Assembly: GCA_003141525.1 (NCBI GenBank)
Contig: PLML01000107.1
Location: forward strand, 1-60,502
DNA: 60,502 bases
Source: Bacteroidales bacterium
Lineage (GTDB): Bacteria; Bacteroidota; Bacteroidia; Bacteroidales; VadinHA17
Reading direction: 5' to 3'
Position 1 is the first letter of the stretch, and each line of letters opens with the position of its first letter. The notes beneath the pieces are model-generated. The model ran no database searches and had not been told where the DNA came from. It saw only the letters and a list, made by a program, of their open reading frames with translations. The position numbers and the translations under genes are program-made. This document shows positions 1-60,502 of this stretch, in pieces.

Positions 1-42
1 TTAACGAAATAACTCTGTGTAAGTTCTTCAAAAATTAACATT

Positions 43-1173
43 ATGGAAAAAAACTCGAAAATATACATTGCCGGTCACAATGGTATGGTCGGTAGCGCAA
101 TCGGCAGGAATCTGACTTCAAAAGGATATACTAATTTCGTATATACTCCATTTCCGCCATTTGACCTGACTAACCAGCAGATTGTTGCTGACTTTTTTGC
201 AAAAGAAAAACCTGAATATGTTTTTCTGGCTGCAGCCAAGGTTGGAGGTATCTTGTCAAATAACACATATCGCGCTCAGTTTCTTTATGAAAACCTGATG
301 ATTCAGAATAATATAATTCATCAAAGTTATATACATGGTGTCAAGAAGTTATTGTTTCTGGGCAGTTCCTGTATTTATCCGGGAAATTGTCCCCAACCAA
401 TCAAAGAAGAATACTTATTGACAGGAGAATTAGAATATACCAACGAACCTTATGCTATTGCTAAAATTTCAGGTATAAAGATGTGTGAATCATACAACAT
501 ACAATACAATACGAATTTTATTTCTGTTATGCCAACAAACCTTTATGGGCCTAATGATAATTATAATCTTGAGACATCTCACGTACTTCCTGCCTTGATC
601 CGCAAAATGCATTTAGGCAAATGCCTGGAAAACAATAATTGGCAGGCACTAAGGGAAGACTTGAAAAAATACCCGATTGAAGGCGTGAATGAAAATTCAG
701 GTGAAACTACAATCATCCAGATTCTTACAAAGTATGGGATTCAAATGTCAACAGGCACCAAGAACCCTGCTCCCAGCACCAAGCACCAAGCAACCAGCAC
801 CCTGCAGCCAGTGACAATTACTCTCTGGGGAACAGGAAAACCATATCGGGAATTCCTGTATGTTGATGACCTGGCAGACGCCTGTGTTTATTTAATGAAG
901 AATATAGATTTTAAAGATCTGACTAAAGAAGGTAGTAAAGTTATTAATACACATATTAATATTGGTACCGGCCTCGATCTCACAATTAAGGAACTTGCAG
1001 AGTTCATAAAAGACATTATCGGGTTTGAAGGTCAACTGAAATGGGACAACTCAAAACCCGACGGCACGTATCGCAAACTGCTTGATGTTACTAAAATTAA
1101 CAAGCTGGGCTGGAGAGAGAAAATTAGTCTGGAAGAAGGGATTAAGTTAGTTTATAATAAATATTTAACTTAA
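43..1173 (+). CDS. fcl: GDP-L-fucose synthase (GDP-4-keto-6-deoxymannose epimerase/reductase)
   Basis: GHNGMVGSA Rossmann motif, AAAKVGGI, GSSCIYP, YAIAK catalytic YxxxK, MPTNLYGP, C-terminal KPDG. Confidence 0.95.
   Translation: MEKNSKIYIAGHNGMVGSAIGRNLTSKGYTNFVYTPFPPFDLTNQQIVADFFAKEKPEYVFLAAAKVGGILSNNTYRAQFLYENLMIQNNIIHQSYIHGVKKLLFLGSSCIYPGNCPQPIKEEYLLTGELEYTNEPYAIAKISGIKMCESYNIQYNTNFISVMPTNLYGPNDNYNLETSHVLPALIRKMHLGKCLENNNWQALREDLKKYPIEGVNENSGETTIIQILTKYGIQMSTGTKNPAPSTKHQATSTLQPVTITLWGTGKPYREFLYVDDLADACVYLMKNIDFKDLTKEGSKVINTHINIGTGLDLTIKELAEFIKDIIGFEGQLKWDNSKPDGTYRKLLDVTKINKLGWREKISLEEGIKLVYNKYLT
754..809 (+). repeat. Eight degenerate 7-bp tandem units inside fcl
   Basis: ggcacca agaaccc tgctccc agcacca agcacca agcaacc agcaccc tgcagcc. 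Confidence 0.75.
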
Positions 1174-1188
1174 TTAATAGCAACACAC

Positions 1189-1257
1189 CATAACAACATA
1201 ACAACATAACATAGCTCCTTTCAGCTTGTTTCTTAAATACATGACCCTGAACCCTGA
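1189..1257 (+). repeat. Short tandem repeats between fcl and the MNT gene
   Basis: cataacaa cataacaa cataacat (1189-1212); accctga x2 (1244-1257). Confidence 0.55.
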
Positions 1258-1274
1258 AACGCTCTGACTTACTA

Positions 1275-1292
1275 ATCAGGATTTTTCCTGAT
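1275..1292. promoter_or_regulatory. Palindrome upstream of MNT-HEPN, candidate autoregulatory operator
   Basis: atcagga-tttt-tcctgat, a perfect 7-bp inverted repeat about 50 bp before the ATG; function inferred. Confidence 0.4.
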
Positions 1293-1343
1293 ACTAAACT
1301 GATTATTTTTATTAACTTGCAATATCATATAAAACTTTGAGGA

Positions 1344-1631
1344 ATGCGTTTAAATCCTGAGATAGCCGGTTATCTGAAGCAGTTAATACAGGAAAAAATT
1401 CCAGGATCAACTATTTACTTATTCGGTTCCCGTGTTGATGATAGCGCTCTTGGAGGAGATATTGATCTGATGATACTTACAAATGAACCTGCCGACAAAC
1501 GCATATTCAGGAAAATCAGGATAGAGTTTATTAAAAAATACGGATGGAGAAAAGTTGATTTGGTGAATTTTACATATTCAAACGAATCATCCTTCCGAAA
1601 ATTGATTGACCTAAGCAGCATTAGACTATGA
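1344..1631 (+). CDS. Minimal nucleotidyltransferase (MNT) antitoxin
   Basis: 95 aa; YLFGSR...GGDIDL polymerase-beta-fold motif; ATGA overlap with the HEPN gene. Confidence 0.88.
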   Translation: MRLNPEIAGYLKQLIQEKIPGSTIYLFGSRVDDSALGGDIDLMILTNEPADKRIFRKIRIEFIKKYGWRKVDLVNFTYSNESSFRKLIDLSSIRL

Positions 1632-2089
1632 AACCAGATAAAGATCAGGCAATCATCGATCTGGTCCAATCCGAATGGGAATTGTTGCAAGCAGCAGTAG
1701 ACACCCTGCAACTGTCAATCCGTAAATGTCAATTGATAGGAATAAAAGAGAGTTATACCTTTGAAGAACTGGAATCATTCGATTCATTAACTTCAAAATT
1801 TAATCGAACATCAGATATTTTCGTACAAAAAGTCCTTCGCTCAGTATGGATGCTTTTGCATGAACCATTTGCACCATATATAGATATGATGAACAAAAGT
1901 GAGAAAATGTCGATAATCCGATCCGCTGATCAAATGATCGAGATACGTGATTTGAGGAATCAAATTGCCCATGAATACATTCCTGAAGCAATTCGTGACC
2001 TCATCCCTGAAGTCATTGAGTTAACATCTCAGCTAATTGAAAATATTGAAAACTGCCGGCGCTTCATGAAAGCAAGAGGATGGATCTAA
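1628..2089 (+). CDS. HEPN-domain ribonuclease toxin (HepT-like)
   Basis: RNQIAHEY matches RX4HXY; helical 153 aa; coupled to MNT. Confidence 0.85.
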   Translation: MKPDKDQAIIDLVQSEWELLQAAVDTLQLSIRKCQLIGIKESYTFEELESFDSLTSKFNRTSDIFVQKVLRSVWMLLHEPFAPYIDMMNKSEKMSIIRSADQMIEIRDLRNQIAHEYIPEAIRDLIPEVIELTSQLIENIENCRRFMKARGWI

Positions 2090-2105
2090 AACCGGCACCG
2101 TGACT

Positions 2106-2206
2106 AAGAGACAAGTAAGAAGTAAGAAGTAAAAAATAAGAAGTAAGTAGTCCCTAACAATGAATTCTTTACTTTTATCTTGTGACTTTTGTCTTTTATC
2201 TTGTTT
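2106..2206. repeat. 7-bp purine-rich tandem array followed by a 7-bp pyrimidine-rich array
   Basis: aagagac aagtaag aagtaag aagtaaa aaataag aagtaag (2106-2147), then cttttat cttgtga cttttgt cttttat cttgttt (2172-2206). Confidence 0.7.
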
Positions 2207-2209
2207 TTG

Positions 2210-2326
2210 CCCGATGGCACTTATCGTAAATTGCTCGACGTATCAAAAATCAACAGGCTAGGCTGGAAGGAAAAGATCAGTCTGGAAGAGGGTGTAAGGA
2301 TGATTTACAGACGATATTCTGCCTGA
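2210..2326 (+). pseudogene. Orphan duplicate of the fcl 3' end (38 codons plus stop)
   Basis: Translates [38 protein letters not shown]; fcl 1057-1173 reads [38 protein letters not shown] (27/38 identical, same length). Confidence 0.92.
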
Positions 2327-2375
2327 TGAAATATGCTCTTTAATTTGTGTAATTTAGATATAAAAAACATATAAT

Positions 2376-3146
2376 ATGAAAGTACTTATCCTGGCAGGTG
2401 GATTAGGTTCCCGCTTGTCCGAAGAAACTGTTCTTAAACCAAAGCCTATGATAGAGATAGGCGGGAAGCCGATTTTGTGGCACATAATGAAGATATATTC
2501 ATTTTACGGATATAATGAGTTTATTATTCTCTGCGGATACAAGGGATACATGATCAAGGAATATTTTGCACATTATTTTCTTCATATGGCCGACATGACG
2601 ATTGACATGACATCCAATACCATAGTAAATCATAATAGTAATGCTGAACCATGGAAAGTGACATTGATTGATACCGGTGTGGATACAATGACAGGTGGGA
2701 GAATAAAAAGGGTACAGAAATATGTAGGTAATGAACCATTCATGCTTACCTATGGGGATGGGATTGCAGATATCAATTTAAATGAGCTGGTGGAATTTCA
2801 TAAAAGCCATGGAAAACTCATTACAATGACTTCTGTATTGCCTGAAGGACGTTTTGGTGCATTAAGCATTGATAATTCAAACATGATTAAGAGTTACCAG
2901 GAAAAACCTAAAGGTGATGGCTCGTGGATTAACGGCGGATTTTTTGTTTGTCAGCCTAATGTTTTTGACGAAATTGACAATGATAAAACCATTTGGGAAC
3001 GTAAACCATTGGAATCATTGGCCACAAAAGGAGAATTAGTAGCTTATCGTCATTTTGGATTTTGGAGACCAATGGATACATTGCGTGATAAGATTGAACT
3101 TGAAGAAATGTGGAATTCTGAAACCGCTAAATGGAAACTATGGTAA
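2376..3146 (+). CDS. rfbF: Glucose-1-phosphate cytidylyltransferase
   Basis: LAGGLGSRLSEET..KPKPM, TMTGGR, LTYGDG, WINGGFF, MDTLRD. Confidence 0.95.
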   Translation: MKVLILAGGLGSRLSEETVLKPKPMIEIGGKPILWHIMKIYSFYGYNEFIILCGYKGYMIKEYFAHYFLHMADMTIDMTSNTIVNHNSNAEPWKVTLIDTGVDTMTGGRIKRVQKYVGNEPFMLTYGDGIADINLNELVEFHKSHGKLITMTSVLPEGRFGALSIDNSNMIKSYQEKPKGDGSWINGGFFVCQPNVFDEIDNDKTIWERKPLESLATKGELVAYRHFGFWRPMDTLRDKIELEEMWNSETAKWKLW

Positions 3147-4246
3147 CTAAAGAATTCTGGAATGGGAGGAAGGTTCTGATTACGGGACATACTGGTTTTA
3201 AAGGAAGCTGGCTATGTATGCTGCTTAAAAAGCTAGGTGCTGATATTTCAGGTTATGCTCTGGATCCCCCCACTTATCCAAGCTTATATAATCTTTGCAA
3301 TATTAATTCATTCGTTAAGTCAACAATTGGAGATATTCGGGACTTTGACAGATTATTAAATAAAATTGAACAGGATATGCCTGAAATAATAATTCACATG
3401 GCTGCCCAGCCTCTGGTTAAATTATCCTACGAGGCGCCTGTTCTGACTTATCAGACCAATATTATTGGGACGATGAATCTATTGGAAGCAATAAGGGTTT
3501 CAAAATTAAAATCCGTTAGAGTTCTTGTAAATGTAACGACTGATAAATGTTACGAAAATAAAGAGTGGCTTTGGCCTTATCGTGAAAACGAACCATTAGG
3601 AGGATATGATCCTTATTCAAGTAGTAAAGCGTGTTCTGAAATTGTTACTGCATCATACAGAAATTCTTTTTTCAATCTGGCAGAATATAGTAAACATCAT
3701 GTAGCAATTGCAACTGCAAGGGCGGGCAATGTAATCGGAGGAGGTGACTGGGCGGCTGACCGCTTAATACCTGACGTAGTTCGTTCTATTCTTGAGAATA
3801 ACCCAATTATTATTAGAAGTCCTAATGCAATAAGGCCCTGGCAACATGTACTTGACCCACTTACAGGCTATTTAATGTTATCCGAAAGACTATTTAGCTC
3901 TGGTATGCCATTTGCGGAATCATGGAATTTTGGCCCAAATGATTATGATGTAAAATCAGTTAAATGGATTGTGGAAAAATTGTGTGAAATGTGGGGAGAA
4001 GGGGCAACTTATGAAGTGGATGATAAGACTCATAAGCATGAAGCTACATATTTAAGACTGGATTGCTCTAAAGCAAAGGAGAAACTTAACTGGCAACCGA
4101 TTTGGAATCTGAACAAAACACTTGAAAGCATTATTGAGTTTACAGTAGGATATGTAAGAAAGGATAATCTAAGCGAGTTGTGCAATAACCAAATTTCAGA
4201 ATATTTTAATCTTGGGACTACTGTTAGTGGAAACACAGATTATTGA
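3131..4246 (+). CDS. rfbG: CDP-glucose 4,6-dehydratase (start may be the ATG at 3140)
   Basis: TGHTGFKGSWL, HMAAQPLV, TTDKCYEN, YSSSK, RAGNVIGGGDW, RPWQHV. Confidence 0.95.
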   Translation: METMVTKEFWNGRKVLITGHTGFKGSWLCMLLKKLGADISGYALDPPTYPSLYNLCNINSFVKSTIGDIRDFDRLLNKIEQDMPEIIIHMAAQPLVKLSYEAPVLTYQTNIIGTMNLLEAIRVSKLKSVRVLVNVTTDKCYENKEWLWPYRENEPLGGYDPYSSSKACSEIVTASYRNSFFNLAEYSKHHVAIATARAGNVIGGGDWAADRLIPDVVRSILENNPIIIRSPNAIRPWQHVLDPLTGYLMLSERLFSSGMPFAESWNFGPNDYDVKSVKWIVEKLCEMWGEGATYEVDDKTHKHEATYLRLDCSKAKEKLNWQPIWNLNKTLESIIEFTVGYVRKDNLSELCNNQISEYFNLGTTVSGNTDY

Positions 4247-5319
4247 TTATTAGTATGTTTAATGTTTTACTTAAAAAAGACTTAGAACACATAACTACCC
4301 ATTCAGAAAGTGTCCTTGACCAACTGAGAGGGAAAAGTATTTTTATAACCGGAGGAACCGGATTTTTTGGGAAATGGATTTTAGAAACTTTTGCCTGGGC
4401 AAATATTGAGTTAGGTTTGAATGCAAAAATTGTTGTTTTGACTAGAAATATTCTTAATTTTAGAAAAACACACCAGTACTTTTTTGAAAATCATTTATTC
4501 TCTTTTGTGGAAGGTGATATTAATAATTTTATATTTCCGAAAGACAAATTTGATATTATTATTCATGGCGCAACTGATTCAAATTCAGAAATATATAAGT
4601 CAAATCCATTGTTATTATTTGATACAATTCTGGAAGGGACACGTCATATATTAGATTTTGCGGTCAAGTGTGAAGTCAGGAACTTTCTTTATATAAGTTC
4701 TGGGGCAATATATGGCAGGCAACCCTCAGAATTATCTCATATGTCTGAAGAATATAGCGGTGGTCCTGAATTAAATGTTGTTGGTACGTCTTATGCTGAG
4801 GGTAAAAGAGCTGCTGAAATGCTTTGCTCTCTTTATTCATCAAAACATGACATATCAATAAAAGTTGAAAGATGCTTTGCATTTGTAGGACCTTATCTAC
4901 CTTTGAATAAACATTTTGCTATTGGTAATTTTATGAGCGATTGCCTGTTGAACAGACCCATAATAATTAAAGGAGATGGGACTCCAATACGCTCCTATTT
5001 ATATTCTGCTGATCTGATCATTTGGCTATTTACCATCTTGATTAAAGGCGAGAATTGCCGACCTTATAATGTTGGATCAGAGGTTGGAATCTCTATAGAG
5101 AGTCTGGCAAGAACTATTGCAGCTTTAACAAAGGACCCTCTGGAGATAAAAATATTAACTAGGATCACCAGTCAAAGTGGTATAGAAAAGTATCTTCCAT
5201 CTACTAAACGGGCTCAAAATGAGTTGGGTCTGTGTCAATTTATTGATATAAACGATTCCATTCAGCGAACTTTGATTTATCACAAAGCTTCTTATGAAAT
5301 TAATAAGTACTATTTATGA
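4243..5319 (+). CDS. NAD-dependent epimerase/dehydratase/reductase (extended SDR); start possibly 4255
   Basis: TGGTGFFG, SSGAIYG, YAEGK. Confidence 0.85.
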   Translation: MIISMFNVLLKKDLEHITTHSESVLDQLRGKSIFITGGTGFFGKWILETFAWANIELGLNAKIVVLTRNILNFRKTHQYFFENHLFSFVEGDINNFIFPKDKFDIIIHGATDSNSEIYKSNPLLLFDTILEGTRHILDFAVKCEVRNFLYISSGAIYGRQPSELSHMSEEYSGGPELNVVGTSYAEGKRAAEMLCSLYSSKHDISIKVERCFAFVGPYLPLNKHFAIGNFMSDCLLNRPIIIKGDGTPIRSYLYSADLIIWLFTILIKGENCRPYNVGSEVGISIESLARTIAALTKDPLEIKILTRITSQSGIEKYLPSTKRAQNELGLCQFIDINDSIQRTLIYHKASYEINKYYL

Positions 5320-5348
5320 ATATTTAAGTTTTTTAATTAAAATATACT

Positions 5349-6857
5349 ATGAAAATATTTGAAAAACCGCTGTTCATTTTTGAAATGGCAAATAACCATA
5401 TGGGGAGTCTTAATCACGGCTTGAGAATTATTGATGAATTTGCTCATGTTAAAAAAGAATTTGAAAGTGATTTTAATTTTGCCTTTAAATTTCAATTTCG
5501 TCATCTCGATACTTTTATTCATCCAGATTTCAAAGAAAGGAAAGACCTAAAATATGTAAAGAGATTTTCTGAGACAAAGCTGACTGATGACGAATTCAGG
5601 ATACTGAAAAAAAATCTTGATAAATTTCATTTTTTTTCTATATGTACGGCTTTCGATGAGAAGTCAATTGATTTGATTGAAGAGATGGATTTTGACATAA
5701 TTAAAATTGCAAGTTGTTCTCTTACCGATTGGCCTTTATTAGAAAGAATTATTCTGACAAATAAACCAATCATAGCATCAACAGCAGGCTCTGATCTTAA
5801 TAGTATTGATAATGTTGTTAGTTTTTTTCAGCATCGAGATAAAGTTCTTACATTGATGCATTGTGTAGGTGAATATCCAACCAGTCCGGAGAACCTCCAG
5901 CTTAACCAAATAGATTTACTGCAAAATCGTTATGCCGGAATTAATATAGGATTTTCCACTCATGAAGATCCGGATAATCTTGATTCGATTAAGATAGTTG
6001 TTGCAAAAGGAGTAAGAATTTATGAAAAACATGTTGCGGTTGTGAAAGATGAATTCGCAAAGAATGAGTATTCAGCTACACCCGAACAAATTCTAAAATG
6101 GTTAATATCTGCCAGAGAAGCTTTTGCTATGTGTGGGATTTCAAACAGACGAGCTTCATTTTCTGAAAAAGAGTTAACTGATCTGCGGCAATTTAAGAGA
6201 GGTGTATATGCATCTAAAAGCATTAAACAAGGAGAAGTCATTGAACTTTCAAAAACATTCTTTGCTTTTCCAAATAATCCCAAACAACTTTTGGCAAATG
6301 ATATGTCAAAATATACTCAATTTATTGCAAAAAATGACATCAATTTGAATGAACCAATATTTGAAGATAACGTAGATAAATTAGAAAAACGAGAGAAAAT
6401 TTATACTATAGTTCAAAAAGTCAAAGACATATTATTGAAGGGGCGGATTATTTTTCCGGGAAAAGCGGAACTGGAGATTTCTCATCATTATGGCATAGAG
6501 AAGTTCTATGAATTTGGGACAACTATGATTACAGTAGTTAACAGAGATTACTGTAAGAAATTAATTATTTTGTTACCAGGTCAAAAACATCCGGAACAAT
6601 ACCACGCTAAAAAGGAAGAGACCTTTATGATTCTCTACGGTTCTATAAAGGTAACATTAGATGGAATAACCCAAACTTGCAGGCCTGGGGATATTGTAAT
6701 TGTAAAACCAGGCGTGAAACATGCTTTTACGACTGAGGATGGAACGGTATTTGAGGAAATATCATCAACTCATTTTGTAGATGATTCATTTTATACTGAC
6801 AAGAATATTCAAAATTTCAAAAAAAGAAAAACACTTCTAAGTTATTGGCTGGAGTAG
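5349..6857 (+). CDS. NeuB-family (N-acetylneuraminate synthase-like) PEP-condensing enzyme with SAF domain and C-terminal cupin
   Basis: FEMANNHMG, KFQ, KIAS, LMHCVGEYP, GFSTHE, YEKH; C-terminal LLPGQKHPEQYH..KEETF...PGVKHAF cupin motifs. Confidence 0.85.
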   Translation: MKIFEKPLFIFEMANNHMGSLNHGLRIIDEFAHVKKEFESDFNFAFKFQFRHLDTFIHPDFKERKDLKYVKRFSETKLTDDEFRILKKNLDKFHFFSICTAFDEKSIDLIEEMDFDIIKIASCSLTDWPLLERIILTNKPIIASTAGSDLNSIDNVVSFFQHRDKVLTLMHCVGEYPTSPENLQLNQIDLLQNRYAGINIGFSTHEDPDNLDSIKIVVAKGVRIYEKHVAVVKDEFAKNEYSATPEQILKWLISAREAFAMCGISNRRASFSEKELTDLRQFKRGVYASKSIKQGEVIELSKTFFAFPNNPKQLLANDMSKYTQFIAKNDINLNEPIFEDNVDKLEKREKIYTIVQKVKDILLKGRIIFPGKAELEISHHYGIEKFYEFGTTMITVVNRDYCKKLIILLPGQKHPEQYHAKKEETFMILYGSIKVTLDGITQTCRPGDIVIVKPGVKHAFTTEDGTVFEEISSTHFVDDSFYTDKNIQNFKKRKTLLSYWLE

Positions 6858-6888
6858 ATTTTAAGTTGTTTGAATCCATAAGACGATA

Positions 6889-7470
6889 ATGAAAACAATT
6901 GTATGGGATGTCGATGACGTTTTAAATGATCTTACAAGAGAATGGTTTGAAAAAGAGTGGCTTGTCACACATCCTGAATGTAATATAAGTTATACTCAGC
7001 TCAAATCGAATCCTCCAAATGAACTTTTGAATATTGATGTCCAGGATTATCTCAGATCATTAGATCATTATCGTTTATTATATGGTTCGAAATTGAAGCC
7101 AGTGGATGAAGTTTATTCCTGGTTTAAAAGATATGGTCAAATGTATAGAAATATTGTGCTTACATCAACACCGCTTTTTTATGCTCCATATTCATCTGAA
7201 TGGGTTTTGCGAAATTTTGGAGCATGGATCAGATCATTTAATTTTCTTCCCTCACTGAGAGAAGAATCTGAAATTTTTAATTATGACATGAATAAAGCTT
7301 CATACCTGAAATTGTTCGATAAGGTTGATTTATTTATAGACGATAACGAAAAGAATATTTTAGAGGCTCGCTCAATTGGGATAAATTGTATAACAATGCC
7401 CAGGCCATGGAATAGTGATACTTCAACTATTAAAGAGTTTTTATACAACTTGATTACCAATCATTTATAA
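6889..7470 (+). CDS. HAD-superfamily phosphatase (NT5C-like)
   Basis: WDVDDVL motif I, LTS motif II, FIDD motif IV. Confidence 0.75.
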   Translation: MKTIVWDVDDVLNDLTREWFEKEWLVTHPECNISYTQLKSNPPNELLNIDVQDYLRSLDHYRLLYGSKLKPVDEVYSWFKRYGQMYRNIVLTSTPLFYAPYSSEWVLRNFGAWIRSFNFLPSLREESEIFNYDMNKASYLKLFDKVDLFIDDNEKNILEARSIGINCITMPRPWNSDTSTIKEFLYNLITNHL

Positions 7471-7503
7471 TGTTTTATTGATAACATATATCAATATAAA
7501 AGT

Positions 7504-9309
7504 ATGCAAAAACTGTCTGATTTTGTTTTAGAGTTCATTGCAGAGAAGGGTGTAAAACATATTTTTCTATTACCAGGAGGCGGCTCGATGCATCTTGTCG
7601 ATTCTTTAGGAAGGAATCAACGAATTGAATTTATTGTCAATTTACATGAACAGGCCTGTGCAGTTGCAGCGGAAGCATATGCTCAATATACAAATAATCT
7701 AGGTGTAGCTCTGGTTACTACCGGTCCTGGTGGAACAAATACTTTAACAGGAGTAGCTGCAGCATGGCAAGACTCGACCCCTTGTTTATTTCTCTCAGGC
7801 CAGGTAAAAAGATCTGATATGATGGGTAAAAGAGGCGTAAGGCAGATGGGATTTCAGGAAATCAATATTGTTGATATCGTGAAACCAATGACTAAATATG
7901 CCATAACTGTAGATAATCCTGACGCGATAAAATATCATCTGGAAAAAGCAGTATATCTGGCAAAAAACGGAAGACCCGGACCTGTATGGTTGGATATTCC
8001 TCTTGATGTTCAGTCCAGTACAATCGATGAAACCAGACTTAAGTCCTTTAATCCTTCAGAGATAAATAATGATAACGATCTAGCAGCACTTCATAATTCA
8101 GTTCTCCAGACTATTGAACTCATTAACCAATCTGTACGACCAGTAATATTGGCAGGTAACGGGATAAGGTTATCAAATGGGTTAGATCTGTTTTTAAAAT
8201 TAGTAGAACTAATAAAGATCCCTATTCTGACAACCTGGAAAGCAATCGATTTTTTTGATGAAGAGTATCAATATTACATTGGACGCCCAGGAAGTGTAGG
8301 ACAAAGGGCTGCAAATTTTGCTCAACAGAATTCTGATCTGATCATCAATATTGGTGCAAGGTTGGATTTAGGTCAAACAGGATATAACCATACAAATTTT
8401 GCGAGAAATGCCAAAAAAGTGATGGTTGATATCGACGCTGCAGAAATCAACAAAATGCAGATGAAAATTGATATTCCTATATGTTATGATGCCAGTTTAT
8501 TTCTAAAAGAATTCCTTAACAACACAGAAAAAATTGTAAATAAGGACAGGAGTAAATGGTTGAATACTTGTCTAGCATGGAAGAAAAAATATCCCGTAAT
8601 CTTACCTGAATATTATGAGGAGAAAGACTTTGTCAATGATTATGTTCTGATTGATCTATTATCCAAGGAACTTGGAGACAATGATGTTTTAGTACCAGGA
8701 AGTTCAGGAGCTTGCAGTGAGCGAACAATGCAGGCTTTTAAAGTAAAAAAAGGGTTGCGGATTTTTAATAGTGAAGCTTTAGGCCCGATGGGTTTTGGTA
8801 TTCCGGCTGCTATCGGAGCTTGTATCGCTAGTGGCCTGAAAAGAACGATATGTATTGATGGAGATGGCGGATTTGTCATGAATATTCAAGAATTGGAAAC
8901 TATAAGGCGATTAAATCTCCCTATTAAATTTTTTATTTTAAATAATAAGGGATATGCCTCAATTAGGGCTTCCCAAAATAACTATTTTAATAGACGTTAT
9001 GTTGGAAGCAGTATCGATAGTGGACTTACTCTCCCTGATTTTTGCAAGGTTTCATTTTCTTATGGAATAGAAAGTCTGCCAATAAGAACAAATAGAGAGT
9101 TAATTGAAAAACTTAATTTTATACTAAGTTCCTATGGTCCAATTATTTGTGAGCTATTTGTCAATCCCGATCAACTAACAATGCCTCGAATACAGAATGT
9201 ACAAAAAAGTGACGGAACCATGATTTCAAAACCGATGGAAGATTTGTGGCCCTTTTTAGATAGGGATGAATTTCTTTCAAATATGATAATTCCCCCGATA
9301 GAAGAATAA
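7504..9309 (+). CDS. Thiamine-diphosphate-dependent enzyme (AHAS-like, YerE-type carboligase)
   Basis: HEQ catalytic Glu, TTGPGGTN, GRPGPVWLDIP, GDG...NN ThDP motif; lies within a CDP-sugar cluster. Confidence 0.88.
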   Translation: MQKLSDFVLEFIAEKGVKHIFLLPGGGSMHLVDSLGRNQRIEFIVNLHEQACAVAAEAYAQYTNNLGVALVTTGPGGTNTLTGVAAAWQDSTPCLFLSGQVKRSDMMGKRGVRQMGFQEINIVDIVKPMTKYAITVDNPDAIKYHLEKAVYLAKNGRPGPVWLDIPLDVQSSTIDETRLKSFNPSEINNDNDLAALHNSVLQTIELINQSVRPVILAGNGIRLSNGLDLFLKLVELIKIPILTTWKAIDFFDEEYQYYIGRPGSVGQRAANFAQQNSDLIINIGARLDLGQTGYNHTNFARNAKKVMVDIDAAEINKMQMKIDIPICYDASLFLKEFLNNTEKIVNKDRSKWLNTCLAWKKKYPVILPEYYEEKDFVNDYVLIDLLSKELGDNDVLVPGSSGACSERTMQAFKVKKGLRIFNSEALGPMGFGIPAAIGACIASGLKRTICIDGDGGFVMNIQELETIRRLNLPIKFFILNNKGYASIRASQNNYFNRRYVGSSIDSGLTLPDFCKVSFSYGIESLPIRTNRELIEKLNFILSSYGPIICELFVNPDQLTMPRIQNVQKSDGTMISKPMEDLWPFLDRDEFLSNMIIPPIEE

Positions 9310-9329
9310 AAATGATGAGGCAGTAAAAG

Positions 9330-10298
9330 ATGAAATTTTTAATTGCAGGGCTTGGATCCATAGGATGTCGGCATCTAAGAAATTTGATATCGCTTGGGGA
9401 AAGAGATATAATCCTTTATCGCAGTAAATTAAGCAACTTAGTTAATAATGAATTCAAAGAATTCCTCGTTGAGACGAACATTAATTTAGCACTTGAGCAT
9501 AAACCGGATGCGGTAATAATATCAAATCCTACTTCATTACATCTTGATGTGGCTATCCCTGCTGCAGAAGCCGGGTGTCATATTTTACTTGAAAAACCAA
9601 TATCTAATTCATTGGAACGCATTAATGATCTTAAGTTAGCTTTGCAGAGAGGCGGCAGTAAAATTTTAGTTGGATTCCAATACAGATTTCATCCTACACT
9701 CAAAATTGCAGCTCGTATTCTTTCTAACGGAGACATTGGAAATCCAGTTTCAGCACGAGCTCATTGGGGTGAATATTTGCCTGACTGGCATACGTTGGAA
9801 GATTTCCATAATAGCTATTCTGCGCGTGTGGATTTAGGAGGGGGAGTTGTTCTAACTCTCTGTCATCCTATTGATTACTTAAGTTGGCTACTGGGAAAGC
9901 CTAAATTTATTTGAGCAGAGATGGGTAATATGGGAGAATTGGGAATACAAGTAGAGGATATAGCAGAGATTGTACTGCGTTTTCCAAATGGAGCTCTCGG
10001 TAGCATTCATCTTGATTATATACAGAGACCTGCAAGTCATCACTTCGAAATTATTGGAACCAAGGGTACTCTTAGATGGGATAACGTTAGCGGCATATTA
10101 TCTATCTATCGACACAATAATTCAGATTGGGAACATTTTATTCCTCCCGAAGGGTTTGAACGGAATTGGATGTTCATGGATGAAATACGACATTTTGTTT
10201 CAATTATACGATCTGAAGTTCCTCCTTTATATACACTTGATGATGGAATAAATGCTCTTGAAATCGCTATTCATTCGCTATCCTTTAATAGTCAGTGA
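9330..10298 (+). pseudogene. Gfo/Idh/MocA oxidoreductase interrupted by an in-frame TGA at 9912-9914
   Basis: GLGSIG, LEKP, GGGVVLTLCHPID; ORFs 9330-9914 and 9921-10298 are in the same frame (att tga gca gag atg). Confidence 0.8.
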
Positions 10299-10383
10299 TT
10301 AATAAGATGATAGAGCATATTTTCAAGAAGGTTTATACATAAAATTTAAAAAGAGATATAAAAATTATTTACGGGGGAAAAGC

Positions 10384-11586
10384 ATGATAAAACATAATAA
10401 TAAAAACCAGTATATTAAAAACCTTAGGGAACTTTTAAGTGAAGATTTAGATTCTGTGATTAAAAGAGAACAATCGACATTTGATAATCTGGTGTATCCA
10501 TATAATGATAGATTAGTTCTTTTTGGTGCAGGAGGGTTAGGCAAGAAAGTACTACAAGGTCTGCGTCAAATCGGAACGGAACCGTTAGCGTTTGTTGACA
10601 ATAATCCATCTTTTTGGCAAGAAAAAATAGACGGTCTTGTCGTATTTGATCCAAAAACTGCGTCCCTAAGATATGGTAAAGATTCGGTATTTATAGTCAC
10701 CATTTGGAGAGCTGGAGGAGATCATCGACTTGCTAAAACGCAGAAACAATTATATGATTTAGGCTGCAAAAAGGTCATATCTTTTGCTTCGTTGTTTTGG
10801 AAATTCCCTGATATTTTTTTACCTTATTATACAATAGGTCTTCCTCACTTGTTAATTATGCAAAGTAGCCAGATACTGAGTGCATTTAATTTGTTAGAGG
10901 ATGACAATTCACGCTTCGAATTTATCGCCCAATTACGTTGGCGTTTGCATTTGGATTTTGATGGGCTACCGTCCCCAGTAACTCACGATCAATATTTTCC
11001 TGACGATTTGTTTACATTAATTTCAGACGAGGTATTTGTTGATTGCGGGTCTTTCGATGGCGATTCTATTCGGAGTTTTTACCAGAAAAAACAAGTTTTT
11101 AATGGGAAAATATTTGCAATTGAACCCGATCCACAAAACATTAAAAAATTAGAAATGTACTTAACTTCGCTTGACAAATCTTTTAAAGATAGTGTTTCCA
11201 TTATTCCGAAGGTAGTAGGTAGAAAACATGAAATACTACGTTTCTCGGCTAATGGGTCTGCTTCTTCTGTAATTGATCCTGAAGGAATAATCGAAGTTGA
11301 ATGTTCTCCAATAGATGATATAGTTGGCCATATAAATCCCACTTTTATAAAAATGGATATCGAAGGTGCTGAGTTAGATGCCTTGTATGGTGCCACCAAA
11401 TCGATTAGGAATTCGCTACCAATTTTGGCGATAAGTGTTTATCATCTTCCAGATCATTTATGGCGTATTCCTTTGTTTATTAATTCAGTTACTGATCAAT
11501 ATCATTACTTCCTACGTCCACATAACGAAGAAGGTTGGGATTTAGTTTTATATGCTATCCCAAACGAGCGATTACTAAAAAGCTGA
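10384..11586 (+). CDS. FkbM-family methyltransferase with N-terminal Rossmann-like domain
   Basis: LFGAGGLG; FVDCGSFDGD, IEPD, FIKMDIEGAE, ISVYH. Confidence 0.85.
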   Translation: MIKHNNKNQYIKNLRELLSEDLDSVIKREQSTFDNLVYPYNDRLVLFGAGGLGKKVLQGLRQIGTEPLAFVDNNPSFWQEKIDGLVVFDPKTASLRYGKDSVFIVTIWRAGGDHRLAKTQKQLYDLGCKKVISFASLFWKFPDIFLPYYTIGLPHLLIMQSSQILSAFNLLEDDNSRFEFIAQLRWRLHLDFDGLPSPVTHDQYFPDDLFTLISDEVFVDCGSFDGDSIRSFYQKKQVFNGKIFAIEPDPQNIKKLEMYLTSLDKSFKDSVSIIPKVVGRKHEILRFSANGSASSVIDPEGIIEVECSPIDDIVGHINPTFIKMDIEGAELDALYGATKSIRNSLPILAISVYHLPDHLWRIPLFINSVTDQYHYFLRPHNEEGWDLVLYAIPNERLLKS

Positions 11587-11658
11587 CTTGTGTTAAGCTG
11601 TTTAGGATATTACTTAGTATTATTTTATGATTTCAATTTAAAACTCTTATAAATACTT

Positions 11659-12464
11659 ATGGACAAATTATTCTCTTTAAAGCATAAAATTGCTGTTGTA
11701 ACTGGAGCTTTGGGACTTATAGGCAAAAACCACTGCTTAGCATTAAATAATGCTGGAGCTTCAGTAGTAGTAGCAGACTTGGATGAACAAAAATGCATCG
11801 ATTTTGCCAATAAATATCTTCATAATTCTACTGGAGTTTATCTCGATGTAACAAAAAAGGAATCAGTTATAAATTTAATGGATAAGGTTCTAAGCATATA
11901 TCAAAAAATAGACATACTCATTAATAATGCAGCTATTAATGATATGTTCGAAGATCCTAAAGTGGCTACTGAACAATCCAAATTTGAAAATTATCCTATT
12001 GAATTATGGCAAAGATCAATCGACGTGAACCTTACTGGAGTTTTTTTATGTTCACAGGTAATTGGAAGTGAAATGGTAAGGCAAAAAAGCGGAAGTATTA
12101 TCAATATAGCTTCTACTTATGGAATAACTGCTCCTGATCAATCAATATATATAGATGAATTTGGAAATCAATCTTTTTTTAAACCTCCTGCTTATTCAAT
12201 ACTAAAGGAGGAGTTATCATGCTAACCAAATTCTTGGCATCTTATTGGGGCAAAACAGGAGTCAGAGTAAACACCTTAACTCCCGGTGGTGTTAAAAATG
12301 CTCAAAATGATTTTTTTGTTAGTAATTACTCGAAAAGAACTCCATTAGGAAGAATGGCAGAACCGAGCGATTATCAAGGTGCAGTCATCTTTTTAGCTAG
12401 TGATGCGTCAGCTTACATGACAGGTGCAAATCTTATTGTAGATGGTGGTTGGACATGTTGGTAA
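11659..12464 (+). pseudogene. SDR oxidoreductase split by a 1-nt frameshift at about 12199-12200
   Basis: TGALGLIG, NNAA, NIAS; tat tca at act aaa gga gga reads YS(x)TKGG if one base is restored; continues [13 protein letters not shown]. Confidence 0.85.
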
Positions 12465-12553
12465 TTATTGAAATGATGAGGATTCTTATCGCTTGATTTC
12501 TCCATCGTTATACTAATGCATTATACTGTTCTAATATTTATAGCCATTCTGGT

Positions 12554-13417
12554 TTGAAAATTTTAATAACAGGGGGATCCGGTTTTATCGGTAAAAATCT
12601 GATAGAACAGTTGAACCATAAATATGCAGTATTTGCTCCTAGTAGTAGAGACTTGGACTTATTAGATGAAGAAGCTGTTTTAACTTTTCTTGATCAAATT
12701 CATTTTGATGTGGTAATTCACTCAGCAACCTGGAATGCTACACTGACATCTTCCAAGGATTCCTCCCTTGTTTTATATAATAATTTGAGAATGTTTTTTA
12801 ATCTAGCACGGGGAGCAAACCTTTACAAGAAAATGATCTATTTCGGATCTGGTGCTGAGTTCGATTTAAATCATTGGGTACCTAAAATGAGTGAAATATA
12901 TTTCGACTCATTCGTTCCTCATGATCAATATGGATTCTCTAAATATATTATGAATAAATACTCTGAAAAAGAAGCTAATATATATAATTTAAGACTTTTT
13001 GCTGTTTACGGTAAATATGAGGATTGGCAGATAAGATTTATCTCACAAAGTTGCTGTCGTGTAATTAAAAATATTCCCATTTCAATTAAGAAGAATGTAG
13101 TTTTTGATTACACACACATTGATGATATCATAAAAATCACCGATTGGTTCATTAATAATACTCCAAAATCTAAAACTTATAATATCTGTTCAGGAACGAC
13201 TTATAGTTTGATTGAATTAGCTCAAAAAGTACTTTCAATTGAAGGAAAGAAACTGGATATTCATATTGAAAACAAAGGAATGGGAAGAGAATATAGCGGT
13301 GACAATTCAAAACTCCTTGATGAAATAGGAAATTATTCTTTTAGAAATATTGATGTCTGTATTCATGAGTTATATAGTTGGTATTCAAATCAATTTATTG
13401 ATTCATGTAAACTTTAA
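12554..13417 (+). CDS. NAD-dependent epimerase/dehydratase/reductase (TTG start)
   Basis: TGGSGFIG, GSGAE, YGFSK. Confidence 0.85.
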   Translation: MKILITGGSGFIGKNLIEQLNHKYAVFAPSSRDLDLLDEEAVLTFLDQIHFDVVIHSATWNATLTSSKDSSLVLYNNLRMFFNLARGANLYKKMIYFGSGAEFDLNHWVPKMSEIYFDSFVPHDQYGFSKYIMNKYSEKEANIYNLRLFAVYGKYEDWQIRFISQSCCRVIKNIPISIKKNVVFDYTHIDDIIKITDWFINNTPKSKTYNICSGTTYSLIELAQKVLSIEGKKLDIHIENKGMGREYSGDNSKLLDEIGNYSFRNIDVCIHELYSWYSNQFIDSCKL

Positions 13418-13455
13418 ATATAAAATCTTTTACTTCCATTTATAATTTCAAATTT

Positions 13456-14655
13456 ATGAACTTAACTTATCAAAAGGAAGGACGGAATTGTCCTGTTTGT
13501 AGAAGTGAAGAAAGTCAATTATTGTTTCGAACTAGATTCTCCAAAATTTCTGACAACTATCTTCTTGACTCATATGATGTAGTGGCTTGTAAAACGTGCG
13601 GGTTTTGTTTTGCAGATCAAATTCCAAATCAAGGAGTATTTGATAAATATTATAAGAATATGTCAAAATATGAGGAGTCAAAATCACTTTCCATGGATTC
13701 TCAGTATGATGTAAAACGATTCAATCAAATTGTAGAATTCATAAATTCAAATATTAAAGATAAGAACTCTCGCATAGTAGAAATTGGTTGTGCAACTGGT
13801 TTACTATTATCTCTTTTAAAAAAGAAAGGATTTAATAATCTTTTAGGAATAGACCCCTCTCCTTCTTGTGTCGAAACAATACGTAACAAGTATGGCATAC
13901 CGTCTCTATTAGGTACAATCACCGATTTGTCATCAATAAAAGCCGAATCTGTTGATTTAGTAATTTTAGTCGGAGTACTTGAGCATATAAGAGACTTGAA
14001 TTTAGCTCTCATGGAGATTAGAAATGTACTGAGATCTGATGGTAAAATTTGTATTGTAGTGCCTGACGCTTCTCAGTATCTAAATGGGAATGATGCTCCA
14101 TTCCAAGAGTTTAGTGTTGAACATATAAACTACTTTGGCCCAGGATCACTTATAAATTTGATGATCAGTCAAAATTTTTCAAAAGTAGTTATTGACCAAC
14201 AAGTGTTTGAAGTTAATTTTAACACGTTTACTCCAGTTATTTTGAACCTATTTAAAAAGAGTAAAGAAAAAGAGAAACAATTTAAATATGATATGGGGAC
14301 TGTCACGAACTTCAAAGAATATATCATTAATTGTTACGAGCGAGAAAAATCTATTCACGACAAAATTGAAAAGATAAATATTGATAAGAAACCTTTGATA
14401 ATTTGGGGTACCGGAGCTCAGACACTAAGATTACTTGCAAATAGTGATCTCTCTAAGGCAAATATCATTGCATTTGTAGATTCAAATCCAAAATATCATG
14501 GAAAGAAGTTGAATGATATTTCTATAATAAGTCCGGAGGAACTAAAGAATATGAAGGAAACAATACTAATTTCCACAAGAGCATATCAAAATGAAATTGA
14601 GGACCAAATAAGGCAGGTTCTTAAATTAAAGAATACGATAATTAAGTTATATTAA
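13456..14655 (+). CDS. Class I SAM-dependent methyltransferase with N-terminal Zn-binding Cys motifs (sugar methyltransferase-like)
   Basis: CPVC..CKTC, EIGCATG, VLEH, C-terminal IWGTG..VDSN. Confidence 0.8.
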   Translation: MNLTYQKEGRNCPVCRSEESQLLFRTRFSKISDNYLLDSYDVVACKTCGFCFADQIPNQGVFDKYYKNMSKYEESKSLSMDSQYDVKRFNQIVEFINSNIKDKNSRIVEIGCATGLLLSLLKKKGFNNLLGIDPSPSCVETIRNKYGIPSLLGTITDLSSIKAESVDLVILVGVLEHIRDLNLALMEIRNVLRSDGKICIVVPDASQYLNGNDAPFQEFSVEHINYFGPGSLINLMISQNFSKVVIDQQVFEVNFNTFTPVILNLFKKSKEKEKQFKYDMGTVTNFKEYIINCYEREKSIHDKIEKINIDKKPLIIWGTGAQTLRLLANSDLSKANIIAFVDSNPKYHGKKLNDISIISPEELKNMKETILISTRAYQNEIEDQIRQVLKLKNTIIKLY

Positions 14656-14675
14656 CAATATTTTCATAATATTCG

Positions 14676-15998
14676 ATGAACAAATCAGATGAAATTAGAA
14701 AAAGTATTCATGAGTTAACCAGGGAATATTTTCAGACTAAATTTGAGAGCCAGCCATTTATTCCGGGTAAAACTAAAGTTAATTATGCTGGCCGGATTTT
14801 CGACGAAATGGAGTTAATAAATCTTGTAGATTCATCTCTTGATTTTTGGCTTACAGAAGGTCGCTACTCTGAGCAATTTAGTGAAAAAATAGCTGATTTT
14901 TTAGGTGTTGAATATGTACTTCTCACAAATTCAGGTTCTTCAGCCAATCTTCTATCTTTTGCTGCTCTCACATCGGAAAAATTGGGAGAAAAGCGTCTGA
15001 AACCGGGAGATGAGGTTATTTCAGTTGCAGCAGGATTTCCTGCAACAGTCACTCCAATTATTCAATATGGTATGGTGCCAGTCTTTGTTGATGTACAGAT
15101 TCCTACCTATAACATCGATATCGAAATGCTAAAAAAAGGAATTTCTGCAAAAACAAGGTGTATTTTCATTGCTCATACTCTGGGCAACCCATTTGATTTA
15201 GATGAAGTGTTGAAAATTGCCAACGAACACAATTTGTGGATAATTGAAGACAATTGTGATTCTTTTGGGAGTAAATACAATGGCAAATATACTGGTACCT
15301 TTGGGCATTTATCTACAATTTCATTTTATCCTGCACATCATATCACAACAGGTGAAGGTGGAGCAGTTGTAACTAACAATGCTCTTCTGGCAGGTATAGT
15401 ACGCGCCTTTCGTGATTGGGGCAGAGATTGTTATTGTGCAGGAGGTGAAAATAATACTTGTGGAAAGCGGTTTACTCAAAAATTCGGTGATCTTCCGGTT
15501 GGCTATGATCATAAATACGTATATTCCGAAGTTGGCTACAACCTTAAAATGACAGAGATGCAGGCAGCTGTTGGTGTAGCTCAAATGGATAAATTAGAAT
15601 TATTTTGTGAGAAACGCATTGAGAACTTTAAAAAGCACTATAAAATATTTTCAAAATATCCGCAATACTTTATCCTCCCTGAAGCCACTTACAAAGCCGA
15701 TCCGGCGTGGTTTAGTTTTATTATTACAATTAAGAAGGATGTTCCGTTTACCAGAGATCAATTTACTAAATTTCTCGACGAACATCTTATCGAGACCCGG
15801 AATCTGTTTGCAGGTAATTTGACTAAACAACCTGCATTTATCAATAAACCATATAGAATAGCTCAAAATCTGGACACCACAGATTATATTATGAATAATA
15901 CATTCTTTATGGGAACATATCCCGGAATGGATGACTCACGATTCGATTTCATAGACTCCGTACTTGAAAAATTTATTTCCCGGTTTAATCAGAAGTAA
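14676..15998 (+). CDS. rfbH: CDP-4-keto-6-deoxyglucose 3-dehydrase (E1, RfbH/DdhC)
   Basis: NSGSSAN, EDNCD, SFYPAHHITTGEGG (His at the usual PLP-Lys position), RDCYC...NTCG Fe-S Cys, ETRNLFAGN. Confidence 0.93.
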   Translation: MNKSDEIRKSIHELTREYFQTKFESQPFIPGKTKVNYAGRIFDEMELINLVDSSLDFWLTEGRYSEQFSEKIADFLGVEYVLLTNSGSSANLLSFAALTSEKLGEKRLKPGDEVISVAAGFPATVTPIIQYGMVPVFVDVQIPTYNIDIEMLKKGISAKTRCIFIAHTLGNPFDLDEVLKIANEHNLWIIEDNCDSFGSKYNGKYTGTFGHLSTISFYPAHHITTGEGGAVVTNNALLAGIVRAFRDWGRDCYCAGGENNTCGKRFTQKFGDLPVGYDHKYVYSEVGYNLKMTEMQAAVGVAQMDKLELFCEKRIENFKKHYKIFSKYPQYFILPEATYKADPAWFSFIITIKKDVPFTRDQFTKFLDEHLIETRNLFAGNLTKQPAFINKPYRIAQNLDTTDYIMNNTFFMGTYPGMDDSRFDFIDSVLEKFISRFNQK

Positions 15999-16041
15999 AA
16001 TTGGAAAATAGTCTCAGAGCTGAATTTGTGTAACTGGATTC

Positions 16042-16989
16042 ATGAAGATAATAAAGATTATTGAAAAAATTATCTTGATATTAATAATTTGTCTTTACTC
16101 CTGTGAGAGAGCTTCGCTTGATACAGAGTATATTACAAAGAATGTTATCATTATAGTTATTGATGGTCCAAGATATTCCGAAACCTGGGGTGATTCGAGC
16201 TTTTCCAATATTCCCCAAATGAAAAAAATTTCAGAATTTGGTGTCTTGTATACTAACTTTTATAACAATGGAGCTACGTACACAATACCTGGTTATACCT
16301 CTATAACGACTGGTAATAATGAGGAAATAAATGACTTAGGTCTTGAAAAACCGGAATTTCCCTCAGTTTTTCAGTATTGCAATAAAAAATACTCAGGAAA
16401 TTTTCCTGTATCAAGCATATTTGCCAGCAAGTACAAAATCTCAGTAGTTTCTGATTGTCTCGATTCATCCTATTCTGGTTTCTATAAGCCATTTTGTGAT
16501 TGTGGTGTTAATGGAATAGGAGTTGGAAATGGCTACCGTGATGACAGTATTACTATCAGAAAAACACTGACATCTCTAGATGAAGAACATCCCAGATTAA
16601 TTCTCATAGGTTTCGGGGAACCTGATTATTCAGCTCATAATAAAAACTGGCAGGAATATATTGATGCTATTAAAAATACTGATAGTTATGTTTATCAGGT
16701 TTGGAATTTCATTGAAAAGGACAAATATTACAAAGGAACAACTGCAATTTTTATTACAAACGACCACGGACGGCACCTGGATAATGTGAAAGATGGATAT
16801 GTATCTCATGGAGACACCTGTGACGGTTGCCGGCATATAAGTCTACTGGCTTTTGGTCCGGATTTTAAAAAAGGAGAAGTAATAAAGATTAATCGTGAAC
16901 TTATAGATATTCCTGCTACAATTGCTATGGTTTTAAAATTTCATATGCCCACAGGACATGGGAATATAATGAGTGAGCTGTTTAAATAA
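16042..16989 (+). CDS. Alkaline-phosphatase-superfamily metalloenzyme, probable lipoprotein
   Basis: Hydrophobic N-terminus ending LYSC; IVIDG, TIPG..S..TG, PDYSAH, TNDHG metal ligands. Confidence 0.7.
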   Translation: MKIIKIIEKIILILIICLYSCERASLDTEYITKNVIIIVIDGPRYSETWGDSSFSNIPQMKKISEFGVLYTNFYNNGATYTIPGYTSITTGNNEEINDLGLEKPEFPSVFQYCNKKYSGNFPVSSIFASKYKISVVSDCLDSSYSGFYKPFCDCGVNGIGVGNGYRDDSITIRKTLTSLDEEHPRLILIGFGEPDYSAHNKNWQEYIDAIKNTDSYVYQVWNFIEKDKYYKGTTAIFITNDHGRHLDNVKDGYVSHGDTCDGCRHISLLAFGPDFKKGEVIKINRELIDIPATIAMVLKFHMPTGHGNIMSELFK

Positions 16990-16998
16990 TAATAATAT

Positions 16999-17688
16999 AT
17001 GTCACTTCCTAAAAAATACAAAGCGGAGGTTATTTCAGTTGTAAATCCTATAGACAAAATATATATAATAGAATTAAAGTCTGATTCAGGCGCATTTAAA
17101 TATCGTCCTGGACAATTTTTGCATCTTGCTTTAGATGAATATGATCCAAGTTCGGGATGGCCAGAGTCACGTTGTTATTCTATGCAGACATCTCCTGTTA
17201 ACGAATTCATTAAAATTACCTTTTCTGTGAAGGGGAAATTCACAACAAGAATGGCTGATGAACTAAAACAGGGGAAGATTATAGATTTAAAACTTCCTTA
17301 TGGAGACTTTTTTCAACAAGATCATTCAAAAGAAAATGTGGTATTTATTGCAGGAGGAACTGGAATTACTCCATTTTTGTCTCTGTTTAACGATCCTTCT
17401 TTTATAGAATATTCAAGTCCTAAATTATATTTTGGCGTCAGAGAAAAAGGATATAATATTTACACTGAGTTTCTGAATCTAGCCATGGAAATTAATCCTG
17501 GATTACATATAGATATCAGATATCAGGACAAAAGTGGATTTCTGGATTTAGATCAGATTTTTTACGAAAACAAGGAAGATTCCACCTACTTTATTTCGGG
17601 ACCACAGACAATGATCTCAGTATTCAAATCACGTTTAATCTCATTAGGATTAACAGAAGTAAATGTTAAAACTGATGATTGGGAATAA
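16999..17688 (+). CDS. FAD/NAD(P)-binding ferredoxin-reductase-like protein (E3/RfbI-like, no 2Fe-2S domain)
   Basis: PGQF, RCYS, PYG, AGGTGITP, SGP. Confidence 0.8.
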   Translation: MSLPKKYKAEVISVVNPIDKIYIIELKSDSGAFKYRPGQFLHLALDEYDPSSGWPESRCYSMQTSPVNEFIKITFSVKGKFTTRMADELKQGKIIDLKLPYGDFFQQDHSKENVVFIAGGTGITPFLSLFNDPSFIEYSSPKLYFGVREKGYNIYTEFLNLAMEINPGLHIDIRYQDKSGFLDLDQIFYENKEDSTYFISGPQTMISVFKSRLISLGLTEVNVKTDDWE

Positions 17689-17723
17689 TATTTTAGAAAT
17701 AATTTTAAAAGGAAGGAATTACT

Positions 17724-19091
17724 TTGATTGAGCTTGTTATAAGAATTCTAAAAAAGTTTGGTGTTGATAGGGCTATCTTTTACACATCTGCGTCAAGAAT
17801 ACTTCAGGCATTCACCGGAGTTATTACAATATTTTTTGTAGCGCGATTCCTTTCAGGGGTAGAACAGGGATTTTACTACACTTTTGGTAGTATACTTGCA
17901 ATCCAGATATTTTTCGAATTAGGATTAAACGGAATTATTACTCAGTATGTTGCTCATGAAGTGTCTCATCTCCAATGGGATTCGAATGCAAGGCTGAGTG
18001 GTTCGCCGTCTCATTTGTCCCGGCTGTCTTCATTACTACATCTCTCTGTAAAGTGGTATTCAATAATAGGAGGAATCCTTCTCTTGATATTACTTATATC
18101 TGGTTTTGTTTTTTTTAGAAGATATGATACATCCGGAGGAGCAGTTATCTGGAATGTTCCATGGATAATCCTTTCATTTTCAACAACTCTTGCATTTCTT
18201 ATAAACCCGATTCTTGCTTTTATAGAAGGTCTCGGAAAAGTAAAGGAAGTTGCAAAGATGAGATTGACACAACAGATTCTGACTACTTTTCTGATATGGA
18301 TTTGTTTAATCTCAGGAGTGAAGCTCTATGCAAGTGGCCTGAGTAATGTATTTGGTCTTTTGTTGTTATTGAATCTTCTTTTCTTCAATAAATACTGGTA
18401 CATATTCGTAAATATATGGAGATCATTAGGTAAGGAAAAGGTTGGTTATAAGCAGGAAATTTTTCCCTACCAGTGGAAAATTGCTCTTAGTTGGGTAAGC
18501 GGATATTTTATTTTTCAGTTGTTTAATCCGGTCCTTTTTGCTACCGATGGTGCCATTGTGGCTGGTCAGATGGGGATGACCCTTGCTGTACTGAATGGTA
18601 TATTTAGTTTGTCCTTCAGTTGGATGTCTACCAAAGTTCCTCTTTACTCCGGGTTTATCGCTCAGAAAAAATATGACGAACTTGATCATGTATTTAATAA
18701 AACTCTTAAACAATCAAGCTTTATAAATGGATTAGGTCTAGGGGTTTTATTCTTCCTGATTTTTGGATTAAGATATTTCAATATGACCCTTGGAAATCGG
18801 TTTCTCCCATTTTTACCATTATTAATGATGATGATACCTGTGTTTTTGAATCAATTTATATCTTCATGGGCAACATACCTGAGATGCCATAAGCAGGAAC
18901 CATTTCTTATTCCATCTCTTGTCGGCGCGATTACTTGTAGTCTTTCGACAATCATTCTTGGTAAGTATTTTGGAGTTATTGGAATGACCATGGGATATTG
19001 TATCCTTACTATTTTTGGAGGTTTTATCTGGGGCTATTATATTTTTAAAACAAAAAAGAAAGAATGGCATAAAACGGTTGTTTTCTCGTAA
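17724..19091 (+). CDS. wzx: Wzx-type O-unit flippase (TTG start)
   Basis: 455 aa with about 12 hydrophobic segments; QGFYYTF..ELGL; locus context. Confidence 0.75.
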   Translation: MIELVIRILKKFGVDRAIFYTSASRILQAFTGVITIFFVARFLSGVEQGFYYTFGSILAIQIFFELGLNGIITQYVAHEVSHLQWDSNARLSGSPSHLSRLSSLLHLSVKWYSIIGGILLLILLISGFVFFRRYDTSGGAVIWNVPWIILSFSTTLAFLINPILAFIEGLGKVKEVAKMRLTQQILTTFLIWICLISGVKLYASGLSNVFGLLLLLNLLFFNKYWYIFVNIWRSLGKEKVGYKQEIFPYQWKIALSWVSGYFIFQLFNPVLFATDGAIVAGQMGMTLAVLNGIFSLSFSWMSTKVPLYSGFIAQKKYDELDHVFNKTLKQSSFINGLGLGVLFFLIFGLRYFNMTLGNRFLPFLPLLMMMIPVFLNQFISSWATYLRCHKQEPFLIPSLVGAITCSLSTIILGKYFGVIGMTMGYCILTIFGGFIWGYYIFKTKKKEWHKTVVFS

Positions 19092-19220
19092 AAAGCTAAA
19101 ATCTTAGTCGGACAACCTGGTAGTACCTCCTGTATCATAAGCTCTTGATAATGTTTGAAATTGCCGGGCATCCAACCTGCTTTGTATACCTTAAATTGAT
19201 ATGAATAACGAACCTATATT

Positions 19221-20249
19221 ATGAAAAAATCTTCAAGTAATATTTTATTGAGTATATGCATTCCGACTTTCAATAGAGCAGATTACCTTCGTGACGCTAT
19301 AAAATACATATTGCCTGCTGTCAATAATATGAATGAAAAAGTGGAACTTATAATTTCTGACAATTGTTCAACTGATGGTACATCAGAAATATTGAAAGAA
19401 TTGCCAATGTATCCATGGATTCATTGCGTTAGAAACGAAATAAATGTGGGAGCTCTTAAGAACGGACTTAATTGCATTGATCTGGCAAAAGGAGAATATA
19501 TTTGGTTTGTTGGAGACGATGATGTAATTAGACCAGAGGGTCTTACCCATTTGATACAGGTTCTAAACGATCATAGAGATATAGATTATTTTGTTGTAAA
19601 CGCAATAACGTTAAGCAACGATCAAAGAAATAATTTAAGCTATATAATAAATAATGATGCAATTTCAAAACAACAAAATACAAAATTTAAATCATTGTCA
19701 GACAAAGAGATATCGACGTTTAACGAATATTTAGATCCAAATTTCGACCCTGTATTCCTGGGTTCAATGATGTGCAATGTTATCAGACGCAGTGTTTGGC
19801 AGAAAGGTGTAACAGGAATAGATTCAAATGCTCAAATGGGGTCTGTAGTTGGCACCTATTTAGTTTGCAGCGTATTGGCTCGTTATATGGTTGGCAAACC
19901 CTCATTTTATGTAGGATTCCCTTGCAGTATAGCTTTTTGGGGACATCAGGAATGGCAGGGTTTTATGCCAATTATATTCGCTTACACATTCTACGCCGTT
20001 TTGGATTGCTATGAGGAAAATGGTATAGAGCCATGGAGGATTGATAAATGCCGTCGATACTTGCATCAGAATTCAGGGACTGCTATTTATCGACTTGCTT
20101 TATTACGATCGTTGCCAGGAAAAGAATTATTCTCATTCCGATTGCATTTATTTCGCTACTGGAAGCATTATGAACTTTGGAAAGGTCTTCTTTTTATACC
20201 CTTTAAGAATATTGGTCCCTATTTACTCAGAAAATTAATGTTAAAGTAA
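19221..20249 (+). CDS. GT2 glycosyltransferase (resembles dideoxyhexose transferases)
   Basis: SICIPTFNR, SDNCSTD, GDDD. Confidence 0.85.
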   Translation: MKKSSSNILLSICIPTFNRADYLRDAIKYILPAVNNMNEKVELIISDNCSTDGTSEILKELPMYPWIHCVRNEINVGALKNGLNCIDLAKGEYIWFVGDDDVIRPEGLTHLIQVLNDHRDIDYFVVNAITLSNDQRNNLSYIINNDAISKQQNTKFKSLSDKEISTFNEYLDPNFDPVFLGSMMCNVIRRSVWQKGVTGIDSNAQMGSVVGTYLVCSVLARYMVGKPSFYVGFPCSIAFWGHQEWQGFMPIIFAYTFYAVLDCYEENGIEPWRIDKCRRYLHQNSGTAIYRLALLRSLPGKELFSFRLHLFRYWKHYELWKGLLFIPFKNIGPYLLRKLMLK

Positions 20250-20359
20250 AGTACAATATAATACAATCCGATTACTTAAGGTTCTATAAGGAATCGATAT
20301 TGATGATAGTATCTGTAATACTGTTTATGATGTAGCTCAGGCCAATATTTTGAATTAAG

Positions 20360-21835
20360 TAGTTGATCCTTAATAATTATTAACAATCTGACTGTTAATA
20401 ACATATATTCTTTGAAATCTTGTTTTTTGTTTAGGTTTTGATTAAATTTGATCAAGACCCTGTAAATCATGTTAAAGAAATTACCATGGCATCCCCAGTT
20501 AGAGATGTTCAAAACTGTACTTACCAGTTTCATCAATCCTAAGCATGAACTTTGTTTATTAGCGAAAGAGATTGACTGGGATTATCTGGAAAAGGAGTTT
20601 TCCCCACTGTATGGAGAAATAGGGAGACCTTCCATTCCAATCAGGACAATATTAGGGTTTTTGCTTCTTAAACAAATATACAATCTTGGTGATGAGGCGG
20701 TTATGGAGAGGTATATCGACAGTCCATATAGTCAGCACTTTTGCGGGGATATTTATTTTCAGTATAAATATCCGTTTGATCCGAGTGATTTTGTCCATTT
20801 TCGTAAGCGCATAGGAGAAGAAGGAATGAAGAAGATCTTCAAACAGAGTATTGATTTATTTGACAAGGATTTTATCCGCAAAGAAGTAAAAGAGGTACGG
20901 GTAGATACTACAGTTCAGGAGAAGAACATTACCTTCCCTACAGATCGGAAGCTTACGGAAAAAGTGATAGAACATTGTAAAAGGATTGCAAAGAAAGAAG
21001 ATATAAAGCTTAAACGGACCTATACTTTTGAAATCCGGAAATTAAAGCAACAGCTTCGATTTGCAAGGAAACCAAAGAACATGAAGAAACACATCAAGGC
21101 CCAGAAAAAGCTTCACAGGATCGCATTCAAAATCTATCAGGATCTGGTTAGTCAACTTAACCCGATACCGAAGTCGTACATGGAGGAATTTGATGTTTTA
21201 TACAGGGTATTGACACAGCAGAAAGATGACAAGAATAAGGTCTACAGCATACATGAGCCGGAAGTACTTTGTATATCAAAAGGGAAAGAGCATAAACAAT
21301 ATGAGTTTGGGAACAAGAGCTCATTTGCTTATACCAGGGGATCAGGTATTATTGTTGGAGCAATGGCAATTGATGGGAATGCATATGATGGGCATACTTT
21401 AGAACCGCAACTGGAACAGGTAAAGGAACTTACAGGAGGCAAAATCAAGAAAGCGATTGTTGACAAGGGTTATAAAGTCAAAGGAGGAATACTTGGTGTG
21501 GACATAGTAATGCCAAAGATGCTCAAGGGAGAAAGTTACTATTTGAAAAAGAAATGAGAAGAGCGATGCCGGTCAAGAGCTGGAATAGAGGGACTTATAT
21601 CACACCTGAAATACGATCATAGGATGATAAGAAATTACCTCAGTGGCACTGCAGGCGACAAGATCAACACATTACTGGCAGCTACAGCATATAATATGAG
21701 GAAATGGATGAGGCTAAAGAGACAAGAAATATTGAATTTAATTTTTCGCTGGATTTACCAGGCACTTATTTTGTCTCCGGTAAATATCCAACGCTAATGA
21801 AGTAATGAGAAACGAGTATTAATAAGGATCAACTA
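20360..21835 (+). mobile_element. IS5-family insertion sequence, about 1.48 kb
   Basis: Terminal inverted repeats tagttgatccttaataat (20360-20377) and attaataaggatcaacta (21818-21835), 17/18 match; the terminal TA may be the target duplication. Confidence 0.88.
20469..21797 (+). pseudogene. IS5-family DDE transposase with in-frame TGA at 21555-21557
   Basis: VDTTVQEKNITFPTD, KVYSIHEP, YEFG, VDKGY; beyond the TGA the frame continues RSRAGIEGLISHLK...AYN to TAA at 21797. Confidence 0.88.
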
Positions 21836-22168
21836 AATATTGTATTATATGATAAAGAGGCCCAAATGTTGAGGATAGTTTTTATGTAAATACCTGTGAT
21901 GATGCAACCTTAACAATAAAGAGAAAATAATAATTGTTCATATTTATAGAAAACTATCTATATCATTATCCCCTACAAACTATGCGGATTTATAGGCTTC
22001 CTAATAATTCAACTAATCAAAATTATGGTTTTAACCCAAAAATGATTTATTATATGTTTCTTTTGGTGTTGGATAATTAACGCCATTATCATTATCTGCT
22101 GAATTACAATTTTGTGTTTCTAGAAATTTTTCGCAAAGAATTCTTTAAGAATTACTGATAAATGTATT

Positions 22169-22771
22169 ATGAGACAAATCCTTAAAATATTTTTAATACT
22201 GCCTTTTCGAAAATTAAGATCTGGGTATTTTTTACTTTTTAACTATCTTAATTTCAAGACCATGAATGTTATTTATCAGGATCTGCCAAAAATATTTGGC
22301 AGATTGATAATCAGCAACTATGGATCATGTCGTTTGGGTAAAGGGTTAATTTTTAGAAGTGATATTACCTCTAACCTGGTTGGACTGTATAAACCCTGCT
22401 CAATTGTTGTTGCAAAAGGCGGATCTTTAAATATCGAAGATTACTCTGGTTTTTCTGGTGTTTCAATATACTGTACCAATAACATAAAAATTGGTAAATA
22501 TTGTAAGTTTGGAGGAAACGTCTCAATTTGGGATACTGATTTTCATCCTCTTAATTTTGAAGATCGAAGATGCAGTTTTATAGGCACAAAATCTATTCCT
22601 ATCGTTATTGGTAATGATGTATTCGTAGGTGCGAATAGTATAATACTAAAAGGTGTAACTGTTGGGGATAGGGTCATTATTGGTGCAGGTAGTGTAATAA
22701 CAAAGAATATTCCTTCTGACGAAATATGGGCAGGAAATCCGGCAAAGTTTATAAGAAAAGCAAACATATAA
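22169..22771 (+). CDS. Hexapeptide-repeat (LbH) O-acyltransferase
   Basis: DTDFH, IGNDVFVGANSIILKGVTVG, AGNPAK. Confidence 0.9.
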   Translation: MRQILKIFLILPFRKLRSGYFLLFNYLNFKTMNVIYQDLPKIFGRLIISNYGSCRLGKGLIFRSDITSNLVGLYKPCSIVVAKGGSLNIEDYSGFSGVSIYCTNNIKIGKYCKFGGNVSIWDTDFHPLNFEDRRCSFIGTKSIPIVIGNDVFVGANSIILKGVTVGDRVIIGAGSVITKNIPSDEIWAGNPAKFIRKANI

Positions 22772-22788
22772 TAAACAAAAAACAATTC

Positions 22789-23577
22789 ATGCATTCAATT
22801 GTCATAAATAAGCCTTTGATATCCATCATCACAGTCTGTTATAACGCTGAAAAAACTATTTCCAGAACAATTGAATCTGTAAAACAACTTAAAGCTCAAT
22901 TTCCCGAGTTAATAGAATATATAATTATTGATGGTAGTTCAGCCGATAACACAGTTGGTCTCATAAAGAATTACATACATATTTGGGATTTTTTAATTTC
23001 AGAGCCGGATAAGGGTATTTATGATGCCATGAATAAAGGGCTTAAATATTGTAATGGCACATATGTTTCGTTCTTAAATGCTAATGATTATTATAAAACC
23101 GACTCGCTATCGGAGGCAGTACAAATATTGAAAAGTAAAAAATATGATTGTGTTTACGGGAATATATGTAGTTGTTATAAATCTTCCATCAAAATTGTAA
23201 AACCGATTAGCGAACAACGTGCTGTCAAATATGGTTATATGACACCAATCGTAATGCAGCCAGCCTCCTTTATTAAAAAAGATGTCTATGATAAAATAGG
23301 TGGCTTTGATTTAGATTTCAAGATAGCTGGCGACACGGATTTCCTTATTCGATTTATTAAAAACTCAAGTTTTAAAAGATTTTATATTGACACAATATTT
23401 GAATACTTTGATCCAAGTGGAATAAGCAACAGAAAAATTATAGACTTCAGGGAATTTATTTTATTGAAGAATAAAAACCATATCCCCCGGCTGAAATATG
23501 CACGATATGTCATAGAGTCAAGTATAAAGAAAATGATATTCAGGTCATTACTCAGGGTTAATATCTTATACAAGTAA
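22789..23577 (+). CDS. GT2 glycosyltransferase (ORF track starts at 22726; 22789 more likely)
   Basis: SIITVCYN, IDGSSAD, EPDKGIYDAMNKG. Confidence 0.85.
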   Translation: MHSIVINKPLISIITVCYNAEKTISRTIESVKQLKAQFPELIEYIIIDGSSADNTVGLIKNYIHIWDFLISEPDKGIYDAMNKGLKYCNGTYVSFLNANDYYKTDSLSEAVQILKSKKYDCVYGNICSCYKSSIKIVKPISEQRAVKYGYMTPIVMQPASFIKKDVYDKIGGFDLDFKIAGDTDFLIRFIKNSSFKRFYIDTIFEYFDPSGISNRKIIDFREFILLKNKNHIPRLKYARYVIESSIKKMIFRSLLRVNILYK

Positions 23578-23637
23578 AATCTGATCCGAATAGTTGATTT
23601 GTTTTGTTATTAAACACTAACAATTAAAGAAAGAATA

Positions 23638-24888
23638 ATGAAGCTCGTTTTCAGAGTAAGTGACCTTCCTAAAATGCTTATTTATGCATTGGCATTCTCA
23701 CTGACATTTTATTACCCGGGCTTCCATTTGGCGAGTATAATTATCAATATTCCCCTTGTCCTCGTTCTTTTGCTCGATTTAGTTATTATCCTGAAATGGA
23801 GGTTCAATCAGAAGAATCTCTTCTTAATCATTTTATTCTTTTTATGGAGTTTACTTGGTGTTGTATTCAGATATCCGGTTTTATCTTATTTGCCATCACT
23901 TGTTTTTTCCATGTGTTTGATTCTTCCTTTGGGTGTTAGTTGGAAAACCTTGAATATTGATATAGAGAAAATGCTGAACTATATGGTATTGGGCGCATTT
24001 ATTTCCTTTTTCTTTATTCCTTTTGAGTTGTATTTCAGATATATGCATTTATTTGGCTATGTAGGCAACGAACTTTGGCTGAATATCAGTGGCCACTCAG
24101 TACGTTTGTTCAGGTCATCTGCGCTAATGATGGAACCATCTCATTTTAGTGTTCTTTTAACTTTGATATATGTGACTCTGGATATTGCAGAGAGCAGAGG
24201 CTATATTATTAAACATATTATTTTATTCAGATATTGTTTCTTTATTAGTTTGATTCTGAGTGTCTCTCTTTCAGGCATAGTATTGAATATCTTATACTAT
24301 TCAGTAAAATTTATACGATTTGTCTTTTTAAGTATTGAAAAGGATTTCAGGATATTAATTAACAGGCGGATTTTAATCTATTCTGTAACTGGTATTATCT
24401 TTCTTTTGGTCATAAATGTTTTGAGCAATAATTATATTGGACATATTGCAAAAAAGGTCTATGATCGTGTTAAAGAAACTACGGATGTCGTTGAAAAACA
24501 AAAATCTGTAGGAAGTTCAGGCGAACGGGCCAGCTTTATATGGGCTTCAAAGATATATCTTCATAATAGTTCTGTGCAGAATGTTATTATTGGTGATGGA
24601 TTTTCAAACTATCATCAGTGGTTAGCGGCAAACTCAAAGAGAATAGGGTATAGTACAGGTGAAGTTTATAATCTATATTTTGTTGTTTTACTGTCTGTAG
24701 GTTTGCTAGGTCTGCTTTTTTTTGTGCTTATGATATTAAGTTTAACGGATACTAATTATCTTGATTTTGGCGATATTGCTTTTTTGATTATTCTTCTAGC
24801 TTCTTTCCTGACGCACGGATATTTAATTATGTATTGGGTATGGGTTCCGATATTGCTTTTTAAATTAACAAAAAAAGAAAGAGTTTGA
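23638..24888 (+). CDS. wzy: Probable Wzy O-unit polymerase
   Basis: About 11 TM segments; R...EPS motif (RSSALMMEPSHF); located among GT genes. Confidence 0.65.
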   Translation: MKLVFRVSDLPKMLIYALAFSLTFYYPGFHLASIIINIPLVLVLLLDLVIILKWRFNQKNLFLIILFFLWSLLGVVFRYPVLSYLPSLVFSMCLILPLGVSWKTLNIDIEKMLNYMVLGAFISFFFIPFELYFRYMHLFGYVGNELWLNISGHSVRLFRSSALMMEPSHFSVLLTLIYVTLDIAESRGYIIKHIILFRYCFFISLILSVSLSGIVLNILYYSVKFIRFVFLSIEKDFRILINRRILIYSVTGIIFLLVINVLSNNYIGHIAKKVYDRVKETTDVVEKQKSVGSSGERASFIWASKIYLHNSSVQNVIIGDGFSNYHQWLAANSKRIGYSTGEVYNLYFVVLLSVGLLGLLFFVLMILSLTDTNYLDFGDIAFLIILLASFLTHGYLIMYWVWVPILLFKLTKKERV

Positions 24889-24943
24889 TATTATCTTTTT
24901 TGTACTGCTTCCTCTTTTCGTATTTATTGAAAGACATGAATTC

Positions 24944-25774
24944 ATGGAGGTCTCTGTAATTATCCCTACTTATAGACCAGGTTCTTATTTATATGATTGT
25001 CTTTATTCAATCCTTGCTCAGGATTTCAGTCGAGATAAATTTGAAGTCGTAATAGTCCTTAATGGTGATAAAAATCCTTATTATGAAAAAATTGAATCAT
25101 TTTTAAGCGATAAGGATGTAACTTTCAAATTATTCTACTCTCCTCAAAAGGGCGTTTCCAATGCCAGAAATCTGGCACTAAATAATATAAACTCTAAGTA
25201 TGTTGTGTTTTTAGATGATGATGATATTCTTTCTGCAAATTTCATCTCTCTGTTATATTTAAAAGCATCTCTGAATTTTATCGTTGTAAGCAATATCAAA
25301 ACATTTTCTTCCGATCTGAGTACGCTGGGAGATGATTATATATCAATATCCTATAAAGATCGCCTAACGGGTGGAAAATACAGTCTGTTTAAATTTCGTG
25401 GTTTTTTGTCCAGCTCCTGTGCTAAAATGATTCCCCGAAATGTTATTGATGAGTTCAGATTTGATAAAAGTCTTAATTATGGAGAAGATGCTTTTTTTAT
25501 GTTTGTGATTTCCTGTAACATAAAAGGCATAAATCTTGCTGATGAAAATGCAATTTATTACAGACGGATAAGGCAGGGCTCTGCTTCGCAAAGTAATCTG
25601 ACCTTAGGTTCCCGTACTCACAGTATGTTGCTTAAATTATCTAAGTATTCATCAGTTTATTTGAGAGCAATAAGAAGGTACAACTTTTTGCTATATGCTT
25701 CACGCATAGCAGCAACACTAAAAGTTTTTATAATGTACTATTTAATGAAACCAGGTGACTCCTTTGCTAACTAA
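24944..25774 (+). CDS. GT2 glycosyltransferase
   Basis: SVIIPTY, GVSNARN, FLDDDD, GED. Confidence 0.88.
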   Translation: MEVSVIIPTYRPGSYLYDCLYSILAQDFSRDKFEVVIVLNGDKNPYYEKIESFLSDKDVTFKLFYSPQKGVSNARNLALNNINSKYVVFLDDDDILSANFISLLYLKASLNFIVVSNIKTFSSDLSTLGDDYISISYKDRLTGGKYSLFKFRGFLSSSCAKMIPRNVIDEFRFDKSLNYGEDAFFMFVISCNIKGINLADENAIYYRRIRQGSASQSNLTLGSRTHSMLLKLSKYSSVYLRAIRRYNFLLYASRIAATLKVFIMYYLMKPGDSFAN

Positions 25775-25789
25775 ATTATTTCTTTGTAA

Positions 25790-26632
25790 GTGGATTGGAT
25801 AGTATATCAGGGGATAGGCGTTCCCTCAAATCCTGTTTTCCATGATGCTCCTTCTCATTTAGACTGCCGGAAAATTTCACAGGAACTTAGTGTCCCATTA
25901 ATACGATGGATAGAAGATTGGGATAGTCCATTAATTAGCTCTTTTTATGGTGTTATTCAGGATCATCACATTGAGCTTACTCAATTGAAGAGTCAGGTTC
26001 GGTACGAAGTCAAACGAGCTTCAAGAAATTTTTACTTCGCTGAATTATCCTTATTAGAAATATTAAATGAGGGATTTGAGTTATATAACAGCTCGTTTAA
26101 AACTTATGATACTTACTTAAAACCAATGTCTAAGGAGGAATTTATAGATAGCTACGGCAAATATAAAAATGATGGAGAAAAGGAAGTTACAAGGTTTTTT
26201 GGAATAAGAGAGACGTCTACAAATTCATTAGTATGCTATGCATACGGGATTCATTACTCAAAAGGTAATTATTTCGATTTAAAAGTTGTCAAGTTTAATC
26301 CTGAATATCAGAGAAATAATATCTCTGAGTTACTTTTTTTTGGAATTGGACAACAATTGCTTTCCCTGGAAAAAATGAGATTCATTTTTGATGGATTTGT
26401 ATCAATGGCCCATAAATCAACAATTCAGGAATATTTAATTCGAAAGTTCAATTATCGGAATGCATATTGTAAGTTATGCATTCATTATAAATTTTATATA
26501 CGGCTATTTGTTCTGTTCGCCTATCCTTTTAGAAGTATTATAAAATTTACAGGAAGATATTTTATTATTTTTCACAAACTTAGCATTCTGTTATCGCAGG
26601 AGGAACTGCGAAAAAACACACAAGAATTGTAA
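25790..26632 (+). CDS. Hypothetical protein, possibly a GNAT/FemAB-like acyltransferase (GTG start)
   Basis: 280-aa ORF in operon context; LKSQVRYEVKRA and NPEYQRNN resemble Fem/GNAT segments (weak). Confidence 0.45.
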   Translation: MDWIVYQGIGVPSNPVFHDAPSHLDCRKISQELSVPLIRWIEDWDSPLISSFYGVIQDHHIELTQLKSQVRYEVKRASRNFYFAELSLLEILNEGFELYNSSFKTYDTYLKPMSKEEFIDSYGKYKNDGEKEVTRFFGIRETSTNSLVCYAYGIHYSKGNYFDLKVVKFNPEYQRNNISELLFFGIGQQLLSLEKMRFIFDGFVSMAHKSTIQEYLIRKFNYRNAYCKLCIHYKFYIRLFVLFAYPFRSIIKFTGRYFIIFHKLSILLSQEELRKNTQEL

Positions 26633-26634
26633 AT

Positions 26635-27378
26635 ATGGTTTCTATCATTACGCCAAGTTATAACTGTTCAAAATTCATAGGACAAACTTTAACTTCCGTT
26701 TTCACACAGACTTACGACGAGTGGGAGCTTATTATTGTCGATGACTGCTCTACAGACAATTCGTTAGATGTGATATATCAGATAGCAGGGAATAATCAGA
26801 AAGTGAAAATTATAGCGTTAAAAGAGAATGTTGGTGCTGCCGAGGCCCGTAATATAGCTTTAAGGCAAGCGCAAGGCCGGTATATTGCATTTCTCGATAG
26901 TGACGACATCTGGTGCCCAAATAAGCTTGAACATCAATTGTCTTTCATGATTTCAAATAATTATTCATTTTCGTTCACCGCATACGCTCTGATGAACGCA
27001 GATGGGAAACTTCTTAATAAAGCCATTGCTGCCCCGAAGAAGATAGAATATAATCGGTATTTAAGAAATACAATAATTGGGTGTTTAACTGTTATCATTG
27101 ATAAACAGAACGTTGGTTCATTTGAGATGCCGAATATTAAATCGAGCCACGACATGGCGTTGTGGCTTCAGATTTTAAAACGAGGTTTTTGTGCATATGG
27201 ATTGAATGAGGTACTTGCAAATTATAGAATAGTAAATACTTCAAATACAGCAAATAAAAAAAAGGCGGCTCTCGATGTATGGCAGGTTTACAGGAAAACT
27301 GAGAAATTATCAGTTTTATATAGTACCGTTTGTTTTATTGGTTATGCTTTTAATGCCATAAAAAAAAGAGTGTTATGA
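26635..27378 (+). CDS. GT2 glycosyltransferase (TuaG-like)
   Basis: SIITPSYN, VDDCSTD, FLDSDDIW..KL. Confidence 0.9.
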   Translation: MVSIITPSYNCSKFIGQTLTSVFTQTYDEWELIIVDDCSTDNSLDVIYQIAGNNQKVKIIALKENVGAAEARNIALRQAQGRYIAFLDSDDIWCPNKLEHQLSFMISNNYSFSFTAYALMNADGKLLNKAIAAPKKIEYNRYLRNTIIGCLTVIIDKQNVGSFEMPNIKSSHDMALWLQILKRGFCAYGLNEVLANYRIVNTSNTANKKKAALDVWQVYRKTEKLSVLYSTVCFIGYAFNAIKKRVL

Positions 27379-27965
27379 GAATAATCCTGAAAAGGACTTT
27401 TGATATCGTATTTTCTCTGATCGGCCTTATAATTTTAAGTCCTGTTATTCTTATTATATCTTTAATAATAAAGCTGAAAATGCCGGGGGCCCCCGTATTC
27501 TTTATTCAGCTACGGGTTGGTCAGAACGAATGCTTTTTTAAAATGATAAAGTTCAGAACTATGGTTGCATCGCCCTCAACCAACTGTGTCTCTGTGAAGG
27601 GTGATGCACGAATTACCCCTTTAGGGGCCGTGTTGAGAAAGCATAAGTTAGATGAACTGCCCGAGCTTTTAAATGTATTATCCGGGCAAATGAGTTTGGT
27701 GGGCCCAAGGCCTGATGTCCCCGGATATTATGACAGATTATCGGGTGATGACAGGAAAATACTGGAACTTAAACCGGGTATTACCGGTCCTGCTACCTTA
27801 TTATATGCAGATGAAGAAGAATTTCTTGCAACTGTATCGGATCCAATCAAGTATAATGATGAAATAATCTTTCCTGAAAAGGTAAGAATTAACTTAGAAT
27901 ATTATTATAATAATTCTTTCTTTGGGGATATTAAAATAATTTTAAAAACGATCTTTTTGCGGTAA
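27375..27965 (+). CDS. Monotopic phosphoglycosyl transferase (PglC/WcaJ-like initiating sugar transferase)
   Basis: KRTFD, KFRTM, LDELPEL.NV..G.MSLVGPRP, KPGITG. Confidence 0.92.
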   Translation: MRIILKRTFDIVFSLIGLIILSPVILIISLIIKLKMPGAPVFFIQLRVGQNECFFKMIKFRTMVASPSTNCVSVKGDARITPLGAVLRKHKLDELPELLNVLSGQMSLVGPRPDVPGYYDRLSGDDRKILELKPGITGPATLLYADEEEFLATVSDPIKYNDEIIFPEKVRINLEYYYNNSFFGDIKIILKTIFLR

Positions 27966-28002
27966 TTTGAATAGTCTTAATTTTAATTAAAAATAAAATA
28001 CA

Positions 28003-29157
28003 ATGTCATCTAAAATCTGGCTTTCCTCTCCGCATCTTAGCGGTAATGAGATGAAATATATCGACGAAGCTTTTAAAACTAACTGGATTGCCCCTTTGGG
28101 TCCGAATGTAAATGCATTTGAAAACGAACTGGGAGAATACCTGAATGTGAAACATGTCGCAGCGCTTATTTCAGGTTCATCAGCAATTCATCTGGCTCTG
28201 ATTATACTTGGAATAAAATCGGGTGATGAAGTTTTGGTATCATCCTTCACCTTTTCTGCAACAGTAAATCCTATTGTTTACCAGGGAGCTATCCCTATAC
28301 TTATCGATAGTGAGGAGGATACATGGAATATGAGTCCGGATTTATTGGAAGAGGCTATTGTTGACAGGTTATCAAAGGGCAAAAAGCCAAAAGCAATTAT
28401 AGTGGTTCATTTATATGGAATGCCTGCAAAAATAGATGAGATATTTTCGATAGCGAAAATATATGATATTCCTGTAATTGAAGATGCAGCTGAAGCCCTA
28501 GGCAGTAAGTATAAAGGAAAACCAGTAGGAACTTTTGGTGACATGGGCATTCTGTCCTTTAACGGAAATAAAATAATTACAACTTCAGGTGGTGGCGCCT
28601 TGATCTCAGATAATATTGAATACGTAAATCAGGCGCGCTTTCTTGCCACTCAGGCTCGCGACAATGCACCCTATTACCAGCATTCACATATCGGCTATAA
28701 CTACAGGATGAGTAATATACTTGCAGGTATTGGCAGAGGCCAACTCGAAGTCATTGAGGAAAGAGTGAAACAGAGAAGAGAGAATTATAACTTTTACTAT
28801 GAGCATTTAAAATTTCCAGGTATCTCTTTTTTAACTGAAATTGAGGAATGTTTTTCAAACAGGTGGCTTACCACAATTCTTGTTGACCCTATAAAAACGG
28901 GTGGAGTTACATCCAGTGATCTGAGGTTAGGATTAGAAAAACAAAACATTGAATCAAGACCGCTTTGGAAGCCCATGCATTTGCAGCCAATATTCAGAAA
29001 TTATCCTTCATATTTAAATGGAGTTTCGGAGAGATTATTCGATCTGGGTCTGTGTTTACCATCCGGCTCCAACCTCTCCGCTACAGATAAAAATGAAATT
29101 TATTCTTTTATTAAGTTAATTCTTAGCGAAAAGAAAATTCACGACATCAATTTTTGA
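28003..29157 (+). CDS. DegT/DnrJ/EryC1/StrS aminotransferase (PglE/EpsN-like)
   Basis: IWLSSPH, EDAAEALG, SFNGNKIITTSGGG, RPLWKPMH, CLPSG. Confidence 0.92.
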   Translation: MSSKIWLSSPHLSGNEMKYIDEAFKTNWIAPLGPNVNAFENELGEYLNVKHVAALISGSSAIHLALIILGIKSGDEVLVSSFTFSATVNPIVYQGAIPILIDSEEDTWNMSPDLLEEAIVDRLSKGKKPKAIIVVHLYGMPAKIDEIFSIAKIYDIPVIEDAAEALGSKYKGKPVGTFGDMGILSFNGNKIITTSGGGALISDNIEYVNQARFLATQARDNAPYYQHSHIGYNYRMSNILAGIGRGQLEVIEERVKQRRENYNFYYEHLKFPGISFLTEIEECFSNRWLTTILVDPIKTGGVTSSDLRLGLEKQNIESRPLWKPMHLQPIFRNYPSYLNGVSERLFDLGLCLPSGSNLSATDKNEIYSFIKLILSEKKIHDINF

Positions 29158-29199
29158 ATTGATTTTAAAAACGATATCAATCAATAAAAATCTGAATAA

Positions 29200-31284
29200 T
29201 TGAAGGATAATAAAATTCCGATCAGTCTGATTATTGTTGCAATCCTTTTATTTATCTACAGGGGTTCAATTCCGTTTTTCAAATATCCTTTCATTGTTTT
29301 ATACGCTGGACTGATAGCTTTTTCTTTTAAACAAATAAAGACTTCTTCAAAAAAAATATTCACATTCGATTTTTTCAAACAATACGCCCTGGTAATTGTA
29401 TCCTTTTTACTGTTTGTCTTTTCCTTTTTTATAACTAAAAAAATATATTTAGTAACAGTTAAGGATCTCACGAATATGCTTTTTCTTTTCTCCTTTTTTA
29501 TTCTAATGCTAATGTATATTGACAGTGAAGAAGAACTTACTTTTTTCGTGAATAATCTTGTAAAGCTAATTGTCATATTTGCATTTGTGATTTCCCTTGA
29601 TGAGCTTGGAAATGTTTTTTTTATCTTTTCACATGAAAACTTATCCTTAAAATTGGACTATAATTTTGAAATTCTTCCAATTCTCTTCGGGATGATCGGC
29701 TTGCTCTATTTTATACTTAAAGCCAAATCTATAATTGCAGAATTCTTTTATGGATTATTGCTATCCATTTTTGCTATAAGTATTATAATTTCAGGCTCTA
29801 GGCGTGGAATGATCGTACTTGTTATTGTTTTGGCTTTGCTTATAATAATTCAGATAATTTTCACAGGCAAAAAAGATCATGTTATCAAAAAGCTTAGAAC
29901 CTCCTTATCGTTTTTTGCTTTGGGTATGCTTTTATTTGCCTCTTTATCATACCTTTTTATCTTTCATACTTCGAGTTCCTTCAAGAACAGGACACTTATG
30001 GCGTTAGGCACAAAGAATTTATATGCTGCCAAGGATCGAATAACCACATCAGCTACACGTTATGCAATAGCTTTTAATAAAAACTACACTTTTGATGATA
30101 TTCATAAGTTATTATGGTCCCCCTTCTTCGATCCAAAAGATCCTGATAGCGGCTGGGGTTATAGAAAGCATACAACAACTTACCCCTTGTCAGGAGATAA
30201 TGTTGAGATTGTTCCTGAGGGTGCGAGAGGATATTTATTGGATCAGGCTAGTGGTGCAATTGAATGGGGAGGTAATTCTTATACATTTACAAAATTATAT
30301 ACCACTAAAATCCATGATTCAGAGGAAGTGGAAGCCTCAATATATTGTTATGTTTCAAAAGATTTTAATGGTGACTGGACTCGAATGATTCTATCGCCGG
30401 ATAATCTGACATGGTTGGGTTCGGCTACTTATGATCCTGATAAGAAAGGAACCTGGCAAAAGCTTTCAGTAACAACAACCTGTAAAGAAAAAGAAGTGTC
30501 CATGTTTTTATATTTCTGTAAGAATGGAGTGTCTGATTTTAAAACCCTTAAGGGGTATGTTGTGTTCTCTTACCCACAAATGAATATTATCTCAAAAAAG
30601 GATTCAATTCATACAGGAATTTCAGGTAATCAGGTATCGATAACCTGTGAGGCGGATATTTATTCCGGGAAAAATATAAAAAGCAGAACATTTCCCTATG
30701 CAATGAACACAGAAGAAGCATCGTTTGACTTTTCGCATCTTTCTCTCACAAATTATATATTAACTGTGAAAGAGACTGATCCTTTAAGATACTGGATTTC
30801 AAAATTTATTTCAGAAGATACAACATACTTCAAATACAGGGCAAATATTGAGGTTGACACTGTCTCAAATCCTTTTGTTGATCCGAGAAGCGGACGCTGG
30901 CAATTCGCACTTCAGATATTTACAAAGGAGTATAATTGGTCTCAAAAAATATTTGGCGGCGGCTTTAATTTTCTTAACTGGTATGGTTATTATTTTCTTA
31001 AAGACAAAACAGTAAGCGACTGGCCACATAATCCCTTTTTATCCATTCTTTTATACTCCGGTTTAATTGGGTTACTAATTTATTGTTATTTTATTTATAA
31101 GGTTTTTTATTACTATTTAAAATACAGAAAAGAGTATCCTCTCCTGATTATTTTCTTTCTTATAACTTTCTTTTTTGCTTTTTTCAGTGCAGGCAGTCCA
31201 TTAGATCCTCCTATTATGGGATTTTTTGTTATCCTGCCTTTCTTTATAGATGCGATTTATAAAAAGGAAAAACAACTCAAATAG
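29200..31284 (+). CDS. O-antigen-ligase-family membrane protein with a large soluble insertion (TTG start)
   Basis: TM helices, SGSRRG, about 350-aa hydrophilic insert, then PHNPFLSILLYSGLIG and further TM helices. Confidence 0.7.
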   Translation: MKDNKIPISLIIVAILLFIYRGSIPFFKYPFIVLYAGLIAFSFKQIKTSSKKIFTFDFFKQYALVIVSFLLFVFSFFITKKIYLVTVKDLTNMLFLFSFFILMLMYIDSEEELTFFVNNLVKLIVIFAFVISLDELGNVFFIFSHENLSLKLDYNFEILPILFGMIGLLYFILKAKSIIAEFFYGLLLSIFAISIIISGSRRGMIVLVIVLALLIIIQIIFTGKKDHVIKKLRTSLSFFALGMLLFASLSYLFIFHTSSSFKNRTLMALGTKNLYAAKDRITTSATRYAIAFNKNYTFDDIHKLLWSPFFDPKDPDSGWGYRKHTTTYPLSGDNVEIVPEGARGYLLDQASGAIEWGGNSYTFTKLYTTKIHDSEEVEASIYCYVSKDFNGDWTRMILSPDNLTWLGSATYDPDKKGTWQKLSVTTTCKEKEVSMFLYFCKNGVSDFKTLKGYVVFSYPQMNIISKKDSIHTGISGNQVSITCEADIYSGKNIKSRTFPYAMNTEEASFDFSHLSLTNYILTVKETDPLRYWISKFISEDTTYFKYRANIEVDTVSNPFVDPRSGRWQFALQIFTKEYNWSQKIFGGGFNFLNWYGYYFLKDKTVSDWPHNPFLSILLYSGLIGLLIYCYFIYKVFYYYLKYRKEYPLLIIFFLITFFFAFFSAGSPLDPPIMGFFVILPFFIDAIYKKEKQLK

Positions 31285-31295
31285 AATAAAGTAGA

Positions 31296-31380
31296 TGGAA
31301 TAATGGAATGAAGAAATGCTGGAATGATAGTTTTCCAATCTTCCAATTTTCCAATCTTCCAATCTTCCAATCTTCCATTA
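31296..31380. repeat. Paired 8-bp tandem arrays in inverted orientation
   Basis: tggaataa tggaatga agaaatgc tggaatga, then ttccaatc ttccaatt ttccaatc ttccaatc ttccaatc ttccatta. Confidence 0.85.
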
Positions 31381-31401
31381 CTAATATATAGAAACATATA
31401 A

Positions 31402-32046
31402 ATGAAAGAAAATCAATCATTTTGGGATCGTTACGCATCTGACTTTGATGCAATTTATGGTACAAAAAACTCATGGTTAAATAATGTCATAAACAAGCTT
31501 TTCAGAGGCTCAATGAAAATGCGTTTTGAAAAAACTATGCAGATAATTCCTGATGAAAATGTGTCTGTTATTGATATAGGCTGTGGCCCGGGTCATTATT
31601 GTTTTTCTTTGGTACAATCCGGACAAAGGGAAATTCTAGGAATCGATTTTTCTGAAAAGATGATCAGATTGGCTATGGATCACGCTTTAGAATTAGGAAT
31701 CGAAAAGAGACTAAAGTTTGAGGTTCTGAATTTTTTAGAATTTGAACCTGAGAAAAAATATGACTACAGCATAATGATGGGATTTATCGAATACTTCGAA
31801 CAACCTGAGATAATAATTAAAAAGGCCCGTGATATTACAAGCCGGAAAATTTTAATCAGTTTCCCGGTTGCTGGTGGGTTATTAGCTTTTCAGAGAAGAC
31901 TGAGGTACAAACGAAGATGTTATTTGCGGTTATATAGTCATGATGATATAAAAGAATTGATGAAAGGACTGAATATAAACACTTTCAAAATAGAAAAAAT
32001 CCAGAGAGACTTCTTTGTAACAATTGACATGAGCCAGGTATCATGA
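31402..32046 (+). CDS. Class I SAM-dependent methyltransferase
   Basis: IDIGCGPG, GIDFS. Confidence 0.85.
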   Translation: MKENQSFWDRYASDFDAIYGTKNSWLNNVINKLFRGSMKMRFEKTMQIIPDENVSVIDIGCGPGHYCFSLVQSGQREILGIDFSEKMIRLAMDHALELGIEKRLKFEVLNFLEFEPEKKYDYSIMMGFIEYFEQPEIIIKKARDITSRKILISFPVAGGLLAFQRRLRYKRRCYLRLYSHDDIKELMKGLNINTFKIEKIQRDFFVTIDMSQVS

Positions 32047-32918
32047 ATGCAATAATGTCCATTGACGTCGAAGAATGGTTTCACATCCCCAAAGGTTTGG
32101 ATAATTATCTGCCTTTTACAGAATGGAACTCTGCTCAGCAAAGAGTTCAACATGTGCTTCCAAGAATGTGGGATATATTTGAGAAGAATAATGTATTTGC
32201 CACATTTTTCTTTCTGGGCTGGATAGCAGAAAAACATCCTGACCTGGTAAAAGAAACCCTTCTGAGGGGTCATGAAATTGCGACTCACGGATTTGCTCAT
32301 AAAATGATCTACAACCAGTCACCCGATGAATTTAGCGCGGACATTTATAAAGCAAAATCTGTTTTGGAAAACATAACCGGTAAGAAAGTAATTGGGTACA
32401 GAGCCCCTGGCTTCTCGATTGTACATGAAACTGAATGGGCCTTTGATATCCTTGCTGAACATGGAATTAAGTACGATTCTTCAATATTCCCCGGTAAAAG
32501 ATTCTATGGGCATTATGACAAATTTAATAAAGAGCCAACAATTGTTAATACCAAGTATGACGAAATTATAGAATTTCCCCAGACTCTGGTAGATTTTGGC
32601 TTATTTAAGCTATCATTTTTTGGAGGAGGGTATTTCAGACTATTTCCCAAACAAATCTTCATGAAAATGGCCGGGATTATTAATAAAAACAATTTGCCAT
32701 TGATCTTATATATTCATCCCAGGGATATTGATGTCGATCAGCCGCAAATCCCATACCCATTTCTCAAAAAAATCAGACATTACATCAATATTCCAAAGAC
32801 AGAACAAAAGCTTGATGAGATTACCAGTTGTTTTAACTTCAAGAGCTTTGAAATGGTGATATCTGATGTCGCATTTATCGAATCGTTGAAGCATACAACC
32901 TGTAACATGAAATCGTGA
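32043..32918 (+). CDS. Polysaccharide deacetylase (CE4, DUF3473-type)
   Basis: SIDVEEWF, ATFF, HEIATHGFAH, GYRAP, YDSS, GGGYFR, YIHP. Confidence 0.88.
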   Translation: MNAIMSIDVEEWFHIPKGLDNYLPFTEWNSAQQRVQHVLPRMWDIFEKNNVFATFFFLGWIAEKHPDLVKETLLRGHEIATHGFAHKMIYNQSPDEFSADIYKAKSVLENITGKKVIGYRAPGFSIVHETEWAFDILAEHGIKYDSSIFPGKRFYGHYDKFNKEPTIVNTKYDEIIEFPQTLVDFGLFKLSFFGGGYFRLFPKQIFMKMAGIINKNNLPLILYIHPRDIDVDQPQIPYPFLKKIRHYINIPKTEQKLDEITSCFNFKSFEMVISDVAFIESLKHTTCNMKS

Positions 32919-32925
32919 CCTTTGA

Positions 32926-33717
32926 ATGATAAATCCGAAAATATCAATTATCACTGTCTCTTTTAATAGCGTAAAAACTATATGTGACACTATTGAATCA
33001 GTTCTATCCCAGACATATCCTGATATTGAGTATATAATACTTGATGGTTCTTCATCTGATGGTACTGTTGAATTAGTAAATTCTTTTGGCAGCAGAATTT
33101 CAAAGTTCATATCCGAGCCAGATAAGGGTATTTATGATGCAATAAACAAAGGGATCAGGATTGCAACAGGAAATATTATCGGGATTTTACATTCTGATGA
33201 TTTTTTTTACAGTAATAATGTAATTGAAAAGGTCGCAGATTCGTTCAATGAATATGAAATTGATGCTGTTTTTGGAGATGCCCAGTTTGTCGATCCGATA
33301 AACACTTCAAAAATTGTCAGGTATTATTCTTCAAAACTTTTCAGCATAACCAGATTTAAATTCGGGTATATGCCTGCTCACCCAAGCTTTTATGTGAAAA
33401 AGGAATTTTTTGAAAAACTTGGATATTATAAAGTGGATTATAAAATCGCGGCTGATTTCGAATTATTAGTTCGTTTTCTATATATAAATAAAATAAAGTA
33501 TAAGTATCTGAATATACCTTTTATTTCTATGAGGACCGGTGGAATTAGCAATAGATCAATCCATAGCAAATATATTCTTAATAAGGAAATTGCCAGAGCT
33601 TGCAAAGAAAATGGAATAAAAACAAATTATTTTTTCATTTATTCAAAATACTTTTCAAAGCTGTTCGAGTTTATGTTTAATAACAATGACAAAGGTACTG
33701 ATCACAGGCTCAAATAG
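32926..33717 (+). CDS. GT2 glycosyltransferase (WcaE-like, possible fucosyltransferase)
   Basis: SIITVSFN, EPDKGIYDA, HSDD, MPAHP, AADFE. Confidence 0.88.
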   Translation: MINPKISIITVSFNSVKTICDTIESVLSQTYPDIEYIILDGSSSDGTVELVNSFGSRISKFISEPDKGIYDAINKGIRIATGNIIGILHSDDFFYSNNVIEKVADSFNEYEIDAVFGDAQFVDPINTSKIVRYYSSKLFSITRFKFGYMPAHPSFYVKKEFFEKLGYYKVDYKIAADFELLVRFLYINKIKYKYLNIPFISMRTGGISNRSIHSKYILNKEIARACKENGIKTNYFFIYSKYFSKLFEFMFNNNDKGTDHRLK

Positions 33718-34576
33718 TTTTGTCGGTTCAAATTTTCGAAGATTTTCACAGTACAAAGATATTGTGGAGGTATCATTGTTAAATAACCGGCCTGAAGATA
33801 TTGAATTCAATAAGTATGACGTTGTCTTGCATCTGGCAGCAATTGTTCATCAGTCAAAAAAAATAAAAGAACAGGAGTATTATCTCATAAACAGGGATCT
33901 TTGCCTGAGGGTTGCAGAGCTGGCCAGGAGAGCAGGGGTCAAACAATTTATCTTTTTAAGTACTGTGAAGGTATATGGAAAATTTGTTCAAGGTTCTGAT
34001 CCCTGGAATGAAGATTCTTATTGCCATCCGGAGGACGCATATGGAAAAAGTAAATATGAAGCTGAACTTGCATTAAGAAAGCTTGAGGATTTAGGATTCA
34101 CAGTTTCAATAGTAAGAACTCCTATAGTATACGGACCAGGGGTTAAGGCAAATATGCTAAGATTGATCAGACTTATTGAGAAAGTTCCTGTACTACCTTT
34201 TAAAAACGTAAATAATAGCAGATGCTACACTTACAGTGGAAATTTAATTGGTTATATTGACAGGATTATTGAAATTAATGCTTCAGGTATTTTTTTAGTG
34301 ATGGATGATTCATCTCTGTCTACAACTGATTTGGTGACATTTCTGGCTAAGTTTCTTGGTAAAAGAATCGTTTTGTACAAGGTCCCTGAACTGTTTGTGA
34401 GATTTCTGCTTTCAGTCAAAACTGGCGCTGTTGACCGGTTATTTGGATCATTTTTTCTGGATAATAGTAAAACAAAGGAATTTTTAAAATATAAGCCCCT
34501 TTTCTCAAATGAAGAGGGAATTGGGAAGATGATTTCATATTATCTTGAGACCAAAGCATCAAAATATTTGAATTGA
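33686..34576 (+). CDS. NAD-dependent epimerase/reductase (UDP-sugar 4-reductase-like)
   Basis: TGSNSFVG, HLAAIVH, STVKVYG, YGKSK, VYGPGVKAN. Confidence 0.85.
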   Translation: MTKVLITGSNSFVGSNFRRFSQYKDIVEVSLLNNRPEDIEFNKYDVVLHLAAIVHQSKKIKEQEYYLINRDLCLRVAELARRAGVKQFIFLSTVKVYGKFVQGSDPWNEDSYCHPEDAYGKSKYEAELALRKLEDLGFTVSIVRTPIVYGPGVKANMLRLIRLIEKVPVLPFKNVNNSRCYTYSGNLIGYIDRIIEINASGIFLVMDDSSLSTTDLVTFLAKFLGKRIVLYKVPELFVRFLLSVKTGAVDRLFGSFFLDNSKTKEFLKYKPLFSNEEGIGKMISYYLETKASKYLN

Positions 34577-34622
34577 TTCTAAAACAGGTTTTGGTAGAAT
34601 TTTTTTTTAAATACCCGAATAT

Positions 34623-35630
34623 TTGATTCTCTTCTTATTATTAAGCATTATTTTTTTTCTGGGATTTCTTTCCTACCTTCTTACATATCTGATCAGGAAT
34701 TTTGCTATCAGGAACAGAATGGTAGAAATTCCCAATGAAAGAAGTCTGCATGATATTCCAGTGCCAAAAGGTGGCGGAGTTGCAATTACGCTTACGTGGT
34801 ACATCGGAATAACAATATTGTTTTTTCTAGGGGTCATCGAACGTAGTTTGTATTTCGCCCTGCTAAGTGGAATCATGATCGCTTTAGTGAGTCTGATCGA
34901 TGATATAAAAGGTCTTAAACCTATTATCCGCCTTATAGTTCATTTCTTAACAGCTATTTTGGCTTTTTACTTTTTGAAGGGCCTTCGACCATTGGTAATG
35001 CCTGAAATTAGCTTTAATTATAACTACCTTATCTATCCTTTAGCAATAATTGGAATGGTATGGTTTATAAATCTGTTTAACTTCATGGATGGAGTGGATG
35101 GTTTTGCCTCTGTTGAAGTTATAACCATTTCTGCAGTCCTGTTTGTAATGTCCTGGAATATAATAACCATTTTATTGATTGTATGTGTGACGGGCTTTTT
35201 GTGCTGGAACTGGCCTAAAGCAAAAATATTTATGGGTGATGTCGGAAGTACTCAGCTTGGTTTTGTACTGATTGTTCTTGGAATATATTTTCATAATACT
35301 TTAGAGTTTTCAATTCTTAACTGGATAATGCTGACCTCTCCATTTTGGTTCGATGCCACGCTGACCTTATTCAGAAGGTGGCGAAATAAGGAGAAATTAA
35401 GTGAAGCGCATCGTAAACATGTTTATCAAAGGATAGTTCAGGCGGGTTTTTCTCATAAAAAAGTTAACATATTTCTGATTCTTATAAATCTGTTTATTAT
35501 AGCTCTGATTATATTATACCGGGAATTTAAATTTTTGCAAATCCCACTTTTCGGACTTAGTCTTTTAGTTTTCTACCTTATTACCAAAACTATTGACCGC
35601 AGAGTTCCCTTCGAAAAGAAAAAGGAATGA
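34623..35630 (+). CDS. MraY/WecA/WbpL-family undecaprenyl-phosphate sugar-1-phosphate transferase (TTG start)
   Basis: PNERSLH..P.GGG, IDD, NFMDGVDG, FMGDVGS, HRKH. Confidence 0.9.
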   Translation: MILFLLLSIIFFLGFLSYLLTYLIRNFAIRNRMVEIPNERSLHDIPVPKGGGVAITLTWYIGITILFFLGVIERSLYFALLSGIMIALVSLIDDIKGLKPIIRLIVHFLTAILAFYFLKGLRPLVMPEISFNYNYLIYPLAIIGMVWFINLFNFMDGVDGFASVEVITISAVLFVMSWNIITILLIVCVTGFLCWNWPKAKIFMGDVGSTQLGFVLIVLGIYFHNTLEFSILNWIMLTSPFWFDATLTLFRRWRNKEKLSEAHRKHVYQRIVQAGFSHKKVNIFLILINLFIIALIILYREFKFLQIPLFGLSLLVFYLITKTIDRRVPFEKKKE

Positions 35631-36937
35631 AGAAAATCGAATTTAAATTCTTTACCAATATTCTGCTGCGATCTGAGTTGTTGCGAAGTGCTTCAATATT
35701 GATAACAGGCACTGTAATTGCCCAGTTGATCTCTATTCTTCTGCAACCGTTCCTGAGACGGTTCTTCTCACCTCAGATATTCGGGATTTATTCAGTTTAT
35801 TGGAGTTTGATAGGTATCATAATAGTGATTTCTTCCCTCCGATATGACGATGCCATTGTTCTTCCCAAAACAGATAAAGAATCGGCAAACGTTTTAGGAT
35901 TGTCACTTATATTCAGCTTCTGTTTCGATCTCCTTCTTTTTTTAATAGTTCTAATAATGGGTGGTAAGATCATAACATTTCTGAATCTTCCGTCAACCTT
36001 TCCTGTTTGGATATTATATATCATTCCCCTAAGCGCTTTTCTTTATAATTCTTCTCAGTGTCTTAATTATTGGCTGGTAAGGAAAAAAAAGTTTTATGCA
36101 GTTTCAGTAAATAAATTGACCAGAAGAAGCGCAGAAGGAATTTCGCAGGTAAGCTTTGCGTTGATAAGGAATTATAATGGATTAATTTACAGTGATATAG
36201 TTGGCCAGACAGCGAATGTTCTCACTGTTATATATCAAACCTTTAAAAATGGTCTGACATTCAGATCAATAAGCCTGATCAAGCTAAAATATGTATTTAA
36301 AAAGTATAAGGATTTTCCAAAATTCAACCTTATCCCTGCATTTATGAGCACGTGCAGTTTCATGTTACCTCCTATTTTTATTAATAAATTTTTTTCATCC
36401 GAATCTGCAGGTTATTTTGATCTCGCCAAGCTCTTGCTATCAGTTCCTTTGGGTCTTGTTGCAACAGCTTTTTCAAGTGTTTTACTTCAGCGTATTTCTG
36501 AGAAATTTAATAAAAGAGCCAGTTTCTTATCTGACCTCAGACCTGTTATTATCATCGTAAGCCTTATTTCTTTGATTGAAATAATTGCAATTACTTTTTT
36601 TGGAGAAATGCTTTTTAAAATAGTATTCGGCGATATATGGATATTTTCAGGAAAAATTTCCAGAATTCTGGTATGGTCATTTTCTTTTAATTTCATTGTT
36701 TCAACCTTTACCACAATCTTTGTCTCAATGAGACGAATAAAGACATATAGCATGTATCAGCTATTCTACTTCACAGCTATACTTTCCCTTCTGTTTTTCA
36801 AAAGCCTGGGATTCGTTGAGTTTCTTAAAATTTATGTAATCATAGAGGTCATTTGTTATAGCGTACTCACTTGCATTATGGTATTTATAATTACCAGGTA
36901 CGAACATTCATTAAAGGTAAGTCAGCTACATTTATAA
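35627..36937 (+). CDS. wzx: Wzx-type flippase (second copy)
   Basis: GTVIAQ, LRYDDAI, multiple TM segments. Confidence 0.8.
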   Translation: MKKIEFKFFTNILLRSELLRSASILITGTVIAQLISILLQPFLRRFFSPQIFGIYSVYWSLIGIIIVISSLRYDDAIVLPKTDKESANVLGLSLIFSFCFDLLLFLIVLIMGGKIITFLNLPSTFPVWILYIIPLSAFLYNSSQCLNYWLVRKKKFYAVSVNKLTRRSAEGISQVSFALIRNYNGLIYSDIVGQTANVLTVIYQTFKNGLTFRSISLIKLKYVFKKYKDFPKFNLIPAFMSTCSFMLPPIFINKFFSSESAGYFDLAKLLLSVPLGLVATAFSSVLLQRISEKFNKRASFLSDLRPVIIIVSLISLIEIIAITFFGEMLFKIVFGDIWIFSGKISRILVWSFSFNFIVSTFTTIFVSMRRIKTYSMYQLFYFTAILSLLFFKSLGFVEFLKIYVIIEVICYSVLTCIMVFIITRYEHSLKVSQLHL

Positions 36938-36981
36938 GCATTTATCCTCTTTCCTGTGGTCATCAAGTTTTAATTTGTAGT

Positions 36982-38193
36982 ATGAGCTTTAAGTTATTTA
37001 GTATAAGTTCGATGTATCAGGGATACCTTGACTCATTTTACAGGAAAAATCCACAAACAAAAGAACTGGTGTATAATGATCACCTGAATCTATTGATGAA
37101 TGACGCCACGGAATTTGCTGCATCTTATATAAGGAACTTCCGGAATCTTGGAATAGAAACAAAGTGTGTGATTTCAAACGATAATCTTTTACAACGCAAA
37201 TGGAAGTCGGAAAACAAACTGAACTCAGATAAAAACAGTGATATTCTGTTTGAACAAATCAATTCATTTAAACCCGAGATCCTTTGGATTGAAGATTTAA
37301 GCCAATTAAACAGTGACTGGTTTAACAATGTGAGAAAAAAAATCAAAACTGTAAAATTAATAGTTGCTTATCATTGCGCTCCTTATAATAAGGTTCTTCT
37401 TGATAAGCTTAAAAATGTTGATTTTATTATTACATGTACCCCCGGTTTAAAACAGTCTTTTGAACAAGAAGGATTAAAAGCTTATCTGGTATATCATGGT
37501 TTTGATGCTGAATTGCTGAAAAGAGTCGAAAGGAGGGGTGATTCACATATTAAAAATCTTGTTTTTTCAGGTTCATTAATTACAGGTGGCAGATTTCACA
37601 ATTCAAGGATAAACCTTATTGAAAGTCTGATAAGAGAAAAGATCGACCTTGCTCTTTATGCTACTCTTGAAAAAAACTTTAGAATAAGGGCAAAACAACT
37701 AATTTTCAGTGTGACCGGCATTCTGAAAAAACTAAAAATGGAAAGTTTAGCTAATAAAATTCCATTTTTTGAACACGGTCAGTCTCCTGTTCAGGGCTAT
37801 TCTGATGCACTTAAAGGATCGAATCATCCATCTCTTTATGGTATCGGCATGTATAATCTGTTTAATACCTCAAAAATTGTTTTAAATATCCATATTGGCG
37901 TAGCGGCAGATTATGCCGGGAATATGAGGATGTTTGAAGTAACCGGAGTAGGCAGTTGTCTGCTCACAGATAACAAAAAGAATATGAAAGACCTTTTCGA
38001 AGTAAATAAGGAAGTAGTGGTATATGATAGCCCGGAAGACTGTATAGATAAGGTTAAGTGGCTTCTGCAGCACGAACATGAACGAGAAGAAATAGCCCGG
38101 TCGGGCCAGAGAAAAACACTGGAGATGCACACTGTTGAAAATAGATGCAAATCGATAATTGATATTATAAATAATGAATTATCGTTGTCTTAG
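36982..38193 (+). CDS. CgeB-like GT-B glycosyltransferase (ORF track starts at 36871)
   Basis: SKIVLNIH, NMRMFEVTG.G..LLTD, IARSGQ..TL..HT...R. Confidence 0.8.
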   Translation: MSFKLFSISSMYQGYLDSFYRKNPQTKELVYNDHLNLLMNDATEFAASYIRNFRNLGIETKCVISNDNLLQRKWKSENKLNSDKNSDILFEQINSFKPEILWIEDLSQLNSDWFNNVRKKIKTVKLIVAYHCAPYNKVLLDKLKNVDFIITCTPGLKQSFEQEGLKAYLVYHGFDAELLKRVERRGDSHIKNLVFSGSLITGGRFHNSRINLIESLIREKIDLALYATLEKNFRIRAKQLIFSVTGILKKLKMESLANKIPFFEHGQSPVQGYSDALKGSNHPSLYGIGMYNLFNTSKIVLNIHIGVAADYAGNMRMFEVTGVGSCLLTDNKKNMKDLFEVNKEVVVYDSPEDCIDKVKWLLQHEHEREEIARSGQRKTLEMHTVENRCKSIIDIINNELSLS

Positions 38194-38214
38194 CGATTGA
38201 AGCTTTCATAGAAG

Positions 38215-39012
38215 TTGATGAATAAAAAAGTAATTAAGGATTTAATCCCACCTGTTTTTCTGAGAAAGATAACCGGAATCTTCTACGGGTGGTACGGTAA
38301 TTTTTCTTCATGGGAGGAAGCAAAGAAAAATAGCTCAGGATATGATTCAAAGGAGATATTAAAAAAAGTGACAGGTTCAGCTTTAAAGGTGAAAAATGGA
38401 TTTGCTGTCTATGAAAGAGATTCACTGATCTTTGATCACATTGAGTATTCTTTTCCACTGTTATCGGGATTATTGTGGATAGCGGGACGGAACAATGGAA
38501 AACTGAATGTTATGGATTTTGGAGGATCACTGGGCAGCAGTTATTTTCAAAATAAATTTTTCCTTGATACTCTCTCAGACGTAAACTGGTGTATAGTTGA
38601 ACAACCTGAATTTGTTAAGACAGGAAGTGAAAAATTTGAGGATCAGAGACTTCATTTCTTCAATTCAATAGATGAATGCCTGAAATCCTGTGATGTTCAT
38701 TTGGTCTTATTATCAAGTGTTCTGCAATACATTGAGGAGCCTTATAGCTTGTTGGATAAAATAATAATGAAAAACCCTGAATACATAATAATTGACAGGA
38801 CGCCGTTTGTGAAAGGGAATGACAGAATTACAGTACAAACGGTAAATCCGAAAATATATAAGGGAAGTTATCCATGCTGGTTTTTCGATGAAGAAAAATT
38901 TATCTCTTCGCTGACGAGAGAATACAAATTAGTTCTGGAATTTGATGCACTTGACAAAGCAAATATTTCATCAGAATTCAAGGGATTTATTTTTCAAAAA
39001 TTAAATCATTAA
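38215..39012 (+). CDS. SAM-dependent methyltransferase (TIGR04325-like)
   Basis: YERDS, MDFGGSLGS, IVEQ, SSVLQY, IDRTP. Confidence 0.75.
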   Translation: MMNKKVIKDLIPPVFLRKITGIFYGWYGNFSSWEEAKKNSSGYDSKEILKKVTGSALKVKNGFAVYERDSLIFDHIEYSFPLLSGLLWIAGRNNGKLNVMDFGGSLGSSYFQNKFFLDTLSDVNWCIVEQPEFVKTGSEKFEDQRLHFFNSIDECLKSCDVHLVLLSSVLQYIEEPYSLLDKIIMKNPEYIIIDRTPFVKGNDRITVQTVNPKIYKGSYPCWFFDEEKFISSLTREYKLVLEFDALDKANISSEFKGFIFQKLNH

Positions 39013-39063
39013 AATCCCAGATAGAATTAACCTCCTGAGAAATTTTCTTAACTTAAATGAATC

Positions 39064-40008
39064 ATGAGAAAAAATAATTTTAAAGTATCTGTCATAGTCC
39101 CGATATACAATGAGGAAGAATGTATATTGACACTTGCCGAAAGGGTTGTAAAGGTACTTGAAAATTACCATGAGTATGAAATACTTTTTATTGATGATGG
39201 CAGCAAGGATAGTACTTTGGAAATCTTAAGAAAACTGAATTCCGATAATAGAAAAATCAACTTCCTGTCCTTTTCAAGAAATTTTGGACATCAAAATGCT
39301 TTAAGGGCAGGAACTCGACGTGCTGACGGTGATTGTATCATTTCTATTGACGGTGACCTTCAACACCCGCCTGAATTAATACCCGATTTGATTAACAAAT
39401 GGATTGAGGGTTATGATATAGTTTATACAATAAGAAAAGACGGAAAAAAGATTCCGGTTCTTAAAAAGGTTACTTCCAGACTTTTTTATAAGTTAATGAA
39501 TGCAATATCGGATATAAATTTGCAACATGGTGAAGCAGATTTCAGACTACTTGATAAAAATGCAGCTGCCGAGCTGAATAATTTAAATGAAAATGCACTT
39601 TTTTTCCGGGGCATGGTAAAGTGGCTTGGATTTAATCAAACTGGTATTGAATATATTCCCGATGACAGAAAGTGGGGTAAAACGAAATATTCACGGAAAA
39701 AGATGTTTGATCTTGCTATTTCAGGGATAACCAGTTTTAGTATTAAACCTCTTCGTGTCTCTATAATTATTGGCATTTCAATTGCATTTTTATCGCTTCT
39801 GTACGGCCTATATGCTTTATATATCAAATTCTTTACAGACAACTCAATTGAAGGATGGGCCTCGGTTTTTTTTATGGTCACTTTCATCGGAGGTATTCAA
39901 TTAATCATTCTTGGTATTATCGGGGAATATATAGGTAATATATTTCTTGAATCCAAAAAACGTCCGCATTATATAATCAAAGAGGATAGTTCAGACCTTC
40001 TTAAATAA
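39064..40008 (+). CDS. GtrB-like polyprenyl-phosphate glycosyltransferase (GT2)
   Basis: DDGSKD, FSRNFGHQ, DGDLQHPP, DFRL, two TM helices, GIIGEY...KKRP. Confidence 0.9.
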   Translation: MRKNNFKVSVIVPIYNEEECILTLAERVVKVLENYHEYEILFIDDGSKDSTLEILRKLNSDNRKINFLSFSRNFGHQNALRAGTRRADGDCIISIDGDLQHPPELIPDLINKWIEGYDIVYTIRKDGKKIPVLKKVTSRLFYKLMNAISDINLQHGEADFRLLDKNAAAELNNLNENALFFRGMVKWLGFNQTGIEYIPDDRKWGKTKYSRKKMFDLAISGITSFSIKPLRVSIIIGISIAFLSLLYGLYALYIKFFTDNSIEGWASVFFMVTFIGGIQLIILGIIGEYIGNIFLESKKRPHYIIKEDSSDLLK

Positions 40009-40051
40009 GCAGTCAGAAATACCTTTGATAATCAATCAGATAGTTTAATTA

Positions 40052-41557
40052 ATGGCAAACAAGGAGGACAAAATTGTTATAATATCCCTGGTATTACTGG
40101 TTTTTCTTTTTCTTCTTATCTCGAAAACGTTAAACTCCGGTTTCCATTTTGTGGATGATCATGAAGTCATCAAAATCAAAAATGAATTAAAATCAACGTC
40201 ATTAATCACTGTTTCAGAGAACTGGGTAAGAGATGATTTAAATAATAATGGCCGGTTCAGGCCATTCTATTATATCCAAAGGGTGATTGAAACCAAACTG
40301 TTAGGATCGGATTTCTTTTTATGGTCTCTGTACAACGCGATTCTTTTTTGTCTGGCGCTGATTTTCTTCTATCTGGCAATGCGGAACATGAAATTCGGTT
40401 TAGGAGAATCAATTGCATTTTTAATAATAACATTTATTGGTCCCCAGAGCTCTGTCTGGTGGAGATTAGGCCCAGGAGAAAGCCTAGGGATGGCTTTACT
40501 TGGTTTTTCCTTTTATTTTATGTCGAAATCTCTGTATAAGAGGAATTACCAATTATACAATATTCTATTTATCTTATTCCTCATCCTTGCTTCGTTAACC
40601 AAAGAAAGCTTCCTAATAATCATTCCGGCTATAATAATTTTCAAGATTTGGAATGAGAAAACTTATATCTGGTCCTCCTTAAAAGAATCAGTTCATAAAA
40701 ACCTGGTTCTTGTTATACCGCTGGCAATTTTTGCAATAGAGTTAATCATCATTAAATATTATGTGGGAACGGCTTATTCAGGACTTGATACTAATTTTAT
40801 AAACAACATCACCAGTATATTATCGACAAGTTTACACTTTGCAAAAACATATATTAATCTGCTTATTACCGGATTATTAATATTAATGATCAGAAGATAC
40901 TTAAAAAATCCTCCGGTAAGAATTAATCTACTGTCACTTTCTTTTTTGCTGTTGATAATTGCACCTAACATAGTCCTGTATGCGAAGACAGGATTAGTTG
41001 AACGCTATCTGTTACCATCATCGCTGGGTCTAGGTTTTTTTGTTGCTTCCATAATAAAAGGGATTGATAAGGATCAGGTATGGTTTAAGAAAATAGTCCT
41101 GGCATTCATAATTATTTCATTTTTACCTTATATGGTTACCTCTTTTGCCAGTGCAGTAAAATTTTCAAAAGAAGGCTATGCCACCAAAAGACTATTGTCA
41201 GCAGTATCGACAAACTACAGGAAAGGTTCGCAGTTGCTGGTTATTGTCGATCCTGTTGAGTCTTACGAAAAATCGGTTTCACTTAAAACTTATTTATTTT
41301 ATGAGGAAGAAATCGATCTTTTCGGTTATCCTATTGTAAAGGATGATAAAAATGCTGATTACCAGGGATACGTTGATGGGTGGAAATCATATTTTTACGG
41401 AAGTCAATACGAGAATATGACTTCACAGCCTGAACTTCTGATCTTTCTTGATACTAAAATGGTTGACAATTTCTTTGTAAAATCCAACCTTTTAAGGAAT
41501 GAATATCTGCCAGTTAATATGGGTAGCTCGCCTTTTGCTTTATTGAAAAAAATATAG
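40052..41557 (+). CDS. GT-C-type integral membrane glycosyltransferase (GtrII-like)
   Basis: VDD acidic motif after the first TM, GRFRP, TKE, ERY; follows the gtrB-like gene. Confidence 0.6.
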   Translation: MANKEDKIVIISLVLLVFLFLLISKTLNSGFHFVDDHEVIKIKNELKSTSLITVSENWVRDDLNNNGRFRPFYYIQRVIETKLLGSDFFLWSLYNAILFCLALIFFYLAMRNMKFGLGESIAFLIITFIGPQSSVWWRLGPGESLGMALLGFSFYFMSKSLYKRNYQLYNILFILFLILASLTKESFLIIIPAIIIFKIWNEKTYIWSSLKESVHKNLVLVIPLAIFAIELIIIKYYVGTAYSGLDTNFINNITSILSTSLHFAKTYINLLITGLLILMIRRYLKNPPVRINLLSLSFLLLIIAPNIVLYAKTGLVERYLLPSSLGLGFFVASIIKGIDKDQVWFKKIVLAFIIISFLPYMVTSFASAVKFSKEGYATKRLLSAVSTNYRKGSQLLVIVDPVESYEKSVSLKTYLFYEEEIDLFGYPIVKDDKNADYQGYVDGWKSYFYGSQYENMTSQPELLIFLDTKMVDNFFVKSNLLRNEYLPVNMGSSPFALLKKI

Positions 41558-41664
41558 TTGCGATTATTCCCTCTCGCAGATTATAAATTCTTTCCAATTA
41601 TCTAAGCAATTTCTATAAAATCATTAAGTTCCATAAACTATATAAAAAATAAATTCTTTTTCAG

Positions 41665-42642
41665 TTGAATAACTTTTGTACTTTATTTGATTCTTTTTAT
41701 CTCAGCCGGGGGTTGGCTATGTTTGAATCTCTTAATGATCATTCATCAGATTTTCATCTGTTCATTTTTGCATTTGATGGCATAACAAATGAGATTCTTA
41801 TTAGTCTCAATTTGAATAAAGTAACTGTAGTGTCACTGGAAGAATTTGAAACGCCTGAATTAAAAGAGGTAAAGAAGGAGAGGAGCAAAGCAGAGTATTG
41901 CTGGACATGCACTCCTTCCATAATTTATCATGTCTTTAAAAATTATAATGTGTCTGATTGCACCTATATCGACTCAGATCTGCTTTTTTACTCTGATCCT
42001 GCCATACTTTTATCTGAATTGGATCAGCATAAAAAAAATGTCCTGGTCACAGAGCACAGGTTTTCGTATTTGCCTCGATTGTATGAAGAAAAACGGGCAG
42101 GAAGATTCTGTGTCCAGTTTTTGACTTTCAGGAATGAGGAAAGTAGTTTGGGAATCCTGGACAAATGGAGGAAACAATGTATGAATTGGTGCTATGCCCG
42201 GTATGAGGAAGGGAAGTTTGGTGATCAGAAATATCTTGATGAATGGCCTGAAATTTATTCTAATATTCAAATTCTTCAACATTCAGGTGGGGGAATTGCC
42301 CCGTGGAATCTTCAGCAATATATTTTTAGAAAAAATGGGGAATCTATTACTGGAAAGGTTAAGAAAACCGGCACAGCTTTTGAAGTAGTCTTTTATCATT
42401 TTCAATATGTCAAGTTTCTGGAAAATGGTTCTTATGATGTCGGATGGTACCTCATTTCATCACATATTAAGAAATTATTCTATAAACCATACCTGAAGAA
42501 AATTGAAGCTATTGAAACAAAATTGCATAACTTAAATTTAAACTATCATAAAGGCTTCACTAACTTTAAATCCGACAGCTTCAAAAACATTCTGAAAACC
42601 GGAATTAAGAAAGTATTAAGATATAATATAATGAACATCTGA
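41665..42642 (+). CDS. Putative glycosyltransferase (GT-A-like; TTG start)
   Basis: FCTLFD, YCWT, YIDSD (DxD), DQKYLD, APWN, FYHF. Confidence 0.6.
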   Translation: MNNFCTLFDSFYLSRGLAMFESLNDHSSDFHLFIFAFDGITNEILISLNLNKVTVVSLEEFETPELKEVKKERSKAEYCWTCTPSIIYHVFKNYNVSDCTYIDSDLLFYSDPAILLSELDQHKKNVLVTEHRFSYLPRLYEEKRAGRFCVQFLTFRNEESSLGILDKWRKQCMNWCYARYEEGKFGDQKYLDEWPEIYSNIQILQHSGGGIAPWNLQQYIFRKNGESITGKVKKTGTAFEVVFYHFQYVKFLENGSYDVGWYLISSHIKKLFYKPYLKKIEAIETKLHNLNLNYHKGFTNFKSDSFKNILKTGIKKVLRYNIMNI

Positions 42643-42647
42643 GCATA

Positions 42648-43013
42648 ATGGCATATACTATTGATTTGGAAACACATACGGATATTCGTGGGAATCTTAC
42701 GGTTATCGAAAATGTTTTTCCATTTAAGATTGAAAGAGTTTTCTACATTTACGGTGTCGATAAATCAGCACGGGGTGGACACCGGCATCACAAAACCATC
42801 CAGGCAGCTGTGTGCATACAGGGAGAATGTAAAATATATAATAATGATGGTAAAAATGAGAAGGTTTTTCTCCTCAACAAACCATCAAAATGTGTTCTGC
42901 TTGAACCTGCAGACTGGCACCAGATGTATGATTTCTCGGACAATGCCATTTTGATGGTACTCGCATCTGAGAAGTTTGATAAGGATGACTATATATTTGA
43001 AAAATATGATTGA
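42648..43013 (+). CDS. fdtA: FdtA/QdtA-family sugar 3,4-ketoisomerase (cupin)
   Basis: DIRGNL, RVFYIY, RGGHRH, WH, LAS. Confidence 0.85.
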   Translation: MAYTIDLETHTDIRGNLTVIENVFPFKIERVFYIYGVDKSARGGHRHHKTIQAAVCIQGECKIYNNDGKNEKVFLLNKPSKCVLLEPADWHQMYDFSDNAILMVLASEKFDKDDYIFEKYD

Positions 43014-43090
43014 ATACAAATATGTTATTATAATCTTAGTCATATTTTTAACAATGATCATGATTTTCTAAATTACTGGAATGAGGGGAG

Positions 43091-44107
43091 ATGAATAAAT
43101 TAAAATTTGCAATTATCGGGTGCGGCAGAATAGCGGACAGGCATGCCGAACAGATTAACCGCTTAGCCATTTTGCAGGCTGTTTGCGACAAGGTTGAATC
43201 TCGTGCTGTTCAGCTGGGGAAAAAATACAGATCAAAAATATTTTCCAATTATGAGGATTTATTATTGAAAGAAAAAGGTCTGGATGTTATTTCAGTTTGC
43301 ACTCCTAACGGATTACATGCAGAGCAATCGATCAAGGCATTCCGTAATGGATTTCATGTTCTTTGTGAAAAGCCCATGGCAATTAGTGTATTCGATTGTG
43401 GCGAAATGATTAAGGAAGCAGAAAAAGCGAACAAAAGACTTTTTGTTGTTAAACAGAACAGGTATAATCCACCGGTACGTGCAATTAAGGATGCACTTGA
43501 CGAAAACCGGCTTGGAAAAATACTTAGTGTCCAGTTGAACTGTTTCTGGAACAGGAATAAAGATTATTACTCAAAGTCTGAATGGAAGGGAACAATTAAA
43601 CTGGATGGAGGCACGCTCTTCACCCAATACAGTCATTTTATTGACCTGTTATACTGGATGTTCGGAGATATCAGAAGAGTCGAAGCCATGACAAGAAACC
43701 TGAATCATGAAAAAATAATTGAGTTTGAAGATACCGGTGTTGTAATAATAGAGTTTTATAATGGGATCATCGGGACGATAAATTATACTGTTAATAGTTT
43801 TGGGAAAAACATGGAAGGGTCCTTGACAATATTTGGAGAACTTGGAACTGTCAAGATCGGAGGCCAGTATCTGAATGAATTAGAATATCAGAATATTAAG
43901 GATTATAAAATAACTGACATACCAGAAGGAAATCCTCCAAATAATTATGGACAGTATATAGGATCCATGTCAAATCATGATAAAGTATACGAAAATGTTA
44001 TAGATGTACTTGTCAATAATGGCAGCATTGGAACTAATGGATTTGAAGGGCTTAAAACAGTCGAAATAATTGATAAAATCTATACTGCTGCCGGTAGAAA
44101 AAATTGA
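43091..44107 (+). CDS. Gfo/Idh/MocA oxidoreductase (WbpB/WlbA-like sugar 3-dehydrogenase)
   Basis: IGCGRI, TPNGLH, CEKP, VKQNRYN, DGG...Q.SH. Confidence 0.85.
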   Translation: MNKLKFAIIGCGRIADRHAEQINRLAILQAVCDKVESRAVQLGKKYRSKIFSNYEDLLLKEKGLDVISVCTPNGLHAEQSIKAFRNGFHVLCEKPMAISVFDCGEMIKEAEKANKRLFVVKQNRYNPPVRAIKDALDENRLGKILSVQLNCFWNRNKDYYSKSEWKGTIKLDGGTLFTQYSHFIDLLYWMFGDIRRVEAMTRNLNHEKIIEFEDTGVVIIEFYNGIIGTINYTVNSFGKNMEGSLTIFGELGTVKIGGQYLNELEYQNIKDYKITDIPEGNPPNNYGQYIGSMSNHDKVYENVIDVLVNNGSIGTNGFEGLKTVEIIDKIYTAAGRKN

Positions 44108-44125
44108 ACTGCTTAAAGATATCTA

Positions 44126-45223
44126 ATGATACCATTTGTTGATTTATATCTGCAATACAGCGGCATTAAAAGTGAGATAGATAATGCAATAAAAGAATGC
44201 ATAGCAGAAGGGAACTTCATAAAAGGAAAAGCTGTTTCTGATTTTGAATCTGCTTTTGCAGGGTATATTGGTGCCCAGTACTGTCTGGGTTGCGGAAATG
44301 GGACAGATGCACTGGAAATTATTTTAAAATCTCTGAATATTGGTCAGGGAGACGAAGTTATTGTTCCTGCATTAACCTGGATTGCAACTGCCGAAGCCGT
44401 CAATAATGTTGGTGCTGAACCGGTATTCGCAGAGATAAAAGCAAAAAACTATACTATTGACTATAATAGCATTGAGGCAAAAATTACCAAAAAGACCAAA
44501 GCTATAATTCCGGTTCATTTATTTGGTTGTCCGGCCGATATGAATGAAATATTGGAAATAGCCGGGAAATATAGATTATTTGTTATTGAAGATTGTGCCC
44601 AGGCGCATGGAGCAGAGTACTTTGGCAGAAAAGTCGGGACTTTTGGTATTGCATCTGCATTCAGCTTTTTTCCAAGCAAAAACCTTGGGGCATTTGGCGA
44701 TGGCGGAGCTATTTTGACGAATAATAAAGAGCTGGCAAATCTATCAAGAAAAATTTCAAACCATGGCCAGCTCCATGAAAAGCACAGCCATTGTATGGTC
44801 GGCAGAAACAGCCGGTTGGACAGTATCCAGGCTGCTATACTTAATGTCAAATTGAAATACCTGGATGAATGGAACTTAAAGCGCCTGAAAGTCGCATCAT
44901 TTTATATTTCAAGATTAAAGGACAATAATAAATTTACATTACCTCTTACTGAAAAGGATAAAAAACATGTTTATCATCTGTTTGTGGTGAGATGCAGAGA
45001 TAGAGAAAAGCTTATCAGACTTCTTGATGAGAAAAACATATCATGGGGAATCCATTATCCCAAAGCGCTTCCTTTTCTTAACGCTTATAAGTACAAAAAT
45101 CATAAAGCCGAAGACTTTACTATAGTAAGCAGTATCACAGATGAAATTATTTCAATTCCAATTTATCCTGAAATAAAAACAGAACAGCTCAATCTTATAT
45201 GCGATCAAATGCTTAAATTATGA
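44126..45223 (+). CDS. DegT/DnrJ/EryC1/StrS aminotransferase (WbpE/FdtB-like, C3 amination)
   Basis: NGTDAL, EDCAQAHG, SFFPSKNLGAFGDGG, NSRLD, IHYP. Confidence 0.9.
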   Translation: MIPFVDLYLQYSGIKSEIDNAIKECIAEGNFIKGKAVSDFESAFAGYIGAQYCLGCGNGTDALEIILKSLNIGQGDEVIVPALTWIATAEAVNNVGAEPVFAEIKAKNYTIDYNSIEAKITKKTKAIIPVHLFGCPADMNEILEIAGKYRLFVIEDCAQAHGAEYFGRKVGTFGIASAFSFFPSKNLGAFGDGGAILTNNKELANLSRKISNHGQLHEKHSHCMVGRNSRLDSIQAAILNVKLKYLDEWNLKRLKVASFYISRLKDNNKFTLPLTEKDKKHVYHLFVVRCRDREKLIRLLDEKNISWGIHYPKALPFLNAYKYKNHKAEDFTIVSSITDEIISIPIYPEIKTEQLNLICDQMLKL

Positions 45224-46515
45224 TAACCTCCAGGTCCGACGGCTTTAAGAATTTTATTAAGAATGGGGGACTGACTTTTGTCTTTTGTCTTCTATCGGTA
45301 ATTATTTTGCCGATTTATATTCATTACTTACCCGCTGTAATGATCCTTTGGATCATATTCTGGATAATAGAAAACAGATCAGGATTGAAAAAGGAAATCA
45401 TTACTGATAACAAAGCTGCAATTCTATTCTGTATTTTCATTGCGTTCTTCCTTTGGCAGATTTTGGGTCTATTCCTGGCTGAATCATTAAGTACAGGTTT
45501 TGAAAGACTCTTTAAACGACTTTCTTTCCTTCTCTTTCCTTTAGTTCTTTTCTACCCTGGCTCCAGAATCATCAAAAATATCGATCTAATTATAAAAATG
45601 TTTGCTATTAGCACTTTTATTTACATAGTTTATTGTTTTGGAAATGCACTTCATCATTCCCTGATGATTCAAAATCATTATTGGATATTCAATCCACATC
45701 CTTCAGAATATGATTTTGAGAACTATTTTTATGGGGCCCGTCTGTCTGATCCGGTCCATCCTTCCTATCTGGCCATGTATATCGTAATTTCTGCACTGAT
45801 ATCATTTGAATCTTTATTCGATAATTCTCTTACATACTTTAAAAAGGGATTATGGAGTGCTATGATTGTTGTTTTTATCACTGTAATTTACCTTCTTTCA
45901 GCACGTGCTGGAATTCTGGCTGCGGTAATAGTTTTTCCCTTTTATTTTTTATTTAAGTTCTATGCAAGATATCCAAAATGGATAGCGTATATAGGGCTCT
46001 TCACTTTTGCCGTTATCCTGGGAGTAGTGGCATATAAGAATGAAAGAATAAGCTCTTCAATTGAAGGTGTTTCGCAACAAAATTTCCATGAAACACTTAA
46101 AAATGATCCTCGATTGTTAATCTGGAAATCGGCTCTTGGTGTTATTAGGAAAAACCTTGTACTCGGTGTAGGAACAGGTGATGCAACTGATAAGCTGAAA
46201 GAAGAGTTTATTTCACGCGGATATGTTAATGGATTTTACGATAATCTTAACGCTCATAATCAGTTTCTTGAAATTCTTCTCGAAAATGGATTGATTGGAC
46301 TGATTATGTTTTTAGGTATTCTTGTATACATAGCATATATAGCAGTAAATCAGCATAATCTGCTGTTGGGAATGTTCTTAATAACTACTGTGATTTTTTT
46401 TATATTTGAAACCATGCTAAACAGGCTGGCAGGGGTTTCATTTTTTGCTCTGTTTTCTTTTCTTCTTATTTATACCAAACAGATTAAGCTAACCAGACAA
46501 ATCAATGACGATTAG
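45220..46515 (+). CDS. O-antigen ligase family protein (WaaL-like)
   Basis: About 12 TM segments; LSARAG, RLLIW, GVGTG, AHNQFLE. Confidence 0.85.
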   Translation: MITSRSDGFKNFIKNGGLTFVFCLLSVIILPIYIHYLPAVMILWIIFWIIENRSGLKKEIITDNKAAILFCIFIAFFLWQILGLFLAESLSTGFERLFKRLSFLLFPLVLFYPGSRIIKNIDLIIKMFAISTFIYIVYCFGNALHHSLMIQNHYWIFNPHPSEYDFENYFYGARLSDPVHPSYLAMYIVISALISFESLFDNSLTYFKKGLWSAMIVVFITVIYLLSARAGILAAVIVFPFYFLFKFYARYPKWIAYIGLFTFAVILGVVAYKNERISSSIEGVSQQNFHETLKNDPRLLIWKSALGVIRKNLVLGVGTGDATDKLKEEFISRGYVNGFYDNLNAHNQFLEILLENGLIGLIMFLGILVYIAYIAVNQHNLLLGMFLITTVIFFIFETMLNRLAGVSFFALFSFLLIYTKQIKLTRQINDD

Positions 46516-46565
46516 TCAAAATGCTGAAGTACTAAATTTTTAAGGATTAAATGAACTTAAATAAT

Positions 46566-46588
46566 AAAGGGAGCCTAAAACTCCCTTT
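46566..46588. terminator. Probable bidirectional intrinsic terminator
   Basis: aaagggag-cctaaaa-ctcccttt between convergent genes, with A/T tracts on both sides. Confidence 0.75.
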
Positions 46589-46595
46589 TATGTTT

Positions 46596-47621
46596 TTAGT
46601 ACTTTTTATATATCTCTTCGAGATTGCCCCAGTTTGCAACAATAATCAGAATCAACAATGTAAGAAAAAATAAGATTGGTATCGCATATTTACCATAATA
46701 CATGCCTCCATTGTCTCTTTTGGCAGGCAGAGAAAAATCACTTAGTACTGTAACAACTCCTTTATACAAATCTCTTTCAGTTTCTATTTTCTGTTTTCTG
46801 GAATAAAGAGAATAAATATCGCCATAGACTAGCTGAGTCTTCTGTTCCTGCATAAAGACTATCTGTCCCCCGCTTGCCGGCTTCACATTCCGTGTTTCTT
46901 CAAAGTATTTAACCTTTTGTAAACTATCTAATTGTTTTATATCATAACCAAGTCTGGCAAGTAATTCCTGGTTTTGCCTTAAACGAACCCTGTTTCTTTG
47001 CTGGTATAATGAATCGTTCTCTATGAATTTTACAATACCATCTAGTACCAAATTTAAGTCCTGCGGAGAATTAACTTTAACCCGAACATCCATCCGATCC
47101 TGCATTCTGATATTGATAGTATCATATGCGCTGTGATTTCCTTTGTAATCCACATAATCCGGAATGCCATCCCTGCTCTGATCTATGATCCAGTATGCAC
47201 CTATATCCGAAATGTTTTGTACTGATTCAGGTTTCATGGATAAGGCCTGTGACAAAGCTGCTGAATTATTTTCAGCACAAAATGTATGGAGTTTGTTAAT
47301 TTTTGAGATTATTTCAGAGGTTGTACCCGAGTTATCCCTTAATGTCTTCATATCCATGAGCACCAGATTATTTCGGAATACCAGGTCAGAGGTATAGAAT
47401 GAAGCAGAAGTAGTTTTCAAAAGATATGATATCCCAATACCTGCTACAATACTTAATCCCAGTGGTAACCACCGTTTTAACAAAAAAACAACAGTTATAA
47501 GAAAGGCTCTTCCTAAAGCTATAGCCCACCGGTTTAATGTATTTCCCATTCTCCTGAATAGATCCAAAAGATCTATTTCATCATCTCTGACATTTTTATT
47601 TGGTGTTGTGATTTCAGACAT
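46596..47621 (-). CDS. Wzz-like chain-length determinant / polysaccharide co-polymerase
   Basis: N-terminal DDEIDLLDLF, two terminal TM helices, coiled-coil middle. Confidence 0.6.
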   Translation of the reverse strand: MSEITTPNKNVRDDEIDLLDLFRRMGNTLNRWAIALGRAFLITVVFLLKRWLPLGLSIVAGIGISYLLKTTSASFYTSDLVFRNNLVLMDMKTLRDNSGTTSEIISKINKLHTFCAENNSAALSQALSMKPESVQNISDIGAYWIIDQSRDGIPDYVDYKGNHSAYDTINIRMQDRMDVRVKVNSPQDLNLVLDGIVKFIENDSLYQQRNRVRLRQNQELLARLGYDIKQLDSLQKVKYFEETRNVKPASGGQIVFMQEQKTQLVYGDIYSLYSRKQKIETERDLYKGVVTVLSDFSLPAKRDNGGMYYGKYAIPILFFLTLLILIIVANWGNLEEIYKKY

Positions 47622-47647
47622 ATTTTAAAATTGACTTGTTAGTTATA

Positions 47648-47665
47648 CAAATATATTCAAATTTA
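47648..47665 (-). promoter_or_regulatory. Bacteroidota -7 promoter motifs (TAnnTTTG), two copies
   Basis: caaatata and caaattta on the + strand, upstream of the wzz-like gene. Confidence 0.5.
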
Positions 47666-47693
47666 CACTGAATACAAGAATCATTTCAAAGGT

Positions 47694-48557
47694 TCAGAGA
47701 AGTTTGAATACCTTAAGCGCCAGATCGCTCATCAATGGCTTGTAATCCTTAATGAATTCTCCGGTAACACGGTTACCGATAACCAGGCAGATTGTCAAGG
47801 CTTTGTGTCCAAGCAATGCCGACAAACCATAAATGGCAGAACTCTCCATTTCATAGTTGCTGATTGTTCTGCCTCTGTAGGAAAATTCAGCCAGCTTGTT
47901 GTTTATTTCATTATCAAATGTTTCAAGCCTCAGTCTTCTGCCTTGAGGAGCATAAAACCCGGGAGCTGATATTGTTATTCCTTTTTTAAAATCCCTGTTT
48001 TGAAATAATTCTACGAGTTCTTTATTCGCATTTACAGCATAAGGGTAGGAGAGAGTATCAGGCCACTCAAGATATTCAACCAGGGTATCAGATAAACCGG
48101 TATCGAGTATCCAGTCATAACCCTTATAGAAATGTAACAGGCCATCAAAACCAATAGCAGTTTCGGTAAGTATGCATGAACCGGCCGGTACATCAGTTCT
48201 CAGTCCCCCGGATGTTCCAAGCCTTATAAATGTCAGTGAAACTGGATCTTCCTTAATAATACCTGTATTCAAATCAATATTCACAAGAGCGTCAAGCTCA
48301 TTTACCAATATATCAATATTATCAGTTCCTATTCCTGATGAAATGACAGTTATCTCGTTATTTTCGAATGAACCTGTGACAGTATGGAACTCCCTGTTTT
48401 CTTTTCTAACCCTTATATCCTGCATCAATGATGCGAGCATATCAACCCGACCCGGATCACCAACAATAATTATTTTATTGGAAATGTCACCAGGAAGCAG
48501 ATTAAGATGATATATGCTTCCATCCTTATTGGTAATAAGTTCAGTCTTCTTTTGCAT
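47694..48557 (-). CDS. Nucleoside (uridine/purine) phosphorylase family protein
   Basis: YHL, VGDPGRV, REF, GIG, RLGTSG, GFYAPQGR, YEMES. Confidence 0.9.
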   Translation of the reverse strand: MQKKTELITNKDGSIYHLNLLPGDISNKIIIVGDPGRVDMLASLMQDIRVRKENREFHTVTGSFENNEITVISSGIGTDNIDILVNELDALVNIDLNTGIIKEDPVSLTFIRLGTSGGLRTDVPAGSCILTETAIGFDGLLHFYKGYDWILDTGLSDTLVEYLEWPDTLSYPYAVNANKELVELFQNRDFKKGITISAPGFYAPQGRRLRLETFDNEINNKLAEFSYRGRTISNYEMESSAIYGLSALLGHKALTICLVIGNRVTGEFIKDYKPLMSDLALKVFKLL

Positions 48558-48573
48558 AGTGTAAGTTTAGGCT

Positions 48574-48581
48574 CAAATTTA
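48574..48581 (-). promoter_or_regulatory. Bacteroidota -7 promoter motif
   Basis: TAAATTTG on the - strand, 16 bp upstream of the phosphorylase start. Confidence 0.5.
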
Positions 48582-49901
48582 CTATAATCTGGATAATAGC
48601 TGTTTCAATTTTGTTTCTGCAACTTTTAAATCATATTCAAAATTGATTAAACGTGTAAGTGATTCCACAAAACTCCCTTCTGCAAGACTAACTTCAAGGG
48701 AGGTTGTCTGACCAAACCTAAGGCGCTGAATCGTAATTTCCAGATTTTCTTTTGCCAGTATGGCATTGTCCTTTTCAATTTTTAATAATTGCAAATGATT
48801 TTCAAATTGGGTAAGTGCATTTTGTAATTGTTGATTCATTTGCAGTCTTATGCTTTCAAGATTATACTCATCTGATTGAAGTTGAATTTTAGCAATTTTT
48901 ATTTGCCTGCCTGCATTTCCTGCCTGAAAAACAGGTATTGAAATAGTGCCTCCAACCGATGGCCCGATTGTACGATTTGTTAAAGGATTACTAGAGGGAG
49001 TATTGCTTTGGAACAAACCATAACCGGCATTAAAGTTTATTCTGGGGAATAACAGCCTATTCATCTCCTTTACGCTTAGTTTGGATATATCAACTTGTTT
49101 TTTATAAGCTAATATACTTGTATTGCTGGTATCAAGTTTCTGAGCTAACTCCTGTTTATCGAGTAATTCGTTAATAGGTATGGAATCGAGCACTTCAAAT
49201 GATATATCTGCATTTCTGCCGAGAAGTTTGTTTAGCGTTCTTTTTGCAGCAATTATTATTGATTGCTGATTTAGAGCATTTTCCTGATAGACATTCAAAT
49301 CAATTTTAGCCTGTAATAAGTTTGTTTTTGGAGAAAGTCCGGCATCATAAGATGTTTGAGATATTTTTACACGTTCTAAATTATAAGTAATGACTTCGTT
49401 AATAGAAGCCAGTTCCTGTTTTTGCCTCACTACATCATAATATGCCAGAATCACATCATATACAGTTTGCAACACTCCATCCCTGAATTGAATTTCACCT
49501 AAAGCCTGAATCTCATTCAATTTTCTTTTCGTGACAAACATTTTACCTCCATCAAATAATGTCCAGTCAAGTCCAACGCTTGCATTTAAGGAATTGGAAT
49601 TGACATTGGATGAGTTTGATGAAGTTCCGTCCGAAAATTTTTGTCTGATATTATTAGCTGCCGAAACACTTTCAGAAGCGTTTATGCTTATGTTTGGCAA
49701 CATACCTGCATTTCCCGGTTTGTTATTAACACTGTCGGTGCTGGCATTATTGAGGGCGACCAGAATGTCATAATTATATTTCATTGCTATCCTGATCGCA
49801 TCCTGTTCAGTAAGAGCATTCTGAGCATAAGTTATAGGGATAATAAATACAATTAAGCTTAAATTCAGAATAATTTTCTTCATTGAAATATGGTTTTTCA
49901 C
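48582..49901 (-). CDS. TolC-family outer membrane efflux protein (start may be 49883)
   Basis: Signal peptide, LP..N, WTLFDG, IPVFQ, helical repeats; third gene of the RND operon. Confidence 0.88.
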   Translation of the reverse strand: MKNHISMKKIILNLSLIVFIIPITYAQNALTEQDAIRIAMKYNYDILVALNNASTDSVNNKPGNAGMLPNISINASESVSAANNIRQKFSDGTSSNSSNVNSNSLNASVGLDWTLFDGGKMFVTKRKLNEIQALGEIQFRDGVLQTVYDVILAYYDVVRQKQELASINEVITYNLERVKISQTSYDAGLSPKTNLLQAKIDLNVYQENALNQQSIIIAAKRTLNKLLGRNADISFEVLDSIPINELLDKQELAQKLDTSNTSILAYKKQVDISKLSVKEMNRLLFPRINFNAGYGLFQSNTPSSNPLTNRTIGPSVGGTISIPVFQAGNAGRQIKIAKIQLQSDEYNLESIRLQMNQQLQNALTQFENHLQLLKIEKDNAILAKENLEITIQRLRFGQTTSLEVSLAEGSFVESLTRLINFEYDLKVAETKLKQLLSRL

Positions 49902-52900
49902 TCAATCTCATTATTTATAGTGGCTGAAATTGTATGTTGTAACTTTTTGTCAGCCATTAATATATACATCACCGGAATAACAAACAAAGTAAGTATCAAA
50001 GCAAAAAGCAATCCTCCTACAACAACAATTCCTAAAGGAACGCGGCTTTGTGCGCCAGCGCCTAATGCCAATGCAATCGGCAGAGCTCCGAATATGGTCG
50101 CCAGTGAAGTCATTAATATTGGACGCAGACGTAAAGCTGCTGCTTCAAATGCTGCTTCTCCAATTTTGAGTCCGGCTTTACGTTTCTGATTGGCAAATTC
50201 CACAATCAGGATTCCATTCTTGGTAACTATTCCAATAAGCATAATCATTCCTATCTCAGAAAATATATTCAATGTTTGTTTAAACAACAACAATGATAGT
50301 AAGGCGCCGGCGAGTGCCAATGGTACAGTAATCATAATTATAAATGGATCGCGGAAACTCTCAAACTGAGCGGCAAGTATGAGATAGATCAGAATTAATG
50401 CGAATACCAGCGCAAATGAGATATTCGAACTGCTTTCAACAAAGTCACGCGATGATCCGAACAGATCTGTATGAAAGGAAGTGTCAAGAAGTTTTCCTGC
50501 AATCTTGCGCATTTCAGTAATTCCTTCACCCAGAGTCCGCCCCTGCGCAAGAGAAGCAGAAATGGTAGCCGATTTATACCTGTTAAAATGATACAAAGTA
50601 GGAGGGCTGCTGCTTTCTTCAGTTTTTACCAGGTTATCGAGTTGTATCAACCTGCCGGCCCTGCTTCTTACGTATAATGAAGTAATATCTGCAGGCTGGC
50701 TGCGTTGAGAACGTTCAACCTGTCCGATTATCTGGTACTGTTTTCCATTTCGAAGAAAATAGTCATATCTGCGGCCACTTAAGGCTAACTGTAAAGTGGT
50801 TGATATATCAGATTCATTTACACCAAGATTAGTAGCTTTAAGACGATCGACAGTGAGGTTAATTTCCGGCTTATTGAATTTTAAATTAACATCAACATTA
50901 CTAAATACAGGGTCTTTTCGCGCTTCATCCAGAAACTTAGGAAGTACCTGCTGAAGCATATTAAAATCTAAGTTTTGTAAAACAAATTGAACCGGTAACT
51001 GTGATCCTGAACCCATTGAAGTGGCAATGGTTTGTTCCTGATTTGGAATAATTCTGGCTTCTGAATAACGTCTGAAGATCCTTAGTAGCTTATCATAAAC
51101 CTGCTGCTGTGAAACGGTCCTTTGATAAGGTTCTGTTAAAAATAAATTAATACCTCCCAGATTTGTACTGGATGCTCCGCCACCACCTCCGCCAGTCCTT
51201 GCAAATGTTAAACGCGTTTCCGGAATACTGTCCAGCATTTGCTGAGAAATCCTGTCTACAAGTGAGTTTGTATAATCAAAGTCAGCACCTTCAGGTAAAG
51301 TAATTGAAGCTCTGAGAATACTATGGTCTTCCAATGGAGCCAATTCTGATTTCAAAAGTCTTGAAAAAACATAAATCATTATTAAACATACAAAAGGCAC
51401 TGTAATTGGAATCCATTTGTGTTTAATGACATATCTAATTAAAGCTCTGTAACCTTTATCGAGATTAACAAAAAAGGGTTCAGTAGCATTATAAAAGCGA
51501 GAATGTCCGATTCGCGATCCTCCAAGTCTGATATTCAGCACCGGTGTCAGCGTGAGTGATACAAAAGCTGATATAATTACAGCTCCGGCTAACACGATAC
51601 CGAATTCACGAAACAATCGTCCAGTGAATCCCTTCAAGAAGATTACCGGGATAAAAACAACTGCCAAAGTCAGTGAAGTGGATATGACAGCAAAGAAAAT
51701 TTCACGTGTGCCATGCAGTGCTGCTGTCCATTTGTCCATTCCAAGCTCTCTTTTTTTGAAAATATTCTCAGTTACAACAATACCGTCATCTACAACGAGG
51801 CCTGTCGCCAGTACAATGGCCAGCAAGGTTAGTACATTTATCGAAAACCCGAATATGTACATTATAAAGAATGAACCAATAAGCGAGACGGGTATATCTA
51901 TCAATGGACGTAAGGCTATTACCCAATCCCTGAAAAAGAGGAATATAATAATCACTACAAGTAAGATTGCGATAATCAACGTTTCTGTTACATCTTTTAC
52001 AGATTGACGCACAAATTTTGATCTGTCATATCCTACATATAATGTCAAACCATTCGGAAGATTTTTTTGAATATCATCAAACCTTTTATAAAATTCATCG
52101 GCAATGTCTATTGTGTTGGCTCCCGGTAGCGGAATAATGGCCAGCATAATACCCTCGGCACCATTCAGCTTAACGGCAGTTTCGTCATTTTCGGGACCTA
52201 ATACTGCCTCTCCAATATCACCCAACTTAATTATCTGGTCGTTGGATTGCCTGATGATCAGATTGTTAAAATCATCTTCGGTAACTAACAAGCCATGAGT
52301 TTTGACTAAAAGCTCTGTACCGCTACCCCTTATTTTTCCACCGGGTAAGTCAATATTTTCATTATTTAAGGCTGTAAAAACGTCTTGGGCAGTTATGTTA
52401 AATGCAGCCATTTTATCGGGATTCAGCCAGAGTCTCATAGCAGGACGTTTTTGCCCAAAAAGCACAACAGAGCTCACACCAGGTATTGTCTGTAGTTTTT
52501 CCTGTAAAACATTCTCTGCATAATCACTCAGATCAGTGGCAGTCAAAGTGGTACTTTGAACCGCCAGCGTGAGTATGGGATCACTGTTGGCATCGGCTTT
52601 GCTTACAATAGGAGGAGCATCAATATCCTGAGGTAAACTTCGGGCAGCCTGTGCAGTTTTATCACGGACATCATTTGCCGCTCTTTCAAGATCTGCGCCA
52701 ACATTAAATTCTACAGTGATATTACTGCTCCCGACTGTAGATGACGAAGAAATGGATTTTACACCTTCAATTCCGTTAATTGCTTTTTCTAATGGTTCTG
52801 TGATCTGTGATTCCATAATTTCAGCATTTGCACCTGCATAAGAAGTCTGAACATTGATAGTTGGCGGGTCAATTGCAGGATATAATCGCACTCCCAGGAA

Positions 52901-52990
52901 ATTATATCCCACTATACCAAACAGCACAATGATCAAGCTCATTACAATTGATGCTACCGGCCGTTTTACTGCAAAATCGGATAATGTCAT
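49898..52990 (-). CDS. RND efflux permease (AcrB/AcrD/AcrF family)
   Basis: 1030 aa; GLVVDDGIVVTE, KNGIL, RLRPILMTS. Confidence 0.95.
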   Translation of the reverse strand: MTLSDFAVKRPVASIVMSLIIVLFGIVGYNFLGVRLYPAIDPPTINVQTSYAGANAEIMESQITEPLEKAINGIEGVKSISSSSTVGSSNITVEFNVGADLERAANDVRDKTAQAARSLPQDIDAPPIVSKADANSDPILTLAVQSTTLTATDLSDYAENVLQEKLQTIPGVSSVVLFGQKRPAMRLWLNPDKMAAFNITAQDVFTALNNENIDLPGGKIRGSGTELLVKTHGLLVTEDDFNNLIIRQSNDQIIKLGDIGEAVLGPENDETAVKLNGAEGIMLAIIPLPGANTIDIADEFYKRFDDIQKNLPNGLTLYVGYDRSKFVRQSVKDVTETLIIAILLVVIIIFLFFRDWVIALRPLIDIPVSLIGSFFIMYIFGFSINVLTLLAIVLATGLVVDDGIVVTENIFKKRELGMDKWTAALHGTREIFFAVISTSLTLAVVFIPVIFLKGFTGRLFREFGIVLAGAVIISAFVSLTLTPVLNIRLGGSRIGHSRFYNATEPFFVNLDKGYRALIRYVIKHKWIPITVPFVCLIMIYVFSRLLKSELAPLEDHSILRASITLPEGADFDYTNSLVDRISQQMLDSIPETRLTFARTGGGGGGASSTNLGGINLFLTEPYQRTVSQQQVYDKLLRIFRRYSEARIIPNQEQTIATSMGSGSQLPVQFVLQNLDFNMLQQVLPKFLDEARKDPVFSNVDVNLKFNKPEINLTVDRLKATNLGVNESDISTTLQLALSGRRYDYFLRNGKQYQIIGQVERSQRSQPADITSLYVRSRAGRLIQLDNLVKTEESSSPPTLYHFNRYKSATISASLAQGRTLGEGITEMRKIAGKLLDTSFHTDLFGSSRDFVESSSNISFALVFALILIYLILAAQFESFRDPFIIMITVPLALAGALLSLLLFKQTLNIFSEIGMIMLIGIVTKNGILIVEFANQKRKAGLKIGEAAFEAAALRLRPILMTSLATIFGALPIALALGAGAQSRVPLGIVVVGGLLFALILTLFVIPVMYILMADKKLQHTISATINNEIE

Positions 52991-54060
52991 AACTGATCTC
53001 TTTTAACTTTAGAAAATTTTAGAACAGCATTCGGTTTAAGAAAAAGTATTCCGGTTGTAACTACTGTATCTCCTGGATTTATACCACTTAATATCTGTAT
53101 GGATGATGCATTCCTTATGCCAGTCATTATTGTAACAAAGCTGGCCCTTCCGTTTTTTGCTACTATCAGTTGCTTTGTCCTTGCCTGTGGGATTACAGCT
53201 TCAGTTGGAACCATCAATGCACTTTTGTTCTCACTTAATCTTAATTGAACATCTGCAAATTCGCCGGGTGTTAGCGATGAAACATCGCTCTGAACTATCG
53301 CCCGTAAATTTAAGTTACGGGTATCTGATTCGATACCCTGTTCAGTTGCCATTACTGTTGCATCATATTTATTGTCGTCACCCCGAACTGAGAATTGAAC
53401 TTTAAACCCTGGCTTTATTGTACTGCTGTATTTACCAGGAACACTGAAATCCAGCTTCAAATGCCGTATATCGCGTATTGTTGCCAGGGCAGTTGCAGTT
53501 GTAACCTGTGCACCTATGCTTATATTTCTTAACCCGATGGTTCCGTCAAAAGGAGCCCTGACTTCCGTTTTATTAATCTGCACCTTTAATACTTCAATGT
53601 CAGCTTTGATAGAGTTTATCTGTAGAATTGTCTGGTCGAGATCCAATTGACTTATTCCGTTAACTTTCATTAATTCGCTCTGCCGGTTCTCAGTTTGCTG
53701 TTCCAGTTGCAGCTGGGCCTGAGATTTCTTAAGTTGTGCCTGTAAATCACCGTCAAAAAGTTTTACAAGTAGTGTTCCTTTTTTTGTAAACCCTCCTTCA
53801 GTTAAATTAATATCAACTACACGTCCCGGAACTTCAGGCATTAGTACTGTTTCTTCAAAAGGCTTCAATGTCCCGGAAATGGTGATGGTTTGATCTAATA
53901 CTGTCGGACTTACAATAACTCCTTCAACCCTGAGACTAACAGCTTGTCTGTTAACGGTTTTTTGATCAGGCGCCCCAGAATGGCATGAACTCAAAATACC
54001 TGAAAATGCAATTATTATAAACAGGTTAAGATTACTTTTCTTTAACATAAAATGTGTCAT
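52987..54060 (-). CDS. RND periplasmic adaptor (MFP), probable lipoprotein
   Basis: LSSC lipobox, RAPFDG, TRN, PG.F, VP..AV. Confidence 0.9.
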   Translation of the reverse strand: MTHFMLKKSNLNLFIIIAFSGILSSCHSGAPDQKTVNRQAVSLRVEGVIVSPTVLDQTITISGTLKPFEETVLMPEVPGRVVDINLTEGGFTKKGTLLVKLFDGDLQAQLKKSQAQLQLEQQTENRQSELMKVNGISQLDLDQTILQINSIKADIEVLKVQINKTEVRAPFDGTIGLRNISIGAQVTTATALATIRDIRHLKLDFSVPGKYSSTIKPGFKVQFSVRGDDNKYDATVMATEQGIESDTRNLNLRAIVQSDVSSLTPGEFADVQLRLSENKSALMVPTEAVIPQARTKQLIVAKNGRASFVTIMTGIRNASSIQILSGINPGDTVVTTGILFLKPNAVLKFSKVKRDQL

Positions 54061-54153
54061 AGTTTATGGATGTAATTTTTACATAAAGTATTGCACCAGC
54101 TAGATTTATTAATATAGGCGATAAATCAGATCTTTTTAAAGGCAATAAACTGA

Positions 54154-54161
54154 CAAATGTA
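54154..54161 (-). promoter_or_regulatory. Bacteroidota -7 promoter motif for the RND operon
   Basis: TACATTTG on the - strand. Confidence 0.4.
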
Positions 54162-54300
54162 GATCTTTTATTATTGTCCTAAATAATGTGAATTATGAAT
54201 AATATGTTAAAATTTCATAAAAAACTTTTTGATTTATATGACAAATCAAGAGTATTCCTATAAGGTAATTGATAAAAAGGAATTATTTTTATGCTAAAAT

Positions 54301-54777
54301 TTGATGATTATGATTCAGCGTATTCAATCTTTATATCTGTTTTTGATAACACTTTTGACATTAATTTTCATTAAAGGGAATTTTTTAAGTTTTTCGGAGA
54401 GAACAGGATCTGTTATAAATGTTTCATTTAATGGGATAATGCGCTATAATGTTGGACAAGGTCAGGAAATGGTTGAAAAGCTTTTACCCTTATCTGTTTT
54501 AATTATTCTGATTGCGGCAGTTTCGCTAATCACAATATTTATCTTTAAAAACCGGAAGATTCAATTGTGGTTCTCATTATTATTGGTGATACTTGCTGCA
54601 GTATTTGTAATTGCTTTATTCCACGTTTCTTTCCGTATTGTTTCAAAGTTTGATGCAGGAATAATTCCCGGATTTAAATTGATATTACCAATACTAATCT
54701 TATTCTTTTCAATTTTAGCCAACAGAGGAATAAGGAAAGATGACAAGCTTGTAAAATCTTACGACAGATTGCGATAA
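54301..54777 (+). CDS. DUF4293-family membrane protein (start likely the ATG at 54310)
   Basis: MIQRIQSLYL...FKNRKIQ...I.KDDKLVKSYDRLR. Confidence 0.8.
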   Translation: MMIMIQRIQSLYLFLITLLTLIFIKGNFLSFSERTGSVINVSFNGIMRYNVGQGQEMVEKLLPLSVLIILIAAVSLITIFIFKNRKIQLWFSLLLVILAAVFVIALFHVSFRIVSKFDAGIIPGFKLILPILILFFSILANRGIRKDDKLVKSYDRLR

Positions 54778-54790
54778 TCTGTTGTGATTA

Positions 54791-54827
54791 TGTAGTAGAG
54801 ACAGGTCTCATACCTGTCTCTACTACA
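54791..54827. repeat. Perfect 16-bp-stem hairpin, GTAG-type REP-like; probable terminator between convergent genes
   Basis: tgtagtagagacaggt-ctcat-acctgtctctactaca. Confidence 0.8.
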
Positions 54828-54862
54828 CGGATTGGTGTTTAATTATATAAATTGCTGTAAAA

Positions 54863-55324
54863 TCAAATTATTTGCATATTCTCCTGGGTAGTGATTTTTT
54901 CACAATAATGACATTTCAGAGACACATTCTTTTTTGAAACAACTTTGAATCTTGTGGTTACGGATTCGAAGTTTGTTATACATTTTGGATTCATGCACTT
55001 AGCTATCCCGACTATATTATCCGGCACTTCAACAACTTTTTTCTCAACAACTTCATAGTCTTTGATAATATTTAATTTGGCATCAGGAGCTACAAGCGCA
55101 ATCCTGTTTATATCTTCATCTTCGAAAAAGACGCCTGAGATCTTGATAATAGCTTTTCTACCAAGCTTTTTGCTTTCAAGGTTTGTTCCGAAGGTAATCT
55201 GGTTATCTATGCGGTCCAGACCCAGTATCTGTATTACCTTAAAGAGATTTCTTGCCGGCACATGGTCAATAACAGTGCCATTCTGAATAGCACTGACGCT
55301 CATTTGTTTTGTTTCCTTCATCAC
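54863..55324 (-). CDS. pyrI: Aspartate carbamoyltransferase regulatory subunit
   Basis: AIQNGTVIDH, CMNPKCIT, CHYCEK. Confidence 0.96.
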   Translation of the reverse strand: MMKETKQMSVSAIQNGTVIDHVPARNLFKVIQILGLDRIDNQITFGTNLESKKLGRKAIIKISGVFFEDEDINRIALVAPDAKLNIIKDYEVVEKKVVEVPDNIVGIAKCMNPKCITNFESVTTRFKVVSKKNVSLKCHYCEKITTQENMQII

Positions 55325-55335
55325 TCTGGCCCTTA

Positions 55336-56244
55336 TTATTTAATTCCTAAAAGTGAACATACAATAGCCTGACGAGTATAGACTCCGTTCAGAGCCTGTT
55401 CAAAATAATAGGCTTTTGGATTGCTATCCACATCCTGATGTATCTCATTTACCCTTGGCAGCGGATGCAATATCCGCATATTAGTTTTTGTGTTTTTCAG
55501 CATGGAGTTTCTGAGAACATATACATTTTTAACCTTCTCATATTCTATTGGATCGGAGAATCTCTCCTTCTGCACCCGTGTCATATATATTATATCAGCT
55601 TTTGATATTATATCAGTAAAATCATTGTGCTCATAGTATTTAAGGCCAAGGTTGTCAAGGTAAAGTTTAAATTCGTCCGGCATTTTAAGCTCTTCCGGCG
55701 AGATGAAATTGAAAGTTGTATTCCACCTTGACATTGCCATCATCAGAGAATGAACTGTCCTTCCATATTTAAGATCACCTACCATAAAAATATTCAAATT
55801 ATCGAGACTTCCCTGTGTTTTACGGATTGAGTATAGATCAAGCAGTGTTTGAGTTGGGTGCTGGTTTGCACCATCACCGGCATTTATAACCGGTACGTCA
55901 GCAATTTCACTGGCATATCTTGCACTTCCTTCAATAGGATGCCTCATAACAATGAGATCGCAGTAATTATTAACTGTCAGGATGGTATCCTTTAATGTCT
56001 CACCTTTAGAAACGCTTGAACTCGAAGCATCAGAAAATCCTACTATCTTCCCGCCTAACCTGTTAATCGCACTTTCAAAACTTAATCTCGTCCGGGTAGA
56101 AGGTTCAAAAAATAATGTTGCAATAACCTTGCCCTCAAGTAATTTTTGTGTAGGTTCTTTTTCGAATTCTTCAGTCAGATCAAGAATCCTCAGGATTTCA
56201 TCTGTGGAAAAATCATCTATTGATACTAAGCTTCTGTTTTTCAT
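55336..56244 (-). CDS. pyrB: Aspartate carbamoyltransferase catalytic subunit
   Basis: [37 protein letters not shown]. Confidence 0.97.
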
Positions 56245-56282
56245 TAATATGGCACATTAAATGCACATTACTGATCTGGTAC

Positions 56283-56290
56283 CAAATTTA
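56283..56290 (-). promoter_or_regulatory. Bacteroidota -7 promoter motif for pyrBI
   Basis: TAAATTTG on the - strand. Confidence 0.5.
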
Positions 56291-56357
56291 GTCAAGAATT
56301 GTCTCAACTTCATTTAATGTTGATAATTAATTAAAAACTTTTAATTAGAATAATGCC

Positions 56358-56969
56358 TTAACGAGTCTCAATATATCTGTAGTTAAGACCATCGATGCGC
56401 GAGAAGCGACTTAGAACTTTTTCTTTTGCCGATAGTCTGAAGTTTAATAAGATACGGCATTCAAGATCGAATGATTGTTCTGATTGTCCAAGGTTTTCTT
56501 CCTTAAGGATCCTCATGACATCATTCATTGAAATATATGGATAAGTGATTTCATAGTACTCATTTACCGTCTTTTCTATCAGTTCTGCATTTCGTATTGC
56601 AGACATTGCAGCAGATCTGTAAGCATTTATTAACCCGCTAACTCCCAGTAAGGTACCTCCAAAATATCTGTTTACTACGATAAGAATATTCGTCAATCCA
56701 AATGAATTTATCTGACCAAGAATTGGTTTTCCTGCTGTACCCGAAGGTTCTCCGTCATCATTCACTCTCCAGCAAATTCTTTCGTGTCCAAGCATATAGG
56801 CATAACAGTGATGCCTGGCTTCATGATGTTCCTTTTTAATTTTATCAATGAGTGGTTTTATTTCTTCCTGACCAGAGATTGGAAATGCAAGAGAAACAAA
56901 CCTGCTCCCTTTTTCTTTGTAGATTCCCTGTGAGGACGATATTATTGTTTTGTAAGTATCGGAATTCAT
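56358..56969 (-). CDS. yigZ: YigZ/IMPACT family protein
   Basis: KGSRF, HHCYAY, DDGEPSGTAG, RYFGG..LG..GL..AY. Confidence 0.92.
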   Translation of the reverse strand: MNSDTYKTIISSSQGIYKEKGSRFVSLAFPISGQEEIKPLIDKIKKEHHEARHHCYAYMLGHERICWRVNDDGEPSGTAGKPILGQINSFGLTNILIVVNRYFGGTLLGVSGLINAYRSAAMSAIRNAELIEKTVNEYYEITYPYISMNDVMRILKEENLGQSEQSFDLECRILLNFRLSAKEKVLSRFSRIDGLNYRYIETR

Positions 56970-57044
56970 TGTTGAAAATTAATACATTTACCTGAATTCA
57001 CACCACTGGTAAACGGTTATATACTGAATTATAAGTGAAATATC

Positions 57045-57106
57045 CTGCAGATTTCGCTGATCTGCGCAGATCTGACTGGTGTATCTGCGAAAATCTGCGA
57101 GATCAA
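57045..57106. repeat. Paired roughly 9-bp tandem arrays in inverted orientation (cgcagat / atctgcg)
   Basis: ctgcagattt cgctgatct gcgcagatct ... atctgcgaaa atctgcgaga tcaacg. Confidence 0.65.
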
Positions 57107-57129
57107 CGGGGAAAAGAATAAAAAAATAA

Positions 57130-57137
57130 TACTTTTG
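57130..57137 (+). promoter_or_regulatory. Bacteroidota -7 promoter motif
   Basis: TACTTTTG upstream of the GroES-like gene. Confidence 0.5.
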
Positions 57138-57156
57138 TCAGTAATTGAAGTCAGGT

Positions 57157-57540
57157 ATGAGTGTATTATTGGATGAAAAGGATCTACATAAACTGATTGT
57201 CATTGGCGATAGGATTCTTATCAAACCCAAAATTCCTCAGTCAAAGACAAAAAGCGGATTACTGCTTCCTCCGGGTGTGAACGAAAATGAAAAGGTTCAG
57301 ATTGGTTATGTTGTCAAAGTTGGTCCGGGGTATCCTATACCTTCAGTAAATGACTCCGATGAACCCTGGAAAAACAGATCTGATGAACCAAAATATGTTC
57401 CGCTTCAGCCAAAAGAGGGAGACCAGGCTGTATACCTTCAGAATAGTGCAATAGAGATAGAATTCAATAAGGAAAAGTATATAGTAGTGCCACATTCCGC
57501 AATCTTACTTCTACTGAGGGATGATGGACTTTTTGAATAA
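57157..57540 (+). CDS. GroES/Cpn10-family protein (ORF track starts at 57145)
   Basis: GDRILIKP..KTKSGLLLP, VVKVGPG, EGD. Confidence 0.8.
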   Translation: MSVLLDEKDLHKLIVIGDRILIKPKIPQSKTKSGLLLPPGVNENEKVQIGYVVKVGPGYPIPSVNDSDEPWKNRSDEPKYVPLQPKEGDQAVYLQNSAIEIEFNKEKYIVVPHSAILLLLRDDGLFE

Positions 57541-57550
57541 AATTGTCACA

Positions 57551-57934
57551 ATGGAAAACGAGTTTTTAAAAGGTAGGAAAATTTTAATTGTCGAGGACGA
57601 CCTGTCAAGCAGATTATATTTGAATAAAATACTTGAAAAGGCCGGGGTGATCATACTTAATGCTGGTGATGGACAAGAGGCAGTAAACGTAGTATTAAAT
57701 AATCCTGATATTGATATTATTCTGATGGACATTCAGCTCCCGGTACTGGATGGTTATTCAGCATTATCCAAAATAAGGGAAGCCAATAAGGATATTATTG
57801 TCATCGCCCAAACAGCGTATGGCCTTCTGGGTGATAAAGAAAAGATCATAAATTCAGGATTTGATGATTATGTTATTAAACCCATTCTGTCGCAAAACCT
57901 TATTGAAAAGCTGGTGACAAACCTTAAACGTTAA
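57551..57934 (+). CDS. Stand-alone response regulator receiver protein (ORF track starts at 57521)
   Basis: ILIVEDD, LMDIQLP.LDG, AQTA, KP. Confidence 0.9.
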   Translation: MENEFLKGRKILIVEDDLSSRLYLNKILEKAGVIILNAGDGQEAVNVVLNNPDIDIILMDIQLPVLDGYSALSKIREANKDIIVIAQTAYGLLGDKEKIINSGFDDYVIKPILSQNLIEKLVTNLKR

Positions 57935-57965
57935 AAGCCAGACTTAAAAGACGACTTAATTCAAA

Positions 57966-59141
57966 TTACTCAGAGTAAATTGCAATTTGCTCGAATTCCT
58001 TTCTGAATTCTCCAATTTCATTTACCCATCTTTCTTTTTCAATCCTTATATCATTCCTGGAAATTAATGATTTCCTCATTCCTGAATCACCTGAAAGTAT
58101 GTCAAATGGCATCAGGTTGTATTCATATTCGTATGGTGGCAGCTTGAATTTTAGGGCATCAGGTTGGGTCGTTTCAATTATTGCATCAAAGAGTTCCAAA
58201 GCAGTTCCGACAGGTTTAAATCGGTCTATATCAGTAATATGTATCTGCAAGCCATTACAAATCTCTCCACAGAATTTATGGAATGTGGGAATGAAATCAT
58301 GAATTCTGAATGCACATCCTTCAATATGTCTGCCGTCAAGATTCTTTTTAAGTTTTTCCGAATCAATAAACGGGGCACCAAATAGCTCAAATGGTATAGT
58401 TGTACCTCTTCCTTCAGAAAGATTAAGCGCTTCAATTAGTACTGTGCCGGGATATACCAGAGCAGTTTGAACTGTTGGTATATTTGGCGATGGCAATATC
58501 CAGGGAAGGCCTGTATCACTGAATAATGAAGATCTCCTCCAGTTTTTCATCCTCACAACATTCAGATCACAACTCCGGAAATATTTCTCCTTGATCCATA
58601 GTGCCATTTCACCTATAGTCATTCGATGACATAATGGAATTGATGCACCTCCTACGAATGTGAAATACTCTTGCTTCAGAACCGGACCATCCAAAGGGAG
58701 TCTGGAAATAGGATTTGGCCTGTCAAGCAACCAAACCGGGATCCCTGCTTCAGTGCATGCTTCCATACAAAGCTTTACTGTCCATATATATGTATACAAT
58801 CGGGCGCCAACATCCTGCAGGTCAATTAAAAAAACATCAATTCCATTAAGCATTTCAGGAGTGGGTTTGCGATTCTCCCCATAAAGGCTATAAAGAGGAA
58901 TATCGAAAACCGGATGCATCTGGCTTTGCCACTCAATCATATTATCCTGGGTATGACCATGAATACCATGCTGTGGTCCGAAGAGAGCCGCTAATTTGCA
59001 GACTTTCATCCGATAAAACTTATCGGAAATATGTCCGAAGTCTTTTGTAACACTGGGAGCATGGCATAAGATTCCAATTCTTTTCCCTTTAAGCTTAGCA
59101 GGAAAATCATTCAAAATAGATTCCAATCCTGTAATTACCAT
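57966..59141 (-). CDS. DUF1343 / NamZ-like exo-beta-N-acetylmuramidase
   Basis: LFGPQHG, SLYG..RKP, DLQDVGAR.YT, LDRPNP, PSPN, SEGRGT. Confidence 0.88.
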   Translation of the reverse strand: MVITGLESILNDFPAKLKGKRIGILCHAPSVTKDFGHISDKFYRMKVCKLAALFGPQHGIHGHTQDNMIEWQSQMHPVFDIPLYSLYGENRKPTPEMLNGIDVFLIDLQDVGARLYTYIWTVKLCMEACTEAGIPVWLLDRPNPISRLPLDGPVLKQEYFTFVGGASIPLCHRMTIGEMALWIKEKYFRSCDLNVVRMKNWRRSSLFSDTGLPWILPSPNIPTVQTALVYPGTVLIEALNLSEGRGTTIPFELFGAPFIDSEKLKKNLDGRHIEGCAFRIHDFIPTFHKFCGEICNGLQIHITDIDRFKPVGTALELFDAIIETTQPDALKFKLPPYEYEYNLMPFDILSGDSGMRKSLISRNDIRIEKERWVNEIGEFRKEFEQIAIYSE

Positions 59142-59158
59142 TATGGAGTTTTTCTAAG

Positions 59159-59237
59159 CAAATATATACTTATCAGGCTTAATTGATCAATAACATCTAT
59201 CATAATAATTAAAAATGATTATTCTTTCATAAGTTTG
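59159..59237. promoter_or_regulatory. Divergent Bacteroidota -7 motifs
   Basis: TATATTTG on the - strand (59159-59166) and TAAGTTTG on the + strand (59230-59237). Confidence 0.5.
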
Positions 59238-59259
59238 GGCTTTAAAAATATTTTTAAAT

Positions 59260-60502
59260 ATGATGAAAAGATTTATTAGCTATCTGACTATTGAATTACT
59301 CCTTTTATTGCTTCTGGTTTCATGTTCTGTTACCGGAAAAAAGAGTATCAGTATATTAGAAACGACTGATGTGCACGGTGTTATACTTCCATACGATTTC
59401 ATTGAAAAAGAAAAGATGAACGTTTCCATGGCTTCATCATTTAATTATATTAAGCAAATCAGAAAGAAAAAAGACGCCACCCTGCTTCTTGACAACGGTG
59501 ATAATCTCCAGGGACAACCAGAAGTATACTACTATAATTATATTGACACTGTGCAACCTCATTTTGTATCTGAAGTAATGAATTATATGGGATATGATGC
59601 ATGTACTGTCGGTAACCACGATATTGAAGCCGGCCATGGAGTTTACGACAGGTTAATTAAAGATGATAACTTCCCGTTACTGGCAGCAAATGCTGTTGAT
59701 ATTAAATCGGGTAAACCATATTTCAAACCTTATCAGATTATTGAAAAGGATGGGATTAAGGTTGCTGTTTTTGGACTGGTTACACCTGCAATTCCAAATT
59801 GGCTGCCACCTCAGTTATATTCCGGTATGGAGTTTAAAGATATGGTCGAAACTGCAAGACAATGGATGCCAGTATTATTAAATGAAAAACCTGACCTTGT
59901 AGTCGGATTATTCCATTCAGGGTGGGACAGGACTGATGTAAAATTACAGCAGACTAATAATCTGACTGAAAATGGCTCAGCTGCTGTCGCGTACAATGTC
60001 CCCGGCTTTGATATAATCTTCACTGGTCATGACCATAAAGTGGCAAATGAAAAATTCATCAATTTAGCAGGCGATACTGTACTCATTCTTAATGGAGGCA
60101 GCAGATCCGAAAAGCTGGCTGAAGCAGATATAACCTTTGCTTCAAGGAAGATTAAAGGAAAGAAACAATTGAAGATTACGGGCAGGATAATAAATGTAGC
60201 TGATTTTAAACCCGATCCTGAATTCATTACAAAGTTTGCTCCGCAGTATAAACTAATTGAAGAATATGTAAACAGACCAATTGGCATTTCATCGGAAACA
60301 ATCACATCAAGAGATGCTTATTTTGGTTCATCAGCATTCGTTGACATGATTCATACAATCCAGCTTGAGATAACGGGTGCCGATATTTCATTTGCAGCAC
60401 CCCTCTCTTTTGATGTTAAGATTGACAAAGGTCCAATAACAGTAGGAGATATGTTTAAACTCTACAGATTTGAAAATATGCTTTACACAATGTCTTTGTC
60501 GG
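59260..60502 (+). CDS. Bifunctional metallophosphatase / 5'-nucleotidase (CpdB-like) lipoprotein, truncated by the window end; absent from the ORF track
   Basis: MMKRFISYLTIELLLLLLLVSC lipobox; TTDVHG, DNGDNLQG, GNHD, FHSG, GHDH. Confidence 0.9.
   Translation, partial: MMKRFISYLTIELLLLLLLVSCSVTGKKSISILETTDVHGVILPYDFIEKEKMNVSMASSFNYIKQIRKKKDATLLLDNGDNLQGQPEVYYYNYIDTVQPHFVSEVMNYMGYDACTVGNHDIEAGHGVYDRLIKDDNFPLLAANAVDIKSGKPYFKPYQIIEKDGIKVAVFGLVTPAIPNWLPPQLYSGMEFKDMVETARQWMPVLLNEKPDLVVGLFHSGWDRTDVKLQQTNNLTENGSAAVAYNVPGFDIIFTGHDHKVANEKFINLAGDTVLILNGGSRSEKLAEADITFASRKIKGKKQLKITGRIINVADFKPDPEFITKFAPQYKLIEEYVNRPIGISSETITSRDAYFGSSAFVDMIHTIQLEITGADISFAAPLSFDVKIDKGPITVGDMFKLYRFENMLYTMSLS

Follow-up and report, generated by a model that had tools for sequence, protein, structure and literature searches.

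The closest described systems are those in which a YerE-like ThDP enzyme ligates a keto acid to CDP-4-keto-3,6-dideoxyglucose. A scheme of aldolase, YerE-like ThDP enzyme and reductase was published in 2022 for erwiniose, caryophyllose and gastriose (Steitz et al., PMC9306805). In the pathways of erwiniose (ErwE/F/I/J, Pectobacterium atrosepticum) and caryophyllose (MMAR_2331-2333, Mycobacterium marinum), as in the one proposed here, a dedicated C-C-forming enzyme produces a hydroxylated 2-keto acid, which the YerE-like enzyme ligates to the CDP-ketosugar before reduction (PMC9306805). Gastriose of Mycobacterium gastri has a C7 branch, for which a polyhydroxylated keto acid was proposed as donor, and its cluster was named with MyGE, the “aldolase MygI” (in the main text just “aldolase”) and the reductase MygF (PMC9306805). 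Hydroxylated 2-keto acids of C4-C8 are substrates of YerE-like enzymes; MyGE takes C3-C8 2-keto acids, including pyruvate (40% conversion; Table 1, PMC9306805); a passage of a review reports no activity of MyGE with ketone acceptors in vitro (PMC12247030).

We analysed a stretch of 60,502 nucleotides (hereafter, the window), which is an entire contig. Where erwiniose and caryophyllose rely on pyruvate-dependent class II aldolases (BphI-like, or HpcH/citrate-lyase-like) for their donor, the proposed source in the window is a PEP-dependent synthase of the NeuB type, which carries a fused isomerase and has a phosphatase as its partner. It has in common with the yersiniose A system (DdhA-D, YerE, YerF) the CDP-ketosugar acceptor route and the type of ThDP enzyme. 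Yet YerE, in the same review passage, uses pyruvate or 2-oxobutyrate to transfer C2-C3 units and no others (PMC12247030), and yersiniose A requires no genes for keto-acid supply.

The window protein has the PF03102 TIM-barrel and the SAF-like part in common with the NeuB, PseI and LegI synthases, but differs in its additional cupin and in the lack of NeuA and NeuC partners. The KDO pathway (KdsD-KdsA-KdsC-KdsB) follows an analogous logic, i.e., a ketose to aldose isomerase, a PEP condensation to a 3-deoxy-2-ulosonate, and a HAD phosphatase. The folds are nevertheless unrelated (SIS vs. cupin, KdsA vs. NeuB), and the last step is CMP activation in KDO whereas we propose a decarboxylative ligation by the ThDP enzyme.

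Positions 2376-17688 are probably an operon whose product is a rare acyl-branched sugar of the gastriose type, namely a CDP-activated 3,6-dideoxyhexose that bears at C4 a long polyhydroxyalkyl branch supplied by the NeuB-like enzyme (Table 1). RfbF, RfbG, RfbH and a flavin reductase would provide CDP-4-keto-3,6-dideoxy-D-glucose. The cupin, which resembles D-lyxose isomerases, would generate an aldose from the corresponding ketose (a ketopentose, free or phosphorylated, being the probable one). The NeuB domain would condense this aldose with PEP into a 3-deoxy-2-ulosonic acid (C8 if the aldose is a pentose), and the HAD phosphatase would strip the phosphate off the precursor or the product. 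The YerE-like enzyme would then decarboxylate the ulosonate, and the acyl carbanion would be joined to the ketone at C4; an extended SDR would reduce the new 1'-ketone, and two methyltransferases would decorate the product. We propose that this sugar is destined for the O-antigen or capsule locus downstream of the block. What we computed here comprises the identities of the genes, their folds and conserved catalytic residues, their linkage, how rarely NeuA-like genes occur, and the presence of the cassette in M. gastri; we infer the substrate of NeuB, the point of action of the phosphatase, which SDR acts on the branch, and the structure of the end product.

Table 1. Genes of the putative branched-sugar operon and its downstream neighbours.
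Product	Position	Strand	Evidence
rfbF, glucose-1-phosphate cytidylyltransferase	2376..3146	+	TIGR02623 427.7 bits, cut-off 300.25
rfbG, CDP-glucose 4,6-dehydratase	3131..4246	+	TIGR02622 483.9 bits, cut-off 278.45
Extended SDR, candidate branch-ketone reductase (YerF/MygF-like)	4243..5319	+	Pfam Epimerase
NeuB-type PEP-condensing synthase (SAF-like part) fused to D-lyxose-isomerase-like cupin	5349..6857	+	PF03102, Cupin_2
HAD-superfamily phosphatase	6889..7470	+	Conserved motifs, AlphaFold model and Foldseek
YerE-like ThDP carboligase	7504..9309	+	Three TPP domains
GFO/IDH/MocA sugar dehydrogenase, in-frame TGA 9912-9914, probable pseudogene	9330..10298	+	Both halves matched by Pfam, NCBIfam
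FkbM-family methyltransferase, PglD_N-like N-terminus	10384..11586	+	Domain search
Classical SDR, frameshift near 12200	11659..12464	+	Two Pfam halves in different frames
RmlD-like extended SDR, second candidate for branch-ketone or ring reduction	12554..13417	+	Pfam Epimerase, RmlD_sub_bind
Class I SAM methyltransferase, C-terminal domain of sugar C-methyltransferases	13456..14655	+	Methyltransf_23, Methyltransf_14
rfbH (E1), CDP-6-deoxy-L-threo-D-glycero-4-hexulose 3-dehydrase	14676..15998	+	NF011936 678 bits, cut-off 423
Alkaline-phosphatase-superfamily enzyme	16042..16989	+	Pfam Phosphodiest, Sulfatase, Metalloenzyme; NCBIfam matches weak
FNR-like flavin reductase without 2Fe-2S domain, possible E3 substitute	16999..17688	+	Weak FAD_binding_6, NAD_binding
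Wzx-like O-unit flippase	17724..19091	+	NF041503 88.5 bits, below cut-off 300
GT2 glycosyltransferase	19221..20249	+	PF00535

All the genes named in the original prediction were recovered where it had placed them, on the same strand and with no more than about 90 nt between neighbours. The assignments of rfbF, rfbG and rfbH were each confirmed by scores above the curated cut-offs, those of the NeuB-SAF-cupin, HAD and YerE-like block by domains, motifs and a structural model, and the two extended SDRs and two methyltransferases were also found. The predicted E3-like reductase is present, but its 229 residues comprise only an FNR-type FAD/NAD module, matching solely the corresponding part of BenC, MmoC and PaaE-type reductases, and its assignment as E3 is weak. 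Three genes had been overlooked: the split GFO/IDH/MocA dehydrogenase, the frameshifted classical SDR and the alkaline-phosphatase-superfamily gene.

In the NeuB-cupin protein, the PF03102 match spans residues 46-263 and that of Cupin_2 residues 406-463. Its match to the NeuB_NnaB model reaches position 326 of 329, and the SAF-like part is therefore covered. PDB 3g8r aligns with residues 5-343 (355 bits), and the scores with the NeuB and PseI equivalogs, 121 and 120 bits, fall well short of the cut-offs (400 and 340). The cupin-only model (pLDDT 93.5) is predicted to fold like a D-lyxose isomerase: its six best PDB matches are all enzymes of this type (TM 0.72-0.74). Hence, the module looks like an analogue of KdsD/KdsA/KdsC whose product would go to a carboligase rather than to a cytidylyltransferase. 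The step of the phosphatase is ambiguous because D-lyxose isomerases use unphosphorylated sugars. Across 74 homologues, 71 positions are invariant, including H380, H419, E424 and H458, so that the His/Glu metal ligands of the cupin are conserved; the window protein retains them all. The HAD protein had no Pfam match, but in 44 homologues five residues never vary (D7, D9, D10, K136 and D152) and T92 hardly does (motifs DxD, T, K and DD); the window protein keeps every invariant residue. The top Foldseek matches of its AlphaFold model (pLDDT 95.9) are all HAD phosphatases.

The ThDP enzyme scores under the AHAS equivalog cut-off, and a separate AHAS-like paralogue is encoded elsewhere in the genome (contig C106). 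Its closest solved structure is the YerE-like JanthE (PDB 8rph, 408 bits), followed by 5ahk (312 bits), whereas true AHAS reach at most 259 bits. The ThDP motif of JanthE is CDG (PMC12188165), whereas that of the window enzyme is GDG.

A set of 294 candidate stretches yielded 240 relatives, from which we took the best 80 loci for analysis. They were picked solely by their NeuB-cupin (51-64% identity, all aligned to residue 500-502) and come from many bacterial phyla and from archaea. By tblastn (at least 50% coverage), the ThDP enzyme was found in 69 of the 80 loci, RfbH in 60, and rfbF and rfbG in 58 each, which supports the mechanism of the original prediction. Among the 62 loci with 3 kb or more of flank on each side, 60 had the ThDP gene, and in one of the other two (L068) a ThDP ORF was recovered by clustering. 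NeuB-cupin, HAD and ThDP thus form a conserved triad adjoining rfbF/G/H, and the commonest order is rfbF-rfbG-rfbH-NeuBcupin-HAD-ThDP. The HAD slot is filled by three unrelated families, i.e., the window type (50/80, or 48/80 by tblastn), HAD_2 (10/80) and Cof (5/80); one of these lies within 6 kb in 65 loci and none in the other 15.

The linkage bears on an alternative in which there are two products: the ThDP enzyme would use pyruvate to attach a C2 unit, the reaction known from yersiniose, and the NeuB-cupin and HAD would independently yield a KDO/KDN-like ulosonic acid, whose activating enzyme (e.g., KdsB) lies elsewhere in the genome. NeuB plus a HAD phosphatase is indeed the known layout for phosphorylated ulosonates, as in KDN-9-P synthase and its phosphatase or human NANS and NANP. 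MyGE accepts pyruvate (PMC9306805, Table 1), and the genome encodes a KdsB that could in principle activate an octulosonate. However, the NeuB-cupin is within 6 kb of the YerE-like gene in 68 of the 80 loci, usually as NeuB-HAD-ThDP, and this linkage across phyla makes two unrelated pathways unlikely. The absence of NeuA/KdsB (PF02348) and NeuC (PF02350) from the window, as originally claimed, was confirmed by profile searches of the whole contig. In the rest of the genome PF02348 matched only on contigs C8 (KdsB, 215.8 bits for a cut-off of 155.2) and C19 (a MocA-like cytidylyltransferase), and the only other PF03102 match is a DAHP synthase. When the complete set of six-frame ORFs from the 80 loci was searched with an iterated HMM, CTP_transf_3-like (NeuA/KdsB-like) genes came up in two loci, one of them between HAD and ThDP (L012), and none in the other 78. 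M. gastri, which bears the cassette, makes a C7 rather than a C2 branch (PMC9306805). We regard two products as unlikely.

The gastriose cluster of M. gastri (L084) shares with the window rfbF, rfbG, rfbH, the NeuB-cupin (53% identical), the YerE-like enzyme and a HAD phosphatase. Both also have two methyltransferases, one FkbM and one of class I, and an extended SDR, that of M. gastri being 27% identical (E 3e-33) to the one at 4243-5319. The M. gastri order is PKS, GtrA, rfbG, rfbH, rfbF, GT2, NeuB-cupin, ThDP, HAD, two methyltransferases and SDR. The ThDP enzyme, 46-47% identical to that of the window (46% by tblastn), is the sole YerE-like one of the genome (583 bits vs. 226 for the next) and very probably the published MyGE. 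No HpcH/HpaI aldolase was found on the contig of the cassette, and we infer that MygI is the NeuB-cupin. Unlike in the window, the HAD is of another family (HAD_2) and lies 3' of the ThDP gene, the cassette sits in a PKS and lipooligosaccharide locus rather than one of O-antigen type, and the GFO, classical SDR, alkaline-phosphatase-like and FNR-like genes are lacking. That a NeuB-made ulosonate would be the ThDP donor, as first suggested, is the best-supported reading, given the triad linkage, the rarity of NeuA-like genes, the cupin fold and the M. gastri cassette. To call it a new pathway was an overstatement: the scheme and the M. gastri cluster were already published in 2022 (PMC9306805), and the operon of this peat bacterium probably adds another carrier to a pathway type described for M. 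gastri.

It is rather improbable that the cassette has decayed in this strain so far that its product is lost, or is simpler than that of an intact cassette. Two tailoring genes are broken. The TGA of the GFO gene is unchanged in contigs of four runs (X6, X7, X8 and X10), while an intact homologue (L058) has Val at this position. The frameshifted sequence of the classical SDR recurs in the independent peat assemblies X6 and X8; the 99.6% identical X7 contig carries an additional A behind 12200, with which the frame, read by hand, stays open. A transposase gene (20469-21557) lies within the glycan locus, and the cassette was found in none of 40 relatives. Yet the two broken genes are rare accessories, with homologues in 1/80 and 0/80 related loci, whereas rfbF/G/H, NeuB-cupin, HAD, ThDP, both extended SDRs and both methyltransferases are full-length open frames, and the invariant residues of NeuB-cupin and HAD are all kept.

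A reversed order is very unlikely: as in the pseudaminic and legionaminic acid routes, where the nucleotide is removed before a NeuB homologue acts, the CDP-sugar (possibly C2-branched) would be hydrolysed to the free sugar by a NUDIX or alkaline-phosphatase-like enzyme and HAD, isomerised by the cupin, and condensed with PEP by NeuB, the product being a new higher ulosonic acid. Of the 80 loci, 32 have NUDIX genes along with the cassette, and the window has the nucleotide-pyrophosphatase-like gene at 16042-16989, but NUDIX genes are absent from the other 48, the gene at 16042-16989 has homologues in none of the 80 and is unique to the window, the product needs a CMP-transferase, which is missing, and this route would not give the 3,6-dideoxyhexose with a C7 branch of M. 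gastri (PMC9306805).

The extended SDR at 4243-5319 has 38-52% identical homologues in about 18 of the 80 loci, and the RmlD-like SDR has homologues in 16, often immediately 3' of the ThDP gene. Homologues of the FkbM methyltransferase were found in 12 loci, those of the class I methyltransferase in 25 by tblastn, of which 15 are close (at least 34% identity; ORF cluster of 16, counting the window's member), and those of the FNR-like protein in three. Radical-SAM genes also travel with the cassette elsewhere (33 and 20 loci).

Searches with protein profiles placed rfbF (TIGR02623, 427.7 bits for a cut-off of 300.25), rfbG (TIGR02622, 483.9 bits for 278.45) and rfbH (NF011936, 678 bits for 423) above their NCBIfam equivalog cut-offs, i.e., all three genes for CDP-4-keto-3,6-dideoxyglucose are present in the window. 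The latter makes up the whole of contig C209 of a 4.8-Mb assembly that consists of 241 contigs and is 93.7% complete. All genes from 2376 to 19091 are read in the + direction and stand no more than about 90 nt apart (see the table). The same searches showed that the gene list of the original prediction was correct as far as it went: the genes it named were found, and it left out the two split genes (the GFO/IDH/MocA dehydrogenase and the classical SDR) and the gene of the alkaline-phosphatase superfamily. The "E3-like" label it gave to the last gene of the table is weak, as the product is an FNR module without the 2Fe-2S domain. This protein is the sole candidate in the window for the E3 partner of E1, and it has few homologues in related loci. 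The extended SDR and the RmlD-like SDR are the two candidates for a YerF-like reductase of the branch ketone, and the former is 27% identical to an SDR of Mycobacterium gastri (E 3e-33). The gene of the FNR-like reductase is followed by those of a Wzx-like flippase, a GT2 and a transposase, in this order.

Genes of the branched-sugar block, with their positions in the window and the number of related loci, among the best 80, that encode a homologue
Feature	Position	Strand	Location	Loci with homologue
rfbF				58/80
rfbG				58/80
Extended SDR	4243-5319	+	between rfbG and rfbH	
NeuB + cupin protein, 502 aa	5349-6857	+	between rfbG and rfbH	
193-aa protein (window-type HAD), no Pfam match	6889-7470	+	between rfbG and rfbH	48/80
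Three-domain ThDP enzyme	7504-9309	+	between rfbG and rfbH	69/80
GFO/IDH/MocA dehydrogenase, in two pieces	9330-10298	+	between rfbG and rfbH	1/80
FkbM methyltransferase	10384-11586	+	between rfbG and rfbH	12/80
Classical SDR, in two pieces	11659-12464	+	between rfbG and rfbH	0/80
RmlD-like SDR	12554-13417	+	between rfbG and rfbH	16/80
Class I methyltransferase with C-terminal domain of sugar C-methyltransferases	13456-14655	+	between rfbG and rfbH	25/80
rfbH				60/80
Alkaline-phosphatase-superfamily gene	16042-16989	+	3' of rfbH	0/80
FNR-like reductase, 229 aa	16999-17688	+	3' of rfbH	3/80

The NeuB part of the NeuB-cupin protein scored far below the equivalog cut-offs for NeuB (121.4 bits for 399.65) and PseI (119.8 bits for 340.25). 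Across 74 homologues, 71 positions are invariant, among them two segments in the NeuB barrel ("YP" and "S.H") and the cupin residues H380, H419, E424 and H458, which by analogy may be metal ligands. We modelled the C-terminal 158 residues from an alignment of 60 sequences (pLDDT 93.5). The six best PDB matches of this cupin model were D-lyxose isomerases (TM 0.72-0.74, rmsd 2.2-2.4 Å), including 2y0o and 7nzo-q, followed by other sugar isomerases and phosphomannose isomerases. Hence, the fold of the predicted model and the conservation of the putative metal-binding His/Glu residues class this domain with the D-lyxose/D-mannose isomerases. A close relative that lacks the cupin, the uncharacterised 350-aa "SpsE" of PDB entry 3g8r, matched residues 5-343 with 355 bits; its solved structure could be a template for this NeuB subfamily.

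The 193-aa protein had no match in the PDB by sequence search and was identified by fold search. Its model (pLDDT 95.9) retrieved a HAD phosphatase at every top Foldseek match. Its residues D7, D9, D10, K136 and D152 do not vary among 44 homologues, and T92 and D151 hardly do. The protein thus has motifs I-IV and the Rossmannoid fold of the HAD-superfamily phosphatases. The ThDP enzyme scored below the equivalog cut-off for acetohydroxyacid synthases (AHAS). Its best solved relatives, 8rph (408 bits) and 5ahk (312 bits, which we take to be the YerE of Pseudomonas protegens), outrank all AHAS of the PDB (at most 259 bits), which classes it as a YerE-like carboligase. The first of these is JanthE, which has been described as YerE-like and as lacking known physiological substrates (PMC12188165). 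The genome of the window encodes a separate AHAS-like paralogue (contig C106) that is 34% identical to the ThDP enzyme.

The original prediction implied that NeuB-cupin genes should co-occur with the ThDP enzyme and rfbFGH, and this is what we observed. Scanning species-representative genomes with the NeuB-cupin protein gave 240 relatives among 294 candidate stretches, of which we kept the best 80. These loci were picked by this protein alone. Their NeuB-cupin proteins are 51-64% identical to that of the window and, as all match up to residue 500-502, all include the cupin. The loci belong to Thermodesulfobacteriota, Nitrospirota, Omnitrophota, Patescibacteria, Planctomycetota, Chloroflexota, Acidobacteriota, Bacteroidota, Proteobacteria, Mycobacterium, and two archaeal records. 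Cultured carriers include Enterovirga aerilata (L072) and M. szulgai (L078). Homologues of the other proteins of the window were counted by tblastn (coverage of at least 50%, E < 1e-10; see the table). We relied on tblastn and six-frame searches, the ORF map having spurious opposite-strand ORFs in high-GC loci (e.g., L012, L041, L056, L070 and L072).

In 68 of the 80 loci the ThDP and NeuB-cupin genes are at most 6 kb apart, and the commonest order is rfbF-rfbG-rfbH-NeuBcupin-HAD-ThDP. Of the 11 loci without a ThDP match, nine have less than 3 kb of sequence next to the NeuB-cupin gene on one side. When at least 3 kb were available on both sides the ThDP gene was found in 60 of 62 loci, and in one of the two exceptions (L068) clustering revealed a ThDP ORF. 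HAD genes from three unrelated families were found up to 6 kb away from the NeuB-cupin gene: the window type (50 loci), the HAD_2 type (10 loci, including mycobacteria) and the Cof type (five loci). At least one of them is present in 65 of the 80 loci. That this slot is filled by non-orthologous phosphatases argues that the phosphatase step belongs to the module. GT2s are also frequent neighbours of the cassette. Two radical-SAM/SPASM families (33 and 20 of the 80 loci), a NUDIX hydrolase (32), a TylC3-like C-methyltransferase (26), an epimerase (17) and a B12-radical-SAM enzyme (11) accompany it elsewhere, and are absent from the window.

The absence from the window of NeuA/KdsB and NeuC, noted in the original prediction, was borne out: neither PF02348 nor PF02350 matched the contig. 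A profile search of the assembly matched PF02348 only on contigs C8 and C19. The former match, KdsB (215.8 bits for a cut-off of 155.2), is the one true member of this family in the genome, and the latter is a MocA-like molybdenum-cofactor cytidylyltransferase. Matches to PF02350, the NeuC-type 2-epimerase/hydrolase, were limited to contigs C55, C20 and C41, none being linked to the NeuB-cupin gene. The NeuB-family gene of the window therefore has neither a NeuA nor a NeuC partner in the assembly. Besides it, PF03102 matched one protein of the genome, a DAHP synthase.

To search for NeuA in the related loci we used an iterated HMM on all 8,779 six-frame ORFs of the 80 loci. Phmmer queries with KdsB and the C19 protein of this genome were too insensitive, the true PF02348 protein of locus L058 reaching only E 0.003. 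The iterated HMM, built from five to six sequences and liable to miss very distant members, detected CTP_transf_3-like genes in just two of the 80 loci, L012 and L058. The consistent linkage to a neuA-like gene that would speak against the original prediction was thus not observed. In L012 the gene (12081-12950) lies between the HAD and ThDP genes, and in L058 there are two copies (6021-6866 and 252-953), one of which adjoins a homologue of the GFO gene of the window. These genes are divergent (at most 74 bits with KdsB models). In these two lineages the ulosonate may be CMP-activated as well, or the enzyme may have another substrate.

A scheme for long-branched sugars was proposed by Steitz et al. 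2022 (PMC9306805): a clustered aldolase provides a hydroxylated 2-keto acid, which a YerE-like ThDP enzyme ligates to CDP-4-keto-3,6-dideoxyglucose before a reduction. In that work ErwE refuses pyruvate and uses 4-hydroxy-2-keto acids, MMAR_2332 behaves similarly, and MyGE of M. gastri accepts C3-C8 donors (PMC9306805). MyGE is encoded next to the "aldolase MygI" and the reductase MygF, and gastriose has a highly hydroxylated C7 branch (PMC9306805). Both the idea and a cluster of the same gene content are therefore already in print, which does not support the original prediction's view of a new pathway.

The M. gastri locus in our dataset (L084) encodes, in this order, a PKS, GtrA, rfbG, rfbH, rfbF, a GT2, the NeuB-cupin, the ThDP enzyme, a HAD_2 phosphatase, a class I methyltransferase, a FkbM methyltransferase, an SDR and a GT87-like gene. 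Gastriose is a 1,3-di-O-methyl sugar. The ThDP protein of this locus (583 bits and 47% identity with that of the window) is very probably MyGE, since its gene is the only YerE-like one in the M. gastri genome (the next match has 226 bits). Within 10 kb of it the NeuB-cupin is the only gene for C-C bond formation, and HpcH/HpaI aldolases were matched on other contigs and not at this locus. Hence, MygI is most likely the NeuB-cupin protein. The window has no class II aldolase either, and as in M. gastri the place of the predicted donor-making enzyme is taken by the NeuB-type synthase. A C7 branch requires a C8 2-keto-3-deoxy acid. We infer that this acid is the product of PEP and a pentose, the D-lyxose-isomerase-like domain being of the pentose isomerase type.

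Together, these results make it likely that an ulosonate made by the NeuB-cupin and HAD proteins is grafted by the ThDP enzyme onto CDP-4-keto-3,6-dideoxyhexose. This acceptor would be produced by RfbF, RfbG and RfbH, with the FNR-like or a host reductase. The cupin would convert a ketose into an aldose and NeuB would condense the latter with PEP, the HAD phosphatase removing the phosphate before or after condensation. The ThDP enzyme would then decarboxylate the ulosonate and attack the C4 ketone, and one of the two extended SDRs would reduce the resulting 1'-ketone. The methyltransferases may modify the product, which the GT2 and the flippase would hand to the downstream glycan locus. With somewhat less confidence, we regard the NeuB-cupin and HAD proteins as a self-contained donor-supply module (isomerase, PEP condensation, phosphatase) that converges on the logic of KdsD/KdsA/KdsC, except that its 3-deoxy-2-octulosonate would go to a ThDP carboligase instead of CMP activation. 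The main rival is that the locus makes two separate products, a yersiniose-type C2 branch and an ulosonic acid activated elsewhere. The acceptance of pyruvate by MyGE keeps this possibility alive, but it accounts neither for the conserved adjacency of the NeuB, HAD and ThDP genes nor for the missing NeuA. A reversed order, where the substrate of NeuB would be a sugar freed from CDP, lacks an activating enzyme and does not match gastriose.

If the grafting of the ulosonate is correct, the annotations "N-acetylneuraminate synthase", "SpsE" and "acetolactate synthase" are misleading for the genes of the cassette, and would lead one to expect sialic-acid-like compounds in carriers whose actual products are long-branched dideoxy sugars. 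If the NeuB-cupin and HAD proteins are indeed a donor-supply module, gastriose-like C13 branched surface sugars would be made by the organisms of about 240 species-representative genomes, which range from Patescibacteria and Omnitrophota to mycobacteria and archaea, i.e., they would be a widespread class of glycans that is chemically known from a single Mycobacterium. For a product of the NeuB family, a fate that is neither sialic nor glycosylation would then be described for the first time. The cassette provides a sequence signature to predict such sugars in uncultured lineages, a natural source of biocatalysts (ThDP enzymes that would accept large polyhydroxylated donors), and a way to test a gap in the published gastriose scheme, the source of the C8 keto acid. 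In the main texts of the searchable literature, NeuB or "neuraminate synthase" is in no paper mentioned together with yersiniose, caryophyllose, erwiniose or YerE. As far as these texts show, two points are unpublished: that the gastriose-type "aldolase" is a PEP-dependent NeuB-isomerase fusion acting with a phosphatase, and that about 240 species-level genomes, bacterial and archaeal, carry the cassette. The window's own contribution is modest: it adds a carrier in which two of the tailoring genes have decayed.

None of 40 relatives of this organism, 24 of them from the same genus, had a full-length orthologue of the NeuB-cupin; their best matches were ordinary NeuB-family or related genes (22-30% identical). 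The cassette was probably acquired horizontally within a variable surface-glycan locus. Many metagenome assemblies from peat and soil contain the stretch 9300-12500 (20 matches from 17 studies), which includes the two split genes. The in-frame TGA of the GFO gene (9912-9914) is unchanged in the contigs of all four independent metagenome runs that we compared, including a 99.6% identical strain variant (X7). The intact homologue of L058 has a Val at this position, which rules out a selenocysteine. This TGA is thus a nonsense mutation, and probably an old one. The frameshift of the classical SDR, at about 12200, is identical in the contigs of runs X6 and X8 that span the site. The deep contig of the X7 variant differs from the window by 13 substitutions in 3.2 kb. 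In it an extra A follows 12200 and positions 12220-12221 carry two substitutions; read by hand, its SDR has one open frame through the active-site region. The frameshift is a strain-level gene inactivation. Since independent metagenome contigs carry the same alleles, both lesions are genuine rather than artefacts of assembly. The genes that they hit are accessory ones, almost absent from the other loci, and the core genes are intact.

A transposase gene (DUF772 and DDE_Tnp_1, 20469-21557) separates the branched-sugar operon from the remaining glycan locus. The second glycan stretch (22169-46515) encodes a hexapeptide acetyltransferase, several GT2s, a Bac_transf initiating transferase, a second DegT aminotransferase, a polysaccharide deacetylase with DUF3473, a GT4, a second flippase-like protein and a GT1-like protein, together with two large ORFs without Pfam match (23638-24888 and 29200-31284). 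Just upstream of the sugar operon, a small nucleotidyltransferase gene (NTP_transf_2, Polbeta) overlaps a 153-aa ORF with faint HEPN-like matches (1344-2089), and the pair looks like a toxin-antitoxin system of the MNT/HEPN type. At the 5' end of the window, a 376-aa protein similar to GDP-L-fucose synthase (43-1173) was matched in two stretches with 437.7 bits, below the cut-off of 500, so that the enzyme may well carry an insertion in its central part.
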